From the NCBI GenBank assembly GCA_964418365.1, contig CAYQLM010000002.1:40555-97357 (forward strand): 56,803 nt of DNA, written 5' to 3'. The position numbers and the translations under genes were made by a program. Positions within the stretch are counted from its first letter, which is position 1; each line of letters starts with the position of its first letter. The notes under the pieces are model-generated. The model had not been told where the DNA came from. It saw only the letters and a list, made by a program, of their open reading frames with translations, and did not search any database. The DNA is from an uncultured Dehalococcoidia bacterium (GTDB lineage: Bacteria > Chloroflexota > Dehalococcoidia > DSTF01 > RBG-16-68-14). Positions 1 through 56,803 of the stretch are shown here, one piece after another.

Positions 1-90
1 CCCACGGACACCAACACGCCGACGAACACACCCACGGACACCAACACGCCGACGAACACACCCACGGACACCAACACGCCGACCAACACA
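1..90 (+). repeat. Tandem 30-nt coding repeat x3 (cccacggacaccaacacgccgacgaacaca)
   Basis: nt 1-30 equals 31-60, and 61-90 differs at one base. Encodes [10 protein letters not shown]. Confidence 0.9.
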
Positions 91-519
91 CCCACGGGGA
101 CGCGTACGCCCACCGCCACTGTGCCAACCAACACGAGAACGAACACGCCGGCAAACACGCGCACCCCAACCCGCACATCAACGCCGCAAGTGGCGACTCA
201 AGTGCCTACGAACACGCCGACGAACACGCCTACGGCGACGAGTACGCAGCTGCCAGCGACAGTCGTGCCGACGAATACCCCAACCAACACACCCACGAAC
301 ACGCCGACGAGCACGCCTACAAGAACGCCGACGCCCATTTCGCAGGTGCTGCCCACCGTGCGGCCGCCGACGCCTCGCCCAACCCTAGCCCCTCCCGTGC
401 TCCCGCGCTCTGGCTACGGTGGCACGTCCGGTGGCGCCGGCTCAACGTGGCTCGGACTTGGTCTGCTCGGCTTCGCCCTGGCGGCCCTCGGTTGCTGGCG
501 CTGGCGGCTGTCCAAGTAG
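1..519 (+). CDS. 3' part of a Pro/Thr-rich repeat surface protein (5' end outside window) ending in a hydrophobic helix plus basic tail
   Basis: Frame 1 is open from nt 1. Translation is PT(D/N)T repeats, then ...[29 protein letters not shown]-stop. A hairpin+T5 terminator follows. Confidence 0.6.
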
Positions 520-536
520 AAATCGCGCCATCGGAA

Positions 537-565
537 GGGGCCATCGGAGACGATGGCCCCTTTTT
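537..565 (+). terminator. Rho-independent terminator
   Basis: GGGGCCATCG-gaga-CGATGGCCCC followed by TTTTT, directly after the stop at 519. Confidence 0.75.
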
Positions 566-626
566 CGCCTCCGCTCGCTGCCCTACAATCGAAGGGGGCC
601 GGCTGCGCTGGTCATTTGAGGGAACG

Positions 627-1169
627 TTGGACATCACCGTCAGAGGCCAGCACTTCGAGGTCCCGGATAGCGTCGAAGAGCGAGCCCGCCAGAAGCTGGG
701 CCGCCTGGACCATTATCTTCCCCTCCTCCACGACGCCATCGTCGAGGTGGATATCGCCCACCAGAAGGCCAAGGAGCCCGACCAGCGCTACCTCGTCCGC
801 GTCACCGTCGATGGTGGCGGCGCACAGCTTCGCGCAGAGGAGCACGCCTCCACGCCTGAGGTGGCGGTCGACCAGGCCGCGCGTGTGCTGGCAGGCCAGG
901 CCCGCCGCCACAAACAGCGCCTCTACGAACGCGGCCGAAACAAGGGCGCGGTTCCGGCGTTCGAAGGTGAGACAGAGAAGACTGCCCGCAAGGTATCGCG
1001 CGTGAAGCGGTTTGCCATGAAGCCGATGACGATGGACGAGGCGCTCCTCGAGATCGAGGCGCTCGGCCACGAGTTCTTCGTCTTCCAGCACGCAGCAGAA
1101 GGGCAAGTCGCCGTGCTCTACCGCCGACGCGCCGGTGACTACGGTCTCATCATGCCGGAGCTCCCATGA
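627..1169 (+). CDS. hpf: Ribosome hibernation promoting factor, long form
   Basis: LDITVRGQHFEVPDSVEERARQKL... N-domain and C-terminal MKPMTMDEALLEIEALGHEFFVFQ...AVLYRRRAGDYGLI. In-frame TTG at 627 is preceded by GAGGGA. The longer ORF from 447 has a non-coding-looking N-terminus. TACAAT at 584-589. Confidence 0.85.
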   Translation: MDITVRGQHFEVPDSVEERARQKLGRLDHYLPLLHDAIVEVDIAHQKAKEPDQRYLVRVTVDGGGAQLRAEEHASTPEVAVDQAARVLAGQARRHKQRLYERGRNKGAVPAFEGETEKTARKVSRVKRFAMKPMTMDEALLEIEALGHEFFVFQHAAEGQVAVLYRRRAGDYGLIMPELP

Positions 1170-2122
1170 TCATCACGGTGACGCTTAACCCGGCCGTCGA
1201 TCAGACGCTGACGCTCGAACGACTCACGCTCGGCGACACCAACCGCGTGCGCGAGAGCCGCATCGACCCGGGCGGCAAGGGCATCAACGTTTCGCGCGTG
1301 CTGCGCGAGCTCGGGCGCGAGAGCATGGCCGCCGGTCTCGCGCCTGGCACGCTCGGCCGCTTCGTCGAGCATTCGCTGCTGGAGCAGGGCATCCTCTGCG
1401 ACTTCGTCCATACGCGGGGCCAAACGCGCACGAACCTCACCGTTGTCGACGAGAGTACGCACGAGACAACGCTGCTCAGCTATCGCGGCCCGGAGATCGA
1501 TCCCCGCCACATGCACACGCTGGAAACCCGCCTGCGCCGTTACCTCGGTCCGAACGACTGGCTCGTCCTCGCGGGCAGCATCCCGCCCCCCATCCCGCCC
1601 GAGGCTTATCCGCGACTCCTGGAGCTCGGGCACGAGAACGGCAGCCACACCGTCCTCGATGCCGACGCCGAGGCGCTCGCCGCTGGCCTCACGGGCCGTC
1701 CCGAGATCGTGAAGAGCAACCACCACGAAGCGGAACGCCTGCTGGGCCGCCCGCTTGATACCGATGACCGGCTGCTCGCCGCCGCCGAAGAGATGCGCGC
1801 CGCCGGCGCCGGCACCGCGATCATCACTGCGAGCGCTCGCGGCGCGGTCATGGTGAGCGAGGGCGCGGCCTGGCGCTACACGACGCCGCAGGTGGACGTC
1901 GTCAGCTCCGTCGGCGCAGGCGACGCGCTGCTGGCCGGCCTGCTCTACAAGCTGGACGACGGCGACAGCCTGGAGGACGGTCTGCGCTGGGGCGTCGCGG
2001 CGGGCGCCGCGTCATGCGTCCAGGCGGGAACACAGCTCTGTCGCAGCGCCGACGTGTTACGCTTGCTCTCGGAAGTCGGCGTCGAGCGCGTCAGCTCCTC
2101 CGAAGCGGCGCACCGCCGCTAG
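1166..2122 (+). CDS. PfkB-family sugar kinase (1-phosphofructokinase / tagatose-6-P kinase type)
   Basis: MIITVTLNPAVDQT..., DPGGKGINVSRVL and VGAGDALLAG motifs. ATGA start/stop overlap with hpf. Confidence 0.85.
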   Translation: MIITVTLNPAVDQTLTLERLTLGDTNRVRESRIDPGGKGINVSRVLRELGRESMAAGLAPGTLGRFVEHSLLEQGILCDFVHTRGQTRTNLTVVDESTHETTLLSYRGPEIDPRHMHTLETRLRRYLGPNDWLVLAGSIPPPIPPEAYPRLLELGHENGSHTVLDADAEALAAGLTGRPEIVKSNHHEAERLLGRPLDTDDRLLAAAEEMRAAGAGTAIITASARGAVMVSEGAAWRYTTPQVDVVSSVGAGDALLAGLLYKLDDGDSLEDGLRWGVAAGAASCVQAGTQLCRSADVLRLLSEVGVERVSSSEAAHRR

Positions 2123-2129
2123 GCGCGTC

Positions 2130-3257
2130 TTGTCGCAGGCCCCCGTCCTCATCGTCTTCCTTGGTGGTATGCGCGGCAGCGCGATCGAGGACCTCCTCGG
2201 CCGCGCGCTCACGGAAGCAGCGCTCGACCTGCTGGAAGAAACGCTGCCCACCGGCGCGTTCGCGAGCGCCATTCTCGCCAGCGACAGCGATGCGCTCGTC
2301 GCGCGTCTTCCTGTCGGCGTCGTCCTCGATCGCGATGAGGACACCTTCCATTTCGGACGGCGGCTCGCAGCGCTCGTGCGCGATCGCGCGATCGAGCGGC
2401 CCGTGTACGTGGGCGCGGGCAGTGTGCCACTCCTTCGCGGCCAGGATCTCGCCGCCGTCGCGCGCCGTCTCGCCGAAGCGGACGGTCTCGTCATCGCGAA
2501 CAACTACTTCTCCGCCGATCTCGTCGCGCTCACGCCGGGCAGCGCGCTCGATCGCATCGATCTCCCGGCGAGCGATAACTTTCTCCCACGCCTTTTGCAT
2601 GATCAGGCCGGACTCGCCAGCGAGCCGCTGCCGCGCAGCAGCGCCACGCAGTTCAACATCGATTCGCCCGCTGACCTCGCGATGCTCAAGCTCGCGGGCG
2701 GCGGCGGCGCAAACCTCTCGCGCTTTCTCGATGCCTTCGAGGCCGACCTCGAGCCGTACCGCCGTCTCATGCGCGCGGTCGTCGATACGAAGGCCGAGGT
2801 ACTGGTCGCCGGCCGCGTCGGCAGCCAGGCGTGGTCATACCTCGAGCGCGAGACGGCGTGCCGCATCCGCCTCTACTCGGAAGAGCGCGGCATGCAGGCG
2901 GCCAGTCGCGACACTACCGGCGCCGCGCGATCGCTCCTCGCCTTCCACCTGCGCGAGGTCGGCAGCGCGCGCTTCTTCGCCGAGCTGGCGGAGCTCGCCG
3001 ACGTCGCCTGCATCGATACGCGGCCGTTGCTTGTGCACCTCGGCGTCCAGGCCTCGCGCGCCGATCGCTTCTGGTCGGACCTGGGCTGTCCCGACCGGAT
3101 CGAGGACGCTGTCCTGCGCGAGTTCACGCAGGCCGCGCTCGATGCGCCGCTACCCGTGATACTCGGCGGGCACTCGCTCGTCTCCGGCGGCCTCATGCTC
3201 CTCACCGAGGCCGCCTGGCGCGAGGAAGACCAGCGCCTCGCCTCGGAAAGGTCGTAG
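2130..3257 (+). CDS. Hypothetical protein (N-terminal Rossmann/nucleotidyltransferase-like strand VLIVFLGG)
   Basis: 375-aa ORF with coding-like composition and a TTG start 8 nt after the pfkB stop. No family recognised by eye. Confidence 0.5.
   Translation: MSQAPVLIVFLGGMRGSAIEDLLGRALTEAALDLLEETLPTGAFASAILASDSDALVARLPVGVVLDRDEDTFHFGRRLAALVRDRAIERPVYVGAGSVPLLRGQDLAAVARRLAEADGLVIANNYFSADLVALTPGSALDRIDLPASDNFLPRLLHDQAGLASEPLPRSSATQFNIDSPADLAMLKLAGGGGANLSRFLDAFEADLEPYRRLMRAVVDTKAEVLVAGRVGSQAWSYLERETACRIRLYSEERGMQAASRDTTGAARSLLAFHLREVGSARFFAELAELADVACIDTRPLLVHLGVQASRADRFWSDLGCPDRIEDAVLREFTQAALDAPLPVILGGHSLVSGGLMLLTEAAWREEDQRLASERS
3172..3237 (+). repeat. 66-nt segment (3' end of the 2130..3257 gene) duplicated at 11729..11795
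   Basis: cactcgctcgtctccggcggcctcatgctcctcaccgaggccgcctggcgcgaggaagaccagcgc is present at both positions. Marks the left edge of a tandem duplication unit. Confidence 0.85.
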
Positions 3258-3278
3258 GGGCGACCTTTAGGTCGCCAC
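3254..3278. repeat. REP-like hairpin GTAGGGGCGACC-ttta-GGTCGCCAC
   Basis: The same 25-mer recurs at 46567-46591 and inverted at 46618-46642. Confidence 0.7.
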
Positions 3279-3322
3279 GCGCGTTGCGTGTGTAGGAGCG
3301 GCCTCGCGGGGCTGCGGCGGAG

Positions 3323-3331
3323 TGCTATAAT
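3323..3331 (+). promoter_or_regulatory. Extended -10 (TGCTATAAT) 10 nt before the ATG; leaderless or near-leaderless start
   Basis: tgctataat-cgctccgcc-ATG, identical at 11863-11871 before the intact paralog. Confidence 0.5.
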
Positions 3332-3340
3332 CGCTCCGCC

Positions 3341-5335
3341 ATGAGCACCGAGGGAAGCGCGGCGACGACGACCATCCTCTTCACCGACTTGGTGAACTCC
3401 ACAGGGCTGCTGCAGCGCGCCGGCGACGAGCGCGCGCAGCGTATCGTACAAGGGCACCACAAGCTGCTGCAGGACGCCGTGGCGGCCAACGCCGGGCGGG
3501 CCGTGAAGTGGGAAGGCGATGGCCTCATGGCCGCCTTCTTCTCTTCGGCCGACGCCGTGCGCTGCGCGATCGCCATCCAACGGGCCGGCCGCCGTCCGAT
3601 CGCTGGTGAACGCTTAGAAGTGCGGGTCGGGCTAAACGTCGGTGAGGCGCTTCATTGGGAGGAGGACGACTACTTCGGGACGCCGGTGGTAATCGCAGAA
3701 CGGTTGTGCAAGCGGGGACAGTCGGGTCAGATTCTGTGTAGCGCGCTCGTGGCCGGCCTCCTGGCGGGTCGCCAAGCGTCCCGCTTCCGCGAGCTGGGCG
3801 AGCTGGAGCTGAAGGGAATCGCGCAGCCCGTGGCCGCCTGCGAGGTGCTCTACGAGCGCGACGAGCCTGCGGCGCTCCTTGCCCATACACCGTTCATCGG
3901 CCGCAAAGCGGAGGTCACTCGCCTGCGCGCGAAGCTGCAGGAAGCGCGCTCGGGCCGGGTTGGTCATGCTCGTCGGCGAGCCGGGGATCGGCAAGACGCG
4001 CACCGCGGACGAGTTCTGCGAACTTGCCCGTCAGGACGGCTGCGCTGTCGCCTGGGGACGCTGCTACGAGGGCGAGTGGGCGCCGCCATATGGCCCCTTC
4101 GCTGAGGTGATCGAGGAGTACGCGCGCTCCGCCGAGCCGGAGGCGCTGCGCGAGGACCTCGGGCTCGGCGCCGGGCCGGTCGCGCGGCTGGTGTCCTCTT
4201 TACGCGAGCGCCTGCCGGACATCCCGGAGCCGGTACCCCTCCAGCCCGACGAGGAGCGCTTCCGCCTGCTCGATGCCGTCTCGCAGTTCCTAATCGCCGC
4301 GTCGCAGCGCGCGCCCGTCGTCCTCGTGCTCGACGACCTGCACTGGGCGGACAAGGGAACGATCGCGATGCTGCGCCACGTGGCGCGCTTCGCCCCCCGC
4401 CACCGCATCCTGCTGCTCGGCGCCTACCGCGACGTAGAGCTCGACCGGCGGCACCCGCTGTCCGACGCGCTCGGCGTGCTCCACCGCGAGACGAACTACG
4501 AGCGCGTCGTCCTGAAGGGACTGGCCGCGCGGGAGGTGGGCGAGCTGCTCTCCCCTATGGCGGAGCACGACGTGCCGCAGGGGCTGGTCGACGCGATCAG
4601 CGCCGAGACGGACGGCAACCCCTTCTTCATCCGCGAAGTGCTGCTGCACCTGGTGGAGACCGGTGCGCTCTATCAGCGCGAGGGCCGCTGGAGAAGCGAC
4701 GCCAGGATCGAGGAGCTGGGCATACCGGAGGGGGTGCGTCAGGTCGTCGGCCGGCGCCTCTCACATCTCTCCACGAACGCGAACCGCCTGCTCACTGCTG
4801 CGTCGGCGTTCAGCGGGGCGTTCCGCTTCGATGTCGCCGCGGGCGTCGCGGGCCTCGATGAGACGGCGGCGCTCGACGCGGTGGACGAGGCGCTGGCGGC
4901 GCAACTGCTACGGCCGGCGGGCGAGCCGGATGCGTGCGACTTCACCCACGCCCTCATCCGGCACACGCTGTACAGCGAGCTGAGCCCGCCCCGCCAGGTG
5001 CGTCTGCACCGCAAGATCGCCGACGTCATGGAAGTGCGCGTCGCAACCTACACACCCGACCGGCAGGCGGCTCACGCCGCGGAGCTCGCCTACCAGTACC
5101 ATCGCAGCGCTGCCCTGCCCGGCGCCGAGCGAGGCGTCGACCATGCCATCATTGCAGCCAGCCAAGCCGAGGCTGCCTACGCCCACGATGAGACGGCCGC
5201 TTACCTGCGAATGGCGTTGGATTTGTTGCCAGGAGACGATCCGCGCCGGCCGCGCCTGCTAGCCAGGCTGGGAGTGGCACTGGCCTGGACGCTGGAGTTC
5301 GACGAAGCACTGAAGGCGGCGAGTAAGGCAGGGCT
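3341..5335 (+). pseudogene. Adenylate/guanylate cyclase - AAA(P-loop) NTPase - TPR gene, copy 1, N-terminal 2 kb (frameshifted, then interrupted)
   Basis: Collinear with 11881..15168. The reading frame switches near 3955 (ORFs 3341..4105 and 3879..5525 overlap) because 5 nt are missing relative to copy 2. Homology to copy 2 ends near 5335. Confidence 0.8.
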
Positions 5336-5535
5336 CGCTTCGCGCTGCGGGTGCCGGGTGCTCATCCCAGCCGGCTTCGGCTTACGGCCCTTCACCTACA
5401 CCCCCCTAGCCAATTTCGCGGACAGAAAAATCAGGCCAGCGGGCGGTGTGCGCCGGCCCGAGATCTCCAAAAATATCGACCCCTCCCCCGCACGGAGAGG
5501 CGGTGACACTATTGCCGGATGGTGATGGCTCGCCC

Positions 5536-5563
5536 AAGAAAAAGGCCCTCCTTCAAGAGGGCC
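5536..5563 (-). terminator. Rho-independent terminator for the DUF3303-like gene
   Basis: On the minus strand: GGCCCTC-ttgaag-GAGGGCC followed by TTTTT. Confidence 0.65.
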
Positions 5564-5687
5564 ACGGTGGGCACGAGATCCGCGCTAGGCGGAGGGCACG
5601 AAGGCCACGAAGCGGCTTCCCTTAGTCTAGCACAGCCGCCACGTGCCAGACTCCAATCGAATTCTTCGCGCTTTCGCCAGTCGGCGG

Positions 5688-5984
5688 CTACTTGATGGAG
5701 TCGCGCCAGGCGAAGGCTTTCAGGGTAACAGGCACCGACTCTGCGATGTCCACGCAGGGTTCAGAGTCGAAGTCAAGATGCGGGCCCCAAGGAGCCATTG
5801 CCTCGAGGACGACGAGAGCGGAGTCGGCCTCGACGATGGCGATGCCTCTACCGCTGCCGGTCACGTAGTGGGCCTTGAACACGAAGCCCTTCGGCGGCGT
5901 CCAATTGGTGAAAAGGTTCAAGCTCCGCTTTTCGCTCTCCTCGGTAGCGTTGTCCTTGGCCTTGTAGGTAACTGCCAGTAACAT
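5688..5984 (-). CDS. Small DUF3303-like protein
   Basis: 98 aa, MLLAVTYKAKDN...FTNWTPPKGFVFKAHYVTGSGRGIAIVEAD...LDFDSEPCVD pattern. AGGAAGAAGG RBS upstream. Confidence 0.65.
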   Translation of the reverse strand: MLLAVTYKAKDNATEESEKRSLNLFTNWTPPKGFVFKAHYVTGSGRGIAIVEADSALVVLEAMAPWGPHLDFDSEPCVDIAESVPVTLKAFAWRDSIK

Positions 5985-6093
5985 GGGTCCTTCTTCCTTT
6001 CGATGCTATTCCTTGCCGAACGCCGGATAGTCTAGCAAGCGGTGCTGCGTATGAACAGGGTGTGACCCTAACACGGAGCCACGTGTTCGACAT

Positions 6094-6215
6094 GTCAGCC
6101 TTTCGGCGGCGCCGGGTTCCTCGGCTTGCACCGTCCACACTTGATGTCCCAGTCGCGTCATCGCTTCGGCCAGCTTCCTGCGGCAGTGCCAACAGCGCGG
6201 CGCGCGCTCTGTGGC
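6094..6215 (-). pseudogene. Com-like CxxC...CxxC zinc-ribbon micro-ORF, apparently frameshifted
   Basis: Minus strand reads ..ERAPRCWHCRRKLAEAMTRL then, after a +1 shift, DIKCGRCKPRNPAPPKG-stop. Parallels the intact copy at 10347..10496. Confidence 0.4.
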
Positions 6216-6446
6216 GGCGCCATCACGATGGCGAGATGGTGTGGCCGTAGGCGCTCGGACTGCCGCACTCCAGCAACTGGCGGCAGATAGCAGAAACCGC
6301 GAGCTGGGGGAGCCAAACTCGCGGTGCCGCTGCGTTGTCGCTGTGTGGTAAGAGGTTCGACTCCAGTATCGCGCGTAGCTGTTATGAGGCTATGCCACGG
6401 TTGTCAAACATCTGTTAACCCTGAGCAGACCAGGCGGCTCCCGGTC

Positions 6447-6624
6447 TAGGGAGGATTGGGAATCGACTTCGGCTTCATATGCTGCGCGATTTCACGAGCC
6501 ACTAGCGGCCCCGATCCCAGTGGGGTTCAAATCGGACCAAACTGCATCACGAGCGCCGCGTGGTCGCGCTCGAAAGCCGCCGCCTCGGGGCCCCACTATG
6601 TGCCGATAGCGACGGCCCGGGCGC
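6447..6624 (-). repeat. Repeat R1 (~165-180 nt element, family R)
   Basis: Shares blocks with R2 and R3 (minus strand): GGAGCGCCC.., CTATCnnCACATAGTG, GCAGTTTGGTC, GCCTAGyGnCTCGTGAAATyGCGCAGCAyATGA. Confidence 0.7.
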
Positions 6625-6816
6625 CTAATGCCACCCGCCACGCCCACTGTGCGTGCCCGCGATTCCAACGCACTGCCCACAGACCGTCCCGCGGCCGCGC
6701 TTCGCTTCCTGGGAATCGAGTTCTGGATCTCTGGACGGCGCAAGTCGTGACTGCCGCAGCGTCATATGCCGCGCGATTTCACGAGCACTAGGCGACCGAA
6801 CATGCAGCCAACCCAA
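6625..6816 (-). pseudogene. Remnant of the small CxxC/RGRG ORF (paralog of 10113..10334), N-terminus replaced by repeat R2
   Basis: C-terminus ..LAPSRD...AKRGRGTVCGQCVGIAGTHSGRGGWH aligns with ..LAPACPRW...FKRGRGTVCGLCVKIAGYHRGRGGRH. Confidence 0.4.
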
Positions 6817-6923
6817 TTTCGACCAAACTGCGCTGTTAGGCCTCCCGTGCAGCCGCCCCGGTGGCCCTCCCTCTGGCCATCGCTATGGCCTGATAGTGCG
6901 AAGCGCCCCCGAAGGGGCGCTCC
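6762..6923 (-). repeat. Repeat R2 (family R), directly downstream of the 900-aa gene
   Basis: Same conserved blocks as R1/R3. Contains the perfect hairpin AGCGCCCC-cgaa-GGGGCGCT. Confidence 0.7.
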
Positions 6924-6946
6924 ACTTAGCCTCCAGAAACTGCGAA

Positions 6947-9649
6947 CTATCCGATGATGATGCAGGACGACGCCGGCCGTCCGAACTGAACGTAGTGCAC
7001 ATCGACATTTGGCGACCCGCTTCTGAGGCCGTAGCCGAACGCCGCGAACATGTTCCCGGGATCAGCTTCCGTGGGAGCTGCCTTCCGGATCGTCACGTAA
7101 TCGCCAAAGCGGTTTGTGCCAACGTTGCTGTTCGTCGTGATCCAGGCGATGAAGTCTCCCCAGAAGCCGACGACGTGGTTCTCGTAGTTGCCGCCGCCTC
7201 CGAATTCGAAGGACATGCCGACTTCGTTCGTGCAGGCGTTCGTAGAGAGAGACGGGTACGCGAATGCGTAGTCCGGGTTCCAGACCTGCACTTGCTGAAT
7301 CTTGTCGAAGTCGTCATTGCGGTCGAAGACGGCGATCTCGATGTGGGCCTGCGGGAGGTTGGTGTCCGTGCCGGCCGACCAGGCAAACCAGAGCTGGTTG
7401 CCGACGCGGGTTCCTCCGATGATCGCGTTGCCCGGGAAGGCACCGCCCCCTGTGGCGCCGCTGAAGTTCTTGCCCAACCAGTCCTGCCCGTCGGGCGTGA
7501 GCGATGTGGGGGAATTGTTCGCCCAACTCGAAATGCCCCGGTCGCGCCAGAAGTAGGTATTGGAATCCTCGCGCAGCGAGAAGATGCGCACGTTCTTGTT
7601 GTTGTTGTGACCGGCCCAGAAGACCTCGTTCCTCGTGTCATGCATGATGTGGCTGCCCCACGGTGTGCCGTTCGCCGGATCCGTGAACTCCACCGTGACG
7701 GTGCCCCCGGCCTGGAGGCCGGCCAGGGAAATACGCGCGACCTGGAAGCCGGCGTTGCAGCCGGCCGCGCAGGGGAAGCCGGCATCCCAGCTCATGTACA
7801 GGAAGTTGTTGCCAAGGGACATTTCCGGGTAGTCGAACCCTGTGCCAACCGGCTGACCGAAGAGCTGGGCCGTGAGGTTCCAATACGTCCAGGCCGTACC
7901 GTTGCTGCTAATGATGCTGGCCGGACTGGCCATCGCAAGCCGGTAGCCGCGGTTCCCCTGGATCAACCAGAAGAAGCGATCGATGCTGGGGGCGTATTGG
8001 ACGACTTGATCGCAGCAGAACCCGACCTTGTCGTTGGGGAAGATGGTGGTCGCATTGATCTGCGTGAAGTTCACGCCGTTGGTTGAAAAGGCCGCACTGG
8101 TCGTGTTCGCCGTGGCGAAGACCACGCCGCCGCCGCTGACGTCGCCGCTCGGCTCCGCGATCGTATTGAGTCCGGTCATTCCGACGCTGTTGTTGGCGTT
8201 GAAGACGATGGGCGCGGCGCCGGCAGCACCTCCCTCAGCGGAGGTGCCTCCTCCACCGCCGCCCGAGGTGTCGATGATGGTGGAGCCCGGCGGCGGGCCG
8301 CCTGGCTCGAAGGGAGCCGTCGGCACGAGGCCACGCGGCGGGTTAAGGCCCTCCTCACCCGTTGGCAGCGGCGGGAACGGAGCATCCGTGATGAAGTTGG
8401 ACGGCACCTCTATCGAGCTCAATGTGTCCGAACCAGGCGCCGCCGGCGGGACACGCACTTTGACCTCCAGCCGGAAGCAGAAGAACGTGTCGCCGGCCAA
8501 GTACCTCCCTTCAATGGTGAGCAGATAGCTCCCCAACGGTTCGAACGACCCTGCGAATTGGGCTTGCAAGGCGCCCTGCGTCTCCGAGGGAATATCGCCC
8601 AGGCTAAAGGGCAATGATGCGGGGACGACTCGCGCTCCGGTACTCAGTGCGACCTGAGTGAGCGTTACGTCCTCAGCCGAGAGAGGTCCTGGATTGAGGA
8701 TTGGGAGGGCAACCAAAAGTGTGGAGGGGTCCAAGAGATTGACGCCTGGGTACCCCGCGATCAGCATGCTACTTGACACGCAGCTCTTCGGGTTGACCGG
8801 GTCCTGGGCGGGGTGCGGTCGCTTGCACGTACTGCCGTGCCGGCCGAACACGGTCTGCAGATCCTTCGCGTCGATGTCGCCGTCGCCGAGTTTGGGCGAG
8901 CTCGGCTCGAGGTCGTAGCGGCTGTTGTAGAGGAGCTGACCTTCGTGTGAACCCCAGCGGAACGCAATCTGCTGCTGATCGATGACGTCAACGCGGCAGT
9001 CGGCGTGAATATCGCCTTCCAGATAGCGGATGGTGATCGAAGTGTCGCCGCAGGGATCGATGATCCCACCAGCATCGTTCAGCGGGATGGGGTGGCCCTG
9101 GAGGTCCGAAAGCTGGCAGTCCTGATTCAGGAGTTCGGTAAGGACACCGTTGTCCTGGCTCGCGATCAGTTTGGAATAGACGTCAGGTTGGGCGCGCACG
9201 CGCACTTTAGCGAGCGAGCCGGGCCCTCTTGGCGCGTCGGTCGGCTTACCTTTCGTAACGCAACGGAAGTTCACGGATCCCTCACTTCGAAGGGATTCAC
9301 AGCTAACCTCGGGCCGGTTGAAGAGGTCGCCGGCTGACACGTCGACGCTGACAAGCTTGGTGTCGTAACGGACTTCGAACTCGAATGAACCGATGCTCTG
9401 TGGTTCGCCCTTAGCGGTACTGTCCACAGTGCCGCGCAGCTCGACGTCGAAGTTCACTTCTTCGACGCCGCTGGCCTTGTTGTGACAAGCTTCCGTGTCT
9501 TCCGTGCACAGCCAGAGGTTCGCCAGGCGCGGAGTCTTGACAACGTGGAGCTCGCCGACTTCGTCAGGTTCTCCGGCGGATGCACCCACTGAGGCCAGTC
9601 CACCAAGAATCAGCGTGAGAGCTAATAGAGTAAGTACGCGTCGTAACAT
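6947..9649 (-). CDS. Secreted 900-aa protein: signal peptide, cohesin-like module, dockerin-like module, Gly/Pro linker, large C-terminal beta-rich domain
   Basis: MLRRVLTLLALTLILGGLASVGASA signal. IGSFEFEVRYDTKLVSVDVSAGDLF...GSLAKVRVRA (cohesin-like, about 9185-9550). GDIHADCRVDVIDQQQ...GDGDIDAKDLQTVF (dockerin-like, about 8825-9025). GGGGGTSAEGG linker. Confidence 0.8.
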   Translation of the reverse strand: MLRRVLTLLALTLILGGLASVGASAGEPDEVGELHVVKTPRLANLWLCTEDTEACHNKASGVEEVNFDVELRGTVDSTAKGEPQSIGSFEFEVRYDTKLVSVDVSAGDLFNRPEVSCESLRSEGSVNFRCVTKGKPTDAPRGPGSLAKVRVRAQPDVYSKLIASQDNGVLTELLNQDCQLSDLQGHPIPLNDAGGIIDPCGDTSITIRYLEGDIHADCRVDVIDQQQIAFRWGSHEGQLLYNSRYDLEPSSPKLGDGDIDAKDLQTVFGRHGSTCKRPHPAQDPVNPKSCVSSSMLIAGYPGVNLLDPSTLLVALPILNPGPLSAEDVTLTQVALSTGARVVPASLPFSLGDIPSETQGALQAQFAGSFEPLGSYLLTIEGRYLAGDTFFCFRLEVKVRVPPAAPGSDTLSSIEVPSNFITDAPFPPLPTGEEGLNPPRGLVPTAPFEPGGPPPGSTIIDTSGGGGGGTSAEGGAAGAAPIVFNANNSVGMTGLNTIAEPSGDVSGGGVVFATANTTSAAFSTNGVNFTQINATTIFPNDKVGFCCDQVVQYAPSIDRFFWLIQGNRGYRLAMASPASIISSNGTAWTYWNLTAQLFGQPVGTGFDYPEMSLGNNFLYMSWDAGFPCAAGCNAGFQVARISLAGLQAGGTVTVEFTDPANGTPWGSHIMHDTRNEVFWAGHNNNKNVRIFSLREDSNTYFWRDRGISSWANNSPTSLTPDGQDWLGKNFSGATGGGAFPGNAIIGGTRVGNQLWFAWSAGTDTNLPQAHIEIAVFDRNDDFDKIQQVQVWNPDYAFAYPSLSTNACTNEVGMSFEFGGGGNYENHVVGFWGDFIAWITTNSNVGTNRFGDYVTIRKAAPTEADPGNMFAAFGYGLRSGSPNVDVHYVQFGRPASSCIIIG

Positions 9650-9823
9650 GGTTCCGTCCCTCCTTGAACCTTTGGCTAGGAAGCCTCAATGAACTGCGTC
9701 AGCGACTAGATCGTGGCCCGTGTTGTCTCCATGCCTAGGCCAAGAAACGCGCCGCCGTCCGTCTGCGTCCGGACGCTCGTTCGAAGAGCGAGCCGCAACG
9801 GGAGAGTGCCACCGGACGCAGCT

Positions 9824-9851
9824 AGTCTATCACCGGGAGCTAGATTGTCAA
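9824..9851 (-). promoter_or_regulatory. Sigma70-type promoter TTGACA-16-TAGACT for the 900-aa gene
   Basis: Minus strand: TTGACAatctagctcccggtgaTAGACTagctgcgtccGGTGGCAC. Confidence 0.55.
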
Positions 9852-9948
9852 GAGGTGAATGTCGACTGAGAAGTCACCTGAGCCTGCAATCTGCGTCCAG
9901 TGGCAGGGCGATTGGCCGGCTGTTGAGGGGGCCTTTCGCCAAGCGTCT

Positions 9949-10112
9949 TAGGGCAAGGATCGAATTCGCTCTCATGTGCTGCGCAATTTCACGAGTCGCT
10001 AGGCGACCTCGACTCCCGCGCCCTCAGAACCGACCAAACTGCGGCCGCGAGACGCCGACCGGTCCGCCGCGCGGGCGTCACTATGTGTTGATAGGAACGG
10101 CCGGGGCGCTCC
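9949..10112 (-). repeat. Repeat R3 (family R), downstream of the 73-aa ORF
   Basis: Same conserved blocks as R1/R2. The variable segment forms GACGCC-N17-GGCGTC. Confidence 0.7.
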
Positions 10113-10334
10113 CTAGTGCCGTCCGCCACGCCCGCGATGGTAGCCGGCGATCTTGACGCACAGCCCGCACACGGTCCCGCGGCCGCGCTTGAACTGCGCT
10201 GCCGGCATCTCTTCGAACGTCGCCCTGTCCTTCGGCCAGCGCGGGCATGCGGGCGCGAGGTGCCAGTCGTCGCGCGCGTCGCGGCGGCGGAGGACCATTG
10301 GCGGGTTCGGCATGAGGGCGACGCTACCAGCCAC
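10113..10334 (-). CDS. Small 73-aa Cys/Arg/Gly-rich protein (CPRW...RGRGTVCGLCVKIAGYHRGRGGRH)
   Basis: GVG-type (GTG) start 9 nt after the Com-like ORF stop. C-terminal half conserved in the remnant at 6625..6816. No family recognised. Confidence 0.4.
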   Translation of the reverse strand: MAGSVALMPNPPMVLRRRDARDDWHLAPACPRWPKDRATFEEMPAAQFKRGRGTVCGLCVKIAGYHRGRGGRH

Positions 10335-10346
10335 AATCGCGATCTA

Positions 10347-10496
10347 CTAGTCACTGGCGGCACTGGCGTTGCGGGCCTTGCACCTGACGCATCGGATTAC
10401 CCAGGGCCGGGCCACCGATTCGGCCAGCTTCTTGTTGCACTTCCAGCAGCGCGGCTCGTAGTCTACCCGCAGAGGTGATTCGGTTTGCGCCGTCAT
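10347..10496 (-). CDS. 49-aa Com-like zinc-ribbon protein
   Basis: MTAQTESPLRVDYEPRCWKCNKKLAESVARPWVIRCVRCKARNASAASD. CxxCNKxL-N11-IRCxRC spacing resembles phage Mu Com. Below the 60-aa cutoff of the ORF track. Confidence 0.5.
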   Translation of the reverse strand: MTAQTESPLRVDYEPRCWKCNKKLAESVARPWVIRCVRCKARNASAASD

Positions 10497-10559
10497 CGCG
10501 CCGCAGCCCCGGCCACGGAACCAAGTTCCAGCACCAGACCTACTACGGGATGTTCCACA

Positions 10560-11705
10560 GTCGACACGGATGGTGGGTCAAGGCACGGCGCGTGGACGCT
10601 CGCCGAGCTGGGGCTGCGCTACATTGGAGACCGGCGGGATATCACCTGGGCGTCGCTGCAAGCGTATGATCTCCAGCGCCGCGGCGTTGCCGATCCCGAC
10701 CGGATTGGAATGTGGGTTGTTAGCCCCGAGGCCCACGAGGTGTGGCAGGTCGTTGAAGCTCTGCCCCCTGACCAGCGTGCAGGCTTGTGGGGCGAGCCGC
10801 CTTCGTCCAGAGACGACATCTTTACCCGCTTCGGGGCTGACCCGGTCGCACTAACGCTCCTCGCGGGTGAATACCGGCGCGGCATCCTGCTCTGGCAAGA
10901 GCAAGCGGAGCGAGCTGAACAACAAGGACAGATCGCCGGCGCCCTCGACGCCTGGGCTAACCTGGCCCGCTGCCACACCGCCCTGGGGGACTTCGCGGCA
11001 GCACGGGCGGCGTACCGGCAGGGAAGAGCGCTCGCTGCGCGGTTGCCACAAGGGTCAACTGCCCCGCTCCTGCTATGGTCTCCGAGGTACGATCGGAGGC
11101 TGGCCGTCGATGAGGGCTGGCGGGAGTTCCTGGAAGATACCCGGGCCTTCCTGGAGCGGCCGCTCGCTGAAGTCCGGGTTGGCCCCGTTCGCGCAGCCGC
11201 TGCCCTCGCAAGCGCGAGGTTGGGCCGGGCGGAGGAGGCGCTGCACTGGCTCGGCACTCTGATCGCCGGGTTTGAGCGGGGGAGGCCGTCCTGGACGGCC
11301 TACACGCAGGTCGCCTGTGACGCCGCAGCGACCCTCTGGCAACTGGAGCGAACCGACCATATCGAGGTCATCGAGCGCAACCTGCGGGAGAAGGTAATCG
11401 CTCCGGACTTCCGCTATCTGATGCGGGACGGACGCACCGCGCTGGCGCGCCTGTGCGCGCTACAGGGCCGCTACGACGAGGCGAGCCGCTGGTTCGCGGA
11501 GGCGCGCACGGTGCTCGAAGGAGACGGCGCGCGTCCGCTCCGCGCCATCGTCGACTACGACGAGGCGCTGATGTACGTCCGCCGCGCCGCGCCCGGCGAC
11601 AAGGAGCGCGCCGCGCCGCTGCTCGATGCTGCGCTGCGCCAGTTTCGCGAGATCGGCATGACAGGCTGGGTCCGCAGGGCGGAAGAGTTGGCGCAGCACT
11701 CGTAG
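10560..11705 (+). pseudogene. Cyclase-NTPase-TPR copy 1, C-terminal TPR fragment
   Basis: From ..GLRYIGDRRDITWASLQAYDL to the stop it is collinear with residues about 730-1095 of copy 2. The N-terminal ~25 aa of ORF 10485..11705 are not homologous. Confidence 0.75.
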
Positions 11706-11728
11706 GGACAGATCTTTAGCTCTGTCCG

Positions 11729-11795
11729 GACACTCGCTCGTCTCCGGCGGCCTCATGCTCCTCACCGAGGCCGCCTGGCGCGAGGAAGACCAGCG
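11729..11795 (+). repeat. Second copy of the 66-nt segment from 3172..3237
   Basis: Identical string, 24 nt after the stop of copy 1. Confidence 0.85.
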
Positions 11796-11862
11796 CGCGT
11801 AATCGTGGTCTGGTATTCTCGGCGCTGGCATGGCTGGCGAGGCCAGCGGGGCCGCGGCGGAG

Positions 11863-11871
11863 TGCTATAAT
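11863..11871 (+). promoter_or_regulatory. Extended -10 TGCTATAAT, leaderless-type
   Basis: Identical to 3323-3331. ATG at 11881. Confidence 0.5.
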
Positions 11872-11880
11872 CGCTCCGCC

Positions 11881-14800
11881 ATGAGCACCGAGGGAAGCGC
11901 TACGACGACGACCATCCTCTTCACCGACTTGGTGAACTCCACAGGGCTGCTGCAGCGCGCCGGCGACGAGCGCGCGCAGCGTATCGTACAAGGGCACCAC
12001 AAGCTGCTGCAGGACGCCGTGGCGGCCAACGCCGGGCGGGCCGTGAAGTGGGAAGGCGATGGCCTCATGGCCGCCTTCTTCTCTTCGGCCGACGCCGTGC
12101 GCTGCGCGATCGCCATCCAACAGGGCGGCCGCCGTCCGATCGCTGGTGAACGCCTAGAAGTGCGGGTCGGCCTAAACGTCGGTGAGGCGCTTCATTGGGA
12201 GCAGGACGACTACTTCGGGACGCCCGTGGTAATCGCAGAACGGTTGTGCAAGCGGGGACAGTCGGGTCAGATTCTCTGTAGCGCGCTCGTGGCCGGCCTC
12301 CTGGCGGGTCGCCAAGCGTTCCGCTTCCGCGAGCTGGGCGAGCTGGAGCTCAAGGGCATCGAGGAGCCGGTCGACGCCTGCGAGGTCCTGTATGAGGAGG
12401 ACCAGCCGAGAGCGTTCCTCACCCACACGCCGTTCGTCGGGCGGGCCGAGGAGGTCGCCAGGCTCCACCAGCGACTCGCAGAGGCGCGCGCTGGCCGGGG
12501 CGGGCTGGTCATGCTCGTCGGCGAGCCGGGCATCGGCAAGACGCGGACGGCGGAAGAGTTCTGCGAGGCAGCTCGACAAGACGGCGCCGCCGTCGCCTGG
12601 GGGCGCTGCTACGAAGGCGAGTGGGCGCCCCCCTACGGCCCGTTCGTTGAAGCGATCGAGGACCACGCGCACAGCGCCGGCCCCGACCAGTTGCGTGAGG
12701 ACTTAGGGTATGGCGCCGGGCCCATCGCCCGTCTCGTGCCAGCCATCAGGGAGCGCCTGCCGGACATCCCGGAGCCCGTCGCGATTCAGAGAGACGAGGA
12801 GCGCTTCCGCCAGCTCGACGCCGCCTCGCCGTATGGCATCGCGGCGCCGCTTCAAACGGACGAGGAGCGCTTCCGCCTGCTCGACGCCGTCTCTCAGTTC
12901 TTCATCGCGGCGTCCCAGCGCGCGCCCGTCGTGCTGGTGCTGGACGACCTGCACTGGGCGGACAAGGGAACGGTGGCCATGCTCCGGCACGTTGCCCGCT
13001 TCGCTCCACGCCAGCGCATCCTGCTCCTGGGCGCGTACCGGGACGTGGAGCTCGACCGCCAGCACCCACTCGCCGAAGCCCTGGTCGGGCTGCATCGCGA
13101 GACGAACTACGAGCGCATCCTGCTCAAGGGGCTCGACGTGGGAGAGGTGAGCGAGCTGCTGAACACCATCGCGGAGCAGGACATGCCCCACGGGCTCGTC
13201 GCTGCCATCAGCCGAGAGACCGACGGGAACCCGTTCTTCATCCGCGAAGTGCTGCTGCACCTGGTGGAGACCGGTGCGCTCTATCAGCGCGAGGGCCGCT
13301 GGAGAAGCGACGCCAGGATCGAGGAGCTGGGCATACCGGAGGGGGTGCGTCAGGTCGTCGGCCGGCGCCTCTCACATCTCTCCACGAACGCGAACCGCCT
13401 GCTCACTGCTGCGTCGGCGTTCAGCGGGGCGTTCCGCTTCGATGTCGCCGCGGGCGTCGCGGGCCTCGATGAGACGGCGGCGCTCGACGCGGTGGACGAG
13501 GCGCTGGCGGCGCAACTGCTACGGCCGGCGGGCGAGCCGGATGCGTGCGACTTCACCCACGCCCTCATCCGGCACACGCTGTACAGCGAGCTGAGCCCGC
13601 CCCGCCAGGTGCGACTTCACCGCCAGATTGCAGAGACGATGGAGCAGGTGTACAGCGACCCTTCCACGGGCTCAGGACGAAGCCAGCTCATACAGCACGC
13701 GGCGGAGCTCGCCTACCAGTACCACCGCAGCTTCACCCTCCCAGGCGCGGAACGCGGCGTCGGCCACGCCATCGCCGCGGCCGACCGCGCGGAGGCGGCC
13801 TTCGCCCACGACGAGACGGTGACGTTCTTGCGCATGGCACTGGAGCTGCTGCCGGAGGAGGACGCTCGGCGTCCGCGCCTCCTCGGCCGCCAAGCACTGG
13901 CCCTCGCCTGGGCGCTCGAGTTCGACGAGGCGTTGGCGGCGGCGCGGCAGGCGGGCGACTTGATCGCAGAGGTGGAGGGTGCGGACGCCGCGGCCGACTA
14001 CCTGGCCGAAGCGGTACGCACGATGCGGATGGCTGGATCCTTGCCCGGCGCCCGGGCGCTCGCCGGGCCGGGGCTGCGCTACGCCGGCGAGCGGCGCGAC
14101 GCCACCTGGGCGTGGCTGCAAGCGTATGATCTCGGGCGCCGCCGCATCGACGATCCCGACCAGACAGGAATGTTCGTTGCTGGGCCCGAGGACCACGAGC
14201 TGTGGCGGGTCCTTGAAGAGCTACCCCCTGACCAGCGTGCAGGCTTAACCGGCCGGCCGCCTTCGTCCAGAGGCGACGTCTTGGCCCGCTTCGCGGATGA
14301 TCCGTTCCAACTGACGTTCCACGCTGGCGAATACCGCCGCGGCCTCCCGCTCTGGCAAGAGCAAGCGAAGCGAACTGAACAACAAGGACGGATCGCCGGC
14401 GCCCTCGACGCCTGGGCCAACCTCGCCCGCTGCCACACCGCCCTGGGGGCCTTTGCGGCAGCACGGGAGGCGTACCGGCAGGGAAGGGCGCTCGCTGCGC
14501 GGTTGCCACAAGGGTCAGCTGTCCCGCTCCTGCTCGCGGCTCCGAGGAGCGAATGGCGGCTGGCCTCCGATGAGGGCTGGCAGGAGCTCCTGGCAGACAC
14601 CCGGGCCTTCCTGGAGCGGCCGCCCGCTGAAGTCCCAACTGCGCTTGGCAGCTTTCGCGCAGCCGCTGCCCTCGCGAACGCCAGGTTGGGCCCGACGGAG
14701 GAGGCGCTGCACTGGCTCGGCACCCTGATCGCCGGGCTTGAGCGGGCGTCGGGCTGGTCGGGCAACTACGTAGCCATCGCCTGTGACGCCGCAGCGACCC

Positions 14801-15168
14801 TCTGGCAACTGGAGCGAACAGACCATATCGAGGTCATCGAGCGCAACCTGCGGGAAAAGGTGGTCGCCCCTGACTTTCGCCACCCGATGCGGGACGGGCG
14901 GCTGGCGTTGGCCCAGCTCTGCGCGCTCCAGGAGCGCTTCGACGAGGCGGTCGAGTGGTTCCAGAAAGCGCGCGACGTGCTGGACGAGCAGGGCGCGCGC
15001 CCGCTACGCGCGATCGTCGACTTCGACGAGGCGCTGATGTACGTCCGCCGCGCCGCGCCCGGCGACACGGAGCGCGCCGCGCCGCTGCTCGATGCGGCGG
15101 TGCGCCAGTTCCGTGAGATCGGCATGACCGGCTGGGTGCGCCGGGCGGAAACGCTCTCGCCTCCGTAG
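11881..15168 (+). CDS. Class III adenylate/guanylate cyclase domain - AAA(P-loop, STAND-like) NTPase - TPR protein (intact copy 2)
   Basis: ILFTDLVNSTGL...WEGDGLMAAF...RVGLNVGEA...GTPVVIAERL (cyclase). LVMLVGEPGIGKTR Walker A and VVLVLDDLHWAD Walker B. Long helical/TPR C-terminus. Start taken at the ATG equivalent to copy 1. Confidence 0.85.
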   Translation: MSTEGSATTTTILFTDLVNSTGLLQRAGDERAQRIVQGHHKLLQDAVAANAGRAVKWEGDGLMAAFFSSADAVRCAIAIQQGGRRPIAGERLEVRVGLNVGEALHWEQDDYFGTPVVIAERLCKRGQSGQILCSALVAGLLAGRQAFRFRELGELELKGIEEPVDACEVLYEEDQPRAFLTHTPFVGRAEEVARLHQRLAEARAGRGGLVMLVGEPGIGKTRTAEEFCEAARQDGAAVAWGRCYEGEWAPPYGPFVEAIEDHAHSAGPDQLREDLGYGAGPIARLVPAIRERLPDIPEPVAIQRDEERFRQLDAASPYGIAAPLQTDEERFRLLDAVSQFFIAASQRAPVVLVLDDLHWADKGTVAMLRHVARFAPRQRILLLGAYRDVELDRQHPLAEALVGLHRETNYERILLKGLDVGEVSELLNTIAEQDMPHGLVAAISRETDGNPFFIREVLLHLVETGALYQREGRWRSDARIEELGIPEGVRQVVGRRLSHLSTNANRLLTAASAFSGAFRFDVAAGVAGLDETAALDAVDEALAAQLLRPAGEPDACDFTHALIRHTLYSELSPPRQVRLHRQIAETMEQVYSDPSTGSGRSQLIQHAAELAYQYHRSFTLPGAERGVGHAIAAADRAEAAFAHDETVTFLRMALELLPEEDARRPRLLGRQALALAWALEFDEALAAARQAGDLIAEVEGADAAADYLAEAVRTMRMAGSLPGARALAGPGLRYAGERRDATWAWLQAYDLGRRRIDDPDQTGMFVAGPEDHELWRVLEELPPDQRAGLTGRPPSSRGDVLARFADDPFQLTFHAGEYRRGLPLWQEQAKRTEQQGRIAGALDAWANLARCHTALGAFAAAREAYRQGRALAARLPQGSAVPLLLAAPRSEWRLASDEGWQELLADTRAFLERPPAEVPTALGSFRAAAALANARLGPTEEALHWLGTLIAGLERASGWSGNYVAIACDAAATLWQLERTDHIEVIERNLREKVVAPDFRHPMRDGRLALAQLCALQERFDEAVEWFQKARDVLDEQGARPLRAIVDFDEALMYVRRAAPGDTERAAPLLDAAVRQFREIGMTGWVRRAETLSPP

Positions 15169-15212
15169 AGCGCTGGGAACCCTGCGACATGAACCCCGCA
15201 ACTTCCTAGAGT

Positions 15213-15267
15213 GTCATCCTGAGGGGCGCGGGGTAGAGGTACTGGGGCGGGGAGCCCGAAGGATCTC
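15213..15267. repeat. REP-like element gtcatcctgag...gaaggatc
   Basis: Related to 43083-43130 (gtcattctgag...gaagaatct). Confidence 0.5.
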
Positions 15268-15374
15268 GCGTACCGAAAGCAGATCTACTTCGTCCGCTCC
15301 TCTCCCGAACAATCTGCTATCCTGGCCTCCGTCGTGGCAGGACGCCCTTCCGCCGTAGCTCTCCCCCTACAATC

Positions 15375-17063
15375 ATGACGGCGATCTCGCGCGCGCTCGT
15401 GGCGGTCTCCGAGAGCGTCCGCGTCTGGCCGCGCTGGCTCACCGTCTCGATCGTCATCGGCGTGTTCGTCCTCATCTTCGGCCTGCCTACGATCGTCATC
15501 CCGCTCGCCACCGATCAGGTGCTCTTCGCGATCGGCGCGCGCACGGTCATCGAAGGCCAACAGCTCTATCGCGATTTCTGGGACATCAAGCCGCCGCTGA
15601 TCTACCTGCTCTACGCCGTGCCCCTCTCGATCGCCGGCGTGCACATGGAGGCGGTGCGCGTCTTCGATCTGCTGAACACCGCGCTCGCCATGGCGGCCAC
15701 GTATCTCCTCGCCCGACGCTTCTTCGGCGAACGCGCCGGACTGCTCGCCGCGGTCTTCTACGGCTTCACGTACCTCGCCTGGTCGCCGAACGACGCGCTC
15801 GGCGAGACCGAGAGCTTCATGGCCGCGCCGCTCGCGTTCGCCTTCTGGCTCTACCTCCCCGACGATGCCCGCCGCGACGCGCCGCTGCGCGCCGTCGCCG
15901 CCGGCCTGCTGATCGGCATTGCGTTCGCGCTGAAGACGCCGGCGGTGCTCTTCCTGCTCGGCCTGCCCATCGCGGAGCTCGCGCTTCGCCCGCGCGTGCA
16001 GTGGCGCCGCGAAGGCATCGCTGGGCGGCTCGCGCTCGCGGCGCTCGGCTTCCTCGCGGTGCAGGCCGCGCTCGCTGCCTATCTCGCGACCGCGGGAGCA
16101 CTGCACGACTTCATCGACATCCAGCGCCACTACACGCTGCACTACAACGCGTATCGATTCGCGCCCGGCGGCCACTCTCACGAGCGCTTCCTGCTCGACG
16201 CGACGGGCATCTGGCTCAAGGACGCCGCGTTCCTCACCGTTCCCGCCTTCGCGGGGCTGCTCGCTGCGTTCTTGCGCTCGCGACATGCGCGCGGCGTCGC
16301 GCTGCTCGGGCTGCTTGCGCTGCTCGGTGTCGTCAGCATCTGGTGGCAAGGGAAGATGTTCCAGTACCACTGGCTCGTCGTCATCCCGATGCTGGCCGCG
16401 CTCGCCGGCTTCGCGCTCGACGAAGCCATCGCCGTGTTCGCGCGTCTGCCAAGACAGCAGGCGTTTGGCGCGCTCGCGCTCCTTGCGATCGGTCTGCTCG
16501 CGCTCGCCGAACAGCCGCTCACCAACACGTACGACGAGTACCGGACCTTGATCCGCTACGCCGGCGGCTCGTTCACGCGGCGTCAGGTCGAGGCGAACTA
16601 CTATCCGCTGTACGTCAGCAACCACCAGGTCGTCGATTACCTGCGCGCGCACAGCGCCGCCGGCGACCGCGTCTACGTCTGGGGCTTCTGGCCGCAAGTC
16701 GACTTCTGGTTCGGCCACTCCTTCGATCGCTTCGTCTTCAACTCCGGCCTCCGCGCGACGTGGTCGCCGCAGTCCTGGCGCGCTGAGCTCGTCCGCGACC
16801 TGCGCGCGTCCGCCTCAGGCGGACCGCGCTATATCGCGATCGGCCAGGGCGATATGCAGCCGTGGCTCGTCGGCACGTCGCAGACCTCGCAGCAGGCGCT
16901 CGATAACTTCCCGCAGCTCGCCGCGATCCTCGCTGCGGACTACCGCCCCGTGCTCGATGCCGGCGTCATGGTCCTCTACGAACGCCAGCCGGCGGCGGTA
17001 TGGGCGTGGCCCTTGGCGACTACTCTCATGCCCACCCTCTGTCTCGTCCAGATACATGGGTGA
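15375..17063 (+). CDS. Polytopic membrane glycosyltransferase, GT-C fold (ArnT/PMT-like)
   Basis: 562 aa with many TM helices. YRDFWDIKPPLIYLLY motif typical of ArnT/PMT_2-type enzymes. Confidence 0.6.
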   Translation: MTAISRALVAVSESVRVWPRWLTVSIVIGVFVLIFGLPTIVIPLATDQVLFAIGARTVIEGQQLYRDFWDIKPPLIYLLYAVPLSIAGVHMEAVRVFDLLNTALAMAATYLLARRFFGERAGLLAAVFYGFTYLAWSPNDALGETESFMAAPLAFAFWLYLPDDARRDAPLRAVAAGLLIGIAFALKTPAVLFLLGLPIAELALRPRVQWRREGIAGRLALAALGFLAVQAALAAYLATAGALHDFIDIQRHYTLHYNAYRFAPGGHSHERFLLDATGIWLKDAAFLTVPAFAGLLAAFLRSRHARGVALLGLLALLGVVSIWWQGKMFQYHWLVVIPMLAALAGFALDEAIAVFARLPRQQAFGALALLAIGLLALAEQPLTNTYDEYRTLIRYAGGSFTRRQVEANYYPLYVSNHQVVDYLRAHSAAGDRVYVWGFWPQVDFWFGHSFDRFVFNSGLRATWSPQSWRAELVRDLRASASGGPRYIAIGQGDMQPWLVGTSQTSQQALDNFPQLAAILAADYRPVLDAGVMVLYERQPAAVWAWPLATTLMPTLCLVQIHG

Positions 17064-17300
17064 CACCTAAAATAGCGTCACCCCCACCCTCTGTCTCGAT
17101 CACAGCGGAGCGACGGCGGGGCGCGCTCGAGCTGGGCGGCACAGCGTGGTACCTGCGGCGGCGGAAGCGCTAGCGCTCGGAAGTCGGGTCAACCCCCGGA
17201 AAGCCACCGGATCGCAGTCCCTCTGACGCGCGGCGTGGTGGCGTAGCAGCCACTTCTAGGCGGAATTGCCTAGAGGCTCGTTTCTTGTTTCTTGACACCC

Positions 17301-17328
17301 TTGACAACTATACGGCGAAGTGTATAAT
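17301..17328 (+). promoter_or_regulatory. Sigma70-type promoter TTGACA-16-TATAAT
   Basis: TTGACAactatacggcgaagtgTATAATagccatgactGGTGGTC. A second TTGACA lies at 17292. Confidence 0.65.
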
Positions 17329-17466
17329 AGCCATGACTGGTGGTCTAAGTGCTGCCTCTTCCCCCGCTAGTTCAGCGCTGGGCCTTTGCCTTCTGGTTGG
17401 CCGGACAGCGGCTGCCCTTCCTTCTGCGGCAGGGACAGCTTTAGCGAGGATTTAGGGGGGGGACAC

Positions 17467-18558
17467 ATGACTGAGACACGTAAGCACAGTTGGCAATCGT
17501 TCAAGCTACGTTCCTGGCAGTTGGCGGCGCTGGGAGTGGCCGTCCTCATGGCGCTGATGGCGGGCATCGCGAGCGCTGACACGAACACCATCAACTTCGA
17601 GACGTACAGCCTCGGCACTGTTGACGGACAGGACGGTTGGGTCAGCACCGGGTCCGTTGGCGGTGGCTGTGCAATGTACGACGTAGAGGTCGACAGCAGC
17701 TTCGGCTATGGTACGTTTGGTACCAAGAGCCTGCGGATTTCCAATGCCGCAACGAGCGGCTGCTTTACCGACCAGACCTACTCCAAGTCCCTGGTAGACG
17801 AAGCCGGGGAGGCTGCAGCGGTAAACGGCGGCTTCTCGGGTGGGACCAGGCAGTCGCACTTCGAAGCTGCGTGGGACTTCGCCTCGACGGTGCCGGGAGC
17901 CGAGCAGCCGGGCCTGCAGGTCGTGGCCAGCCCGGACCGCGGCGACGGCGCGCGTATGAGCTATATCCGGATGACGGACAAGCCATCCGGTTTGGGAGTC
18001 GACTTCATTGACTACCAGTCGGGCGTCAATGTAGTGGGCTGTGGAGACAATTTCGTCGAGACCAACGCCGTGAGTGGCCTGGACAGGACCGTGCCCCACA
18101 CGATCAAGGTGACCATGGACTTCAAGCCCGGTCCGGGTCCGGCCTACGCGGACGACGTTAAGGTCTACGTTGACGGCGTGCTCAAGATCAACAAGCGCAC
18201 AAGTTGGGAGGACTACTTCCGTGAGTGCCAGGACGGCACGACGCGCACAGTCGACTCCCTCCTCTTCCGTGTCGCCGGCACGAACGCTCCCGCTACTGCG
18301 GGTAACGGCTTTGTGATCGACAACCTGACGCTAACGTCACGTGCGTCGCAGGCGGGCGACGCCAAGCCGACCAACACGCCCACGGCGACGCCCACGCCCC
18401 AGGGGCCCGTGGGCGGCATCTCCCTCGATCCGGGCGTGGGCGGCTCGTCCGGCAGCGACGCCTGGCTGCTCCTTACGGCGGGCCTCGCAGTCATCACCGC
18501 GAGCGCACTTGCCCTCGGTGGTGGTGCGTGGTACGTGCGGAGGCGGCGCGTGCAGTAG
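17467..18558 (+). CDS. Secreted beta-sandwich (LamG/lectin-like?) protein with PT linker and C-terminal VGGISLD-TM-RRRR signal
   Basis: ATG preceded by a G8 tract. Signal LAALGVAVLMALMAGIASA. Tail ..[63 protein letters not shown]. Confidence 0.75.
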   Translation: MTETRKHSWQSFKLRSWQLAALGVAVLMALMAGIASADTNTINFETYSLGTVDGQDGWVSTGSVGGGCAMYDVEVDSSFGYGTFGTKSLRISNAATSGCFTDQTYSKSLVDEAGEAAAVNGGFSGGTRQSHFEAAWDFASTVPGAEQPGLQVVASPDRGDGARMSYIRMTDKPSGLGVDFIDYQSGVNVVGCGDNFVETNAVSGLDRTVPHTIKVTMDFKPGPGPAYADDVKVYVDGVLKINKRTSWEDYFRECQDGTTRTVDSLLFRVAGTNAPATAGNGFVIDNLTLTSRASQAGDAKPTNTPTATPTPQGPVGGISLDPGVGGSSGSDAWLLLTAGLAVITASALALGGGAWYVRRRRVQ

Positions 18559-18597
18559 AGCCTCGCGTCCACGCGGACTAATCGAGATCTGACAACA

Positions 18598-18633
18598 GGG
18601 CTGCGCGCCTACAAGAGGGGGTAGGCGCAGCCC
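18598..18633 (+). terminator. GC-rich hairpin, possible terminator
   Basis: GGGCTGCGCGCCTAC-aagaggg-GTAGGCGCAGCCC. No strong T-run. Confidence 0.4.
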
Positions 18634-18696
18634 TCTGCCATCCGGATGGCTCAACGGAGGTTCTGGCGTTGGCGCACCCACACGCCAGCGCGAGTG

Positions 18697-18705
18697 TGCT
18701 ATACT
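18697..18705 (+). promoter_or_regulatory. Extended -10 TGCTATACT
   Basis: tgcTATACTagccgacgctGGTGGTCC. The -35 is weak. Confidence 0.45.
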
Positions 18706-18774
18706 AGCCGACGCTGGTGGTCCGCCGCCCATCGCCTACGCCCCGCTAGTTCCGTCAGGGGAGGACGACACCTC

Positions 18775-19404
18775 ATGCGATTGTTCGTTCGCGCCGCCGT
18801 GTTGTTGCTCGCGCTTGGAGTGCTCACCATCCTCTCGCCCGGCGCCTCGCGCGCTTCGACCACGACCGTACCCATGGGCGCGAACACTATCTACGGCCCG
18901 TTCTGGTACTGCGACTCCGCCCACAGCGGCGTCGTCTGCACGACGACGATCACCGTTGGCGATTCCGTGACCTGGCAGAACAACACCATCGCCGCCCACA
19001 CTGTCACCGAGTGCGACGGCTACTGCGGCCCGCCGTACCCGCCGCTTCCCATCTGGGACTCCGGCCTCATCTCGGCCAGCGGGTCGTACACGCGGCAGTT
19101 CAACGTGGTCGGTACGTTCAACTACCAGTGCGATGTGCATCCCACCGAAATGAAGGGCCAGATCGTCGTGCTCGCTGTCGGCCCGACGGCGACGCCGTCG
19201 CCCACGTCGCACACACCGCTGCCGCCCACGCCGACGTTCACGCCGGGGCCGGTCGGTGGAGTGTCGATCGATCCGGCGCTGCCGGCTGGCGGCAACGCGA
19301 GCTTGCACCTTGTGATCGAGCTGCTCGCCGGCGCGACCGCCTTCGCAATGACCATCGCGGGCGCCGCCTGGGCGCGCCGGCGCTGGCCCAGCCGGTCGAC
19401 GTAA
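18775..19404 (+). CDS. Secreted cupredoxin (type-1 copper, plastocyanin/amicyanin-like) with PT linker and VGGVSID-TM-RRR signal
   Basis: GGAGG RBS. Signal MRLFVRAAVLLLALGVLTILSPGASRA. Ligand pattern H...C-x2-H-x4-M (AAHTV...YQCDVHPTEMKG). Tail ..TPGPVGGVSIDPALPAGG...AGAAWARRRW. Confidence 0.8.
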   Translation: MRLFVRAAVLLLALGVLTILSPGASRASTTTVPMGANTIYGPFWYCDSAHSGVVCTTTITVGDSVTWQNNTIAAHTVTECDGYCGPPYPPLPIWDSGLISASGSYTRQFNVVGTFNYQCDVHPTEMKGQIVVLAVGPTATPSPTSHTPLPPTPTFTPGPVGGVSIDPALPAGGNASLHLVIELLAGATAFAMTIAGAAWARRRWPSRST

Positions 19405-19405
19405 G

Positions 19406-20224
19406 ATGATCCGCAAGGCAGCGCTGCCGGCCCTCGCCGTCGTCGGGCTGACAGCCGCCGCGCTCGCCATCGTCCTCTTCGTCACCCGCGGCTCATCGAC
19501 CGAGCCGCTCGCGTCGCACACGGCGGCCATCGTCGACCAGCTCGGCTTCACCGCGCCCGCCCCGGCGTTCGTCGCGGAGGCGACGCGGGCGCTGGAGCAG
19601 GCCGGCTACACGGTCGACTACTTCCCGAGCGAGCAGGTCACGGTCGACTTCTATCGCGAGCTGCCCGCGCGCGGCTACGGCCTGGTCATCGTGCGCGCGC
19701 ACTCAGGCTTCGCGGCGAAAGATGCGTCAACACTGGCAGCCGAACTCGCGAGCCGGGAGGGCGATACGTTCCTCTTCTCTTCGGAGCCCTACAGCGAGGA
19801 CAAGTACACGCAGGAGCAGATCGACCAGCGGCTCGGCGTGGCGGCCTATCTTGACCCCACCGGCGTTCCGGGCGACCCCGAGGCGCTCCTGGCGGCGTTC
19901 AACAGTGCGCCGAGGTACTTTGGCATCAAGCCCAGCTTCATCCAGTCCTCCACGCACGGCCGGTTCGAACGCGCCACCGTCATCCTCATGGGGTGCTACG
20001 GGCTCTCCTCCAATGCCTTGGCGAAGGCGTTCGTAAAGAAGGGGGCGCAGGCCGTCGTCGGCTGGGACGACCTGGTCTCAGCGGGTCACACGGACACCAC
20101 GACCGAACGCCTGCTCACACACCTCCTCGCCGACAACCTCCCCGTCGATGCCGCCGTCGCGCAGACCGCGGCGGAGTCCGGCCCCGACCCGACGTATGGC
20201 GGCAAGCTCACGCTATACCGCTGA
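19406..20224 (+). CDS. N-terminally membrane-anchored protein with conserved-looking His/Cys motifs (VIVRAHSG, STHG, VILMGCYG); candidate Cys hydrolase
   Basis: ATG 1 nt after the cupredoxin TAA. TM helix LPALAVVGLTAAALAIVLFV. Alternating beta/alpha-like pattern. Family not recognised with certainty. Confidence 0.6.
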   Translation: MIRKAALPALAVVGLTAAALAIVLFVTRGSSTEPLASHTAAIVDQLGFTAPAPAFVAEATRALEQAGYTVDYFPSEQVTVDFYRELPARGYGLVIVRAHSGFAAKDASTLAAELASREGDTFLFSSEPYSEDKYTQEQIDQRLGVAAYLDPTGVPGDPEALLAAFNSAPRYFGIKPSFIQSSTHGRFERATVILMGCYGLSSNALAKAFVKKGAQAVVGWDDLVSAGHTDTTTERLLTHLLADNLPVDAAVAQTAAESGPDPTYGGKLTLYR

Positions 20225-20311
20225 TCTCGTTGCTTCCACGCCGACGCAAGCGTAGGGGAGCCTTTCAGGGCTCCCGCTGCCACCCGGGCTAGGCCAGACC
20301 TCCGATCGCCA

Positions 20312-20349
20312 TCACCCCTCTCCATTTGGGAGAGGGGACGGGGTGAGGG
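20312..20349. repeat. REP-like hairpin TCACCCCTCTCC-N-GGAGAGGGG..GGGGTGAGGG
   Basis: Same family at 21038-21079, 53362-53388 and 54003-54075. Confidence 0.7.
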
Positions 20350-20415
20350 CATTCCGGCCCCGACCCCACCTACGGCGGCAAGCTGCCTGTGTACCGCTGA
20401 AGGGCTGTCGTGCGC

Positions 20416-20913
20416 TCATGGAGGGAACAGGCTCGCAAGCAAGGCGGCCGCGAGCTCGTTCGAAGGCCGGTCCGTGGTATCCACGCTGAAGTCGAAGTCT
20501 ACGCCTTCGTAGATCCATCGCATCTGCTGCTCAGCCCAACCCCGCAGCCTATCGCTCCGCGCGGCCTCGCGTTCGCGCAGACGCTCCAGCGAGCAGCGCA
20601 CAGCGATCACCTTCGTGCCCGGAACGCCCCGCAAGATCGACAGACAGCGATCGCGCAGGTCGTGTTCGTCGGGCAGCGAGCCGTCGACGATGATGTCGAT
20701 CCCGCCGCGACCGAACGCGGCGATCGCCGCGTGCATCGCGACGACGACTCGCGACCGGAACTCGGGGTCTTGCAAGGCGGGATGGTCTGGCCGTAGCGTC
20801 GGCGCAAAGCGATCGGCCTCGAGGTGCAGAAGCGGCCGCGGAGAGATCGCCTGCAGCGCCGCCGCGAAACTCGTCTTCCCGGACGAGGACGTGCCGCTTA
20901 GCACGATGAGCAT
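20416..20913 (-). CDS. Chloramphenicol phosphotransferase-like (CPT family) P-loop kinase
   Basis: MLIVLSGTSSSGKTS Walker A, ..IIVDGSL.., ..VIAVRCSLERLREREAARSDR.., ..YEGVDFDFSVDTT.. All collinear with Streptomyces CPT as I recall it. Confidence 0.7.
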   Translation of the reverse strand: MLIVLSGTSSSGKTSFAAALQAISPRPLLHLEADRFAPTLRPDHPALQDPEFRSRVVVAMHAAIAAFGRGGIDIIVDGSLPDEHDLRDRCLSILRGVPGTKVIAVRCSLERLREREAARSDRLRGWAEQQMRWIYEGVDFDFSVDTTDRPSNELAAALLASLFPP

Positions 20914-21037
20914 CGCGCTAGCACGATACTGGCTTCGCCCCGCGCCCGCTATCGACTTCGCGGTGGCTCATCCCAGCGACGGCGGCGCGCTCAGCCCTCA
21001 CCGCGACCCTTCGCCAAGCTCAGGGCAGGCTCTGCGA

Positions 21038-21079
21038 TCACCCCTCTCCCGCTCGCGGGAGAGGGGCTGGGGGTGAGGG
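21038..21079. repeat. REP-like hairpin (same family as 20312)
   Basis: tcacccctctcccgctcgcgggagaggggctgggggtgaggg. Confidence 0.7.
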
Positions 21080-21083
21080 CTGA

Positions 21084-21111
21084 TTGACATCGCGCCTACG
21101 TGGCGTACACT
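21084..21111 (+). promoter_or_regulatory. Sigma70-type promoter TTGACA-16-TACACT
   Basis: TTGACAtcgcgcctacgtggcgTACACTgacggcatcgattGGTGGCG. Confidence 0.6.
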
Positions 21112-21160
21112 GACGGCATCGATTGGTGGCGTCCCCGCAGCCGCCACGGCGAGGCTCTCG

Positions 21161-22608
21161 TTGGCAAAGCAGCTTTCTGTGCTCATTCTCATCGCGCTGC
21201 TCGCGGCTGGCGTTGCAGAGGTGGAGCCGGCTCGTGCGAACAGCATGGCAGCCGTGTCCGCCGGCGGCGGCCATACGTGCGCCTTGACTACGGCTGGCGG
21301 CGTAATGTGCTGGGGCTTCAACGCCTACGGTCAATTAGGGAACGGCACAAGCGCCGGACCACAAATTTGTGTCAGCGGGCCCTATTCCTATCCCTGCAGC
21401 ACAGTTCCGGTGAATGTCACGGGCTTGAGTGGCGGAGTGACTTCGGTGTCTGCAGGCTCTCAATCGTGCGCCGTTACTTCCGCGGGCGGGGTGAAGTGCT
21501 GGGGTGGGAATTCGAATACTCCAATGGACGTTACCGGGATCGGCGGTGCAGTCGCTATATCGGCTGGTGGGAACCACATCTGTGTTTTGACTAATGCCGG
21601 TGGAGTGAAGTGCTGGGGTTACAACGCGGACGGGGAAGCTGGAAACGGCACGATTACGAATACGGGTTGCTTATGTGTCCTAGCCCCTGGATGTATTGGG
21701 GTTGACCAGTGGCGTTGTGGCCATCTCAGCAGGAGGCGCCCACACATGCGCCGTCACCACGAGCGGAAGCGTCAAATGCTGGGGTTCGAATATCTTTGGA
21801 CAGTTGGGAACCGGCACGTCGACGATAGGTGGGTGCAGCTGCATTCCTACGCCCGTCGATGTTGTTGGTCTGGCGAGCGGTATAGCGGATGTTTCCGCGG
21901 GACCGGCCCACTCGTGTGTGCTTACGAATACACAAGGCGTAAAGTGCTGGGGTTGGAACGCGTATGGCAATTTGGGTGACGGAAGTTTCAACGGTCGCTT
22001 GGCGCCGGTAGATGTGGTTGGGCGTAGCCGCAGTCTCAGCGGGCGGAGAGGTATCGGGAGTCCTACCGTCGCACACCTGCGCCGTAACGACTGGTGGTCA
22101 GGTGAAGTGTTGGGGCGATGGTGCGGAAGGGCAGCTTGGAAACGGCGCGGCCTCGTCGAGCAACGTGCCGGTGGACGTGCAAGGCTTGACCAGCGGCGTC
22201 AGATCAGTGTCAGCTGGAGGACACCACAGTTGCGCCGTGACTACGGACGACATGACGAAGTGCTGGGGTGCTAATCTCTATGGTCAGTTGGGAGATGCGA
22301 CGAGCAGCGGCCCCGAGATCTGCGGCTCAGGCTTTCCCCCTTGCAGCACAATTCCTGTGGATGTACTCGTGGTTGCTAAGATCACGCCGACACCAACCGC
22401 CACCCCGATCGCGCCGACGGCGACGCCCACTGGTACGCCTCAACCGCCCGTCGGCGGCATCTCTATCGATGGCGCCGCCCTCTCGCCCGACCGCACCGGC
22501 TCCCATCGATCTGCCGCCTTCCCGTTCGCCGCGCTCGCGCTCCTGGGTGTAAGCAGCGCTGTCGGCGCGATCTGGTTCGCGAGAAGACGACTACTTCGCT
22601 CTCGTTGA
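21161..22608 (+). pseudogene. RCC1-repeat secreted protein with PT linker and VGGISID-TM-RRR signal; two +1 frameshifts
   Basis: Three overlapping ORFs (21161.., 21696.., 22012..) in three frames all carry ..SAGGxHTCAxT..G.VKCWG.N..GQLG.. repeats. The shifts map to a C4 run (21684-21687) and a G3 run (22020-22022). Confidence 0.7.
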
Positions 22609-22677
22609 CAGCCATCCCGCCCCATCCGTTAAGCTGATGGCTGACGGCTGAGAGCTGATAGCCACCAAAGGAGCCCC

Positions 22678-23955
<1,278 letters not shown>

Positions 23956-23968
23956 GCATGTGATTGCC

Positions 23969-24010
23969 GTAGGGGCGCACGGCCGTGCGCCCTGTCGCCG
24001 CAGGCGACGC
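23969..24010. repeat. REP-like double hairpin GTAGGGGCGCAC..GTGCGCCC / CGCC-gcag-GCG
   Basis: Related to 44997-45042 and 45872-45917. Confidence 0.6.
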
Positions 24011-24074
24011 CGCTTTTGACTCCGACTCATAGCCCACGTCCGTCGCCGGCTTCGACGGCGTCGTTTGCATAAGA

Positions 24075-24102
24075 AGAGAGGCCCCCAATTGGGGGCCTCT
24101 CT
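24075..24102. terminator. Bidirectional hairpin between convergent glyA and the 750-aa gene
   Basis: AGAGAGGCCCCC-aatt-GGGGGCCTCTCT (12-bp perfect stem). Confidence 0.6.
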
Positions 24103-24125
24103 TGATATTCCTGTGGTTCCGGCGG

Positions 24126-26378
24126 TTAGCAGTTCTGGTTGTACTGCTTCACCGCGGCCAGGATGTCCGCCACTGTCTGCTGGCCATCGGCCGGGCCCAG
24201 GTTCCACACGTTGCCACCGATGATCGCGGTGCGGTCGGTGTCAATCGAGTAGAGGGCGTGGCCCTGGCCCTTGCCGTACTTGCCGACGACGGCCAGGATG
24301 TCGGCCACGGTCTGCCCGTGCGGCGTGTTCACCTTCTCTGGGTTGAAGTAGTCCCAGCGGTTACTCGGGTCGCGGAGACCGCCACCCGAAGGACCACCAG
24401 GGGTGTCACCCAACTCGCGCTTGTCCGGGCAGCCGTCGCCGTCGCTGTCACGGCAGCCGGTGTAGCCGAGGCCAACGTTCGCAACGCAACCGCCGGCCTT
24501 GTCGCCCGGTGCCTGCCGTACCAACGCCAGCTTGACGTGGATCGGCGGGCCCTTCCCTGTCGCGTCCGGGTTCGTGCAGTTGGCGAGGCCCTGGACGACC
24601 CAGATGTTCGCCTTGCCGATGCCCGTGTGAAGGTCGATCTTGGCCAGGACCTTCACGTTGCCCAACTGGCCGAGACCATCCCCGGCCGGCGGACTGTCCT
24701 GGAAGCAACCAAACAGGCTGAAGGTATTCGCGGTGTTGTCGATAGTGCCTGTCAACACAGTATGTGCGCTGTCGACGTCCGCGAATTGGTACTGCGAGAC
24801 ATCACAGGGGAGTGTCGGACAGCCCGTTCCCTGGTTAGCGAGCGTCGCACAGCTGGCGGCTGCAAGGGCACAGCCCGGCGGGGCCGCGCCAGGTAGGCCG
24901 TCACCGCAGAACTTGGCCGCAGCCGGCCCGCAGCTGTTGACGCCGGTCATCGGGTTCCCGGACGCGGCCTGCGGGTTCACCGTGATCGTCGCGGAGTCGA
25001 TGTAGCACAGGATACGTGCGGTTAGGTTCTTCCCACTCTGCTGGATGTCTGCCTTGCAGTCGTAGTAGAGGCCGGGCGCGCCGACGTCGGCCCGTACTGC
25101 CTCAGCGGTGATGTCGTAGCTCCCGCTCACGTCCACCGGGCTGCCCCCGGTCGGGTCGTACGGGTTCCAGGGGTCGTCGCCGCACTTGGCGGTCGAGCCC
25201 ACCTTGTCGGCGAACAGCTCGTCCATGTCGGTGCAGCCGTCGCCGTCGAAGTCACGCGTCGTCAAGATCCGCGTGAGCGAGATCGGGAACAGTACTCCGC
25301 CTGGACCCGGAGCGATTCCGTTCTGCGCTTCGGTGCACATGGCGTTCGTCGCGCCGAAGAACAGCGCCGCTGTGCCGAAGGAGACGCTGCCTACCGGCCC
25401 GTCTTGAGCCTTCGCGTTCGCAACTGTGGTCACAGTCACCACGTTCGGGCCTAGCGATCCGCCGATGTCGGCGAAGCAGCCCACCGTAATGAGCGTGTCA
25501 GGTGCAACCGGTGACCAAGGTGTGGGGAATTTGGGATCAGTACAGGCCGGTCCCCCCGCCGGACAGTACAATCCGTTCAGTTTGGTCGGCTGCAGCGGGC
25601 TGTACGGCGGCGGGTCGACGTGGCCGTTGCAGCTGCCCTCATTTGCGACAACCGGCGTGGCGCCACCACCCGTGCTGTGCACTGCGGCGCAAGGCGGCTC
25701 GCCTGCGCCTACCCCCGCGGCGAACTCGGTGTAGCACTGCGCCGCGCTCTTTATCGTGAGCTTCGCCGCGTCCTCATCGGTGCGGACGATGCAATGGTAG
25801 AGCCCCGGGCCGGCGTCCACGTCGAAGAGGCCGGTGAGATTACCGCCGGGACACGGCTTAGGTGCCCATAGGGTCATCGTGTCGGAAGCCGGTGGATACT
25901 CGCTGGTATCTACTCCGGGGCATGGAGGTACCGCATCGAGTTCCACGGTTCCATCAGATACAGACGGCGTCGGTGGCGGCGGCGGTATCACTCCGCAATT
26001 GGTTGGTGTCGGTATGGGCGTAGGCACGGTAACACCGAAGCGCGGCGGGTTCGGCTGTGTGCCTCCCACCACTTTCCACCACTGCCCCTTCCACCACAAA
26101 TTGTCTCCGATGAAAATCTTCTGGTCTGGTAGCTTGTTGACCCAAACGATCGCATATACCTTGTTCGGGCCGATGGAACAGTTGATAAACGCCTTTACCG
26201 TGGCCACCACTTTGAGGGGCGGCGCATCCATCGGATTCGGCGTCTTTGTGGGCACGATCGCTTGCGCCTTCGGCGCCGACGAACTCCCCAGGAGCATGAA
26301 GACAATGAGCACTACGCCCAGCAGCCCGGCCAATGCGCCGAGCCCCAGCAGGCGTGCTCTTGGACTCACGCCTTGCAT
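24126..26378 (-). CDS. Secreted Cys-rich 750-aa protein with internal and C-terminal DGDGC..EL..DP.N.(W/F)D modules and dockerin-like tail (paralog A)
   Basis: GGAGGT RBS before the ATG at 26378. Signal/TM LLGLGALAGLLGVVLIVFMLLG. C-terminus CRDSDGDGCPDKRELGD...DPSNRWDYFNPEKV...TVADILAVVGKYG...NVWNLGPADGQQTVADILAAVKQYNQNC. Confidence 0.8.
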   Translation of the reverse strand: MQGVSPRARLLGLGALAGLLGVVLIVFMLLGSSSAPKAQAIVPTKTPNPMDAPPLKVVATVKAFINCSIGPNKVYAIVWVNKLPDQKIFIGDNLWWKGQWWKVVGGTQPNPPRFGVTVPTPIPTPTNCGVIPPPPPTPSVSDGTVELDAVPPCPGVDTSEYPPASDTMTLWAPKPCPGGNLTGLFDVDAGPGLYHCIVRTDEDAAKLTIKSAAQCYTEFAAGVGAGEPPCAAVHSTGGGATPVVANEGSCNGHVDPPPYSPLQPTKLNGLYCPAGGPACTDPKFPTPWSPVAPDTLITVGCFADIGGSLGPNVVTVTTVANAKAQDGPVGSVSFGTAALFFGATNAMCTEAQNGIAPGPGGVLFPISLTRILTTRDFDGDGCTDMDELFADKVGSTAKCGDDPWNPYDPTGGSPVDVSGSYDITAEAVRADVGAPGLYYDCKADIQQSGKNLTARILCYIDSATITVNPQAASGNPMTGVNSCGPAAAKFCGDGLPGAAPPGCALAAASCATLANQGTGCPTLPCDVSQYQFADVDSAHTVLTGTIDNTANTFSLFGCFQDSPPAGDGLGQLGNVKVLAKIDLHTGIGKANIWVVQGLANCTNPDATGKGPPIHVKLALVRQAPGDKAGGCVANVGLGYTGCRDSDGDGCPDKRELGDTPGGPSGGGLRDPSNRWDYFNPEKVNTPHGQTVADILAVVGKYGKGQGHALYSIDTDRTAIIGGNVWNLGPADGQQTVADILAAVKQYNQNC

Positions 26379-26764
26379 ACAGTTACCTCCTCTGTCATCC
26401 CTGATTGAGTCTTGAGTACGGTTGGTCTGATTTCTAGAGACTAGCCTGCCCCCTCCTTTCGCGAGCGATGCGCGCGCGTGAACGCCTGTATCGATTCCCA
26501 CGCTTCTCGCCCGCGTGCCAGGTGGCACAGCGTACAGAGGAGGTACTTGCATGCCATGGGACTCGATACAGGCGTCCCGCAAGGACGCATCGGCAGCGTG
26601 ATCGCGCCCGGGGCGCAATCAGCCGTACCAGGGGATGTCCGTGATCCTCGGGTGCTTCGTTGAACCGCCACGACGTGGCCGTTGCTGGGCCACCTTGCCA
26701 CAGCATTCCTGCCCCCGCCCCTCGGAATGCACAGCCGATTGGGAATCGTATCCCACCGGGTTCT

Positions 26765-26800
26765 GTGCCACCGTCGCGTCTAGTATACACCCGCTCGTCA
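26765..26800 (-). promoter_or_regulatory. Conserved upstream element (probable -10 TATACT plus leader start) about 400 nt before paralog A
   Basis: Minus strand GGGCTTGACGAGCGGGTGTATACTAGACGCGACGGTGGCAC. Near-identical to 29791-29826. Confidence 0.45.
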
Positions 26801-26832
26801 AGCCCCCAGATGTGCGGCGTGCGCTTCCTGAA

Positions 26833-26859
26833 GAGAAGCCCCCGATTGGGGGCCTCTCT
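26833..26859 (-). terminator. Hairpin terminator downstream of paralog B
   Basis: gagaagccccc-gatt-gggggcctctc. Homologous to the 24075 hairpin, including flanks. Confidence 0.55.
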
Positions 26860-26883
26860 TGATTCGTCCTGTGGTGCCGGCGG

Positions 26884-29499
26884 TTAGCAGTTGTGGTTGT
26901 ACTGCTTGACCGCGGCCAGGATGTCCGCCACCGACTGCTGGCCATCGGGCGGACCCAGGTTCCACACGTTGCCACCGATAAGCGCGGTGCGGTCGGTGTC
27001 GATCTGGTAGGCAGCGTTGCCCTGGTTCTTGCCGTACTGGCCCACGACCTTGAGGATGTCCGCCACGGTCTGGGCGTGCGGCGTGTTGACCTTCTCCGGG
27101 TTGAAGAAGTCAAACGGGTTCATCGGGTCGCGCAGGCCGCCACCCGTGGGGCCACCCTGGGTGTCACCCAGCTCCCGCTTGTCCGGGCAGCCGTCGCCGT
27201 CGCCGTCACGGCAGCCGGTGTAGCCCAGGCCAACGTTAGCCACGCAGCCACCGGTCTTGTTGCCGGGCGCCTGCCGGACCGCCGCGACTTGAACGATGCC
27301 GCCGACGCCTGTCGGCGTGCCGGCTACGCAGTTGGCGCGCGTCTCGGCCACGTAGATATTGGCCTTGCCGATGCCGGTGTGAGCGTCGAACTTGGCCACG
27401 ACGTAGACGTTGCCCAACTGACCCAAGCCGTCGCCTTCGGGCGGGTCGGCGCTGAAGCAGCCGGCCAGGTTAATGTTGTTACTGATGTTGTCCAACGTTC
27501 CGGTCAGCACCGTGTGCTTGTTGTCGACGTCCGCAAACTGGTACTGCGAAACGTCACAGGGGAGGGACGGACAGCCCGCTCCCTGACCTGCGAGAGTGGC
27601 GCAGGGCGGCGCGGTTTGGGCACAGCCCGGCGGCGCAGCTGCCGGTAAGCCGTCGCCGCAGAACTTGGCCGCAGCCGGCCCGCAGCTGTTGACGCCCGTC
27701 ATTGAGTTGCCCGACGCCGCCTGCGGGTTCACCGTGATCCCTGCGGAATCGATGTAGCACAGGAGGCGAGCGGTCAGGTTCTTGCCGCTCTGCTGGATGT
27801 CAGTAATGCAGTTGTAGTAGAAGCCGGGCGCGCCCACATCGGCGCGAATGGCCTCAGCTGTGATGTCCCAGGTTCCGCTCACCTCCGAGCTGCCCTCAAC
27901 CGCGTACGGGTTGAAGGGGTCCTGTGGACACTTGGTCGCTGAGCCCGGCTTGTTCTGCCAGAGCTTGTCCATGTCTGTGCAGGTGCCCACACCAGTGTAG
28001 ACTCGCGTCGTGGCTCGCCGGGTCAGCGTCGATACCAGCGCGAGCGTCCCGTTGCCCGCCAACGTAACATCCCAGGTCCCGGCCTGGGCGTTCGTGCACT
28101 GGGAGTTGGTCGCAGCGATGTAGACCGTTGCGTTGTTCGTGTTCGAGTTGCCAATCGTCGGGTTGGTTGCCACGGCGTTTGTCGAGGTGGTCTTGACCAC
28201 CACGTTGGGGCCGAGGGTCGTGCCGAAGTCCGCCAGACAGCCGATCTGCCAGGTGCCGTCCGTCGGAACGCTCGAACCGTCCGGTGCCGTACATGGGCCA
28301 GACTGACAGTAGAAGCCGTTGAGCTTGTACGGCGCGAGCGAGGTGTAAGGCGGCCCCGCGGAATAGCCCGCGCGGGCACCGCAGTCTCCTTCACCGGGCA
28401 CGGTGTTCGTGACAGGGTTGGCCCCCTGCGGGCCGGGGCCGTGCCAGAGCCCGCACGGCGGCATCCCCGCCCCTATGGCGAGGGAAGCCGTAGACCCGCA
28501 CGCGAGCGATGACTTCATCGCCTGCTGCCCGCCTGATATAGTCGAGTCCTCATCCGTCCGCACCATACACGCGTACGCCGTCGTCGCGGGCGACGGGTTA
28601 TACGTGCAAGGGCCCGCTGGCGCGGAAGTCCCCGCACAGGCGTCGAACAGCCCGCTTAGGACGCCCGCGCCGTCGGGCTTAGACGTGTCTTTCTTGCCGC
28701 CCGGCTGCTGTACCACGAGCTTATTGAAGAACTGATCGAAAGGTCCGGGGGTTCCGTTTATGTAGGGGAAGGGCGCAAAATCCTTAGGCCAAGCGACGTT
28801 CGGAATCTGCCAGACCTTATTGGTGAAGCCCGAAACCCGGGCGGCGCCCAGCCCCATCCGCAGCTTGTTGAGGAAGGCCTGTCCTCTAGCGTCGAAGCCC
28901 GTATAGCATTCGATGAACTTAAGGTGTTCAATCTTCCCCTTCGCGCCGTTGATGAAGATTTTCTGTTTGTCGCGCTGGGTTTCGCTTTCATTCCCTATGA
29001 CATCGTTGCCAATTTGGGCTTGGCCGGGAAAACCATGGCCCACGATAAAGATGTTCAGTTTTCTGCGAGGGTTATTCGCGTTGTACGCATTATTGATTTC
29101 ATCGACCGCTCCTTGCACGGTCGTTATTTTCTTTATACGATCATCGATGTTCGGCTGCTTACGCAATATGCGCTCGGCACCAACAAGATACCCGTCGGTA
29201 TTGTCATCCTTGATGAGCGTGATATCGACTCTCTTCTCGACAGGCTGCAGGTTGGAAATGATCATGAAGTCGGCCTTCGCCGTCGGTGGGTTATTTTTCG
29301 CGGGCACTGGAACATCGACGAACGGCGGGAACCCCTTATTTCCTGCGCCTGGGCAGCCAGCTTCGGGCACGTCGCCGGGAGTTTGCGCACTGGTAGTTCC
29401 CGGGTGGAAGGCGAGAACTGTGGCAAAGGCCAGCGCCGCGATGATCCCGCCCCCCAGGACGAGATCGAGCAGACCTGCTCTTGAACTCACGCGTCGCAT
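26884..29499 (-). CDS. Secreted Cys-rich 871-aa protein (paralog B) with an extra AT-richer N-terminal domain (DUF4347-like?)
   Basis: GGAGGT RBS. Signal LLDLVLGGGIIAALAFATVLA. C-terminal ~600 aa collinear with paralog A. N-domain ..KLNIFIVGHGFPGQAQIGND... Confidence 0.8.
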   Translation of the reverse strand: MRRVSSRAGLLDLVLGGGIIAALAFATVLAFHPGTTSAQTPGDVPEAGCPGAGNKGFPPFVDVPVPAKNNPPTAKADFMIISNLQPVEKRVDITLIKDDNTDGYLVGAERILRKQPNIDDRIKKITTVQGAVDEINNAYNANNPRRKLNIFIVGHGFPGQAQIGNDVIGNESETQRDKQKIFINGAKGKIEHLKFIECYTGFDARGQAFLNKLRMGLGAARVSGFTNKVWQIPNVAWPKDFAPFPYINGTPGPFDQFFNKLVVQQPGGKKDTSKPDGAGVLSGLFDACAGTSAPAGPCTYNPSPATTAYACMVRTDEDSTISGGQQAMKSSLACGSTASLAIGAGMPPCGLWHGPGPQGANPVTNTVPGEGDCGARAGYSAGPPYTSLAPYKLNGFYCQSGPCTAPDGSSVPTDGTWQIGCLADFGTTLGPNVVVKTTSTNAVATNPTIGNSNTNNATVYIAATNSQCTNAQAGTWDVTLAGNGTLALVSTLTRRATTRVYTGVGTCTDMDKLWQNKPGSATKCPQDPFNPYAVEGSSEVSGTWDITAEAIRADVGAPGFYYNCITDIQQSGKNLTARLLCYIDSAGITVNPQAASGNSMTGVNSCGPAAAKFCGDGLPAAAPPGCAQTAPPCATLAGQGAGCPSLPCDVSQYQFADVDNKHTVLTGTLDNISNNINLAGCFSADPPEGDGLGQLGNVYVVAKFDAHTGIGKANIYVAETRANCVAGTPTGVGGIVQVAAVRQAPGNKTGGCVANVGLGYTGCRDGDGDGCPDKRELGDTQGGPTGGGLRDPMNPFDFFNPEKVNTPHAQTVADILKVVGQYGKNQGNAAYQIDTDRTALIGGNVWNLGPPDGQQSVADILAAVKQYNHNC

Positions 29500-29790
29500 G
29501 TGAATACCTCCTCTGTGCGTTTGGTCATGAATTCAACTAGGGTTGCGCGTGATTGGAGCCTTGCCTTTCCTTACCCTTCAGGGTGGCGGTGCCAGACCTG
29601 GCGCCCAGATGCCGTGTTGCGGGGAGCACGGGTAGAGCGAGCAGGTACGCTTCGCCTGCGGGGAGCCGATGGGTTCATCGGGTAAGATGCGTCCGCCAAG
29701 GCAAGTATCAGCCACGCCGTTGCTTTTCCTAGCCGGTTGCGGGGAGCCCACCAGTGGTGCCCGAAGCGGGCACGTTTAGCAGACCAAGTA

Positions 29791-29826
29791 TGACCACCGT
29801 CGCATCTAATATACACCCGCCGTCAA
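29791..29826 (-). promoter_or_regulatory. Conserved upstream element (probable -10 TATATT plus leader start) about 300 nt before paralog B
   Basis: Minus strand GGGCTTGACGGCGGGTGTATATTAGATGCGACGGTGGTCA. Confidence 0.45.
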
Positions 29827-29904
29827 GCCCTCCCTTGACGCCCGCCGCGTCCGTTCGCTAAGATGAAAGTCGGGCGGCGCCCCAGGGCGCTGCTTTTGCA
29901 TTAG

Positions 29905-31575
29905 ATGACGAAGTACATCTTTGTCACCGGCGGTGTCGTAAGTTCCGTAGGGAAAGGCATCACCACCGCCGCCATCGGGCGCATCCTCAAGTCCCGAGGC
30001 CTCTCCGTCGCCGTCCAGAAGCTCGACCCGTACCTCAATGTCGACCCCGGCACGATGTCGCCTTACCAGCACGGCGAAGTCTTCGTCACCGGCGACGGCT
30101 CCGAGACCGACCTCGACCTCGGCCACTACGAACGCTTCCTCGACCAGGACCTGACCCGCGGCAGCTCCGTCACCACGGGCCAGATCTACCAGGCCGTCCT
30201 CGCCAAGGAGCGCCGCGGCGACTTCCTCGGCGGCACCATCCAGCCCATCCCGCACGTCACGAACGAGATCAAGGGCCGCATCCGCGCCCTCGCCCGCGAG
30301 AGCGGCGCCGACGTCGTTATCATCGAGGTCGGCGGCACCGTAGGTGACATCGAGGGCCAGCCCTTCCTGGAAGCGATCCGCCAGATGCGCAAGGAGGACG
30401 GCCACCAGAACAGCGTCTCCGTCCACGTGACCCTGCTGCCCTACATCGGCGCGACGGGCGAGCTCAAGACCAAGCCCAGCCAGCACAGCGTGCGCGAGCT
30501 GCGCAGCATGGGTATCGCGCCCGATGTCATCGTCTGCCGGAGCGACCGTGCGGTCTCAGATGCCATAAAGTCGAAGATCGCCCTGTTCTGCGACGTCGAA
30601 CGACGTGGCGTCGTCGCCCTGCTTACGATGCCGACGATCTACGAGGTGCCGCTCGTTCTCGAGGACGAAGGACTGGGAGATTATGTCCTGGAGCTCCTCC
30701 ACCTCGAGGCCGCTGACCGCGATCTCGCCGACTGGCGCGAGCTGGTCGAGCGCCTCCAGAACCCCGCCGGCCGGCTCACCGTCGCCATCGTCGGCAAATA
30801 CGTGGAGCTGCACGATGCCTACTACTCCGTTAAAGAGTCGCTTATCCACGCCGGTGTCTTCCACAACGTCGCCGTGGACATCCGCTGGATCCATTCCGAG
30901 CTGCTCGACAGCGGCGATGTCTCGCTCCTGGAAGGGGTCGACGCCATCGCCGTGCCCGGCGGCTTCGGCGAACGCGGTATCGAGGGCAAGATCCAGGCCG
31001 CCCGCTTCGCGCGCACCCACGGCATCCCGTATCTCGGCCTCTGCCTCGGTATGCAGGTCATGGTCGTCGAAGCGGCACGTGCCATGCTCGGCACCGATGA
31101 CGTGAACTCCAGCGAGTTCGCTCCCGATACCGCCCATCCGGTCATCAGCCTCCTCTCAGAGCAGGAGGGCGTCACCGATAAGGGCGCGACGATGCGCCTC
31201 GGCTGCTACCCCTGCCGCCTCGTGCCCGGCACGAAGGCGCACGCGGCCTACGGCGTGGACGAGGTCGAGGAGCGCCACCGGCATCGCTACGAGTTCAACA
31301 ACGCCTATCGAGAGTCCCTGGCTGACTTCGGGCTGATCGCCAGCGGCGTCTCTCCCGACGGCCAGCTCGTCGAGATCTGCGAGCTGCGCGACCACCCGTT
31401 CATGGTCGGCTCCCAGTTCCACCCGGAGTTCCGCTCCCGCCCGCTTCGACCCCACCCGCTCTTTCGCGAGCTCATCGCCGCCGCTGTACGTTGCACCGAG
31501 GCGGCCGTTCCCGTAGAGCTGTCGTCTGCGCCGCGAGCGGCCGACGTCACGGCTGTCGCCGGGGGCGGCGCCTGA
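29905..31575 (+). CDS. pyrG: CTP synthase
   Basis: [19 protein letters not shown]..., GATase elbow YLGLCLGMQ, ..HRHRYEFN.. Confidence 0.95.
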
Positions 31576-31665
31576 GCCTGCTGTCGGCGGCCCGGCGTTC
31601 GCGCCGGAGCGCTACAATGACATTGTTCGGTACCGGCCGGGAGGCCGATACGTAGGGGAGGAAGC

Positions 31666-32346
31666 GTGCGCCTCTTTCTCGACACCGCCAACATCGACGA
31701 AGTCCGCGAAGGCGTCCGCATGGGCATCCTCGCGGGTGTGACGACGAACCCGACGCTCATGGCGAAGGAGAAGGGCTCCGGCGTCAGCTACCGCGACCGC
31801 GTCGTCGAAATCTGCGAGGCGGTGCAGGGCCCCGTCTCCGCCGAGTGCGTCTCGCGCGACCTGGCCGCTCTCCTCACTGAAGCGCGGGAAGTCGCTCAGT
31901 GGCACAAGCATGTCGTGGTGAAGATCCCAATCGATGACACGGGTCTCGAAGCGACGTCTATCCTCGCCCGCCAAGGCATCAAGATCAACATGACGCTCAT
32001 CTTCTCCGCAAACCAGGCCCTGCTCGCCGCGACCGCGGGCGCCACGTACGTCAGCCCCTTCGTCGGCCGGCTCGATGACGCGGGCCAGGACGGCATGGAG
32101 GTCGTCCGCGAGTCGGTCGAGATCTTTGACCGCTACCACCTGCCGGCCCAGGTGCTGGCCGCCAGCCTGCGCCACCCGCGCCACGTCGTCGAAGCGGCGA
32201 AGGCCGGGGCGCCCATTGCCACGCTGCCTTACGCGCTGCTCAAGGCGATGGTCCGCCACCCGCTGACGGATGTAGGCATCGAGCGCTTCCTGGCCGATTC
32301 CCGAAGCTACCAGCGCGAATCCGCGGCCGAGCGGGCCAAGTCTTGA
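31666..32346 (+). CDS. Transaldolase / fructose-6-phosphate aldolase (short Fsa/TalC type)
   Basis: MRLFLDTANIDEVREG...GVTTNPTL..., ..VVKIP.., ..NMTLIFS... GTG start with GGGGAGGAAG RBS. TACAAT at 31613. Confidence 0.9.
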   Translation: MRLFLDTANIDEVREGVRMGILAGVTTNPTLMAKEKGSGVSYRDRVVEICEAVQGPVSAECVSRDLAALLTEAREVAQWHKHVVVKIPIDDTGLEATSILARQGIKINMTLIFSANQALLAATAGATYVSPFVGRLDDAGQDGMEVVRESVEIFDRYHLPAQVLAASLRHPRHVVEAAKAGAPIATLPYALLKAMVRHPLTDVGIERFLADSRSYQRESAAERAKS

Positions 32347-32526
32347 CATTGGAGCGCCAGATACGGTATTGCATGTAGTAGACAGGTAGTTCATCATACC
32401 GTCGTAATTCCCGGCGCCCCATCTCCCGGCGCTTGCGGAACCCCTGAATGGAATCCCTTGGGACGACAGGCTGGTTGATCACCGTGTAGCCGCGCAGGCT
32501 CTTACCTAGGAGGACGAAGAAAAACC

Positions 32527-33798
32527 TTGACTATGGCCGAACTGGAAACCAAAACCCGAGAAGACCTGCTCGAGCTGGCGAAGGATCTTGGCGTGACCGG
32601 CGTCAGCGCCCTCAAGAAGCAGGACCTCATCGTCAAAGTCCTCACCAAGCAGGCGGAAAAGGACGGCAACCTCTTCGCTCAGGGCGTCCTCCAGACCGTC
32701 GAAGACGGCTACGGCTTCCTGCGCGGCGAGACCATGCTCCCCACGGTGAACGACGTGTACGTCTCCCAATCGCAGGTGCGCCGGTTCGCTCTGCGCACGG
32801 GCGATCTGGTCATGGGCCAGGTGCGGCCTCCGAAGGACGGCGAAAAGTACTACGGCCTGCTCCGGGTGGAGGCCGTCAACGGCACGGACCCGGAAGTTGC
32901 CGCGCGCAGGCCTCATTATGAGAACCTGACGGCGATCTTCCCGCAGGTGCTGGTCGATCTTGAGGCCGGCCGCCCGGGGATCGACGACCTCTCGCAGCGG
33001 GTCATCAACCTGATCGCGCCGATCGGCCGGGGCCAGCGAGCGCTTATCGTCTCGCCTCCAAAGGCGGGTAAGACATTCCTGCTCAAGGCCATCGCCCACG
33101 GGGTCATGGCCAACTACGATGACATCCATCTCATGGTCGTCCTCATCGGTGAGCGGCCCGAAGAAGTGACCGACATGAAGCGCACCGTCCAAGGAGACGT
33201 GGTCGCCTCGACGTTCGACGAGCCGGTGGAGGATCACACCCGGGTAGCTGAGATGGCGCTCGAGCGGGCCAAGCGGCTGGTCGAGGCCGGCCTGCACGTG
33301 GTGATCCTGCTCGATAGCATCACGCGCCTCACCCGCGCCTACAACCTGGCGATACCATCCAGCGGTAAAACACTCTCTGGTGGCATGGATCCCGTGGCCC
33401 TGTATCCGCCGAAGCGCTTCTTCGGCGCCGCCCGCAATACGGAAGAGGCCGGCAGCCTCACCATCATCGCCACCTGCCTCATCGACACCAATAGCCGGCT
33501 GGATGAGGTGATCTACGAGGAGTTCAAGGGTACCGGCAACATGGAGGTCCACCTGGACCGCCGCCTCGCCGACCGCCGCGTCTACCCGTCGATTGACATC
33601 GTCCGCAGCGGCACCCGCCGCGAAGAGCTGCTCATGGACGAGAAGACGCTCCAGCAGGTCTGGCTGGTGCGCCGCATGATGTCGATGATCGCCAGCAACT
33701 CGCCCAACCCGAACGAGGCGACCGAGCGGCTCCTCGAGCGCCTATCGCGCACGAAGACCAACGCCGAGTTCCTCACGACGCTGAAGGACGAGATCTAG
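32527..33798 (+). CDS. rho: Transcription termination factor Rho
   Basis: N-terminal ..LLELAKDLGV..LKKQDLI.., RNA-binding ..RFALRTGD.., Walker A PPKAGKT. Confidence 0.95.
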   Translation: MTMAELETKTREDLLELAKDLGVTGVSALKKQDLIVKVLTKQAEKDGNLFAQGVLQTVEDGYGFLRGETMLPTVNDVYVSQSQVRRFALRTGDLVMGQVRPPKDGEKYYGLLRVEAVNGTDPEVAARRPHYENLTAIFPQVLVDLEAGRPGIDDLSQRVINLIAPIGRGQRALIVSPPKAGKTFLLKAIAHGVMANYDDIHLMVVLIGERPEEVTDMKRTVQGDVVASTFDEPVEDHTRVAEMALERAKRLVEAGLHVVILLDSITRLTRAYNLAIPSSGKTLSGGMDPVALYPPKRFFGAARNTEEAGSLTIIATCLIDTNSRLDEVIYEEFKGTGNMEVHLDRRLADRRVYPSIDIVRSGTRREELLMDEKTLQQVWLVRRMMSMIASNSPNPNEATERLLERLSRTKTNAEFLTTLKDEI

Positions 33799-34260
33799 CT
33801 CGGGGGCTGGGCCACGCAGCACGCCCATCATGCTGAGTGCTGGCTAGCTTTCGCCGCCAGGGAAACCTAAGCGGTAACTGCGAAAACAGCAGGCGCAAGT
33901 GGCTCGATCTTTGCCTTCTGAAGGGGCTTGTGTTGGCTTGGGTGCCATATCGAGGCACCATTAGCTTCCCCTCAACGACTAACGGTACGGCCACCGGCGG
34001 ACGAATTGTCTCTCAGCCGTCCTCGACCTGAAGCACAGTTCAGTAGTCGCCAATTGATTGAAACACTCTAGGAGGGCCGTTCAACTGGAGTATAAGAACG
34101 CATATTCGCATATGCGGTTGATCGTTCTCGGGCACCTGGGGTATGGTCATATGGGTTTGGGAAGACCCGCACAACGTCGCAAGGAGCGGTTATACCTATC
34201 GAGAAGCGCACGCCATTTGAGACGGGTGCATCGCCAGAGCAGGCGGAGCGCCCGGCTCTT

Positions 34261-35373
34261 TTGTTTAGGCCGCGCCGCCGGGCGCTCCGGCATCGCCCGC
34301 TCCTTCACGGCGTCGTCTTCGGGTTGATCTCGCTCAGCGTCTTTCTCTCGTACCACTTCTCGCCGGGCCTTGCCTTCCACGACCAGCAGGCGAGTACGCT
34401 CGTTGGCCTCTCGCTGCCCAGCGTAGGCCCCGCGCCATCTGCACATGCGTCGGTGCTCACCTCCGGCGCTCTTCCGCAGACGGTACATAGCCAATCGCTT
34501 GCCGGCGCTACGTTCAACGTGCCCGAGGCCTCCGCCCAATTGCCGACCGCCACGTCGGCGCCCAAGCTGCCGTTCCAGCTCTACTCGGTGGCCGATGGCG
34601 ATACGGCCGGCACAATCGCCTCCCGCTACGGCATCCAGCTCGAGTACCTGCTCGCGGCCAACGCCGACTTGCGCGACGGCGAGCTGCTCAACGTCGGCCA
34701 GATGCTCATCATCCCATCGTCGAACGGCATCCTCTATCACGTGGGGTACGGCGAGACCCTGAGCGACGTCGCCGCCGCGTTCGGCGTGACGGTGCAGGAC
34801 ATCATCGGCTGGGGCGGCAACGGCATCGCTTCGCCCGACCAGGTGGCGGACGGCCAGCTTGTCTTCGTCCCGAACGGTAGTCTGCCCATCGCGGCCGTCG
34901 CCGATCCGACAGGGGAGCCCCCCATATCGGTCAGCGCCCCGGTCGACGCGCCGCCGGTCGCCGCGGCCGACAACTCGCCGCCGGCTTCCGGGCCGAGCTC
35001 GAACCTCGGGCTGATCTGGCCCGTCACCGGGCCGATTTCGAGCTACATGGGCTCGTCGCACCCGCTGGGAATCGATATCGATCTCTTCTCCACGCCCTAC
35101 AGCGACGTCCACGCCGCCACCTCGGGGACCGTCATCTTCGCGGGTGGTGACGCGTGCTGCTCATACGGGTACTACGTCAGGATCTTGAGCTCCGACGGCA
35201 TCGAAACGCTGTACGCGCACTTCTCCTCGATCGCCGTCACCACGGGCCAGGTGGTGAGCCAGGGCGACGTGCTGGGAGTGTCCGGCTGCACGGGCAACTG
35301 CACCGGCAACCACCTCCACTTCGAAGTCATCGACAACGGCGTCCGCGTCGACCCGCTCTCCTACCTTCCGTAA
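34261..35373 (+). CDS. LysM x2 - M23 family metallopeptidase (cell-wall hydrolase)
   Basis: YSVADGDTAGTIASRYGI... and YHVGYGETLSDVAAAFGV... LysM repeats. ..GIDIDL..., ..YAHFSS..., ..GNHLHFEV.. The start (TTG 34261) is uncertain. Confidence 0.8.
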   Translation: MFRPRRRALRHRPLLHGVVFGLISLSVFLSYHFSPGLAFHDQQASTLVGLSLPSVGPAPSAHASVLTSGALPQTVHSQSLAGATFNVPEASAQLPTATSAPKLPFQLYSVADGDTAGTIASRYGIQLEYLLAANADLRDGELLNVGQMLIIPSSNGILYHVGYGETLSDVAAAFGVTVQDIIGWGGNGIASPDQVADGQLVFVPNGSLPIAAVADPTGEPPISVSAPVDAPPVAAADNSPPASGPSSNLGLIWPVTGPISSYMGSSHPLGIDIDLFSTPYSDVHAATSGTVIFAGGDACCSYGYYVRILSSDGIETLYAHFSSIAVTTGQVVSQGDVLGVSGCTGNCTGNHLHFEVIDNGVRVDPLSYLP

Positions 35374-35486
35374 GCCGATCCCTCTCGGGACCGCCGCGCC
35401 CGCACGACGGCGCCAGCGCGCAATAGCTGGCCGATGCGGCCGGCAGGGCATTCATGCCAACTGACTGATAGGCCGTTTGGGGGCTA

Positions 35487-35515
35487 TTGACAGGTGTGGG
35501 GGGGGGGTGTAGGAT
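35487..35515 (+). promoter_or_regulatory. Sigma70-type promoter TTGACA-17-TAGGAT with a G10 tract in the spacer
   Basis: TTGACAggtgtGGGGGGGGGGtgTAGGAT. G run at 35498-35507. Confidence 0.55.
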
Positions 35516-35659
35516 CGGCTAGCTGGCGCGCGTTGGTGCCCAACGGCGCTCTGGCGACAGGGAGATCGTCTTCATGCGGGCTGCTATGAATGGTTCGGGG
35601 CGGGTCGGGTTTGTTCTTCGCGCGCTGGCTCTCGGAGTATACCTACTCGCGCCACGCTT

Positions 35660-36667
35660 GTGAGGGGGAAGGTCTTGGCAGTTTACAGGCTCGTATGGCG
35701 GTTGCTTCTGCTGAGCGTTGTATCCATTTCAGTTTCTTACTCAGCTTCTTACCAGTTTGGCGGTCTTCAATCGGCGAGCGCTGGCCACACGATTGGCGGC
35801 GGAAACTGCCTGAGTTCACCACCGACCTGCATTGACCAGTACCTCACCGTTGGCCTGTTGTCCAGGCAAGGCAGCTTTCGCATGAGGGATTTTCGCTTGG
35901 CAACGGATTGGAACACTGACGTTGAATACGAAGAGGCCCTCGACTCGGCAGAGTTCAATTGGGCGGTGGCCGTTGGTCCGCAGGCACCCAGTGAGCCAGT
36001 CGTCTGTTTATGCGATGATCTCTGGTCCCAAGCGTGGGTGGACAACCGATACTACAGCTGTCCATTCGACGGAGATCCCGCGGACGCATGCGATGCATCC
36101 GTCGGCTACACGTGTTTGATTGATACGCAGTTTCATACGACGTGCAATCCGGGAGGAACGGTGCGCTACGGCGGTGTGTATACATATCTGTCCAGCAATG
36201 ACTTCGCCCAACTCGGCATCCTTGCGAAGAAAAGGGTTCTCGCTCACGAGATGGGTCACGCCTTTGGGCTCGGACATCATAACGATTCTGGATGTCTAAT
36301 GCAGCAAAATACATCCCAATATGGCCCGCAGCCTTGTGATATAGGCACTGCGAATCCCAATGCCAGTCCGCTCGATTATCCCTGTGACGGTTCGTCTGCC
36401 AACTATGGTATTCGTTGCATTTACGATTGGTGGCGTGAACAACACGACGGCTCTGATTGCCTCAACCTAAGTCGAAATCATGGTACAGATAACGACGTCA
36501 AAGTCGTTGACATCCTGCTTGCCGTGAGAGCGTACAATTCGTACGCAGGAGAACCAAATTACAATCCGGACGCCGACTCAGACTCAGGGCGCGACGGGCG
36601 CGTTACTATTGCGGATATTCTGTCGGTGGTTCTACAGTATGGGAAGACCTGTAATCCGCTGACTTGA
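35660..36667 (+). CDS. Secreted zinc metalloprotease (metzincin HExxHxxGxxH) with dockerin-like C-terminus
   Basis: VLAHEMGHAFGLGHHND. C-terminus ..DNDVKVVDILLAVRAYN...DSGRDGRVTIADILSVVLQYGKTC. Lower GC than surroundings. Confidence 0.75.
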   Translation: MRGKVLAVYRLVWRLLLLSVVSISVSYSASYQFGGLQSASAGHTIGGGNCLSSPPTCIDQYLTVGLLSRQGSFRMRDFRLATDWNTDVEYEEALDSAEFNWAVAVGPQAPSEPVVCLCDDLWSQAWVDNRYYSCPFDGDPADACDASVGYTCLIDTQFHTTCNPGGTVRYGGVYTYLSSNDFAQLGILAKKRVLAHEMGHAFGLGHHNDSGCLMQQNTSQYGPQPCDIGTANPNASPLDYPCDGSSANYGIRCIYDWWREQHDGSDCLNLSRNHGTDNDVKVVDILLAVRAYNSYAGEPNYNPDADSDSGRDGRVTIADILSVVLQYGKTCNPLT

Positions 36668-37818
36668 GTCCGATGTTGAAAGCACGATCGATCCGACTCA
36701 TATTGTATGGCCTGCTTTCCGCGGGCGTCCTTGCTGTGGTGGCATTCGGAATTCTTACGGCGATCGGCCAAGAAGGTCCAGGGCCGGTATCAGACCAAGA
36801 GAAACAGCAACTGCAAGCTACGGCAGATTCCTATGACCTTCTGGCGCTTGCAGATTTTGCTCAATCACATGGCAATCCTTGCGATCTCGATGCTGCTGAG
36901 TCAAGCGTAGACTTGTTCAATCGCTACAGAGACTTGCCTTCTCTGGTCAATGATGTGGATGTTGTAATAGTCGGTGAAATGGGGCCATCTACCTCGGAGC
37001 TGCCTAAGCCAGGTACGCTTGCGAGTGATGTCTTGACAGCGGTACACGTCGGCGACGTTCTGAAGGGAACCGTGGTTGGCACCGACGTGCAAGTAGACAC
37101 GGGAGCAAGAGTAATGCGGCAGGCTGGCGCCTCCGTGCGAGTTAGCCTCGCAGAAATCGATCCGTGTTCGACCGGTGAGGCGGTGTTGTTCCTGCAACGG
37201 ACGGCGGAAGCGAGTGTCTATACATTGAACCTTCAAGGCTGGGCATCGATCAGCGCCGGGCGCATCAAAGAAACGCCAGCAGATGGCGTGCTGGATGCCT
37301 ATTCTGATTCGGCTGATCTAGAGAGAACAGTCAGCCAACTAGCGAATAACGCGGAAGCTCAGGGTCTACCTCGAGGTCGTCTCGTCTGCGAGTCTCAGCG
37401 CGATTCTCCAGATCGCATCGATCCTCTTGTCTGTCCCGGCGATTCGTTCAATCCAGTACAGACATTCGGACTTGACGGCGGCGTTGCTCAAATATTGGTG
37501 GTGGTGACCGACCCCGGGCCGAGTTCTCTGGCGATTAGTCAGGAGACATTAGCGTCGGCAGACTCCCGATCAGATGCCATTCTTTTGTCGCTTAATCTAG
37601 TCGCTGAACTGGTTCCGAGCGACCAAACACCAGATGACACAATTAGGGTCACGCTTTCACTTGAGCATCGCTTGGGAGAGCGAGGGACTGTCCAATTGGA
37701 TTACAGTCCAAGTACTGGTCTCATCCAAATTCCACAAAGCGGCGGCCAGTTCGAGGCACCCGCCTCGTTCCGGGAGGCGATGCAGGAATTCGTGGCGCGC
37801 CAGACAACCGCGGATTGA
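36664..37818 (+). CDS. Hypothetical membrane-anchored/secreted protein
   Basis: 384-aa ORF with TM helix LILYGLLSAGVLAVVAFGIL. Start may be ATG 36673. No family recognised. Low GC. Confidence 0.55.
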   Translation: MSPMLKARSIRLILYGLLSAGVLAVVAFGILTAIGQEGPGPVSDQEKQQLQATADSYDLLALADFAQSHGNPCDLDAAESSVDLFNRYRDLPSLVNDVDVVIVGEMGPSTSELPKPGTLASDVLTAVHVGDVLKGTVVGTDVQVDTGARVMRQAGASVRVSLAEIDPCSTGEAVLFLQRTAEASVYTLNLQGWASISAGRIKETPADGVLDAYSDSADLERTVSQLANNAEAQGLPRGRLVCESQRDSPDRIDPLVCPGDSFNPVQTFGLDGGVAQILVVVTDPGPSSLAISQETLASADSRSDAILLSLNLVAELVPSDQTPDDTIRVTLSLEHRLGERGTVQLDYSPSTGLIQIPQSGGQFEAPASFREAMQEFVARQTTAD

Positions 37819-37844
37819 GTTCATTTTGCGAGACTCGGCAAGAC

Positions 37845-39548
37845 ATGAATAGGGGATCACAGGTAGTTCGAACCGCCAAAGCTCTGTCCTTGGGCGTCCT
37901 TGGCATGTTTCTATTCATTACCTTTCTTTTTGATCATGATCGAGCAGCGGCGATGACCTTCACAGTAGTAAGTTCTGGCAATGCCTACAGCTGCGCCCTC
38001 ATCTCATCAGGCGGTGGCGTCCAGTGCTGGGGGTATAACGGGAGGGGGGAGCTCGGTATAGGCACGACGACGGCGCCCAACGATCAGAGCACCATTCCGC
38101 TTCCCGTCTGCGCCAGCGGCATCTGGAACGGAACAACATGCAATGGCGGTTCTGCCTTCACGGGTGTTTACGGTGTGTGGTCGGGACCGGCAGCGGATCA
38201 CAACTGCGCGACGGTGATCTACTACATCCTCGAGTGTTGGGGCAGTAATTCCGACGGGCAGTTGGGATCGGCAGGCAGCGGCCTGAACCCGGCCCTTGTC
38301 CAGTGCGCTGGCAACAGCTCGTACTGCAGCAGCGGCATCCTCGCCGGCATCACGGCTGTGGCTGCTGGGTACAACCACACCTGCGCACTAGACCAGGGAG
38401 GCAGCGTCTGGTGCTGGGGCAATAATGGGGCGGGCGAACTAGGAGACGGCACGACCGCTGGACGGAGCACCGCGTGGCGGGTGTGCGCCAGCGGTTCCGG
38501 CCAGGACTGCCCGAACGGCACCCCGCTGAGCGGCGCGGCGGCCATCGCGGCCGGAGATTACTACTCGTGCGCCCTAACCAACTCCGGTGGCGTGAAATGC
38601 TGGGGCAATAACGGGTATGGCCAGCTTGGGGACGGGACGACGACGAATCGCCTGCTCCCGGTGGCCGTCTCTGGTTTGAGCGGCGGCGTAAGCGCGATCG
38701 CAGCGGGCGAGACTGACGTCTGCGCGGTGTTGTCCGGTAGCGCAAAGTGCTGGGGGTACAACGGTGATGGCGAACTCGGAGATGGTACGCAGACCACAAG
38801 AACGACACCGGTCTCTGTATGCGCAACCGGCGCCTGGGACAGCTCGACCTCAAGCTGCTCCGGGGGGAGTGCGCTCAGTGGCGTGAGTAAGCTATCGGCG
38901 GGGAGCGGCCATACATGTGCTGTCATGACCTCGTCACCCTACGTGAAGTGCTGGGGCTCTCAGGCATTCGGACAGCTTGGCAACAGCGTTCAGAGTTACA
39001 CGAGTTTCGCTCTCAACCCTGTCAGTTGGACGGTCCCGAGCTGGGGACAGCCACAACCCACTGCCCTCTCCGCCGGCGGCCTGCACACCTGCGCCATCAT
39101 CTCTTCCTACACGGAATGCTGGGGCTGGAACGCATTCGGCCAAGTTGGCGACGGTACGGTCACCGATACGACCACCTGGGTCACGCAGGACACGGACAAG
39201 GACGGCTGCACCGATGGCCGAGAGCTGGGGCCGATTCACCTCTTCGCAGGCCAGCGTGACCCGACCAACTTCTGGGACTTCTTCGACACGCCTGCCAGCA
39301 ACAACGTGCGCGACCACAAGGTTACTCAGGATGACTACAACCGAGTGGCGGCGAGATACGGCACGAGCGGCGACCCGACGATCGATCCCCTGTCGCAGCC
39401 GCCACCAACGGGCTACCATCCTGCGTTCGACCGCACGTCCATCGGCCCGAACGCGTGGAACCTGGGACCGCCAAATGGACAAATTACCGTTGCCGACATG
39501 ATCGCTGTCCAAAACCAGATGAACGACGACTGCACCGGCCCGCCCTAG
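37845..39548 (+). CDS. RCC1-repeat secreted protein with DxDxDGC / dockerin-like C-terminal module
   Basis: Repeats ..AGxxHTCA...G.VxCWG.N..G(Q/E)LGDGT... C-terminus DTDKDGCTDGRELG...DPTNFWDFFD...NAWNLGPPNGQITVADMIAVQNQMNDDC. Confidence 0.8.
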   Translation: MNRGSQVVRTAKALSLGVLGMFLFITFLFDHDRAAAMTFTVVSSGNAYSCALISSGGGVQCWGYNGRGELGIGTTTAPNDQSTIPLPVCASGIWNGTTCNGGSAFTGVYGVWSGPAADHNCATVIYYILECWGSNSDGQLGSAGSGLNPALVQCAGNSSYCSSGILAGITAVAAGYNHTCALDQGGSVWCWGNNGAGELGDGTTAGRSTAWRVCASGSGQDCPNGTPLSGAAAIAAGDYYSCALTNSGGVKCWGNNGYGQLGDGTTTNRLLPVAVSGLSGGVSAIAAGETDVCAVLSGSAKCWGYNGDGELGDGTQTTRTTPVSVCATGAWDSSTSSCSGGSALSGVSKLSAGSGHTCAVMTSSPYVKCWGSQAFGQLGNSVQSYTSFALNPVSWTVPSWGQPQPTALSAGGLHTCAIISSYTECWGWNAFGQVGDGTVTDTTTWVTQDTDKDGCTDGRELGPIHLFAGQRDPTNFWDFFDTPASNNVRDHKVTQDDYNRVAARYGTSGDPTIDPLSQPPPTGYHPAFDRTSIGPNAWNLGPPNGQITVADMIAVQNQMNDDCTGPP

Positions 39549-39593
39549 GCGCGGCTTGTGCAGCCTCACTTAGGGCGACAGCTGCCGATAAGC

Positions 39594-40241
39594 CTACCCC
39601 CGGTACTCCAGCACCATCACCTTGGTCTCTTCCGGCAACGTGCTGCGTGTGACCGAAAGCTTGGGCTGGCGCTCCTCGTTCGCCGTCTTCGCGCCCATCT
39701 CCTTCAGGAAGCGGTCGAGCGGCTCCAGCTCGCCGTCCTTCGACGCCGGCGTCTTGTAGTGCATCGGGATCACCAGCTTCGGCTCGAGCAGGCTGACCGT
39801 CTCGACGGCCGCCGCGGCGTTGATCGTGCTGCCGCCGCCCACCGGCGTGAGCAAGATATCGACGCCCGACAGCTCCTCCGCTTGCTCGGAGGTCGGCACG
39901 TGGCCGAGGTCCCCCAGGTGGCAGATGCGCAGGTCGTCCATCTCGAACACGTACGCGGTGTTCTTGCCCAGCTTGCCGCCCTTCTCGCTGTCGTGGTACG
40001 TGGAGATGCCCACAATGAGTACGTCCGCGATCTCGAACTCCCCCGGGCCACGCACGACCTTCGGTGTTCCCGCCACGCCCGAGACGTTGCTGTGCGCCGG
40101 GTGGTCGTGGCTTACCGTGACGATGTCCGCCGCCGGCCGGCTGATGTTGTAGCCGGTGTCCTTGCTGCAAGGGTCCGTCACGACCGCGGCGTCGCGACCG
40201 CGCAGCCGAAAGCACGAGTGGCCAAGCCATGTGATCTCCAT
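39594..40241 (-). CDS. MBL-fold metal-dependent hydrolase (UPF0173-like)
   Basis: MEITWLGHSCFRL...VTDP...IVTVSHDHPAH. Confidence 0.8.
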   Translation of the reverse strand: MEITWLGHSCFRLRGRDAAVVTDPCSKDTGYNISRPAADIVTVSHDHPAHSNVSGVAGTPKVVRGPGEFEIADVLIVGISTYHDSEKGGKLGKNTAYVFEMDDLRICHLGDLGHVPTSEQAEELSGVDILLTPVGGGSTINAAAAVETVSLLEPKLVIPMHYKTPASKDGELEPLDRFLKEMGAKTANEERQPKLSVTRSTLPEETKVMVLEYRG

Positions 40242-40262
40242 CGCTCCACCTCCTCGATCAGC

Positions 40263-41483
40263 TTAAGGCGCGACGAACGTAAGCGCTACGTGATGGCCCC
40301 CGAAGCCATATGCGTAACACATCGCTCCTCGGACCGGCAGCCGGCGCGCTTCGCCGGGCGTGTAGTCCAGGTCGCAGCCCTCGGCGGGCCGGTCGAGGTT
40401 GATCGTCGGCGGGATCGTGCCCGTCTCGATCGCCTTCAGGCAGACGATCGCGTCGATCACGCCCGCCGCGCCGAGCGGGTAGCCGAGCATCGACTTCGGC
40501 GCGCTCAGTACGAGCCCCTTGGCGCCGTCGCCAAACACTAGCTTCAGCGCATCCGTCTCCAGCCGGTCGATTGGCTTCATGCTGGAGCCGTACGCGCAGA
40601 CGTAGTCGATCTCGCGCGCCACTCCCAGCGCCGCCTCGATAGCGCGTGCCGCTTCCCCCGCGCTGGGGAGCGCGACCGCCGGCTCAGTAATCGAGGCCTC
40701 GCCTACGAGCCGGGCGTAGATACGGGCGGCTCGCCGCCGCGCCAGCTCCTCGTTCTCCAGCACCAGCGCGGCCGCGCCTTCGGACATCACCATGCCGTCG
40801 GCCTCGGCGTCGAACGGTCGGCTCGCGCGCTCAGGCTCGTCGTTGCGCTTCGAGAGGATGCCCAGCGCGGCGAACGCCACGATGGTCGGCGGCGTGATGG
40901 CGGCGTCCGCCCCGCCTGCAATCGCCACGTCCACCTCGCCGCGCCGCACCATCCCGGCGGCGACGGCGATCGCGACGTTCCCGGACGCCCCGCCCGCGGC
41001 GAGGGTCAGTGCCGGCCCGCGTGCTCCCGTCGCGCCGGTCACCTGCGTCGAGGGCGTGTTGGCGAGCGTCCTGGGAGCGTAGCCCGCGGTGAGCGCCGCC
41101 GCGCCGCGCTCCTGGAACGTCCGCTGACCTTCCCAGGCCGAGCGGTCGCCCGGCCGCGCGCTGCCCATCACCACGCCGATCCGCCTGGCCTTTTCCGGCG
41201 TCATCTCGAGGCCGGAATCGCCCAACGCCTGCAGGGCCGCGTCCATCGCGAAGAGCGCCCCGCGCTCGATGTGCGCCGCTCGGTCAGGTGCCAGGTTCGC
41301 GTGCGGCGTGTAGCCCTGCACCTCGCCCGCGATGCGTACCGGGTACGGCGAAGCGTCGAACGCAGTGATCGCGCCGATGCCGCTCCGGCCCGCGCACAGC
41401 GCTTCCCAAAGCGAGGCGACGTCGCTTCCCAGCGGCGTCACTACGCCCATGCCGGTGATAGCGACGCCGTTTCCGTCAGGCAT
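40263..41483 (-). CDS. KAS II (FabF)-like protein lacking the Cys-His-His catalytic triad
   Basis: Collinear with FabF, but ATACTSG is AAGGASG, NAHGTST is CAYGSSM and KSMTGH is KSMLGY. The ATG overlaps the HIT stop (ATGCCTGA). Confidence 0.75.
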   Translation of the reverse strand: MPDGNGVAITGMGVVTPLGSDVASLWEALCAGRSGIGAITAFDASPYPVRIAGEVQGYTPHANLAPDRAAHIERGALFAMDAALQALGDSGLEMTPEKARRIGVVMGSARPGDRSAWEGQRTFQERGAAALTAGYAPRTLANTPSTQVTGATGARGPALTLAAGGASGNVAIAVAAGMVRRGEVDVAIAGGADAAITPPTIVAFAALGILSKRNDEPERASRPFDAEADGMVMSEGAAALVLENEELARRRAARIYARLVGEASITEPAVALPSAGEAARAIEAALGVAREIDYVCAYGSSMKPIDRLETDALKLVFGDGAKGLVLSAPKSMLGYPLGAAGVIDAIVCLKAIETGTIPPTINLDRPAEGCDLDYTPGEARRLPVRGAMCYAYGFGGHHVALTFVAP

Positions 41484-41958
41484 GCAGGCGCTCTCGGATT
41501 CGCTTGGCGAGCTCTGCCTGCTGCTCGATCGGCGCCGCATTGCGCCGGAAGCGCTCCTCGGCCTCGGCCCGCGAGAGCGCTGCCAGGTGCGGCGGCCCTT
41601 CACCGTACCCGCTTCCATATCGACGTGGCACAAGGTGCAGGTGCGCGTGCGGCACTTCTTGAAGGCTGACGACACCATTGTTCTGCCACAGCGTTAGCCC
41701 ATCCGGATCGAACGCGGCCACCATCGCCTGCGCGATGCGTCTCGCGTGGGTGATCAATGAGGTCGCCTCCTCGTCCGTCAGATCGAGCAGCGTCGGCGCG
41801 TGGCGGCGCGGGATGACCAGCGCCTGGCCGACTTCAAACTGCCGCGGGTTCACGAACGAGACGGTGAGATCATCCTGATCGATGACTGCCCAATCATCTC
41901 GTTCGCCGGCGACGCGCTCGCAGAAGACACAGGGGCCTAGGGGAAGCTCGAAAGGCAT
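41476..41958 (-). CDS. HIT-family (histidine triad) hydrolase
   Basis: HAHLHLVPR histidine triad motif. Confidence 0.8.
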   Translation of the reverse strand: MPFELPLGPCVFCERVAGERDDWAVIDQDDLTVSFVNPRQFEVGQALVIPRRHAPTLLDLTDEEATSLITHARRIAQAMVAAFDPDGLTLWQNNGVVSLQEVPHAHLHLVPRRYGSGYGEGPPHLAALSRAEAEERFRRNAAPIEQQAELAKRIRERLHA

Positions 41959-41964
41959 GCCCGC

Positions 41965-43047
41965 CTAGTCGCCGCCACTGACGGCGTGCGCCGCGGCTGC
42001 CTGCGCCCGTACCGGCCCGACAGGCACCCACTCGAGCGCCATCGCGCCCCAGACCAGCCCGCCGCCGAACGCGACGAACACAACGCGGTCGCCGTCGTGC
42101 AGCCGGCCTTGCTCGTTCGCTTCCTGCAGCGCCATGGGGATCGATGCCGAGGAGGTGTTCCCGTAGCGGTCGACGTTCACCATCGCGCGCTCTAGTGGCA
42201 GACCGAGGGCTTTCGCGGTTGCGTGGATGATGCGCATGTTCGCTTGGTGCGGCACTAGCAGGTCGATGTCCTTGACCGACCAGCCGGCTTCGCTGGCAGC
42301 CTCGCGTGTCGCCTGCTCCATCGCCTGCACGGCGAACTTGAAGATGCGCGGGCCGTCCATCCGGATGAAGTGGCAGCCCGGATCGGCGTCCGTCGGCCGT
42401 GCGCCCGGGCCGTGCGCGTAGAGCGCCCGCGCGCCGCTGCCGTCGCTGTGCAGCACAAACGAAGCCGGCCCGCCGCGGTCCGAGGCTTCGAGCACGACCG
42501 CGCCGGCGCCATCACCGAAGAGCACGCACGTCCCGCGGTCCTTCCAGTCCACGATACGCGACAGCACGTCGCTGCCGACGACGAGAACGCGTCGGTACAT
42601 GCCTCCTGAAATGAATTGCGAGGCTGTTGCGACGGCGGTGACGAAGCCGACGCAGGCCGCGTTGATGTCGAATGCGCCGGCGCGGCGCGCTCCGATCCCG
42701 TCCTGCACGTACGAGGCGACCGCCGGGAACATGCCGTCTGGCGAGGTCGTGGCGACGATGACGAGGTCCAGCTCCGACGGCTCGATCTCGGCTTGCGCCA
42801 GCGCCTGGCGCGCCGCCTCGATGCCCAGCGTGCTGGCGGTCTCGTGGTCGGCCGCGATGTGCCGTTCACGCACGCCCGTGCGCTCCTGGATCCAGGTGTC
42901 CGAGGTCTTGACCATGCGTTCGAGGTCGTGGTTGGTGAGTATGCGGTCGGGGAGATACTTGCCGATTCCGGCGATGCGGGCGCGAGTGGCCAAGGCGGTA
43001 TCGCTCCTACGCGCGGCGTCATGCCGCGACGAGAGCGAGTATAACAA
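41965..43047 (-). CDS. fabH: 3-oxoacyl-ACP synthase III
   Basis: ..ARIAGIGKYLPDR.., AACVGF (Cys), VPHQANMRI (His), GNTSSASIP (Asn). An alternative TTG start at 42993 with GGAG upstream is plausible. Confidence 0.9.
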   Translation of the reverse strand: MLYSLSSRHDAARRSDTALATRARIAGIGKYLPDRILTNHDLERMVKTSDTWIQERTGVRERHIAADHETASTLGIEAARQALAQAEIEPSELDLVIVATTSPDGMFPAVASYVQDGIGARRAGAFDINAACVGFVTAVATASQFISGGMYRRVLVVGSDVLSRIVDWKDRGTCVLFGDGAGAVVLEASDRGGPASFVLHSDGSGARALYAHGPGARPTDADPGCHFIRMDGPRIFKFAVQAMEQATREAASEAGWSVKDIDLLVPHQANMRIIHATAKALGLPLERAMVNVDRYGNTSSASIPMALQEANEQGRLHDGDRVVFVAFGGGLVWGAMALEWVPVGPVRAQAAAAHAVSGGD

Positions 43048-43082
43048 GAACGCGAACAGAGAACCTAGAAGGGCGCATCTTC

Positions 43083-43130
43083 GTCATTCTGAGCTGAAGG
43101 CTGCGGTGGGCAGCCGCAGGCGAAGAATCT
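43083..43130. repeat. REP-like element gtcattctgag-[CTGCGG..CCGCAG hairpin]-gaagaatct
   Basis: Related to 15213-15267. Confidence 0.5.
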
Positions 43131-43328
43131 GGCTGCTCTGTTATCGAGCATCGCGGCGACGGCAAAAACCGGGCGAATTTCGACCAACGCACAACGCTTC
43201 GCCATGAGCACTGAGATTCCTCCTCCTGAGGCGGACTGGTCGCTGGCGCTCGGAATGACAACGGAGCGCCTCGCCAAGCTCCTCCCTTGACACCCCTCGC
43301 GCCGCCCTGTTAGGCTGAAATCGAGCGG

Positions 43329-43355
43329 TTAGCACTCTAAGGACGAGAGTGCTAA
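43329..43355 (+). promoter_or_regulatory. CIRCE operator (HrcA binding site)
   Basis: Perfect TTAGCACTC-N9-GAGTGCTAA, 21 nt upstream of the hrcA ATG. TTGACA at 43287. Confidence 0.9.
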
Positions 43356-43375
43356 CGTAGATTCAGAATCGCGAT

Positions 43376-44404
43376 ATGTTGACTGATCGTCAGTCCCGCA
43401 TCCTCGAGCTGGTCGTCCGCGAGTACGTGGAGGCGGCCTCGCCCGTCGGCTCCCAGCTCCTCTGCCGCAAGTACCACTTCAACGCCTCGTCGGCCACCAT
43501 CCGCAACGAGATGGCCGACCTGGAGGACCTGGGGTATCTCACCCATCCCCACACCTCCTCCGGTCGCGTCCCGACCGAGCAGGGGTATCGCTACTACGTC
43601 AAGACGCTGATGCGCGAGGAGCAGCTCCCGTGGGAGGAGCAGCAGACCATCCGTCACCAGTTCCACCAGGTCGAGCGCGGGCAGGAGGCCTGGGTCCACC
43701 TGGCCGCCTCGGTGCTGGCGCAGGCGGCCGGCAACGCCGCCGTCGTGACCGCGCCTCGCACCGATGTCTGCCGCATGAAGCACCTGGAGCTGGTCAACCT
43801 GCACGAGCGCACGGCGCTTCTCGTGCTCGTCCTCGACCAGGGCCGTGTCGAGCAGCAGCTCCTGCTCATGGACGAGTCGAGCGACCAGGACGATCTGTCG
43901 CAGATGGCCGGCAAGCTGAACCGGCTCTTCGCCGGCTGCTCGCTCGTCGAGATCGCCGCGAAGGACGTCCAGCTCGGCGATGGGGAACGCGTGGTGATGG
44001 ACACGGTCGCCTCGATCATGCGCGCCGTCGATGAGGGCTTCGACGAAGCATCGCTCGACGGCATCCGGGAGGTGCTCCGCCAGCCCGAGTTCGCCGCCAG
44101 CGATCGCGCGCTCGGCCTGCTCGAGCTGCTGGACGAGCGCAACGTCGTGCGCGTGCTGCCGCTGCGCAGCCTGGCGCGCGATGGTGTCACGGTGATCATC
44201 GGTGCGGACAACCCGCGCCTCGCCGAAGCGGGCGAGACCATTCGCGCCTGCAGCATGATCGTCGGCACGTATGGCTCGCCGGGCGTCGCCTCGGGCGCGC
44301 TCGCCGTGCTGGGCCCGATGCGCATGCGCTACTCGCGCGCGATCCCGACCGTCCGCTACATGGCGGACGTGCTCAGCGAGCTGCTGAGCGGATATTCCGA
44401 ATAG
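43376..44404 (+). CDS. hrcA: Heat-inducible transcription repressor HrcA
   Basis: MLTDRQSRILELVVREYVEAASPVGSQ... Confidence 0.9.
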   Translation: MLTDRQSRILELVVREYVEAASPVGSQLLCRKYHFNASSATIRNEMADLEDLGYLTHPHTSSGRVPTEQGYRYYVKTLMREEQLPWEEQQTIRHQFHQVERGQEAWVHLAASVLAQAAGNAAVVTAPRTDVCRMKHLELVNLHERTALLVLVLDQGRVEQQLLLMDESSDQDDLSQMAGKLNRLFAGCSLVEIAAKDVQLGDGERVVMDTVASIMRAVDEGFDEASLDGIREVLRQPEFAASDRALGLLELLDERNVVRVLPLRSLARDGVTVIIGADNPRLAEAGETIRACSMIVGTYGSPGVASGALAVLGPMRMRYSRAIPTVRYMADVLSELLSGYSE

Positions 44405-44421
44405 ACGAAAGGTACGTTGGC

Positions 44422-45000
44422 GTGACCAGAGAGAACGAAGAAGAGACTTCGGGCGCCGGATCGGCCCCCGCCGCGGACGAGCCGCAGGACATCGAAGGGC
44501 TGCGCGCGCGCCTCGCCGAGGAGCGCGAGAAGGCCCAGAGCTACTACTCGAGCTGGCAGCGCACCGCGGCCGACTTCCAGAACCACAAGCGCCGCGTCGA
44601 CGAGGAGCGCTCCGAAGCCGCGCGCTTCGCGAACGCCGCGCTCGTCATCAACCTCCTGCCGCTTGTCGATGACCTGGAGCGCGCGTTGCACACCGTCGAT
44701 ACGCAGCTCGCCGGCCTGACGTGGATCGATGGCATCTGGCTCATCTATCGCAAGTTCCAGGCGATCCTCGAGAACTTCGGCGTGAAAGAGATCGAGGCCG
44801 CGGGACGCCCGTTCGATCCCAACGTGCATGAAGCGATCGGCGAAGCGCCCGGCGAAGAAGGCAAGGTCGTCTCCGTCGTGCAGAAGGGCTACATGCTCGG
44901 CGATCGCGTCGTCCGCCCCGCCATGGTCATCGTGGGGAAAGGCCAGACGAAGGAGCCAGGAACAGGGAACAAAGAACAAGAAGGAGAAGAAAGCGCGTAG
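44422..45000 (+). CDS. grpE: Nucleotide exchange factor GrpE
   Basis: ..RTAADFQNHKRRVDEE.., ..FDPNVHEAI.., ..GYMLGDRVVRPAMV.. Confidence 0.9.
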   Translation: MTRENEEETSGAGSAPAADEPQDIEGLRARLAEEREKAQSYYSSWQRTAADFQNHKRRVDEERSEAARFANAALVINLLPLVDDLERALHTVDTQLAGLTWIDGIWLIYRKFQAILENFGVKEIEAAGRPFDPNVHEAIGEAPGEEGKVVSVVQKGYMLGDRVVRPAMVIVGKGQTKEPGTGNKEQEGEESA

Positions 45001-45042
45001 GGGCGGGCCCGCGTGCCCGCCCTCGACGCCGCAGGCGTCGGC
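44997..45042. repeat. REP-like double hairpin GTAGGGGCGGGC..GCCCGCCC / CGACGCC-gcag-GCGTCG
   Basis: Near-identical copy at 45872-45917. Overlaps the grpE stop codon. Confidence 0.75.
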
Positions 45043-45050
45043 CGTGACCA

Positions 45051-45863
45051 ATGAAAACCAAACGAAGGAAGATCAACCTCGTAGGGACAGAGCGGCACCT
45101 GTCCGCCTCAGGCGGAGCTCTGTCCTCGGCGGGCGAACGAACCAGGATCAACAAGGACGAGTGGGGTATCGAAGCCGTCTTGCTGGACTTCGATCACACG
45201 CTGGCGCATCTCGGCTCGTTCATCCGCTGGGAGGACGCTCGGCGCGCGCTGCTGGCCGTGTATGGCGCCGGCGGCGTGCCCGAATCGTTCCTACAGGCGC
45301 ACGAGGGCGCGCTGAGTTTGTACCGCGACGTTGCGGCGTCCGCTGTGCTGCCGGAGCCAGAGCTGCGCGACGTGCAGCGTCGGGCCTCGCGCGTGCTGGA
45401 GGCGTTCGAGACGGAAGCCGTCGCGCGCACATTCGTGCTGCCTGCTGCGATCGAGCTTGTCCATCGGCTGCCGGAGCTCGGTCTGCGTGCCGGCATCGTC
45501 AGCTCGAACGCCGTCGATGTGGTCGCCGCGGTCCTCGAGCGCGACGGCATCGCGCCTGCGTTCGACGCCGTCCTCGGGCGGGGAGATGTGCTGCGGCTGA
45601 AGCCGTCGCCGGAGGGGCTGCTGCGCTGCTGCGACACGATGCGCGTCGCGCCCGAGCGCTGCGTCTACATCGGCGACAGCGTCAGCGACATCGAGGCGGC
45701 GCGGGCGGCGGGCATGGCCGGGTTCGGCGTGCGCGGAGGCATGGCCTCCGACGCGGAGCTGGCGGATGCGGCCGCGACGGCCGTGTTCGACGACGTCGGC
45801 GGGCTGCTGAGCGTGCTGGAAGGACAAGGCCGCGCCGTCGCAGGGCGCAAAGTAGGAGACTAG
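45051..45863 (+). CDS. HAD-superfamily phosphatase (phosphoglycolate phosphatase-like)
   Basis: LLDFDHTL (DxDxT), ..IVSSN.., ..YIGDSVSDIEAARAAG... The true start is uncertain. Confidence 0.7.
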   Translation: MKTKRRKINLVGTERHLSASGGALSSAGERTRINKDEWGIEAVLLDFDHTLAHLGSFIRWEDARRALLAVYGAGGVPESFLQAHEGALSLYRDVAASAVLPEPELRDVQRRASRVLEAFETEAVARTFVLPAAIELVHRLPELGLRAGIVSSNAVDVVAAVLERDGIAPAFDAVLGRGDVLRLKPSPEGLLRCCDTMRVAPERCVYIGDSVSDIEAARAAGMAGFGVRGGMASDAELADAAATAVFDDVGGLLSVLEGQGRAVAGRKVGD

Positions 45864-45871
45864 CGTGGCCT

Positions 45872-45917
45872 GTAGGGGCGGGCCCATGTGCCCGCCCTCG
45901 ACGCCACAGGCGTCGGG
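45872..45917. repeat. REP-like double hairpin (copy of 44997-45042)
   Basis: gtaggggcgggcccatgtgcccgccctcgacgccacaggcgtcggg. Confidence 0.75.
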
Positions 45918-45970
45918 CTAGATAACCGGAAACCGAAGGCCAGGCTACAGCCTGGCGGAGAGAGACAGTA

Positions 45971-46294
45971 ATGATCAACACAGACGAATGGCAAGAACGC
46001 CTCGCCTCGAGCGCGAACGAGCTCGCGCGGGCGCGCGTGCTGCGCCGGGCGCTCGAGCAGCACTACGAGCGCGTCGTGGCGGAGCGCGCCTCGGCCGAGG
46101 GCGCCGCAGCTGCCGAGATGCTCGTCTCCGGCGAAGCGGCCGAGGACATGCGCGCGCTGGAGGAGCTTCTCGACGAAATGCGCCGCGAGCATGACGCTGC
46201 CCTCTTCCGCCGCAACATCATCACCACCCTCCGCCTGCGCAAAGACGCGCCGGAGGAGAAGGAGCAGAACACCGTTAGTCAGGCAGATCCCTGA
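45971..46294 (+). CDS. Hypothetical small helical (coiled-coil-like) protein
   Basis: 107-aa ORF, Ala/Glu/Arg-rich. No family recognised. Confidence 0.4.
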   Translation: MINTDEWQERLASSANELARARVLRRALEQHYERVVAERASAEGAAAAEMLVSGEAAEDMRALEELLDEMRREHDAALFRRNIITTLRLRKDAPEEKEQNTVSQADP

Positions 46295-46315
46295 CGGGCG
46301 ACAAGGAGGTCTCAC

Positions 46316-46570
46316 GTGAATTACGAAATGGAGAATCAAAGGCTCGGTGATCAGTATCGCACCGCTGTCAAGCGATATGAGGAAAGCAGGGCGTTCTGGG
46401 CAGAAAATCCAATTGCGTACGCCGTTGGACCTGGATCTCGAACCCCGGTTACGACATGGGATGTGTTCGTGGAAGCCGACAAACGCGGAACGCCAGACGA
46501 AACCTGTCGAGAGGCGATGGCTGCGCTCGACGAGTGGCGAGCTTTTCGCGCGGCGCATGGAATGCCGTAG
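46316..46570 (+). CDS. Hypothetical small protein
   Basis: 84-aa ORF with a GTG start after GGAGG. Lower GC than flanks. Confidence 0.4.
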   Translation: MNYEMENQRLGDQYRTAVKRYEESRAFWAENPIAYAVGPGSRTPVTTWDVFVEADKRGTPDETCREAMAALDEWRAFRAAHGMP

Positions 46571-46642
46571 GGGCGACCTTTAGGTCGCCACTTGCGCTGC
46601 ACAAACAACAAACGCTTGTGGCGACCTGAAGGTCGCCCCTAC
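46567..46642. repeat. 25-bp inverted repeat pair of the GTAGGGGCGACC..GGTCGCCAC hairpin, separated by about 26 nt
   Basis: Left arm 46567-46591. Right arm 46618-46642 is its reverse complement with one mismatch. Confidence 0.8.
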
Positions 46643-46693
46643 AACAGGAAAGACACCGCGGGTCAGGCTTTAGCCTGACAAACGACAGGCTGA

Positions 46694-48574
<1,881 letters not shown>

Positions 48575-48578
<4 letters not shown>

Positions 48579-51028
48579 GGCCCCGCGACCGCGCAGGGAT
48601 CGCCGCTCGTGAGATAAGACGCCTCGAACGCGAGGTACTGGCCGTCGGCGGACCAGCCCAGCTCGCTGAGTGTCAATGAGCCGTCGTTCGTAGCGTCCGG
48701 CAGCGACGTCAACCTCGCAGCTGCATTCGCGAGCAGCGCCGGCGGTGCGCCGACATCTACGTCGGCGATGTAGAGCGACGTGCTGCCGGACGCTACGTCG
48801 CCGCTAACGAACGTCAGGCGGCGGCTGTCCGGAGCAAAGCGCGGAGCACTGGTCTGATCTCCCATCGATATAGTCTTCCGTAGCTCGCCGCTGGGCGTCA
48901 CCAGCTCAACGTAGTCGTCCACATCTCCTGTCCCGCCGCGCAGCAGTGCCAGCAGCTTGCCATCGGGCGACCAGGCACCGCCCGCGAGCTTGAACGTGGG
49001 GCCTAAGTCGAGCGGCGGTTCCGTGCCCGTCGCGTCAGCAACCAAGAAGTGGTTCGTGGTCATCGGCTTGACTAGCAGGAGCCTGCCGTTCGGCGACCAG
49101 GCGAGCGGCTCGCTCGCGCCGGTGATAGCGTGCCGCTCGAGCGGCAGGATCGAGGTGCGTTGGGTATAAGCGTCGTTCAGTACGTCGACGCCACTGGCGA
49201 GCCAGGCGCTGTACGGTGGCGCGCTGGGTGTTGCCATGTAGCCGAACGCGATTCGTTCGTCCACAGGCGACCAGAGGGGAACGGCATAGCTGTCGGGCAG
49301 CTGAAATCGCGTAGCACTTGCCCGCCCGAAGATGACTGGGCCGCTATCCGACTCGAAGGCATAACGCGCACCGTCATGCGACCAGGCTATGAATGATGCC
49401 CGAGGTATCACTTGGCCGACCTCTCCATCCGCGCCGACGATTTGCAAGTCATGCTCTTCAAGCAGTCCTCTGGGCGGGCCGCTGCCGTTGTATTCCGTGA
49501 TGGCGAGATCATTTCCGTCCGGCGACCAAGAGATCGAATTTGCCGGATGCGTCAGGGCGGCGACGGCCGTGCCGTTGACGTCGGCGCCATCGCTGAGTTC
49601 AAGTTGGCGCTCGCTCCCGCACGACGGCGAATGCGCGAAGCCATTCCCTTCCGGCGTCCAGGCGAACGCGCCGATGTCAGCAACCCTGCGCAGGCCTGAC
49701 CCGTCCGGGCGCATGACGTAGATGCCGGGTTGGTCGATCTTCGCACCGGCGTCGTCGGTCTCGACGGCGGGACCTACCCACGAGATCTCTGGCAGCCGGT
49801 AGCTACACGCCGCCGAGCTGTCGGGAACGCACGCCGGCTGCTCGCCGAAGAAGCGATCGCGGCCGCCCAGCGGCGCCAGGTCGAGGATCTGCTCGTCCGC
49901 GCTGCCTCCGATCTCCGCGACGCGCAGCGCGTCGCCCGCGAAGTACGCGAACGCCGCGCCGCCCGGCGCGAGCGCCGCGGCCACGCCTGTCGCTACCGTC
50001 TTGCGCCCGGTGTCCGGCGATCCAAGCGTGATCGGCCCTTCGGCCGTAATGGGCCCGACGAGCCACTCTTCTTGGTCCAGCGGAAGCGCCGGTATCGCCG
50101 CTAGACTGAACTCCTGCGACGCGGCGAAGAAGGTGATCGCTGATTCTTCCTCGCCCATCGTATTGAAGACGAGGATCTTTCCCGGTGCGACGACGGAGAC
50201 GCGATCGTTATCCAACCAGACCGGCTGCTCCCAGACGCCGCCGCTCCGCGACAGTTCTCTTCGATCCGAGCCGCCAGCATTCATGATCCAGAGGTCCTGC
50301 ACGCCGGACCCGCCGATCCGTCCCAGCACGTACGCGATATGCTTGCCGTCCGGCGACCACGCGATGCTCTGTGCTCCCGTCGAGAAGTTACTGGCGGCGT
50401 TGTCCGGTGGCGTCTGCAGATCGCGCACCGAGGCCAGTTCCCGCACGTCGCTGCCGTCGCTGTTCGCGATCCAGATGTTGTAGTCGCGCGTGTAGGCGAT
50501 GCGCGAGCCGTCCGGCGCCAACGCGGGCGCTGCGTTCCACGTCGACGCTCGGTCGCCGGGGATCACCTGCCGCACCTCGCTTCCGTCGGGCCGCACGGTG
50601 TAGATGCTGCCGCCGGCGGAGAACGCGATCAGCGGCTGCGAGATCGACACGGCTTGATCCCTGCCTCGCATGAGCATCACCGACAGCAGGGCGACGCCTG
50701 CCAGCGCGGCCGCCAATACGCCTGCGCCGGCCGCCAGGCCGATTGCATTCAGCCCTCGGCCGCCCACTCGCGACGTCAGGGCCAGCGGGACGCTCGCGGC
50801 AAGCCACCACGAACGGCGCTCCTCGGGCTGCCAGGCTGCGGCTTCCGCGCGGCTGCTGACGCCGAGCTTGCTCAGGATCTCGGAGACGTGGAACTTCGCC
50901 GTGCGCTCCGTGATGCCCAGTCGCGAGGCGATCTGCTCGTTCGTTGCGCGTTCGCGCAGCAGCGCCAGCACGTCCCACTCGCGTGGCGTGAGGATATCGG
51001 GGTGGCGCGGCCGGCCTCGTCTCGCCAT
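48575..51028 (-). CDS. LuxR-type HTH - TM helix - TolB/PD40-like beta-propeller protein
   Basis: [69 protein letters not shown]. Repeated ..SPDG..IAY/..WSPDG..LA.. motifs. Confidence 0.8.
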
Positions 51029-51096
51029 CGAGGCAACTCTACCGCCGTTCGGGTCGAATTACACTGATCTCGCGCCGGGCCTGGTAGAATGGACGC

Positions 51097-51324
51097 ATGG
51101 ACTGGCGTGACCGCATAGCTATCGACCCTAAGATCATGGGTGGAAAGCCTGTGATCAAGGGCACGCGCGTCCCGCTTCAAACGATCATCGCGTTCCTTGC
51201 CGGTGGAGAAGATGTCGCAACCGTCTGCGACGAGTTCGACATCACTGGGGAGGACGTGAGGGCCGCACTCGCGTATGCGGCCAGTGTGCTTGAAGACGAG
51301 CGCGTATATGCGCTTCCTGCTTGA
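51097..51324 (+). CDS. DUF433-family small protein (antitoxin-like)
   Basis: IAIDPKIMGGKPVIKGTRVPLQTIIAFLAGG. Confidence 0.75.
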   Translation: MDWRDRIAIDPKIMGGKPVIKGTRVPLQTIIAFLAGGEDVATVCDEFDITGEDVRAALAYAASVLEDERVYALPA

Positions 51325-51652
51325 CGAGAACATTCCAAAGCGCCTGGCTGTGGCCCTCCGGTCGGAGGGCCACGATGTTGTGCGCGTCCAGGATCTTGCG
51401 CTCCACGGCGCGAGCGACGAAGTGATCTGGTCACGCGCTCACCAGACGGCGTCAATATTCATAACCGCCGATCGAGACTTCCCTCTGCCAGCACCCAAGC
51501 CGCCTGCAATGTTGCTCGTCCGGGGTTTCGATCGCGTCACAATACCGATGTTTGTTGATTTGGTCATAGGTGCGATCGAGACCCTAGGCGAAGATGTCTA
51601 CGGGTTGCTCGTTGTCGTGAGCCCTGGTCGGGTTCGACGCAGGAACCTCTAA
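51308..51652 (+). CDS. DUF5615 / PIN-like (Mut7-C-like) protein, toxin-like partner of DUF433
   Basis: MRFLLDENIPKRLAVALRSEGHDVV...FITADRDF. Overlaps the DUF433 gene by 17 nt. Confidence 0.7.
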   Translation: MRFLLDENIPKRLAVALRSEGHDVVRVQDLALHGASDEVIWSRAHQTASIFITADRDFPLPAPKPPAMLLVRGFDRVTIPMFVDLVIGAIETLGEDVYGLLVVVSPGRVRRRNL

Positions 51653-53334
51653 TTGCTAGCCGTCGCCCGCAGGTCCACCACGCGCAGCTCCAGCCCGTCC
51701 GAGATGCGACGGTCCGCCGACAGGCTGTACACCAGATCGATGCGCGCGCCTGCCTCGATGCCGTCGCCGTCCTGGCGGAACGCGATCGCCGGCCAGGCGA
51801 CAGCGCCGTCGCGCAGCTTCAGCCGCAGGTGCTTTCCGTCCGCGCCGACCTGCTGTCGCTCCACCACCAGGACGTTGCGGCTCAGGAACGCCGGCTCCGG
51901 GTTGCCGATGCCGTGCGGCGCCATCTGCGCCAGCCAGCGGATCTCGTCGCCGCGCAGCGACGCTAAGGGCAGCTCAGCGTCGATCGCGGTCGACGGCTGC
52001 AGGTCTTCGCCCGCGAGCTGCTCCGCTGCGAGCGCGAGCAGCCGCTCCTTGATCGCGGGAAGCTTGTCGTTCTCCGCCGTGAAGCCCGCCGCCGCTCGAT
52101 GCCCACCGAAGCGCACGAAGAGCTCGCCGCACTCGCGCAGCGCCTGCGTGATGTCGAACGCCGGTATGCTGCGACAGCTCGCGCGGCTCTCCCCCTCGTA
52201 CTGCTGGTAGACGACGGCCGGCCGGCAGCGCGACTCGACCAATCGAGATGCCACTAAGCCCACGATACCCGCCGGCAGATCGGCGTGGCCGATCATCAGC
52301 AGCGGTGCGTCGCCCTCGCACTCCGCCAGCTCGTCCGCGAGAGCGCACGCGGCCACCGTCGCTTCCTGCCGCTGCCTGTTCAGCGCATCCAGCTCCCGCG
52401 CCAGCTCCCGCGCTCGATCCTCATCGGTCGCCGTCAGCAGATCGAACGCGAGGCGCGCGTGCGCCAGCCGCCCGGCCGCGTTCAGCCGCGGCCCCAGCGC
52501 GAAGCCGATCGTCTCGCAGTCGACGCGCGCCGGCTCAGCGCCCGCGATCTCGATCAGCGCGCGTAGCCCCGGGCGCTCCGTGCGCGCGATCGCCCGCAGG
52601 CCGTCGCGCACTAGGCGGCGGTTCTCGCCCGTGAGCGGCGCCATGTCGCACACCGTCCCCAGCGCGACCAGCTCAAGTATGCGAGCGACGTCCGCCGGCC
52701 GGCCCAGCGCATCGTGCAGCGCGCGCAGCACATAGCCCGAGACGCCGCACGCCGCCGGCTCGTCGGCGATCGCATCGTCGCGCTTCGGGTTCACAATCAG
52801 CGCGCCCAGCGGCAGCCGCTCCGGTACCTTGTGGTGATCGAGCACGATGACGTCCATATCGAGCCGCCGCGCGTGCGAGATCTCCTCGACACTGCTCGTG
52901 CCGCAGTCGGCGCTCACCAGCAACGTCGCGCCGAGCGCGCGCAGCGAATCGATCGCGTCTGTGTTGAGCCCGTAGCCCTCGTCGACGCGATGCGGCAGGT
53001 AGGGGATCGGCCGCGCGCCGAGCGACGCCAGGCCCTCGGTCAGCAGCACCGCCGACGTGATGCCGTCGACATCGAAGTCGCCGAAGACGGCGACCGTTTC
53101 GCCGCTGCGGCACGCGCGCGCCAGCCGATCAACGGCGGGCCCGAGATCGGGCAGCGCAGGGGTCGAGGGCGGCGTCTCGCCGTCGAAGAATGCGCGGGCG
53201 TCGGCGTCCGTGCGCACGCCGCGATGCGCCAGCAGCGTCCCGATGAGCGCCGGCCACGCGCCGACAGGCACCGTCTCCGGCGCCTCGCGCACCACCCAGC
53301 GCTTGTGTGCTGAGATCCGGGTGTCGACAGTCAT
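51649..53334 (-). CDS. recJ: Single-stranded-DNA-specific exonuclease RecJ
   Basis: VFGDFDVDGITS (DHH), ..DHH.., GGHRAAAGF (DHHA1). Confidence 0.9.
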   Translation of the reverse strand: MTVDTRISAHKRWVVREAPETVPVGAWPALIGTLLAHRGVRTDADARAFFDGETPPSTPALPDLGPAVDRLARACRSGETVAVFGDFDVDGITSAVLLTEGLASLGARPIPYLPHRVDEGYGLNTDAIDSLRALGATLLVSADCGTSSVEEISHARRLDMDVIVLDHHKVPERLPLGALIVNPKRDDAIADEPAACGVSGYVLRALHDALGRPADVARILELVALGTVCDMAPLTGENRRLVRDGLRAIARTERPGLRALIEIAGAEPARVDCETIGFALGPRLNAAGRLAHARLAFDLLTATDEDRARELARELDALNRQRQEATVAACALADELAECEGDAPLLMIGHADLPAGIVGLVASRLVESRCRPAVVYQQYEGESRASCRSIPAFDITQALRECGELFVRFGGHRAAAGFTAENDKLPAIKERLLALAAEQLAGEDLQPSTAIDAELPLASLRGDEIRWLAQMAPHGIGNPEPAFLSRNVLVVERQQVGADGKHLRLKLRDGAVAWPAIAFRQDGDGIEAGARIDLVYSLSADRRISDGLELRVVDLRATASN

Positions 53335-53497
53335 TCTGCGCGCTCCTTCGCCGCAAAGCTTCCCCTCTCCCTCGTCGAGGCAGAGGGGTTAGGGAGATTA
53401 GCTATCACGCGGCTAGACTAGCACACATGTACGACCACGTAAAGCCCGGTCCAGCTTCGAGCCTCGAACTTCTAGCTATGGCCACCCGGGGCCGCGA

Positions 53498-53977
53498 TTA
53501 TCCTAAGGGTGAGCCGCCGGCGCCATAGACGTGCGCGATGCCGTGGACAACAAGTACGGTGTCCATGATATCGAGGACGGGCGCATCCAGGTTCCCGAAG
53601 CGCGCCTGTCGCTGTAGTGTCTCCTGCGGGGCGTCCTGGACGAACTTGATGACGCCGTCAAACGCCGACTGGAATGCCTTCATCAGTTCGTCATTGCTCA
53701 GTGTGTCCTTGGCGGCGACCTGCTGGGCGTTAAAGGCGTCAATGTCGAAGCCGTCCGTGGCGTTCGTGCCGGGCGGCTGGTTCGCCAGCCCGCCGATGAA
53801 GGCGGGCGTGATCTCGGCGGCCGAGGTGAGGTGGCCATAGGCCTGCTTTCTGGTCCAGGTGCCGCCTTCGTCGAGGACCTTCTTCTGCCAGTCGTCCGGC
53901 GCGAAGCCGGACATGACGCGCATGCCGTGGCGTCGCACAGCCTGCAGCCCGCTCACCAGCTCATCTCGTGTCGTCAT
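53498..53977 (-). CDS. DinB-superfamily-like helical protein
   Basis: 159 aa with His-containing helices (..AYGHLTS.., ..VVHGIAHV..). The assignment is tentative. Confidence 0.45.
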   Translation of the reverse strand: MTTRDELVSGLQAVRRHGMRVMSGFAPDDWQKKVLDEGGTWTRKQAYGHLTSAAEITPAFIGGLANQPPGTNATDGFDIDAFNAQQVAAKDTLSNDELMKAFQSAFDGVIKFVQDAPQETLQRQARFGNLDAPVLDIMDTVLVVHGIAHVYGAGGSPLG

Positions 53978-54002
53978 GGCCTCTCCTCCTTTTTGGCTTG
54001 TG

Positions 54003-54075
54003 CTCCCTCACCCACCCTCGCAGCGCTCAGGTTTCCCTCTCCATCGGCGAGGGAGAGGGGCTAGGGGTGAGGGAG
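54003..54075. repeat. REP-like nested hairpins (CTCCCTCACCC...CCCTCTCC-N-GGAGAGGGG..GGGGTGAGGGAG)
   Basis: Same family as 20312, 21038 and 53362. Confidence 0.7.
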
Positions 54076-54096
54076 GTCGTCTTTGGCAGATGTAGT

Positions 54097-55377
54097 CTAC
54101 TCTTCGACGCGCCGGAAGGCCACCGTCGCGTTGTGCCCGCCCAGCCCGACCGAGCTCGAGAGGGCTGCCCGCACGTTGGCCTGCCGCGCCACATTCGGCA
54201 CGTAGTCCAGGTCGCAGTCTGGGTCCGGCACCTCGTAGTTGATCGTCGGATGGATCACGCCTTCGTGGATCGTCTTCACCGCGACGAGCGCCTCCAGCGC
54301 GCCCGCGCCTCCCATCAGGTGGCCCACCATCGACTTCGTGGAGCTAATCGCGATGCGCTTCGAGCGATCGCCGAAGACCTGCTTGATCGCCAGCGTCTCC
54401 ACCTTGTCGTTCAGCGGCGTGCCGGTGCCGTGCGGGTTGATGTAGTCGATCTCGTCTAGCGCGATACCCGCCTTGCGCAGCGCCATCCGCATCGCGTTGA
54501 TCGGCCCGCGGCCCGTCTCGTGCAACGCCTCCATATCGTACGCATCGTTGCTCGAACCGTAGCCGACGACCTCCGCGTAGCAGCGCGCGCCACGCTCCTT
54601 CGCGTGCGACAGGCTCTCCAGCACGAGCGCCGCCGCGCCTTCGCCGACGACGAAGCCGTTGCGCCGCGCGTCGAACGGCTTGCAGGCTTTCGCTGGGTCC
54701 GGGTCGCTCGCGAGCCCGCGCAGCGCCTGGAAGCCCGCGAGGTGTACCGGCAGGATCGGCTCGTCCGTGCCGCCGCAGATGATCGCGCGCGCGTCGCCGC
54801 GGCGGATCGTCTCCATCGCCTCGCCCACCGCCGTCGTGCCCGTCGCGCAGGCGGAGGCCGGGCAGAAGTTCGGCCCCTGCGCGCCCAGCGCGATCGCGAT
54901 GTGGCCCGACGACGCGTCGGGCAGCATGTGGGAGATGAGGAACGGGCTGATCCGGCGTACGCCGCGCTCGCGCAGCAGGCCGTGCTGCTCCAGGATGAGC
55001 GCGTACCCGCCGCCCGCCGACCCGAAGATCACGCCGACATCGCTCGCGTTCGACTCATCGATCGCCAGCCCGGCGTCCGCAACGGCCTGCTGCGCCGTCA
55101 CGACGGCGTACTGCGCCGGGAGCGTCATCCGGCGCAGGTCCTTGCTCGGGATCAGCTCTTCTGGGTGGAAGTCATGCACTTCGCCGACGGCGTTCGCCTC
55201 GAACCACGGCGCCTCGAACTTCGTCAGCGGCCCGATGCCCGACCGGCCGTCCACCATCGCCGACCAGGCCGTCGCAACGTCGTTTCCTACCGGGCAGACG
55301 ATACCCAGGCCGGTAACAACCACGCGTTGTTCGTCGGGCAGTTCGAAAAAAGGCAGGTAGGTAGGCGCCCCAGCCAT
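54097..55377 (-). CDS. fabF: 3-oxoacyl-ACP synthase II
   Basis: SACATGT (Cys), NPHGTGTPLND (His), KSMVGHLMGGAG (His). Confidence 0.95.
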   Translation of the reverse strand: MAGAPTYLPFFELPDEQRVVVTGLGIVCPVGNDVATAWSAMVDGRSGIGPLTKFEAPWFEANAVGEVHDFHPEELIPSKDLRRMTLPAQYAVVTAQQAVADAGLAIDESNASDVGVIFGSAGGGYALILEQHGLLRERGVRRISPFLISHMLPDASSGHIAIALGAQGPNFCPASACATGTTAVGEAMETIRRGDARAIICGGTDEPILPVHLAGFQALRGLASDPDPAKACKPFDARRNGFVVGEGAAALVLESLSHAKERGARCYAEVVGYGSSNDAYDMEALHETGRGPINAMRMALRKAGIALDEIDYINPHGTGTPLNDKVETLAIKQVFGDRSKRIAISSTKSMVGHLMGGAGALEALVAVKTIHEGVIHPTINYEVPDPDCDLDYVPNVARQANVRAALSSSVGLGGHNATVAFRRVEE

Positions 55378-55389
55378 CGATGCCTGGTG

Positions 55390-56442
55390 CTAGATGAATG
55401 TCTCGATCGCCGCGGCCGCCGGCAGTTGCAGCGAATCGATCACGCGGAGCACATCCTCGGCAGGCGTTTCGTCCGTCCCGATGACCTGCGCGTCGCCGGC
55501 GATCCGCCGCACCATCTTCGAGAGCGAGTGCCCCGGCCCGACCTCGACGAACACGCCCGCGCCTTGGTTCGCCATCGCGAGGACGCAGCGTGCCCACTGC
55601 ACGGCGGAGACGAGCTGGTCGGAGAGCTCCTGGCGTACTTCTTCGGCGCGCGTGAGTAGCTTTGCCGAGACGTTGGATACCACGGGCGTGCTCGGATCGC
55701 GAAACGGCGTTGCGGAGATGAAGCGCGAGAGCTCCCGTCCGGCGTCTCCCATGATCGGCGTGTGGCCGGGCACGCTGATGGGCAGGCGCAGCACGCGCCC
55801 CCCTCGTTCGCGCGCGAGCGCCATCGCCTTCTGCAGCGGGCCAACGTCGCCCGAGATGACTGTTCCGCCCGGGCCGTTGAAGACCGCCGCCAGCACATTC
55901 CCTTCCGGCGACGCGTCGCGGCACACGTGATCGATGTCGTCTTCGGCCATTCCCAGGATCGTCGCCATACCGCCCGGACGCGTCCTCACCCGTTCGGCCA
56001 TGATCCGCCCGCGCTCGAGCACGAGCCTCAGCCCGTCGCTGAAATCGATCGCCCCGGCCGCGACCGCCGCCGTGAACTGGCCCAGGCTGTGCCCCGCCAC
56101 GAACGACGGCCGGAGCTGGCGTCCCTTCTCGGCGAGCCGTTCCCGCAGGTCGGCGAGGTAGGCGATGCTGGTCGTCAGGATTGCAGGCTGCGTGTTGACC
56201 GTATCTTCCAGCTCCTCTTCCGTGCCCTCAAAGCAGAGGCCGGAGAGGCTGAAGCCGAGCTCGTTGTCAGCCTTGTCGAAAACGCGGCGCGCTGCCTGCG
56301 AAATCTCGGCGAGGCGCTTGCCCATACCGGAATGCTGCGATCCCTGGCCGGGGAACAGCAAGGCGAGGCCGCGCCCAGACGGGCGCCCGTCCGGGCGCTT
56401 CGGCTGGCCGTTCGTTTCCGTTCGCGAGTGCTTTGCGCGCAT
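55390..56442 (-). CDS. fabD: Malonyl-CoA:ACP transacylase
   Basis: LFPGQGSQHSGMG and GHSLGQFTA. The N-terminal extension suggests the true start may be internal. Confidence 0.9.
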   Translation of the reverse strand: MRAKHSRTETNGQPKRPDGRPSGRGLALLFPGQGSQHSGMGKRLAEISQAARRVFDKADNELGFSLSGLCFEGTEEELEDTVNTQPAILTTSIAYLADLRERLAEKGRQLRPSFVAGHSLGQFTAAVAAGAIDFSDGLRLVLERGRIMAERVRTRPGGMATILGMAEDDIDHVCRDASPEGNVLAAVFNGPGGTVISGDVGPLQKAMALARERGGRVLRLPISVPGHTPIMGDAGRELSRFISATPFRDPSTPVVSNVSAKLLTRAEEVRQELSDQLVSAVQWARCVLAMANQGAGVFVEVGPGHSLSKMVRRIAGDAQVIGTDETPAEDVLRVIDSLQLPAAAAIETFI

Positions 56443-56635
56443 GGCGGGGCGCTCCTGTCCGCTGGCTGCGGCTCCTAGCTCTGGCTCAAATCATATCACG
56501 AAGGGTTCAGAGCGTCATTCGGGAGGTGGTGCGCAGATTCGGGGAGTGCAGAGGGCAGAGCCCTCTGCCGGGGGTCTGGGGGTGTCCCCCAGATTCAACT
56601 AGCTTTCTGGGCGGGTGGGTGGGCAAGAAGGACCT

Positions 56636-56803
56636 CTATTCGGGCGCTATCTCTTCCCACTCGTAGTCGTCGACGAAGACCGCCTCGGCGCCCTTGAGCT
56701 GGGGCACCTTCTCCGCCAGTATCCGCTCGATCCCCAGGCGCATTGTCAGCATGCTCATCGGACAGCCGTTGCAGGAGCCCACCATCTGCAGCCGCGCGAC
56801 GCC
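56636..56803 (-). CDS. C-terminal part of a NifU-like Fe-S scaffold domain protein (5' end outside window)
   Basis: Minus strand reads GVARLQMVGSCNGCPMSMLTMRLGIERILAEKVPQLKGAEAVFVDDYEWEEIAPE-stop (CxxC NifU C-terminal motif). Not in the ORF track because it has no start in the window. Confidence 0.6.
   Translation of the reverse strand, partial: GVARLQMVGSCNGCPMSMLTMRLGIERILAEKVPQLKGAEAVFVDDYEWEEIAPE

Follow-up and report, generated by a model that had tools for sequence, protein, structure and literature searches.

We analyzed a window of 56,803 nt (the whole stretch of DNA described here, numbered from its first letter) from an uncultured Dehalococcoidia bacterium. Aligning paralog A of a cyclase-NTPase-TPR gene against paralog B by blastn delimited a 5.2-kb insert at 5333-10566, which splits paralog A into two parts (3167-5332 and 10567-11684). 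An intact paralog of the gene, encoding 1112 aa, lies at 11830-15168 and reads CGGATGGCTG at the target point. At the left insert junction ~70 nt of the target are missing, and we found no clean att copy.

The right end of the insert is a unit of ~630 nt with sharp ends (10578-9949, minus strand). Read along the minus strand, it consists of an 82-nt leader (U; 10578-10497), a gene for a 49-aa Com-like four-Cys zinc ribbon (10496-10347), a 73-aa ORF with a zinc-type motif and an Arg/Gly tail (10334-10113), and a conserved non-coding tail (R3; 10112 to ~9949) that starts directly after the 73-aa stop codon. Tandem in-frame stops, TAG TAG (10349-10344, minus strand), end the Com-like ORF, and a GTG follows 9 nt on in the same frame. 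The two ORFs, the double stop, the GTG, and the abutting tail had all been read in a preliminary description of this DNA, and we confirmed each of them on the minus strand. The two ORFs do not stand alone as a module; they form the terminal part of the insert.

The outer edge of U (CCCACCATCCGTGTCGACTGTGG) is the end of the element. This 5′ edge (CCCACCATCYGTGTC..) is the same in four settings: a comM fragment (L009 and L017), the TPR gene of the window, and an intergenic site (G003). The similarity of U to L009, L017, and G003:C50 begins at one common base despite the different flanks, and positions 10578-9961 are 78% identical to the metagenome contig L009 over 641 nt. No promoter-like site was found in U. 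In G003:C50 (~5014-5130; L032), a lone U leader and a truncated stub of Com lie between CAP/SCP-like and membrane-protein genes and form a further scar of the same element end.

The remainder of the insert carries cargo genes and partial copies of the unit, again on the minus strand. A 900-aa secreted protein with a weak Cohesin match is encoded at 9649-6947, between R3 and a decayed R copy (R2; 6898-6760, nhmmer E = 2.9e-10); the two R copies (9949-10112 and 6760-6898) thus bracket this gene in the same orientation. The promoter-like site of the gene (TTGACA-16-TAGACT; 9851-9824) lies outside R3. Sequence comparison placed the 3′ end of a second 73-aa gene (its last 26 codons, ..KRGRGTVCGQCVGIAGTHSGRGGWH*), together with a further tail copy (R1), at 6703-6453; a truncated copy with R1 had been noted at 6447-6816. 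The decayed Com-like ORF noted at 6094-6215 proved to be a frameshifted pseudogene at 6204-6105 (71% identity, E = 6e-8; PRCWHCRRKLAEAMTR / WDIKCGRCKPRN). A second cargo gene, for a 98-aa DUF3303 protein (Pfam PF11746, E = 2.2e-15), occupies 5984-5688, and a conserved leader with an intrinsic terminator at 5563-5544 (L; 5611-5371), recognized by repeat comparison and a terminator scan, lies closest to the left junction. We found no recombinase, primase, or structural gene within 5333-10566.

The 9-mer CGGATGGTG occurs near both insert ends, at 5516-5524 and 10567-10575, in the same orientation. Four sites are present against 0.8 expected, the others being at 9027-9035 and 43495-43503. A recombination core, a deletion hotspot, and an operator are all conceivable roles of the 9-mer.

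The two small genes and their junction

The translation of the 49-aa ORF includes ..PRCWKCNKKLAESVARPWVIRCVRCKARN.., and its residues C17, C20, C36, and C39 form a CxxC…CxxC arrangement with the size and spacing of the Mu Com family. These four cysteines are invariant across eight aligned members. In profile comparisons, the protein matched PHROG 6417, "translational regulator," with E = 2.2e-5, and six of eight family members match it (best E = 1.2e-7); phrog_13819, gpCom, was reached at E = 0.13 only. Three relatives carry the IMG name "phage FluMu protein Com." The likeness to Com that had been proposed from the letters alone is borne out to this extent. The Pfam family named along with it, Zn_ribbon_Com (PF10122), gave a different answer: the window protein had no match at E ≤ 1 and stayed under every Pfam cut-off, and the best relative, P0013, scored 13.4 bits against a gathering cut-off of 22.9 bits. 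Profile searches of the PDB returned nothing. By these comparisons, we classify the ribbon as Com-like at the level of PHROG 6417, short of membership in Pfam Zn_ribbon_Com.

A profile search of 1.84e9 representative proteins recovered ~130 small Com-like homologs with the consensus PRCWRCxKKLAExxxRPWxIxCxRCKAxN. Using tblastn, we also found Com-like ORFs in 14 Arthrobacter phage records (E ~3e-6), and on metagenome phage contigs such ORFs follow terL, portal, or HNH genes. Com-like zinc ribbons are thus a large family of ~130 clusters, now placed in phages of Chloroflexota and Actinobacteria. Four metagenome proteins (P0005, P0006, P0039, and P0046) are covalent tandem doublets of the ribbon.

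The 73-aa ORF opens at the GTG at 10334 and ends ..KRGRGTVCGLCVKIAGYHRGRGGRH, its stop abutting R3. An ATG at 10313 (MPNPP..), which would give 66 aa, is conserved in four of four copies and matches the start point of the distant homologs, and is therefore the likelier start; the public gene call of this ORF begins MVLRRRD. The protein has the motif W-H-x4-C-P-x-W-P…C-x2-C, followed by an Arg/Gly-rich C-terminal tail ending in His, and the W, H, C-P, and C-x2-C positions are invariant in the family alignment. The family is rare, with ~8 related clusters (P0007, P0009, P0026, P0117, and P0126 among the members), and its distant homologs are standalone proteins. P0050 holds two copies of the domain, and the C-terminus of a 177-aa ORF in the same genome (C56:7366-7500) contains a distant W-H-x4-C-P…C-x2-C domain (36% identity, E = 7e-6). 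Profile searches with this peptide had been proposed in the preliminary description. We found no match in Pfam, PHROGs, NCBIfam, PADLOC, PDB sequences, or phage genomes; what emerged instead was a rare and undescribed small-protein family with a zinc-type motif, recognizable by W-H-x4-C-P…C-x2-C plus an RG tail.

Structure prediction for the 73-aa protein reached a pLDDT of 76 in one of five AF2 models only. This best model has two short strands and a C-terminal helix starting at C-x2-C, and Foldseek returned no significant match to it in the PDB or BFVD. The spacing recalls the N-terminal domain of Ada, (aromatic)-H/C-x3-4-C-P…~25 residues…C-x2-C at the start of a helix, and viral proteins annotated as "Metal binding domain of Ada" resembled the model weakly in fold (TMq 0.53 and 0.44; Foldseek E ≥ 1.5). 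An Ada-like domain (PF02805) nevertheless gained no support from sequence: six family members had no match in Pfam at E ≤ 10, including Ada_Zn_binding PF02805, and hhalign against E. coli Ada residues 1-96 gave a probability of 0.3%.

Because the genome has 66% G+C, open frames come cheaply, and we compared substitution rates (Nei-Gojobori) among four copies of the unit: the window, C38 (same genome, 86% nucleotide identity), and the metagenome contigs L009 and L011. The dN/dS was 0.14-0.21 for the Com core and 0.11-0.26 for the 73-aa ORF, the latter with dS of 0.43-0.91. The overall range of 0.11-0.26 indicates that both ORFs are protein-coding genes under past purifying selection. Lack of conservation and of a synonymous bias had been named as what would speak against the module; we observed both conservation and bias in the two ORFs. 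Both micro-ORFs are real genes that gene callers would miss or truncate.

The junction between the two genes varies among the copies. TAG TAG is in frame in the C38 copy, as in the window; L010/L011 have TAG GAG at these positions, and L009 has TGG GAG, which yields a single 127-aa ORF (P0002). A single substitution in TAG GAG accounts for each of the other states. In L010/L011, Com has decayed and the reading frame leading to the next ATG is no longer kept, yet the 73-aa ORF is intact from that ATG (MPNPP..), which indicates that the 73-aa gene is able to stand alone. Aragorn found no CUA-anticodon tRNA in the genome, and we accordingly rejected a suppressor or pyrrolysine reading of TAG TAG. 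The missing tRNA, the lost frame, and the standalone distant homologs lead us to regard the pair as distinct genes coupled in translation, the fusion being a derived state. No Shine-Dalgarno sequence precedes the 73-aa ATG, so the protein is probably made by re-initiation after TAG TAG; in a related element (G009), the gene after Com overlaps Com by ATGA. The fusion in L009 argues that the two proteins act together. A model of the fused 127-aa protein (pLDDT 43) was not usable. A hairpin is also predicted around the 73-aa start, where only two compensatory pairs in four sequences were seen, too little covariation to claim that it hides the start codon.

The R tail, the L leader, and the parent element

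R is ~80% conserved, equal to the coding part. Its 3′ edge is an identical endpoint in four full copies, beyond which the sequences are unrelated, and it contains the invariant blocks CTATCGGCACATAGTG, GCAGTTTGGTC, and CTCGTGAAATCGCGCAG. We ruled out a coding region on either strand by the lack of 3-nt periodicity (16/14/13) and a stop in one copy; no open frame is common to all copies, and the indels are not multiples of three. We also rejected a decayed tRNA 3′ half or another known RNA, as R had no match in Rfam and the T-arm-like GGGTTCAAGTC does not pair. The predicted fold was no more stable than those of shuffled sequences (z = +0.5 and +0.4 for the two strands), and four of 40 predicted pairs showed a compensatory change, a count that comes from only four sequences and is underpowered. 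Scanning metagenomes with the best R block (nhmmer and tblastn) gave 120 loci, all of them chance matches. The suggestion of an RNA module is not upheld by the Rfam result, the fold at z = +0.5, and the four available copies. In our reading, R travels along with the 73-aa gene as its 3′ flank.

As a possible regulatory RNA, L is a stronger candidate than R. It is non-coding, with several hairpins, is ~88% identical across genera, and had no match in Rfam. Four copies are present in this genome (window 5371-5611, C17:7334-7578, C38:4752-4926, and C2:21252-21365), and copies occur in G009 and G010; L was also located at L031:2358-2467, L036:1766-1870, and L035:2267-2377. In intact relatives, L lies between the Com operon and terS or the ParB-methyltransferase. 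A role for L as a second att site is ruled out by this internal position (Com operon, L, terS), and for the same reason we do not call the 9-mer CGGATGGTG an att core.

Intact elements were found inserted in comM, in related Dehalococcoidia MAGs and in C38. They run from the junction through a primase gene (Prim-Pol or D5 type), the Com-like gene, one variable small gene coupled to it, L, and terS to the ParB-N6/N4 methyltransferase and RAMA. C38 reads L, genes of 205 and 361 aa on the other strand, a 60-nt R stub, a 74-aa gene, Com, a 585-aa Prim-Pol, and the comM 3′ part, with terS and the ParB-methyltransferase to the left of L. G009:C7 and G009:C13 carry a primase (Prim-Pol/PriCT/DUF3987 or D5_N/DUF5906), the Com-like gene, a gene for a 95-aa acidic protein with the ATGA overlap, L, (Terminase_4), the ParB-N6_N4 methyltransferase, and RAMA; R is missing from these intact elements, and in G009:C13 the 3′ part of comM lies alongside. 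In C38, G009:C7, and G009:C13, the module is thus linked to genes of phage replication and packaging, all outside the window. The Com and 73-aa genes stand, physically coupled, at the end of an early (primase) operon, ahead of L and the late/methylase genes. The slot after Com is variable, with the acidic protein in G009 and nothing in L017, so the 73-aa protein is no fixed partner.

Decayed and partial forms were also observed. On C17, a P4-type primase remnant is followed by a decayed Com copy and then R, which is kept although the 73-aa gene has been deleted; at another place on C17, L is found with two cargo genes and a further decayed copy of Com. L017, a metagenome contig, is the only place where a large serine recombinase gene adjoins U-Com, the two being separated by a 200-nt comM piece. 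There (L017:4536-6290), the last ~12 codons of the recombinase ORF extend into comM-derived sequence. comM has two breakpoints, LVGGG and NPCPC, lying 200 nt from each other, which looks like the insertion of two neighboring elements. At C38:9664-10149, comM is represented by its 3′ part alone (from ..CPCG). We did not find the 5′ part in this assembly, which is 93% complete; a prophage thus seems to have split the competence-related gene permanently. A second ParB-methyltransferase and RAMA block (C21:34184-37429) runs up to the N-terminal part of a serine recombinase, where the contig stops, and probably represents the side that is missing from one of these prophages.

Com/U DNA was found in five of 15 genomes of the family, and the 73-aa gene with R in this genome and a few metagenome contigs only. 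The genome itself has just two intact copies of the Com-73 unit. No match to the unit was found in 400 other genomes of the phylum, and a search of wider genome and metagenome collections found no Com-73 pair.

Origin and proposed function

We reasoned that a discrete insert whose end recurs at other sites, and which in relatives is linked to phage genes, is a member of a prophage-like family with comM as its insertion target. In the window, a decayed integrative element of this family survives as a rearranged stump extending from its att-side end to L. Because genes for a recombinase, a primase, or structural proteins are lacking in the insert itself, we deduce its phage origin from the relatives and call it a remnant. 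Our main reading, to which we give a probability of about 0.6, is that this is the end of a prophage element, that both small genes are real, and that the Com-like and 73-aa proteins act as post-transcriptional zinc regulators. A primase-less form comprising U, Com, the 73-aa gene, and R inserted into one paralog of the cyclase-NTPase-TPR gene, and additional partial copies and cargo genes joined it there. Everything beyond L (the packaging, methylase, and recombinase side) was then deleted, which leaves the remnant unable to move. A 5.2-kb cargo insertion without mobility genes is in this way explained as a prophage stump.

The Com-like protein may be an RNA-binding zinc ribbon of the Mu Com type. 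By analogy, it would act post-transcriptionally, both on the operon that encodes it and on L, admitting ribosomes or polymerase to the next genes. The 73-aa His/Cys3 Arg/Gly protein would be a second nucleic-acid-binding zinc module and an exchangeable partner of the Com-like protein; that the two cooperate is suggested by their fusion in one relative and by the 73-aa gene having no Shine-Dalgarno sequence of its own. A bolder version, tentative and in our judgment rather unlikely, casts the Com-like protein as an RNA switch on L that gates the terS/ParB-methyltransferase late operon, with the 73-aa protein as a new RNA-binding co-factor, exchangeable and fusable. If true, com/mom-type control of phage DNA modification would extend far outside Proteobacteria.

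We weighed four other explanations, each less well supported than the prophage-remnant reading. Serine integrases are controlled by recombination directionality factors (RDFs) that are small, diverse, and often encoded near att, and the two zinc proteins beside the junction could be RDFs, or regulators of RDFs, that control excision by the large serine recombinase of the element. U-Com at the extreme element end, adjoining the junction, fits such a role, as does the short distance to the recombinase gene in L017. However, Com-like genes also lie far from att, among the terL, portal, and head genes of lytic-looking phages; a primase gene separates junction and Com in C38 and G009; and no known RDF family was matched in Pfam or PHROG, so that we consider excision control distinctly unlikely. 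If R, working as an RNA or in cis (as the target of the Com-like or 73-aa protein, as a primase origin, or in recombination), were the real reason why the unit is conserved, this would account for the coding-like conservation of R with invariant blocks, its sharp 3′ end, and its retention in C17. Against this stand the shuffle-like fold on either strand, the Rfam result, the few compensatory pairs in four sequences, the chance matches of the best block, and the absence of R from the intact G009 elements, which together make a functional R very unlikely.

We regard it as highly improbable that the ~630-nt unit is itself a mobile or addiction cassette, moved by a recombinase in trans or maintained by toxin-antitoxin-like killing. 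The sharp, repeated boundaries at both ends, the several full or partial copies, the R copies bracketing a cargo gene, and CGGATGGTG at both insert ends at more sites than expected are consistent with such a cassette, but we found no terminal inverted repeats and no target duplications, the two intact copies in the genome compare with 0 of 400 in the rest of the phylum, and the same genes are internal operon parts in the parent elements. Neither PADLOC (defence systems) nor Pfam (toxin-antitoxin families) gave a match, the unit carries no recombinase, and the addiction module once suggested for this locus is not supported. The suggestion of a mobile module holds insofar as the unit belongs to mobile DNA; it is not a self-contained miniature, being a fragment of a larger comM-inserting prophage. 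Programmed recoding of TAG TAG into a 127-aa two-domain product, as in L009, seems barely plausible to us. Both copies in the genome (86% identical) stay in frame across the stops, and L009 has sense codons at exactly these positions. Two consecutive stops are, however, the opposite of a leaky context, and the absent tRNA, the survival of the 73-aa ORF in L010/L011 after loss of the frame, and the standalone homologs all speak against readthrough.

On the prophage-remnant reading, the window module is debris of a familiar, prophage-type sort, and its novelty is one undescribed small-protein family. If the Com analogy holds, L ahead of terS and the ParB-methyltransferase would be a new and tractable system in which phage late genes and DNA modification are controlled post-transcriptionally; if not, the locus is ordinary mobile-element debris.

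Comparison with known systems

In Wolbachia, WO prophages with a serine recombinase (sr1WO) adjoin a Mg-chelatase-related gene (PMC5447182). Similarly, the Dehalococcoidia element abuts comM fragments in C38, L009, L017, and G009:C13, with a large serine recombinase at the comM junction in L017. The two differ in that the Dehalococcoidia elements use two comM junctions, LVGGG and NPCPC, and in that the target in the window is the TPR-domain region of another NTPase gene, occupied by a remnant without a recombinase.

P2 Ogr and P4 Delta are likewise small phage four-Cys proteins ahead of late genes. Delta is a doubled Ogr, which the tandem doublets in the Com-like family recall, and this hints at a function of the ribbon as a dimer. 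The resemblance is one of organisation only, as the Com-like family has no Ogr_Delta sequence match in Pfam.

By binding the mom leader, the zinc protein Mu Com frees the start site of mom and so activates mom translation. The window protein differs in its RPW-x-I-x-C motif, in falling under the Pfam cut-off, and in being followed by genes that are not Mom, and its RNA binding is putative. It resembles Com as a phage-type four-Cys CxxC…CxxC ribbon of ~50-60 aa, encoded directly upstream of, and coupled to, the next gene. The likeness extends to the intact relatives, in which the ParB-methyltransferase stands behind a structured leader, as mom does after com.

Follow-up and report, generated by a model that had tools for sequence, protein, structure and literature searches.

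Three neighbouring genes for secreted proteins in the window (the whole 56,803-nt stretch of DNA analysed) end in the same tripartite tail. We consider it probable that all three represent a widespread, unnamed sorting signal, which would be processed by a co-encoded clan CD peptidase. Tail and peptidase most likely constitute a new sorting signal/peptidase pair, and we coined the name VGG-CTERM for the signal.

The common tripartite C-terminus of the three secreted proteins, as claimed in the first-pass annotation, was borne out by translations, coordinates and a regular-expression search. At the C-terminus of ORFs 17467-18558, 18775-19404 and 22012-22608 (all + strand), a Pro/Thr-rich linker is followed by PVGG[IV]S[IL]D, a spacer of 10-14 residues, a hydrophobic helix of 22-26 residues and W..RRR. 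Tail 1 (18406-18558) comprises PVGGISLD (18406-18429), the spacer PGVGGSSGSD (18430-18459), a helix ending in AWYV (18460-18537), and RRRRVQ with the stop codon (18538-18558). Tail 2 (19249-19404) comprises PVGGVSID (19249-19272), the 12-residue spacer PALPAGGNASLH, a helix ending in AAWA (19309-19374), and RRRWPSRST with the stop codon. In tail 3 (22447-22608), PVGGISID (22447-22470) precedes the 14-residue spacer GAALSPDRTGSHRS, a helix ending in IWFA (22513-22581), and RRRLLRSR with the stop codon. The expression P.GG[IVL]S[ILV]D had exactly three matches in six frames of the 56.8-kb window, namely these tails. Synonymous positions diverge among the three tail-coding stretches, indicating that the likeness is held at the protein level and does not reflect recent DNA duplication. 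The helix with W..RRR ending is generic and no hallmark of the VGG signal alone; it was also found on LPxTG-like tails in related genomes and on some homologues of the peptidase.

All three cargo genes encode signal-peptide-like N-termini. Cargo 1 (17467-18558, + strand; 363 aa) has a signal peptide (MTETRK...GIASA, then D), a passenger, a Pro/Thr linker and the VGG tail, on which the tail HMM scored 55 bits at the C-terminus. Its passenger had been described as a lectin-like beta-sandwich, a description that no family match in Pfam or NCBIfam supported; the cupredoxin and RCC1 assignments of the other two passengers stood. Cargo 2 (18775-19404, + strand; 209 aa), with signal peptide MRLFVRAAVLLL..., Pro/Thr linker and VGG tail, matched cupredoxin family PF00127 at 22.4 bits (cut-off 21.2), and its orthologues in L001 and L002/L006 bear tails of the same kind. 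Cargo 3 (21161-22608, + strand), which has a signal peptide, an RCC1-repeat propeller matched by Pfam and the VGG tail, lies in three frames. tblastn with the intact 457-aa L001 orthologue and the junction sequences placed its two frameshifts, at ~21684 and ~22021, at short homopolymers. Both breaks recur in an independent contig (L162, 5 SNPs apart), so the sequence is probably a pseudogene in the window's population. The protein at 1-519, for which the first-pass annotation gave a helix and CWRWRL tail with a different motif, indeed ends in ...VLPRSGYGG...TM...CWRWRLSK; its motif is the LPXTG-like LPxSG, not VGG. A PMT_2 glycosyltransferase gene is found a short way upstream, both in the window and in L001.

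Among 1.84 billion representatives, a profile of the tail matched 2,403 protein clusters at E<=1e-3 and 541 at the stricter E<=1e-10, so the signal extends far beyond three proteins. Nearly all matches finish at the last residues of the protein, and of the 150 best matches, 131 were new proteins, 129 of which had [VIL]GG. The consensus was P-VGG-[IV]-A-E-L-P ... SSG ... TM ... GGWYARRRWLR, with a median of 17 residues between motif and helix. The PVGG[IV]S[IL]D form of the window is a minority variant, PVGGIAELP being far commoner. In Bathyarchaeia/Promethearchaeota the tail has diverged to PVGG[IV]WxPVDKFxLLAPYIGL...KRRK with VGG kept. 'LPGSSG' or 'LPASSG' stands ahead of the helix in some VGG tails, but most bacterial tails and every archaeal tail lack this LP.SSG element; VGG, in contrast, is invariant. 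V-G-G is the sole universal part of the motif, and taken alone it is scant information for a recognition site. The 99 cargoes assigned to passenger families carried 60 different Pfam families, including TSP3, beta-helix, FG-GAP, PD40, cohesin, RCC1, trypsin and PKD. Judged from sequence, thousands of surface proteins in Chloroflexota and Bathyarchaeia, otherwise unrelated, bear the tail.

No sorting-domain model of Pfam or NCBIfam (June 2026) reached its cut-off on the window tails or on 99 related tails, and a literature search found no paper describing the VGG tail. The nearest named model, GVDTG_CTERM (NF058571), peaked at 19.5 bits, below its cut-off of 29 bits: 18.9 bits on tail 1, 19.5 bits on the 1-519 tail, and no match on tail 2. 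It matched 6 of 99 canonical VGG cargoes (best E 0.0016, none at the cut-off); on two tails the match covered the helix and Arg part alone and left out the motif. A literature search on GVDTG_CTERM also found nothing. The tails have no LPXTG motif, and TIGR01167 gave <=12.3 bits (cut-off 15.9) and PF00746 <=13.5 bits (cut-off 20). The earlier inference of a dedicated, perhaps undescribed C-terminal sorting signal is thus supported by a tail that is unnamed, widespread and linked to an enzyme.

The candidate enzyme is encoded by ORF 19406-20224 (+ strand; 272 aa), whose ATG begins 1 nt past the cupredoxin stop codon. This ORF lies within the interval that the first-pass annotation had flagged, and was overlooked there. 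It has more than 300 homologues, every one unannotated. The protein has an N-terminal TM helix (19424-19486) followed by an alpha/beta domain with a caspase-like (clan CD) fold, placed outside the cytoplasm because a basic N-terminus lies ahead of the helix. Proposed catalytic residues are His99 (VIVRAH-SG; codon 19700-19702) and Cys197 (VILMG-C-YG; codon 19994-19996), conserved in all 199 and all 195 homologues covering the respective position. Each follows a hydrophobic beta strand, an arrangement as in clan CD, and their invariance argues for catalysis. An AF2 model (pLDDT 86.9) had CHAT domains (E 2.4e-5), gingipain R and separase as top Foldseek matches, with moderate similarity (TM about 0.43-0.49); no legumain or PIGK structure was among the 50 best fold matches, and no solved structure was matched at the sequence level. 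In a Pfam search of 30 homologues, CHAT (10/30) and Peptidase_C25 (3/30) were the sole recurrent peptidase-family matches, all below threshold. His99 and Cys197 are, however, 98 residues apart, a spacing much longer than is usual in clan CD. His228/Asp230 form a second invariant pair, which could be the partner of Cys197 instead of His99. From its modelled fold, the product of ORF 19406-20224 is likely a membrane-tethered caspase-fold cysteine peptidase. It is also the likely processing enzyme of the VGG tail.

Linkage between peptidase and tail was assessed in 78 enzyme-centred loci (1.13 Mb) from Chloroflexota and Bathyarchaeia. Forty-five of 65 tail ORFs lay <=500 bp from the enzyme gene, where ~6% were expected (binomial p~1e-38, a value overstated because related MAGs are not independent); 61 of the 65 were on the same strand and 50 upstream. 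Of the 52 loci flanked by >=1.5 kb in either direction, 30 had a tail ORF within 1 kb, and ~40% of well-flanked enzyme loci had no adjoining VGG cargo. The 46 adjoining cargoes fell into 37 unrelated passenger clusters; the tail is thus their sole common feature, and the enzyme is tied to the tail rather than to a passenger. The pairing is kept in Chloroflexota and in Bathyarchaeia/Promethearchaeota. In tail-centred metagenome loci the enzyme was present in 9 of 80, each time immediately adjacent and co-oriented, and the clan CD family was the sole recurrent non-cargo neighbour. Most cargo genes have no enzyme gene nearby. Dispersed cargo and enzyme loci without adjoining cargo fit a many-to-one system but, as gene-neighbourhood data, do not prove co-occurrence.

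We propose that VGG-CTERM consists of V-G-G (usually P-V-G-G-[IV]-x-[ED]-[LP]-P), an acidic or Ser/Gly-rich spacer of ~17 residues, one TM helix and an Arg cluster. Sec would export the cargo via its N-terminal signal peptide, after which the C-terminal helix would hold it in the membrane with the Arg cluster inside, as the topology suggests. VGG, displayed outside on an extended linker, would be recognised by the 19406-20224 peptidase, a step to which the gene linkage points. Topology and fold indicate that the peptidase is tethered by its N-terminal helix with the caspase-fold domain outside; the ~17-residue gap between motif and helix fits such a tethered soluble domain, not an intramembrane protease. 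The His99/Cys197 dyad would cleave at or near VGG and remove the anchor. More speculatively, the acyl-enzyme may be transferred to a surface acceptor, by analogy with PorU and GPI transamidase; simple release is equally possible. A single enzyme would serve several cargoes, some adjoining and the majority dispersed.

The evidence for the preferred reading also serves a reading in which the enzyme cleaves the tail just to shed cargo into the medium, with no surface anchoring. No conserved acceptor candidate or lipid-/glycan-transfer gene was found beside the enzyme-cargo pair, and the cargoes include many enzymes and binding proteins that could act free. We nevertheless regard shedding as rather unlikely, because a protein lacking the tail would already be freed by Sec export alone, the cohesin, TSP3, FG-GAP, PKD, beta-helix and 'choice-of-anchor' cargo families are typical of cell-attached proteins, and the clan CD enzymes known to strip off C-terminal signals, PorU and GPI8, are transpeptidases.

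Cleavage of the tail is a prediction, and the tail may instead be a permanent, uncleaved type I C-terminal membrane anchor, with VGG and linker serving as a stalk or hinge, glycosylation or packing element, and with the caspase-fold neighbour engaged in another task such as passenger maturation, surface-protein turnover or a non-catalytic job. The generic helix and W..RRR ending is in keeping with this, as is the nearby PMT_2 gene, in that the linker could act as a glycosylated stalk. A stalk, however, needs no invariant V-G-G over thousands of unrelated cargoes in two domains of life, adjoining cargoes have the tail alone in common, and His and Cys are invariant in every homologue of the enzyme, as expected for catalysis; this reading is therefore unlikely. 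Least plausible, and distinctly improbable, is a genuine VGG signal processed by another enzyme elsewhere, with clan CD as a frequent neighbour: a sortase that recognises a degenerate LPXTG-like site ('LP.SSG', for example), an exosortase/archaeosortase, a rhombosortase or a CPBP-type protease. LPxTG-like tails (LPPTG, LPDTG, LPSSG, LPRSG) with the same helix/Arg ending do occur in the same loci and at 1-519 of the window, and the LPGSSG/LPASSG elements, the sub-threshold LPXTG_anchor and GVDTG_CTERM matches and the separation of most cargo genes from the clan CD gene point the same way. Yet families resembling sortases, rhomboids, exosortases or CPBP proteases did not recur near cargo or enzyme, LP.SSG is missing from most tails while VGG is invariant, and a ~17-residue gap is far for intramembrane/interface proteases, judging from the known PEP-CTERM, PGF-CTERM and GlyGly-CTERM layouts.

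Among known systems, GVDTG_CTERM resembles VGG-CTERM as the best-scoring, sub-threshold named model on tail 1 and the 1-519 tail. PGF-CTERM/archaeosortase A, PEP-CTERM/exosortase, GlyGly-CTERM/rhombosortase and MYXO-CTERM/myxosortase pair short tripartite C-terminal signals many-to-one with a dedicated peptidase (10.1101/2023.06.07.544157; PMC3237569). VGG-CTERM likewise forms the tripartite C-terminus of many secreted proteins that are otherwise unrelated, but none of these HMMs reached its cut-off on VGG tails. Their enzymes are polytopic intramembrane/interface proteases and their motif abuts the helix, whereas VGG lies ~17 residues off and the candidate is a single-pass clan CD protein with a soluble domain. 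LPXTG/sortase A-F shares the layout of short motif, hydrophobic helix and Arg/Lys cluster, a cysteine peptidase with N-terminal TM tether, extracellular catalytic domain and the order His then Cys, and cargo genes partly adjoining the enzyme gene and partly dispersed. It differs in the beta-barrel fold of sortase as against the caspase-like alpha/beta fold; the VGG system also has a longer motif-helix spacer and occurs in archaea too. PorU (Peptidase C25, type IX secretion system) is a clan CD enzyme that frees many unrelated cargoes of their C-terminal sorting signal, and the weak Peptidase_C25 and gingipain R matches recall it. PorU, however, is outer-membrane-associated and multidomain, T9SS genes are lacking here, and T9SS cargo in diderm Bacteroidota is marked by a folded, ~80-residue beta-sandwich CTD rather than by a TM helix with Arg cluster. 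PIGK-Gpi8 (Peptidase C13), a cysteine transamidase of clan CD, is tethered by a single membrane pass and works on the extracytoplasmic/lumenal side. Unlike the VGG enzyme, it has a C-terminal helix anchor and belongs to a five-subunit complex; the GPI signal is without a basic cytoplasmic cluster, and no GPI-biosynthesis context was seen. The GPI signal nonetheless shares with VGG-CTERM small residues at the processing site (cf. V-G-G), together with a spacer of hydrophilic character and a hydrophobic segment at the C-terminus.

Three neighbouring proteins encoded in the window, which has a GC content of ~66%, end in a common C-terminal architecture. The first-pass annotation had described this, and ORF calls, translations and a six-frame regular-expression search confirmed it. 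The 363-aa product of cargo 1 (17467-18558, + strand) ends in ...TPTPQG-PVGGISLD-PGVGGSSGSD-AWLLLTAGLAVITASALALGGGAWYV-RRRRVQ, the 209-aa product of cargo 2 (18775-19404, + strand) in ...TFTPG-PVGGVSID-PALPAGGNASLH-LVIELLAGATAFAMTIAGAAWA-RRRWPSRST, and the tail-bearing ORF of cargo 3 (22012-22608, + strand) in ...GTPQP-PVGGISID-GAALSPDRTGSHRS-AAFPFAALALLGVSSAVGAIWFA-RRRLLRSR. We termed this arrangement of V-G-G motif, spacer, transmembrane (TM) helix and Arg cluster VGG-CTERM; an example of such a tail is TPQGPVGGISLDPGVGGSSGSD. No further match to P.GG[IVL]S[ILV]D was found in the six frames of the whole window. All three genes encode signal-peptide-like N-termini. The earlier assignment of the passengers held for the cupredoxin of cargo 2 (PF00127 above threshold) and the RCC1 protein of cargo 3, and was unsupported for cargo 1, whose supposedly lectin-like passenger had no family match. 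The tail coding stretches of the three genes differ at synonymous sites, indicating that the shared sequence is maintained at the protein level; recent DNA duplication or gene conversion is thereby ruled out. No Rfam RNA family was found in the window.

The RCC1 gene of cargo 3 (21161-22608, + strand) required two frame changes to match its orthologue of 457 aa, which is intact in the syntenic contig L001. The frameshift sites lie in short homopolymers, at ~21684 in CCCC and at ~22021 in GGG. Both breaks were also present in an independent contig, L162 (4756-6203; 99.93% identical, 5 SNPs, no gaps), which makes sequencing error unlikely. Because the breaks are identical in the two contigs, the RCC1 cargo gene is probably a genuine pseudogene here.

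The tails were compared with the models of NCBIfam release 20 (June 2026) and Pfam (2025). The LPXTG models TIGR01167 (11.7-12.3 bits; cut-off 15.9) and PF00746 (9.4-13.5 bits; cut-off 20) remained below threshold, and the LPXTG pentapeptide was absent from the three window tails. PEP-CTERM, IPTL-CTERM, GPS-CTERM, GlyGly-CTERM (MprA_tail), NPXTG and LAVTG were all below their curated cut-offs; where a matched range was reported, the sub-threshold matches of these six models, like those of LPXTG, covered the helix and Arg part only. None of the six matched any of 99 canonical cargoes. The best NCBIfam sorting-domain match was GVDTG_CTERM (NF058571), with which tail 1 scored 16.7-18.9 bits (cut-off 29) and tail 3 scored 7.0 bits, whereas tail 2 had no match. 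It was also the sole sorting-domain model to match the 99 full canonical-tail cargoes (6/99, sub-threshold, E≥0.0016). With ten more tails from relatives, some of them archaeal, no NCBIfam model reached its cut-off, and Pfam likewise yielded nothing. Whether the motif had already been described was left undecided by the first-pass annotation; no sorting-domain model reached its cut-off on the window tails or the 99 cargoes, which places the signal outside the named CTERM families. A full-text literature search found no description of the VGG signal and nothing relevant on GVDTG or on sorting signals of Chloroflexi; neither Chloroflexi nor this motif comes up in the survey of tripartite signals that Haft published in 2023. 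The architectural elements of Haft's generic definition (motif, TM-length segment, basic cluster, unrelated exported cargoes) are present. On its further element, a cognate processing enzyme co-distributed across genomes, the observation is a gene neighbourhood that is strongly conserved in both directions (below). In kind, VGG-CTERM is another tripartite C-terminal sorting system, and it falls outside every named signal by that signal's own membership test. It is listed neither in Pfam (2025) nor in NCBIfam (June 2026), and the searchable literature does not mention it; this is not proof of novelty, and a prior description may still exist.

A profile of the three window tails alone gave no match at E≤0.01 in a word-indexed database of 5.8 billion proteins, because it was too short and too local. 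The profiles that worked were made from 37 tails and from 22 sequences (representative library). With the 22-sequence profile, HMMER retrieved 2,403 proteins from 1.84 billion cluster representatives at E≤1e-3, and 541 of them also passed E≤1e-10. The matches almost always stopped at the last residues of proteins of 65-1175 aa. The signal thus extends well beyond the three proteins, to 2,403 clusters in which it is C-terminal on unrelated passengers. Among 99 cargoes, the passengers comprised 60 Pfam families, including TSP3, beta-helix/NosD, FG-GAP, PD40, cohesin, RCC1, NHL, trypsin, PKD, M6 peptidase and 'choice-of-anchor' domains. These are domains of surface or secreted proteins. By a crude test, 64 of 104 full-length cargoes had an N-terminal hydrophobic segment.

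The dominant form of the motif is P-VGG-[ILV]-A-E-L-P. The form of the window, PVGG[IV]S[IL]DP, is a minority variant common to the close relatives L001, L003, L035 and L065. The bacterial consensus consists of a Pro-rich lead-in, V-G-G (conserved in 46, 49 and 50 of 50 tails, respectively), [IV], [AS], E or another residue, L/D and P, followed by ~10 variable residues, a [DE]-S/G-S-G patch, ~27 uncharged residues and GGWYARRRWLR. The median distance from motif to helix is 17 residues. Archaeal tails (PVGG[IV]WxPVDKFxLLAPYIGL...YVKRxKRRK) keep V-G-G, have a shorter spacer and diverge beyond the motif. The helix with W..RRR is a lineage-wide ending that occurs in at least two different signals; therefore, only the VGG motif is diagnostic. 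One 106-aa metagenome protein (P0121) had an N-terminal TM helix ending in AAWYARRR together with a complete C-terminal VGGIAELP...WYARRRGRG tail, and may be a fragment or a fusion, or the result of calling one gene in error across the ends of two cargoes.

An ORF of 272 aa (19406-20224, + strand) is located between cargo 2 and the RCC1 gene, and its ATG follows the stop codon of the cupredoxin gene by 1 nt. The first-pass annotation had read the tails as a dedicated surface-anchoring signal; that reading is supported as far as a dedicated sorting signal is concerned, and is extended here by this candidate enzyme, which the annotation had overlooked. In the syntenic locus L001, where the enzyme is 69% identical, four tail genes surround it (unknown, cupredoxin, beta-helix and RCC1 passengers), with tails of the form [PAS]VGG[IV]S[IF]DP...WYTRRRRV. 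In a MAG that is less closely related (L002/L006), two enzyme copies lie in tandem, and the flanking cargoes have the tails SVGGLAGAPEV... and PVGGIAAAPEL.... A scan with one genome per species revealed 76 enzyme loci in Dehalococcoidia, other Chloroflexota, Bathyarchaeia and one Promethearchaeota MAG; in L045, the neighbours of the enzyme are of archaeal type. Complete MAG chromosomes encoding the enzyme include OY969584.1, OY970386.1, CP070630.1 and CP070759.1.

Tail HMMs detected 65 tail ORFs in 78 enzyme-centred loci (1.13 Mb), in which enzyme identity was 35-73% across two domains of life. Forty-five of the 65 were within 500 bp of the enzyme gene, as against an expected 6.4% (binomial p~1e-38, with loci that are not phylogenetically independent); 61 were co-oriented with the enzyme and 50 were upstream of it. 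A tail ORF was present within 1 kb in 30 of the 52 enzyme loci having at least 1.5 kb on both sides. The passengers of 46 enzyme-adjacent cargoes fell into 37 unrelated BLAST clusters, indicating that the tail, and not a protein family, travels with the enzyme. From the opposite direction, the enzyme was found in 9 of 80 metagenome loci retrieved with eight canonical tails, a sample biased to the PVGG[IL]AELP/WYARRR form, and was always immediately adjacent and co-oriented. Tail genes also occurred with no enzyme within 10 kb, one of them 1.1 Mb from an enzyme copy on chromosome OY970386.1. This pattern fits a many-to-one system in which cargo and enzyme genes are only partly clustered, as they are with sortases.

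Neighbour clustering of the enzyme-centred and tail-centred sets revealed no recurrent non-cargo family besides the enzyme, and no second partner in the form of a recurrent membrane protein, sortase, rhomboid, CPBP protein or glycosyltransferase. Extra neighbour clusters were discarded as shadow ORFs opposite high-GC genes or as dockerin-type cargo. A polytopic membrane protein (15375-17063, + strand) is encoded directly upstream of the cargo cluster, and its L001 orthologue matches the PMT_2 (PF13231) glycosyltransferase. This protein might O-glycosylate the adjacent cargoes on their Pro/Thr linkers. As a general component of the system it was rejected, its synteny being limited to the closest relative, L001. 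In several of the enzyme loci that have no VGG-tail neighbour (L045, L061, L064, L074 and L078), the enzyme adjoins very large proteins with C-terminal repeats that appear dockerin-like by eye. Cohesin (PF00963) was found in 3 of the 99 VGG cargoes (set A5). Taken together, these two observations hint at a cohesin-dockerin surface assembly anchored via VGG tails.

More than 300 homologues of the enzyme were found in Chloroflexota/Dehalococcoidia MAGs; none has a Pfam domain, and every one is annotated as 'hypothetical'. An alignment of 30 sequences showed a basic N-terminus and one TM helix followed by a domain, with D44, R97, H99, E127, G196-C197, W220, H228 and D230 invariant. His99 and Cys197 were invariant in all ~195 full-length homologues, archaeal ones included. 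In the AF2 model (pLDDT 86.9, pTM 0.81), LVIVRAH99SG directly follows strand 93-97 and VILMGC197YG directly follows strand 191-195. The enzyme thus displays the clan CD pattern, in which His and then Cys each come just after a hydrophobic beta strand (H-G ... A/G-C). The top Foldseek matches in the PDB were DdvA CHAT (E 2.4e-5), SAVED-CHAT, Csx29 TPR-CHAT, gingipain R and separase; the CHAT, gingipain R and separase matches had probabilities of 0.99-1.0 and TMq of 0.40-0.49. CHAT domains, gingipain R and separase are clan CD cysteine peptidases, and the fold of the model is of that clan's alpha/beta, caspase-like type.

Several features complicate this assignment. Flavodoxin-like Foldseek matches were interspersed at similar E-values, with lower query-normalised TM-scores. 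The His99-Cys197 spacing of 98 residues is unusually long for clan CD, and His228/Asp230 form a second invariant pair, which qualifies the reading of His99/Cys197. The window enzyme scored 13.5 bits with CHAT (PF12770) against a gathering threshold of 24; CHAT recurred below threshold in 10 of 30 homologues (best E 0.0019), and Peptidase_C25 (PF01364) in 3 of 30 (best E 0.071). The enzyme profile had no meaningful match among PDB sequences; the evidence for clan CD therefore comes from the fold, the pattern of the motifs and Pfam matches below threshold. Since the CHAT and C25 thresholds were both missed, the family would be a new clan-level relative and a member of neither. We read the enzyme as a new membrane-tethered, extracytoplasmic family of clan CD-like peptidases. 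Some homologues (P0006, P0008 and L003 1503-2609) have an extra C-terminal TM helix ending in AVWYVRRRFRV, which is how the cargo tails end, but without a VGG motif, suggesting that these enzymes are anchored at both ends.

Other C-terminal modules occur in the window. The truncated Pro/Thr-repeat protein at 1-519 (+ strand), whose motif had been noted as different, indeed carries an LPXTG-like tail of the LPxSG type instead of VGG; it gave the highest score with GVDTG_CTERM, 19.5 bits, which is below the cut-off. Tails of the LP[x][TSA]G form (LPPTG, LPDTG, LPSSG, LPDAG, LPKTG) were seen in loci L002, L021, L039, L050, L057 and L074. Together with the tail at 1-519, they suggest a second, sortase-type system in the same lineages. 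A large secreted protein (24126-26618, - strand) matched the flexitail model NF041520 (92.6 bits), and two more at 26884-29532 (- strand) and 35660-36667 (+ strand) had flexitail-like C-termini by eye. A second RCC1-repeat protein (37815-39548, + strand) likewise had a flexitail-like C-terminus by eye, so that one genome combines RCC1 passengers with alternative C-terminal modules. This RCC1 protein and the LPxSG tail at 1-519 indicate that passenger and anchor are modular.

Elsewhere in the window, a DnaK-like gene (46694-48578, + strand) is apparently split into two overlapping ORFs (46694-47647 and 47559-48578), through a frameshift in what is normally an essential gene or else through an error in the assembly. 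Large regulator-like genes are repeated at 3296-5525, 10479-11705 and 11803-15168 (+ strand) with near-identical N- and C-terminal stretches (e.g. ...GARPLRAIVD[YF]DEALMYVRRAAPGD...FREIGMTGWVRRAE...), at least one copy being seemingly split over two frames. GC content falls to 0.54 at 36001-38000, as against ~0.66 elsewhere. This stretch covers an ORF with an N-terminal hydrophobic segment (36664-37818) and the start of the second RCC1 gene, and may have been acquired recently.

Dehalococcoidia-like Chloroflexota and Bathyarchaeia abound in sediment and subsurface, and most of them are uncultured; to our knowledge, hardly anything has been established about the way in which they assemble the cell surface. 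Their surface proteome, including adhesins, cohesin/dockerin-type assemblies, proteases and cupredoxins, becomes directly accessible through a signal that tags at least 2,400 protein clusters. Annotation would improve, because tail and enzyme are both currently 'hypothetical'. Should processing prove to be the role of the clan CD protein, the few sortase-like systems would gain a new enzyme class, and GPI transamidase and PorU would gain a prokaryotic parallel. The enzyme might also be used for peptide ligation at a short recognition site that contains G-G. The hypothesis is directly testable with the soluble ectodomain (residues 35-272) and synthetic peptides.

In the mechanism that we propose, cargo would be exported by Sec and held by its C-terminal helix. 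The peptidase would reach VGG outside the membrane and cleave at or near it; the median of 17 residues from the helix is a distance beyond the range of an intramembrane protease but within that of a tethered soluble domain. We speculate that a thioester intermediate is passed on to an acceptor at the surface, which is what happens with PorU and GPI transamidase. Alternatively, water may be the acceptor, and the cargo would be released. PorU and GPI transamidase are the two clan CD enzymes known to us that remove C-terminal signals, and both prefer a processing site with small residues.

Tripartite signals are known to be served by sortase, exo/archaeosortase, rhombosortase and CPBP/myxosortase; the candidate VGG enzyme is in none of these classes. 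We raise, tentatively and as a possibility on which we would not rely, that VGG-CTERM and its partner are mechanistically a fifth class among prokaryotic sorting systems. A caspase-fold (clan CD) transpeptidase with a single TM pass would remove the helix-and-Arg anchor at a site of small residues, V-G-G, and hand the protein on to an acceptor, be it a lipid, a glycan or the S-layer, as a prokaryotic functional counterpart of the eukaryotic GPI transamidase and of PorU, common to Chloroflexota (Dehalococcoidia-like) and Bathyarchaeia/Promethearchaeota, probably by horizontal transfer. In topology and many-to-one pairing, the VGG system is most like that of sortases, whereas among clan CD enzymes the closest working likeness of its enzyme is to PorU and GPI8.

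Follow-up and report, generated by a model that had tools for sequence, protein, structure and literature searches.

Introduction

The catalytic His and Cys residues of clan CD cysteine peptidases follow hydrophobic strands, as described in the literature on the caspase-hemoglobinase fold. GPI8/PIG-K (family C13), the GPI transamidase, is a clan CD enzyme that removes a C-terminal signal from its cargo and transfers the cargo to an anchor. In DdvA, a CHAT domain is located outside the membrane, behind a single transmembrane (TM) helix. PorU (family C25), the T9SS sortase, also belongs to clan CD, removes a C-terminal signal, and transfers its cargo to an anchor (PMC4560394, PMC8545088). Sorting signals have an architecture in which a signature motif is followed by a TM helix and by an Arg-rich cluster at the extreme C-terminus (10.1101/2023.06.07.544157).

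Here we describe a gene located at positions 19406 to 20224 on the plus strand of the window, that is, the whole stretch of 56,803 nucleotides from an uncultured Dehalococcoidia bacterium that was analyzed (GCA_964418365.1, CAYQLM010000002.1:40555-97357). Its ORF of 272 aa encodes a candidate membrane-anchored cysteine peptidase of the CHAT/caspase fold (P0001). From the adjacency of genes of this family to genes for proteins with a VGG-type C-terminal tail, the product is the strongest candidate for a new, sortase-like enzyme of protein sorting.

Gene organization and probable membrane topology

The GC3 of the ORF was 0.89, and judging from this value and from more than 300 homologues, the ORF is a real gene. 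Direct reading of the sequence confirmed its coupling to the upstream cupredoxin gene: the TAA of the latter (positions 19402 to 19404) is separated from the ATG at 19406 by a spacer of 1 nt, and the junction of the two genes reads gacgTAAgATGatc. An earlier note on this DNA had described one N-terminal TM helix followed by an alpha/beta domain. This was borne out by the AlphaFold model, in which DSSP assigned a helix to residues 7-27 and alternating beta and alpha elements thereafter. The helix (residues ~7-27, encoded at 19424 to 19486 on the plus strand) is a putative signal anchor and is preceded by R3 and K4.

Homologues carry long Arg/Lys-rich N-terminal extensions ahead of the single TM helix. 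Because the N-terminus is basic, the positive-inside rule would place the catalytic domain on the outer side, and the enzyme is probably a type II membrane protein with a cytoplasmic N-terminus and an extracytoplasmic catalytic domain. A subgroup (P0006, P0008, and L004) has a second TM helix at the C-terminus, followed by YVRRRFRV, and this C-terminal anchor is consistent with a catalytic domain outside the cytoplasm. The VGG motif of the cargo proteins and the catalytic domain of the enzyme would then be on the same side of the membrane. A DdvA-like anti-sigma factor was also considered and was rejected, since the cytoplasmic part of the protein is a short basic stretch and contains no domain.

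Predicted fold and active-site residues

The AlphaFold2 model of the window protein had a pLDDT of 88.2 and a pTM of 0.82, and a second AlphaFold model, that of the divergent member P0037, had a pLDDT of 83.3. The order of elements assigned by DSSP was beta1-alpha-beta2-alpha-beta3-(His)...beta4-(Cys)-alpha-beta5-alpha-alpha-beta6. A Foldseek comparison of an AlphaFold model, which the earlier note had recommended, was performed against the PDB, and CHAT-type clan CD peptidases ranked first. SAVED-CHAT 8tl0 headed the list of the window model (E = 7.8e-6), together with DdvA (8rw5/8rot) and Csx29; the next matches were gingipain R (1cvr), caspase-1 and -3, and separase. The ranking obtained with the P0037 model was the same (8tl0, E = 6.9e-7), and caspases-1, -3, and -11 were present in the lists of the two models taken together. 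The alignments extended over 230-260 columns for the clan CD matches, whereas those of flavodoxins extended over about 160. The TM-scores were moderate (0.40-0.49), being normalized to queries in which the TM helix and the disordered N-terminus are counted. Since CHAT proteins, gingipain R, separase, and caspases head the lists of two models, the clan CD fold proposed in the earlier note was upheld, and the predicted structures show a fold class of the clan CD type (caspase/gingipain/CHAT-like). A nucleophile-elbow (alpha/beta) hydrolase was rejected, as such a fold was absent from the Foldseek matches of both models.

Pfam CHAT (PF12770) was found below the threshold in 15 of 42 members, the best match having 18.2 bits (E = 0.0019). 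The window protein scored 13.5 bits and the consensus 17.0 bits against a gathering threshold of 24 bits, and the match was restricted to profile positions ~212-272 of 289. Peptidase_C25 was likewise found below the threshold in 4 of 42 members (best 12.8 versus 23 bits). These sub-threshold CHAT and C25 matches always started just after Cys197. No C13 or C14 match was obtained at E<=1 when the window protein and family members were searched against Pfam, and no sortase (PF04203) match was obtained for the enzyme in Pfam or NCBIfam. Because its fold is caspase-like, the enzyme is not a sortase beta-barrel. Global and local hhalign comparisons of the family profile with the catalytic domain of RgpB, the sequence of which was checked against 1cvr/4ief, gave an uninformative probability of 0.08.

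Conservation was counted in 349 aligned family members of bacterial and archaeal origin. R97, H99, and C197 were each conserved in 348 of the 349, D230 in 347 of 348, D44 and W220 in 99%, and H228 in 86%. The motifs pointed out in the earlier note, YGLVIVRAHSG, SSTHG, and ATVILMGCYG, are present at residues 91-101, 181-185, and 190-199, respectively, and His and Cys do follow hydrophobic strands: H99, in R-A-H-S-G, is located two residues past strand 93-97, and C197, in L-M-G-C, two residues past strand 191-195. The conservation of H99 and C197 supports their earlier selection as the key pair. Together with the model, it makes Cys197 (codon 19994 to 19996, plus strand) the predicted nucleophile and His99 (codon 19700 to 19702, plus strand) the predicted catalytic His of a dyad. 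The His of SSTHG (His184), which had also been marked, did not hold up; it is conserved in only 26% of the 349 members and was rejected as the catalytic His. The His-Cys spacing is 72-100 residues across the family, which is unusually long for clan CD, as had been remarked from the window protein, and this length is due to a family-specific variable insert (residues ~100-182). The confidence of the model is lower around residues 101-120.

D44 and D230 correspond in position to residues that form the lining of S1 elsewhere in clan CD, which would suggest a basic P1 residue. The bacterial tails have no conserved basic residue on the outer side, and this counts against the tail as the substrate. 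The invariant D44, R97, and D230 could line a specificity pocket, one without an obvious fit to a Gly-Gly site.

The enzyme family

In one search, 302 proteins matched as homologues at E<=1e-3, every one of which was annotated as 'hypothetical' and none of which had a Pfam domain. An exhaustive profile search gave at least 1,878 clusters at 50% identity, including 646 at E<=1e-30. In one-genome-per-species contigs, the hosts are mainly Dehalococcoidia and other Chloroflexota, and several genomes encode two or three paralogues of the enzyme. In addition, about ten loci, two of them on the complete chromosome CP070759.1, were found in Bathyarchaeia. Among them, L063 carries genes for ABCE1/RLI and a TYW2/Trm5-type enzyme; because ABCE1/RLI and TYW2 are encoded there, this locus is truly archaeal. 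The bacterial and archaeal enzymes share about 50% identity, a value that points to cross-domain transfer of a two-gene cassette.

No Pfam, NCBIfam, or PADLOC model reached its threshold for the enzyme family. A tblastn search of plasmids with the family consensus gave nothing useful, and among all ORFs of the retrieved loci, a family-HMM search detected no distantly related CHAT protein. Only two matches, an SDR and a SAH hydrolase, came from a profile search of PDB sequences, and both were spurious, arising through a GxG-like segment. Neither the family nor the tail was found described in the literature searched, which covered GVDTG, sorting signals of Chloroflexi/Dehalococcoidia, CTERM domains, and membrane-anchored enzymes of a caspase-like kind. 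Identification as a defense-system CHAT protein was considered and set aside, with no PADLOC match and no partner domains found. The best explanation, given the predicted structures, is that the enzyme belongs to a hitherto undescribed family of cysteine peptidases in clan CD (CHAT/gingipain/caspase fold), its activity being predicted. The family is new and falls outside the current definitions of the sortase, C25, C13, and Pfam CHAT families.

C-terminal tails of the cargo proteins

Three genes for cargo proteins are located in the window. Cargo 1 (17467 to 18558, plus strand), an ORF with a public gene call, is a secreted protein of 363 aa with no known domain. Its tail, at 18409-18558 on the plus strand, reads PVGGISLDPGVGGSSGSD-TM-YVRRRRVQ. 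Cargo 2 (18775 to 19404, plus strand) is a secreted cupredoxin of 209 aa according to the public gene call. Its Pfam Copper-bind match (E = 1.6e-4) exceeds the gathering score, and its amicyanin/plastocyanin matches in NCBIfam are sub-threshold. It has a signal peptide, a Pro/Thr linker, and a C-terminal tail, PVGGVSIDP...TM...ARRRWPSRST, at 19252 to 19404 on the plus strand. Cargo 3 (21161 to 22608, plus strand) is an RCC1-repeat protein (Pfam RCC1/RCC1_2) with a signal peptide and the tail PVGGISIDGA...TM...ARRRLLRSR (22450-22608, plus strand). Its reading frame has two breaks, and the identical structure was present in the independent assemblies L001 and L002. The N-termini of all three cargos, read directly from the sequence, are signal-peptide-like. 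The common tail that had been reported for these proteins, VGG[IV]S[IL]D followed by a TM helix and RRR, is indeed present in all three, which end at 18558, 19404, and 22608. The tripartite signal is thus combined with an N-terminal signal peptide in the three window cargos, and the tail was found in more than 60 cargos of related loci.

In the consensus of the bacterial tails, 8-12 residues separate PVGGIxELP from [GD]SSG, and a few more lie between [GD]SSG and a TM helix rich in Ala and Gly, which is followed by GGAWYARRRxLR. In the alignment of bacterial tails, V-G-G, W(-Y), and R-R-R are invariant or nearly so, and an example of a VGG-type peptide is TFTPGPVGGVSIDPALPAGG. The tail has a length of about 55-65 aa and two conserved blocks, VGG and [GD]SSG. 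The tail of the window lineage, VGG[IV]S[LI]D, is common to L004, the enzyme of which shows 65% identity, and the Bathyarchaeia tail is PVGG[IV]xxPVDKLxLLAPYIGL…YVKRVKRRKEKQ. In the earlier note, cleavage was proposed to occur after the conserved Asp. However, this claim is unsupported because the Asp is lineage-specific; only V-G-G, W-Y, and RRR are kept across the tails, and cleavage at Asp was rejected, as the acidic residue shifts or is missing among them (VGGISLD, VGGIAELP, VGGIxxPVDK). The enzymes of the subgroup with a C-terminal TM helix (P0006, P0008, and L004) end in a GSSG-like sequence, the TM helix, and the Arg-rich terminus, with no VGG. These self-anchored enzymes therefore keep the membrane-proximal half of the tail without VGG, which fits VGG as the processed element.

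Nine tails were compared with the NCBIfam sorting-domain models (E<=10), among them GVDTG_CTERM, LPXTG, PEP-CTERM, GlyGly-CTERM, MYXO-CTERM, and PGF-CTERM, and none matched at the cut-off; archaeal tails gave no match to these models at E<=10. The nearest model was GVDTG_CTERM (NF058571), with a best score of 24.6 bits against a cut-off of 29, and every other model stayed far short of its cut-off. With cargo 1, this model scored 16.6 bits for the whole protein and 19.0 bits for the isolated tail. In some tails, it matches the part made up of the Ser-rich stretch, the TM helix, and WYARRR, and the VGG block lies outside most matches. No literature on the GVDTG_CTERM model or its processing enzyme was found.

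Genomic association of enzyme and tail genes

All stop-to-stop ORFs of 80 genome loci were scanned for tails, which were defined by an xGG motif, a spacer, an uncharged helix, and a basic cluster. In the 500 bp next to a homologue, the ends of tail-bearing ORFs reached a density of 5.95 per 10 kb, which decreased to 0.64 at 0.5-1.5 kb, 0.39 at 1.5-3 kb, 0.25 at 3-5 kb, and 0.07 at 5-10 kb. Compared with the zone at 5-10 kb, tail genes are accordingly about 85 times as dense in the first 500 bp around a homologue. This enrichment beside the homologues, in Chloroflexota as well as in Bathyarchaeia, strongly supports, at the level of local gene order, the link between the enzyme and the signal that had been proposed from the window. 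Under a strict rule, 38 of the 75 evaluable homologues had a cargo gene directly upstream on the same strand at a distance of 29-360 nt. Three further upstream cargos recognized by eye (L043, L067, and L074) raise this count to about 41 of 75, and about 45% of the homologues have no adjacent cargo. In Bathyarchaeia, pairing of cargo and enzyme, with the variant tail, was observed in seven of nine evaluable loci. The gene order in L007 is cargo, enzyme, enzyme, cargo, and in L040 five consecutive cargo genes precede the enzyme gene.

The globular domains of the cargos are unrelated and include cupredoxin, RCC1, FG-GAP, LamG-like, and DUF6345 domains and unknown folds. All-against-all clustering of the neighbors in the 80 loci yielded no other conserved partner family, and no second conserved neighbor for acceptor synthesis or as a partner subunit was found in these loci. 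Since the cargo domains are unrelated and no other neighbor is conserved, the tail is the only common denominator.

A tail profile search identified 133 proteins at E<=1e-3. Among the matches with a named organism, six were from Chloroflexi or Dehalococcoidia, and a seventh was labelled 'marine sediment metagenome'. The named taxa of the enzyme and the tail therefore overlap in Chloroflexota/Dehalococcoidia. None of eight loci selected by their tail, located on contigs of 14-2,175 kb, had an enzyme homologue in the flanking sequence, which covered up to 10 kb in either direction; this sample is biased to short gene calls, and in four of the eight a contig end lay within about 1-6 kb on at least one side. 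One of the eight is in CP070630.1, a genome that has two enzymes elsewhere (L019 and L056). The putative substrates are thus mostly dispersed, and about half of the enzyme genes keep an adjacent cargo. With dispersed tails and few enzymes, the pattern resembles the many-substrates-to-few-enzymes relationship of sortases.

Discussion

On balance, we consider it probable, by no wide measure, that the enzyme acts outside the cytoplasm as a Cys-His peptidase or transpeptidase and processes C-terminal signals of the VGG type. Its substrates would be exported proteins in which a signal peptide and a globular domain are followed by a Pro/Thr linker and, at the C-terminus, by a long sorting signal. 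In this signal, the invariant V-G-G and a spacer of roughly 10-25 residues, in which [GD]-S-S-G is frequent, would precede a TM helix that is rich in Ala and Gly and closes with W-Y; an Arg cluster would come last. Once the cargo has been exported by Sec, its tail would hold it in the membrane with VGG outside, beside the enzyme. Cys197, activated by His99, would then attack a peptide bond at or near V-G-G, and the TM anchor would be removed. The acyl-enzyme may be resolved by water, resulting in release of the cargo, or by a nucleophile of the envelope, resulting in sortase-like transpeptidation. The narrower proposal of a 'caspase-fold sortase', a transpeptidase that cuts the VGG signal and attaches surface proteins covalently to an acceptor of the envelope in Chloroflexota (mainly Dehalococcoidia) and Bathyarchaeia, is tentative, and we regard it as possible but doubtful.

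Among the alternatives, the one that survives best is a clan CD protease that is active at the cell surface but does not have the tail as its substrate, although we judge it unlikely. Such a protease would mature, shed, or degrade its neighbors at other sites, e.g. in the Pro/Thr linker or a pro-region, or would serve in quality control, and the VGG tail would be handled by another enzyme. The evidence from the fold and the dyad applies equally to this explanation, and D44 and D230 are not obviously suited to a Gly-Gly site. Furthermore, two other protease genes flank the cargo-enzyme pair of L063, one of the Rce1-like CPBP type and one of the M48 type, and a role as sorting proteases is known for CPBP enzymes (10.1101/2023.06.07.544157). 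However, CPBP and M48 genes were present in this locus only, and clustering across the 80 loci gave no second conserved neighbor family. The linkers of the cargos, like their domains, are unrelated, and the tail alone is common to them.

Somewhat less credible still is the explanation that the protein is not a peptidase and that the scaffold either supports another chemistry, such as acyl or lipid transfer or thioester formation, or serves as a non-catalytic receptor or anchor for the tail. No Pfam peptidase model reaches its threshold with the family, the Foldseek matches also include flavodoxins, and the geometry of the dyad is a prediction. Nevertheless, the best and longest structural alignments (230-260 columns) are all with CHAT, gingipain, separase, and caspase structures. 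The position of His and Cys after consecutive core strands is a clan CD sequence signature, and no cofactor-binding motif was seen. Finally, an unrelated role, e.g. in signaling or defense like other CHAT proteins, with adjacency as a by-product of surface-gene clustering, would accord with the occurrence of CHAT domains in such systems (8tl0, Csx29, and DdvA among the matches) and with the many tail genes located away from the enzyme, but is highly improbable given that the about 85-fold enrichment drops sharply past 500 bp, that strand and order are kept in two domains of life, that neither a PADLOC match nor a sensor or effector partner domain was found, and that the catalytic domain is probably extracytoplasmic.

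If processing of VGG signals by the enzyme is true, the clan CD fold, which is otherwise linked to this function through PorU and the eukaryotic GPI transamidase, would be added to the prokaryotic C-terminal sorting enzymes. As a transpeptidase, the enzyme would parallel GPI transamidase and PorU in prokaryotes and might be a new peptide ligase. Dehalococcoidia and Bathyarchaeia are abundant and mostly uncultured, and their cell-surface biology is almost unknown. The pair of signal and enzyme would reveal a route by which cupredoxins, RCC1/FG-GAP propellers, and further surface proteins are displayed, and surface proteomes would become predictable from sequence. Asparaginyl ligases, which are clan CD transpeptidases, and sortase A are widely used as tools for protein ligation, and a small soluble ectodomain that recognizes VGG could be another such tool. 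There is also a gap in annotation, as the at least 1,878 clusters (50% identity) are currently without a Pfam or NCBIfam model.

Comparison with known systems

The best structural matches of both models are CHAT proteins, i.e. SAVED-CHAT (8tl0), DdvA (8rot/8rw5), and Csx29/TPR-CHAT of Craspase. The enzyme resembles them in that His and Cys follow hydrophobic strands and in a weak similarity past the catalytic Cys (...LMGC-G-L...A-AF...GA..VVGW..V.D). Unlike these systems, it is a single-domain protein of about 270 aa with no TPR, SAVED, or anti-sigma modules, and a stretch of 70-100 residues, specific to the family, is inserted between its His and Cys. In addition, it is paired in the genome with a surface protein that carries a TM tail at its C-terminus, rather than with a CRISPR, CBASS, or sigma-factor system.

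The tail logic of the VGG cargos is the same as that of sortase/LPXTG, exosortase/PEP-CTERM, archaeosortase/PGF-CTERM, rhombosortase/GlyGly-CTERM, and myxosortase/MYXO-CTERM. Like sortases, the enzyme is membrane-bound, with predicted outward Cys/His chemistry, and the occurrence of adjacent and dispersed substrates resembles that of pilus-specific class C and housekeeping sortases, respectively. On the other hand, the fold of the enzyme is caspase-like, in contrast to the sortase beta-barrel (TLXTC) and to polytopic intramembrane proteases, and the VGG tail, with its about 55-65 aa and two conserved blocks, is longer than sortase-type signals. The published panel of sorting systems (sortase, exo-/archaeosortase, rhombosortase, and myxosortase) contains nothing like this pair of enzyme and tail (10.1101/2023.06.07.544157).

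Gingipain R, which like PorU belongs to family C25, is among the Foldseek matches of the enzyme models, and the GPI signal, like the VGG tail, consists of small residues, a spacer, and a hydrophobic tail. However, the signal of PorU is a beta-sandwich CTD of roughly 80 aa in a system of the Bacteroidota outer membrane, whereas the VGG tail ends in an Arg cluster. GPI8 acts in a multi-subunit complex of the ER, whereas the enzyme described here has one TM helix and is found in Chloroflexota and Bathyarchaeia.

Broken or possibly split genes, and two ATPase genes, in the window

The RCC1-repeat cargo gene (21161-22608, + strand) was split over three reading frames on the + strand, with segments at about 21161-21700, 21700-22010 and 22010-22608. 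The same frame breaks recurred in two independent assemblies matching this region, L001, which differed at 5 positions (mismatches) in 7.2 kb, and L002, which was identical. Because of this recurrence, the breaks probably reflect a genuine pseudogene or a site of recoding rather than a single assembly error. A Hsp70/DnaK match in the ORF at 46730-47647 (+) covered only profile positions 1-284 of 599, and a second ORF (47706-48578, +) followed 58 nt later; dnaK of the window may thus be split or frameshifted. The window also contained two AAA_16 (STAND-type) ATPase genes on the + strand (3879-5525 and 11830-15168), the larger of which encoded an adenylate/guanylate cyclase domain at the N-terminus and TPRs at the C-terminus.

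Duplication and variants of the peptidase gene

About 48 nt from the peptidase gene's 3' end (20176-20224) recurred downstream at 20343-20397 as a duplicate with 83% identity, which included GPDPTYGGKL.VYR and a stop codon. It was separated from the genuine peptidase stop codon by 118 nt (20225-20342), within which an inverted repeat (cccctctcc...ggagagggg) was located at about 20310-20335. The same arrangement was present in the public contigs L001, L002 and L003, which were derived from three different samples. The duplicate may have been left behind when the 3' end was replaced or when a small insertion occurred.

Two peptidase paralogues were arranged in tandem in locus L007 (9082-9828 and 9884-10648), with VGG-tail cargo genes on either side (8307-8954 and 10764-11552). 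A subgroup of the peptidases (P0006, P0008 and the product of L004 1503-2609) carried an extra C-terminal segment consisting of a GSSG-like sequence, a TM helix and YVRRRFRV. This segment is similar to the cargo VGG tail in its membrane-proximal half, but it lacks the VGG motif.

A second C-terminal tail and dockerin-type repeats

The genomes with the VGG tail also encoded a second tail type, in which an LPxxG-like sequence is followed by a TM helix and RLRRRR; this tail resembles the classical sortase signal. Proteins bearing it were encoded at 1-519 (+) of the window and in L007 (4561-5313), L026 (4743-5594), L048 (4946-5725), L065 (6378-7124) and L076 (5714-6529). Several of them belonged to one conserved cluster (10 loci), which may be cohesin-like by the look of its sequence, and the genes of this cluster were usually located a few kb from the peptidase gene, mostly on the opposite strand. 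Dockerin-type repeats were observed at the end of, or inside, many neighbouring secreted proteins, as in L057, L081, L086 (4880-6895, 10367-11893 and 17478-18197) and L032, in which the ORF ended upstream of the peptidase homologue at a distance of about 106 nt. These repeats and the possibly cohesin-like LPxTG proteins, taken jointly, are a hint that these Chloroflexota and Bathyarchaeia may build a cellulosome-like assembly on their surface.

Neighbouring glycosyltransferase and proteases

A PMT_2/GT87-type membrane glycosyltransferase gene (15375-17063, +) was located immediately upstream of the first cargo gene, and L092 also contained a PMT_2 gene, albeit as a weak match. Since Pro/Thr-rich linkers precede VGG in all three window cargos, O-glycosylation of the linkers is possible. 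In the Bathyarchaeota chromosome locus L063, and only there, genes for a Rce1-like CPBP protease (6008-6712) and an M48 (Ste24-like) protease (10930-11898) flanked the cargo-peptidase pair. Among known systems, myxosortases are CPBP enzymes, as is the Rce1-like protease beside the L063 pair.
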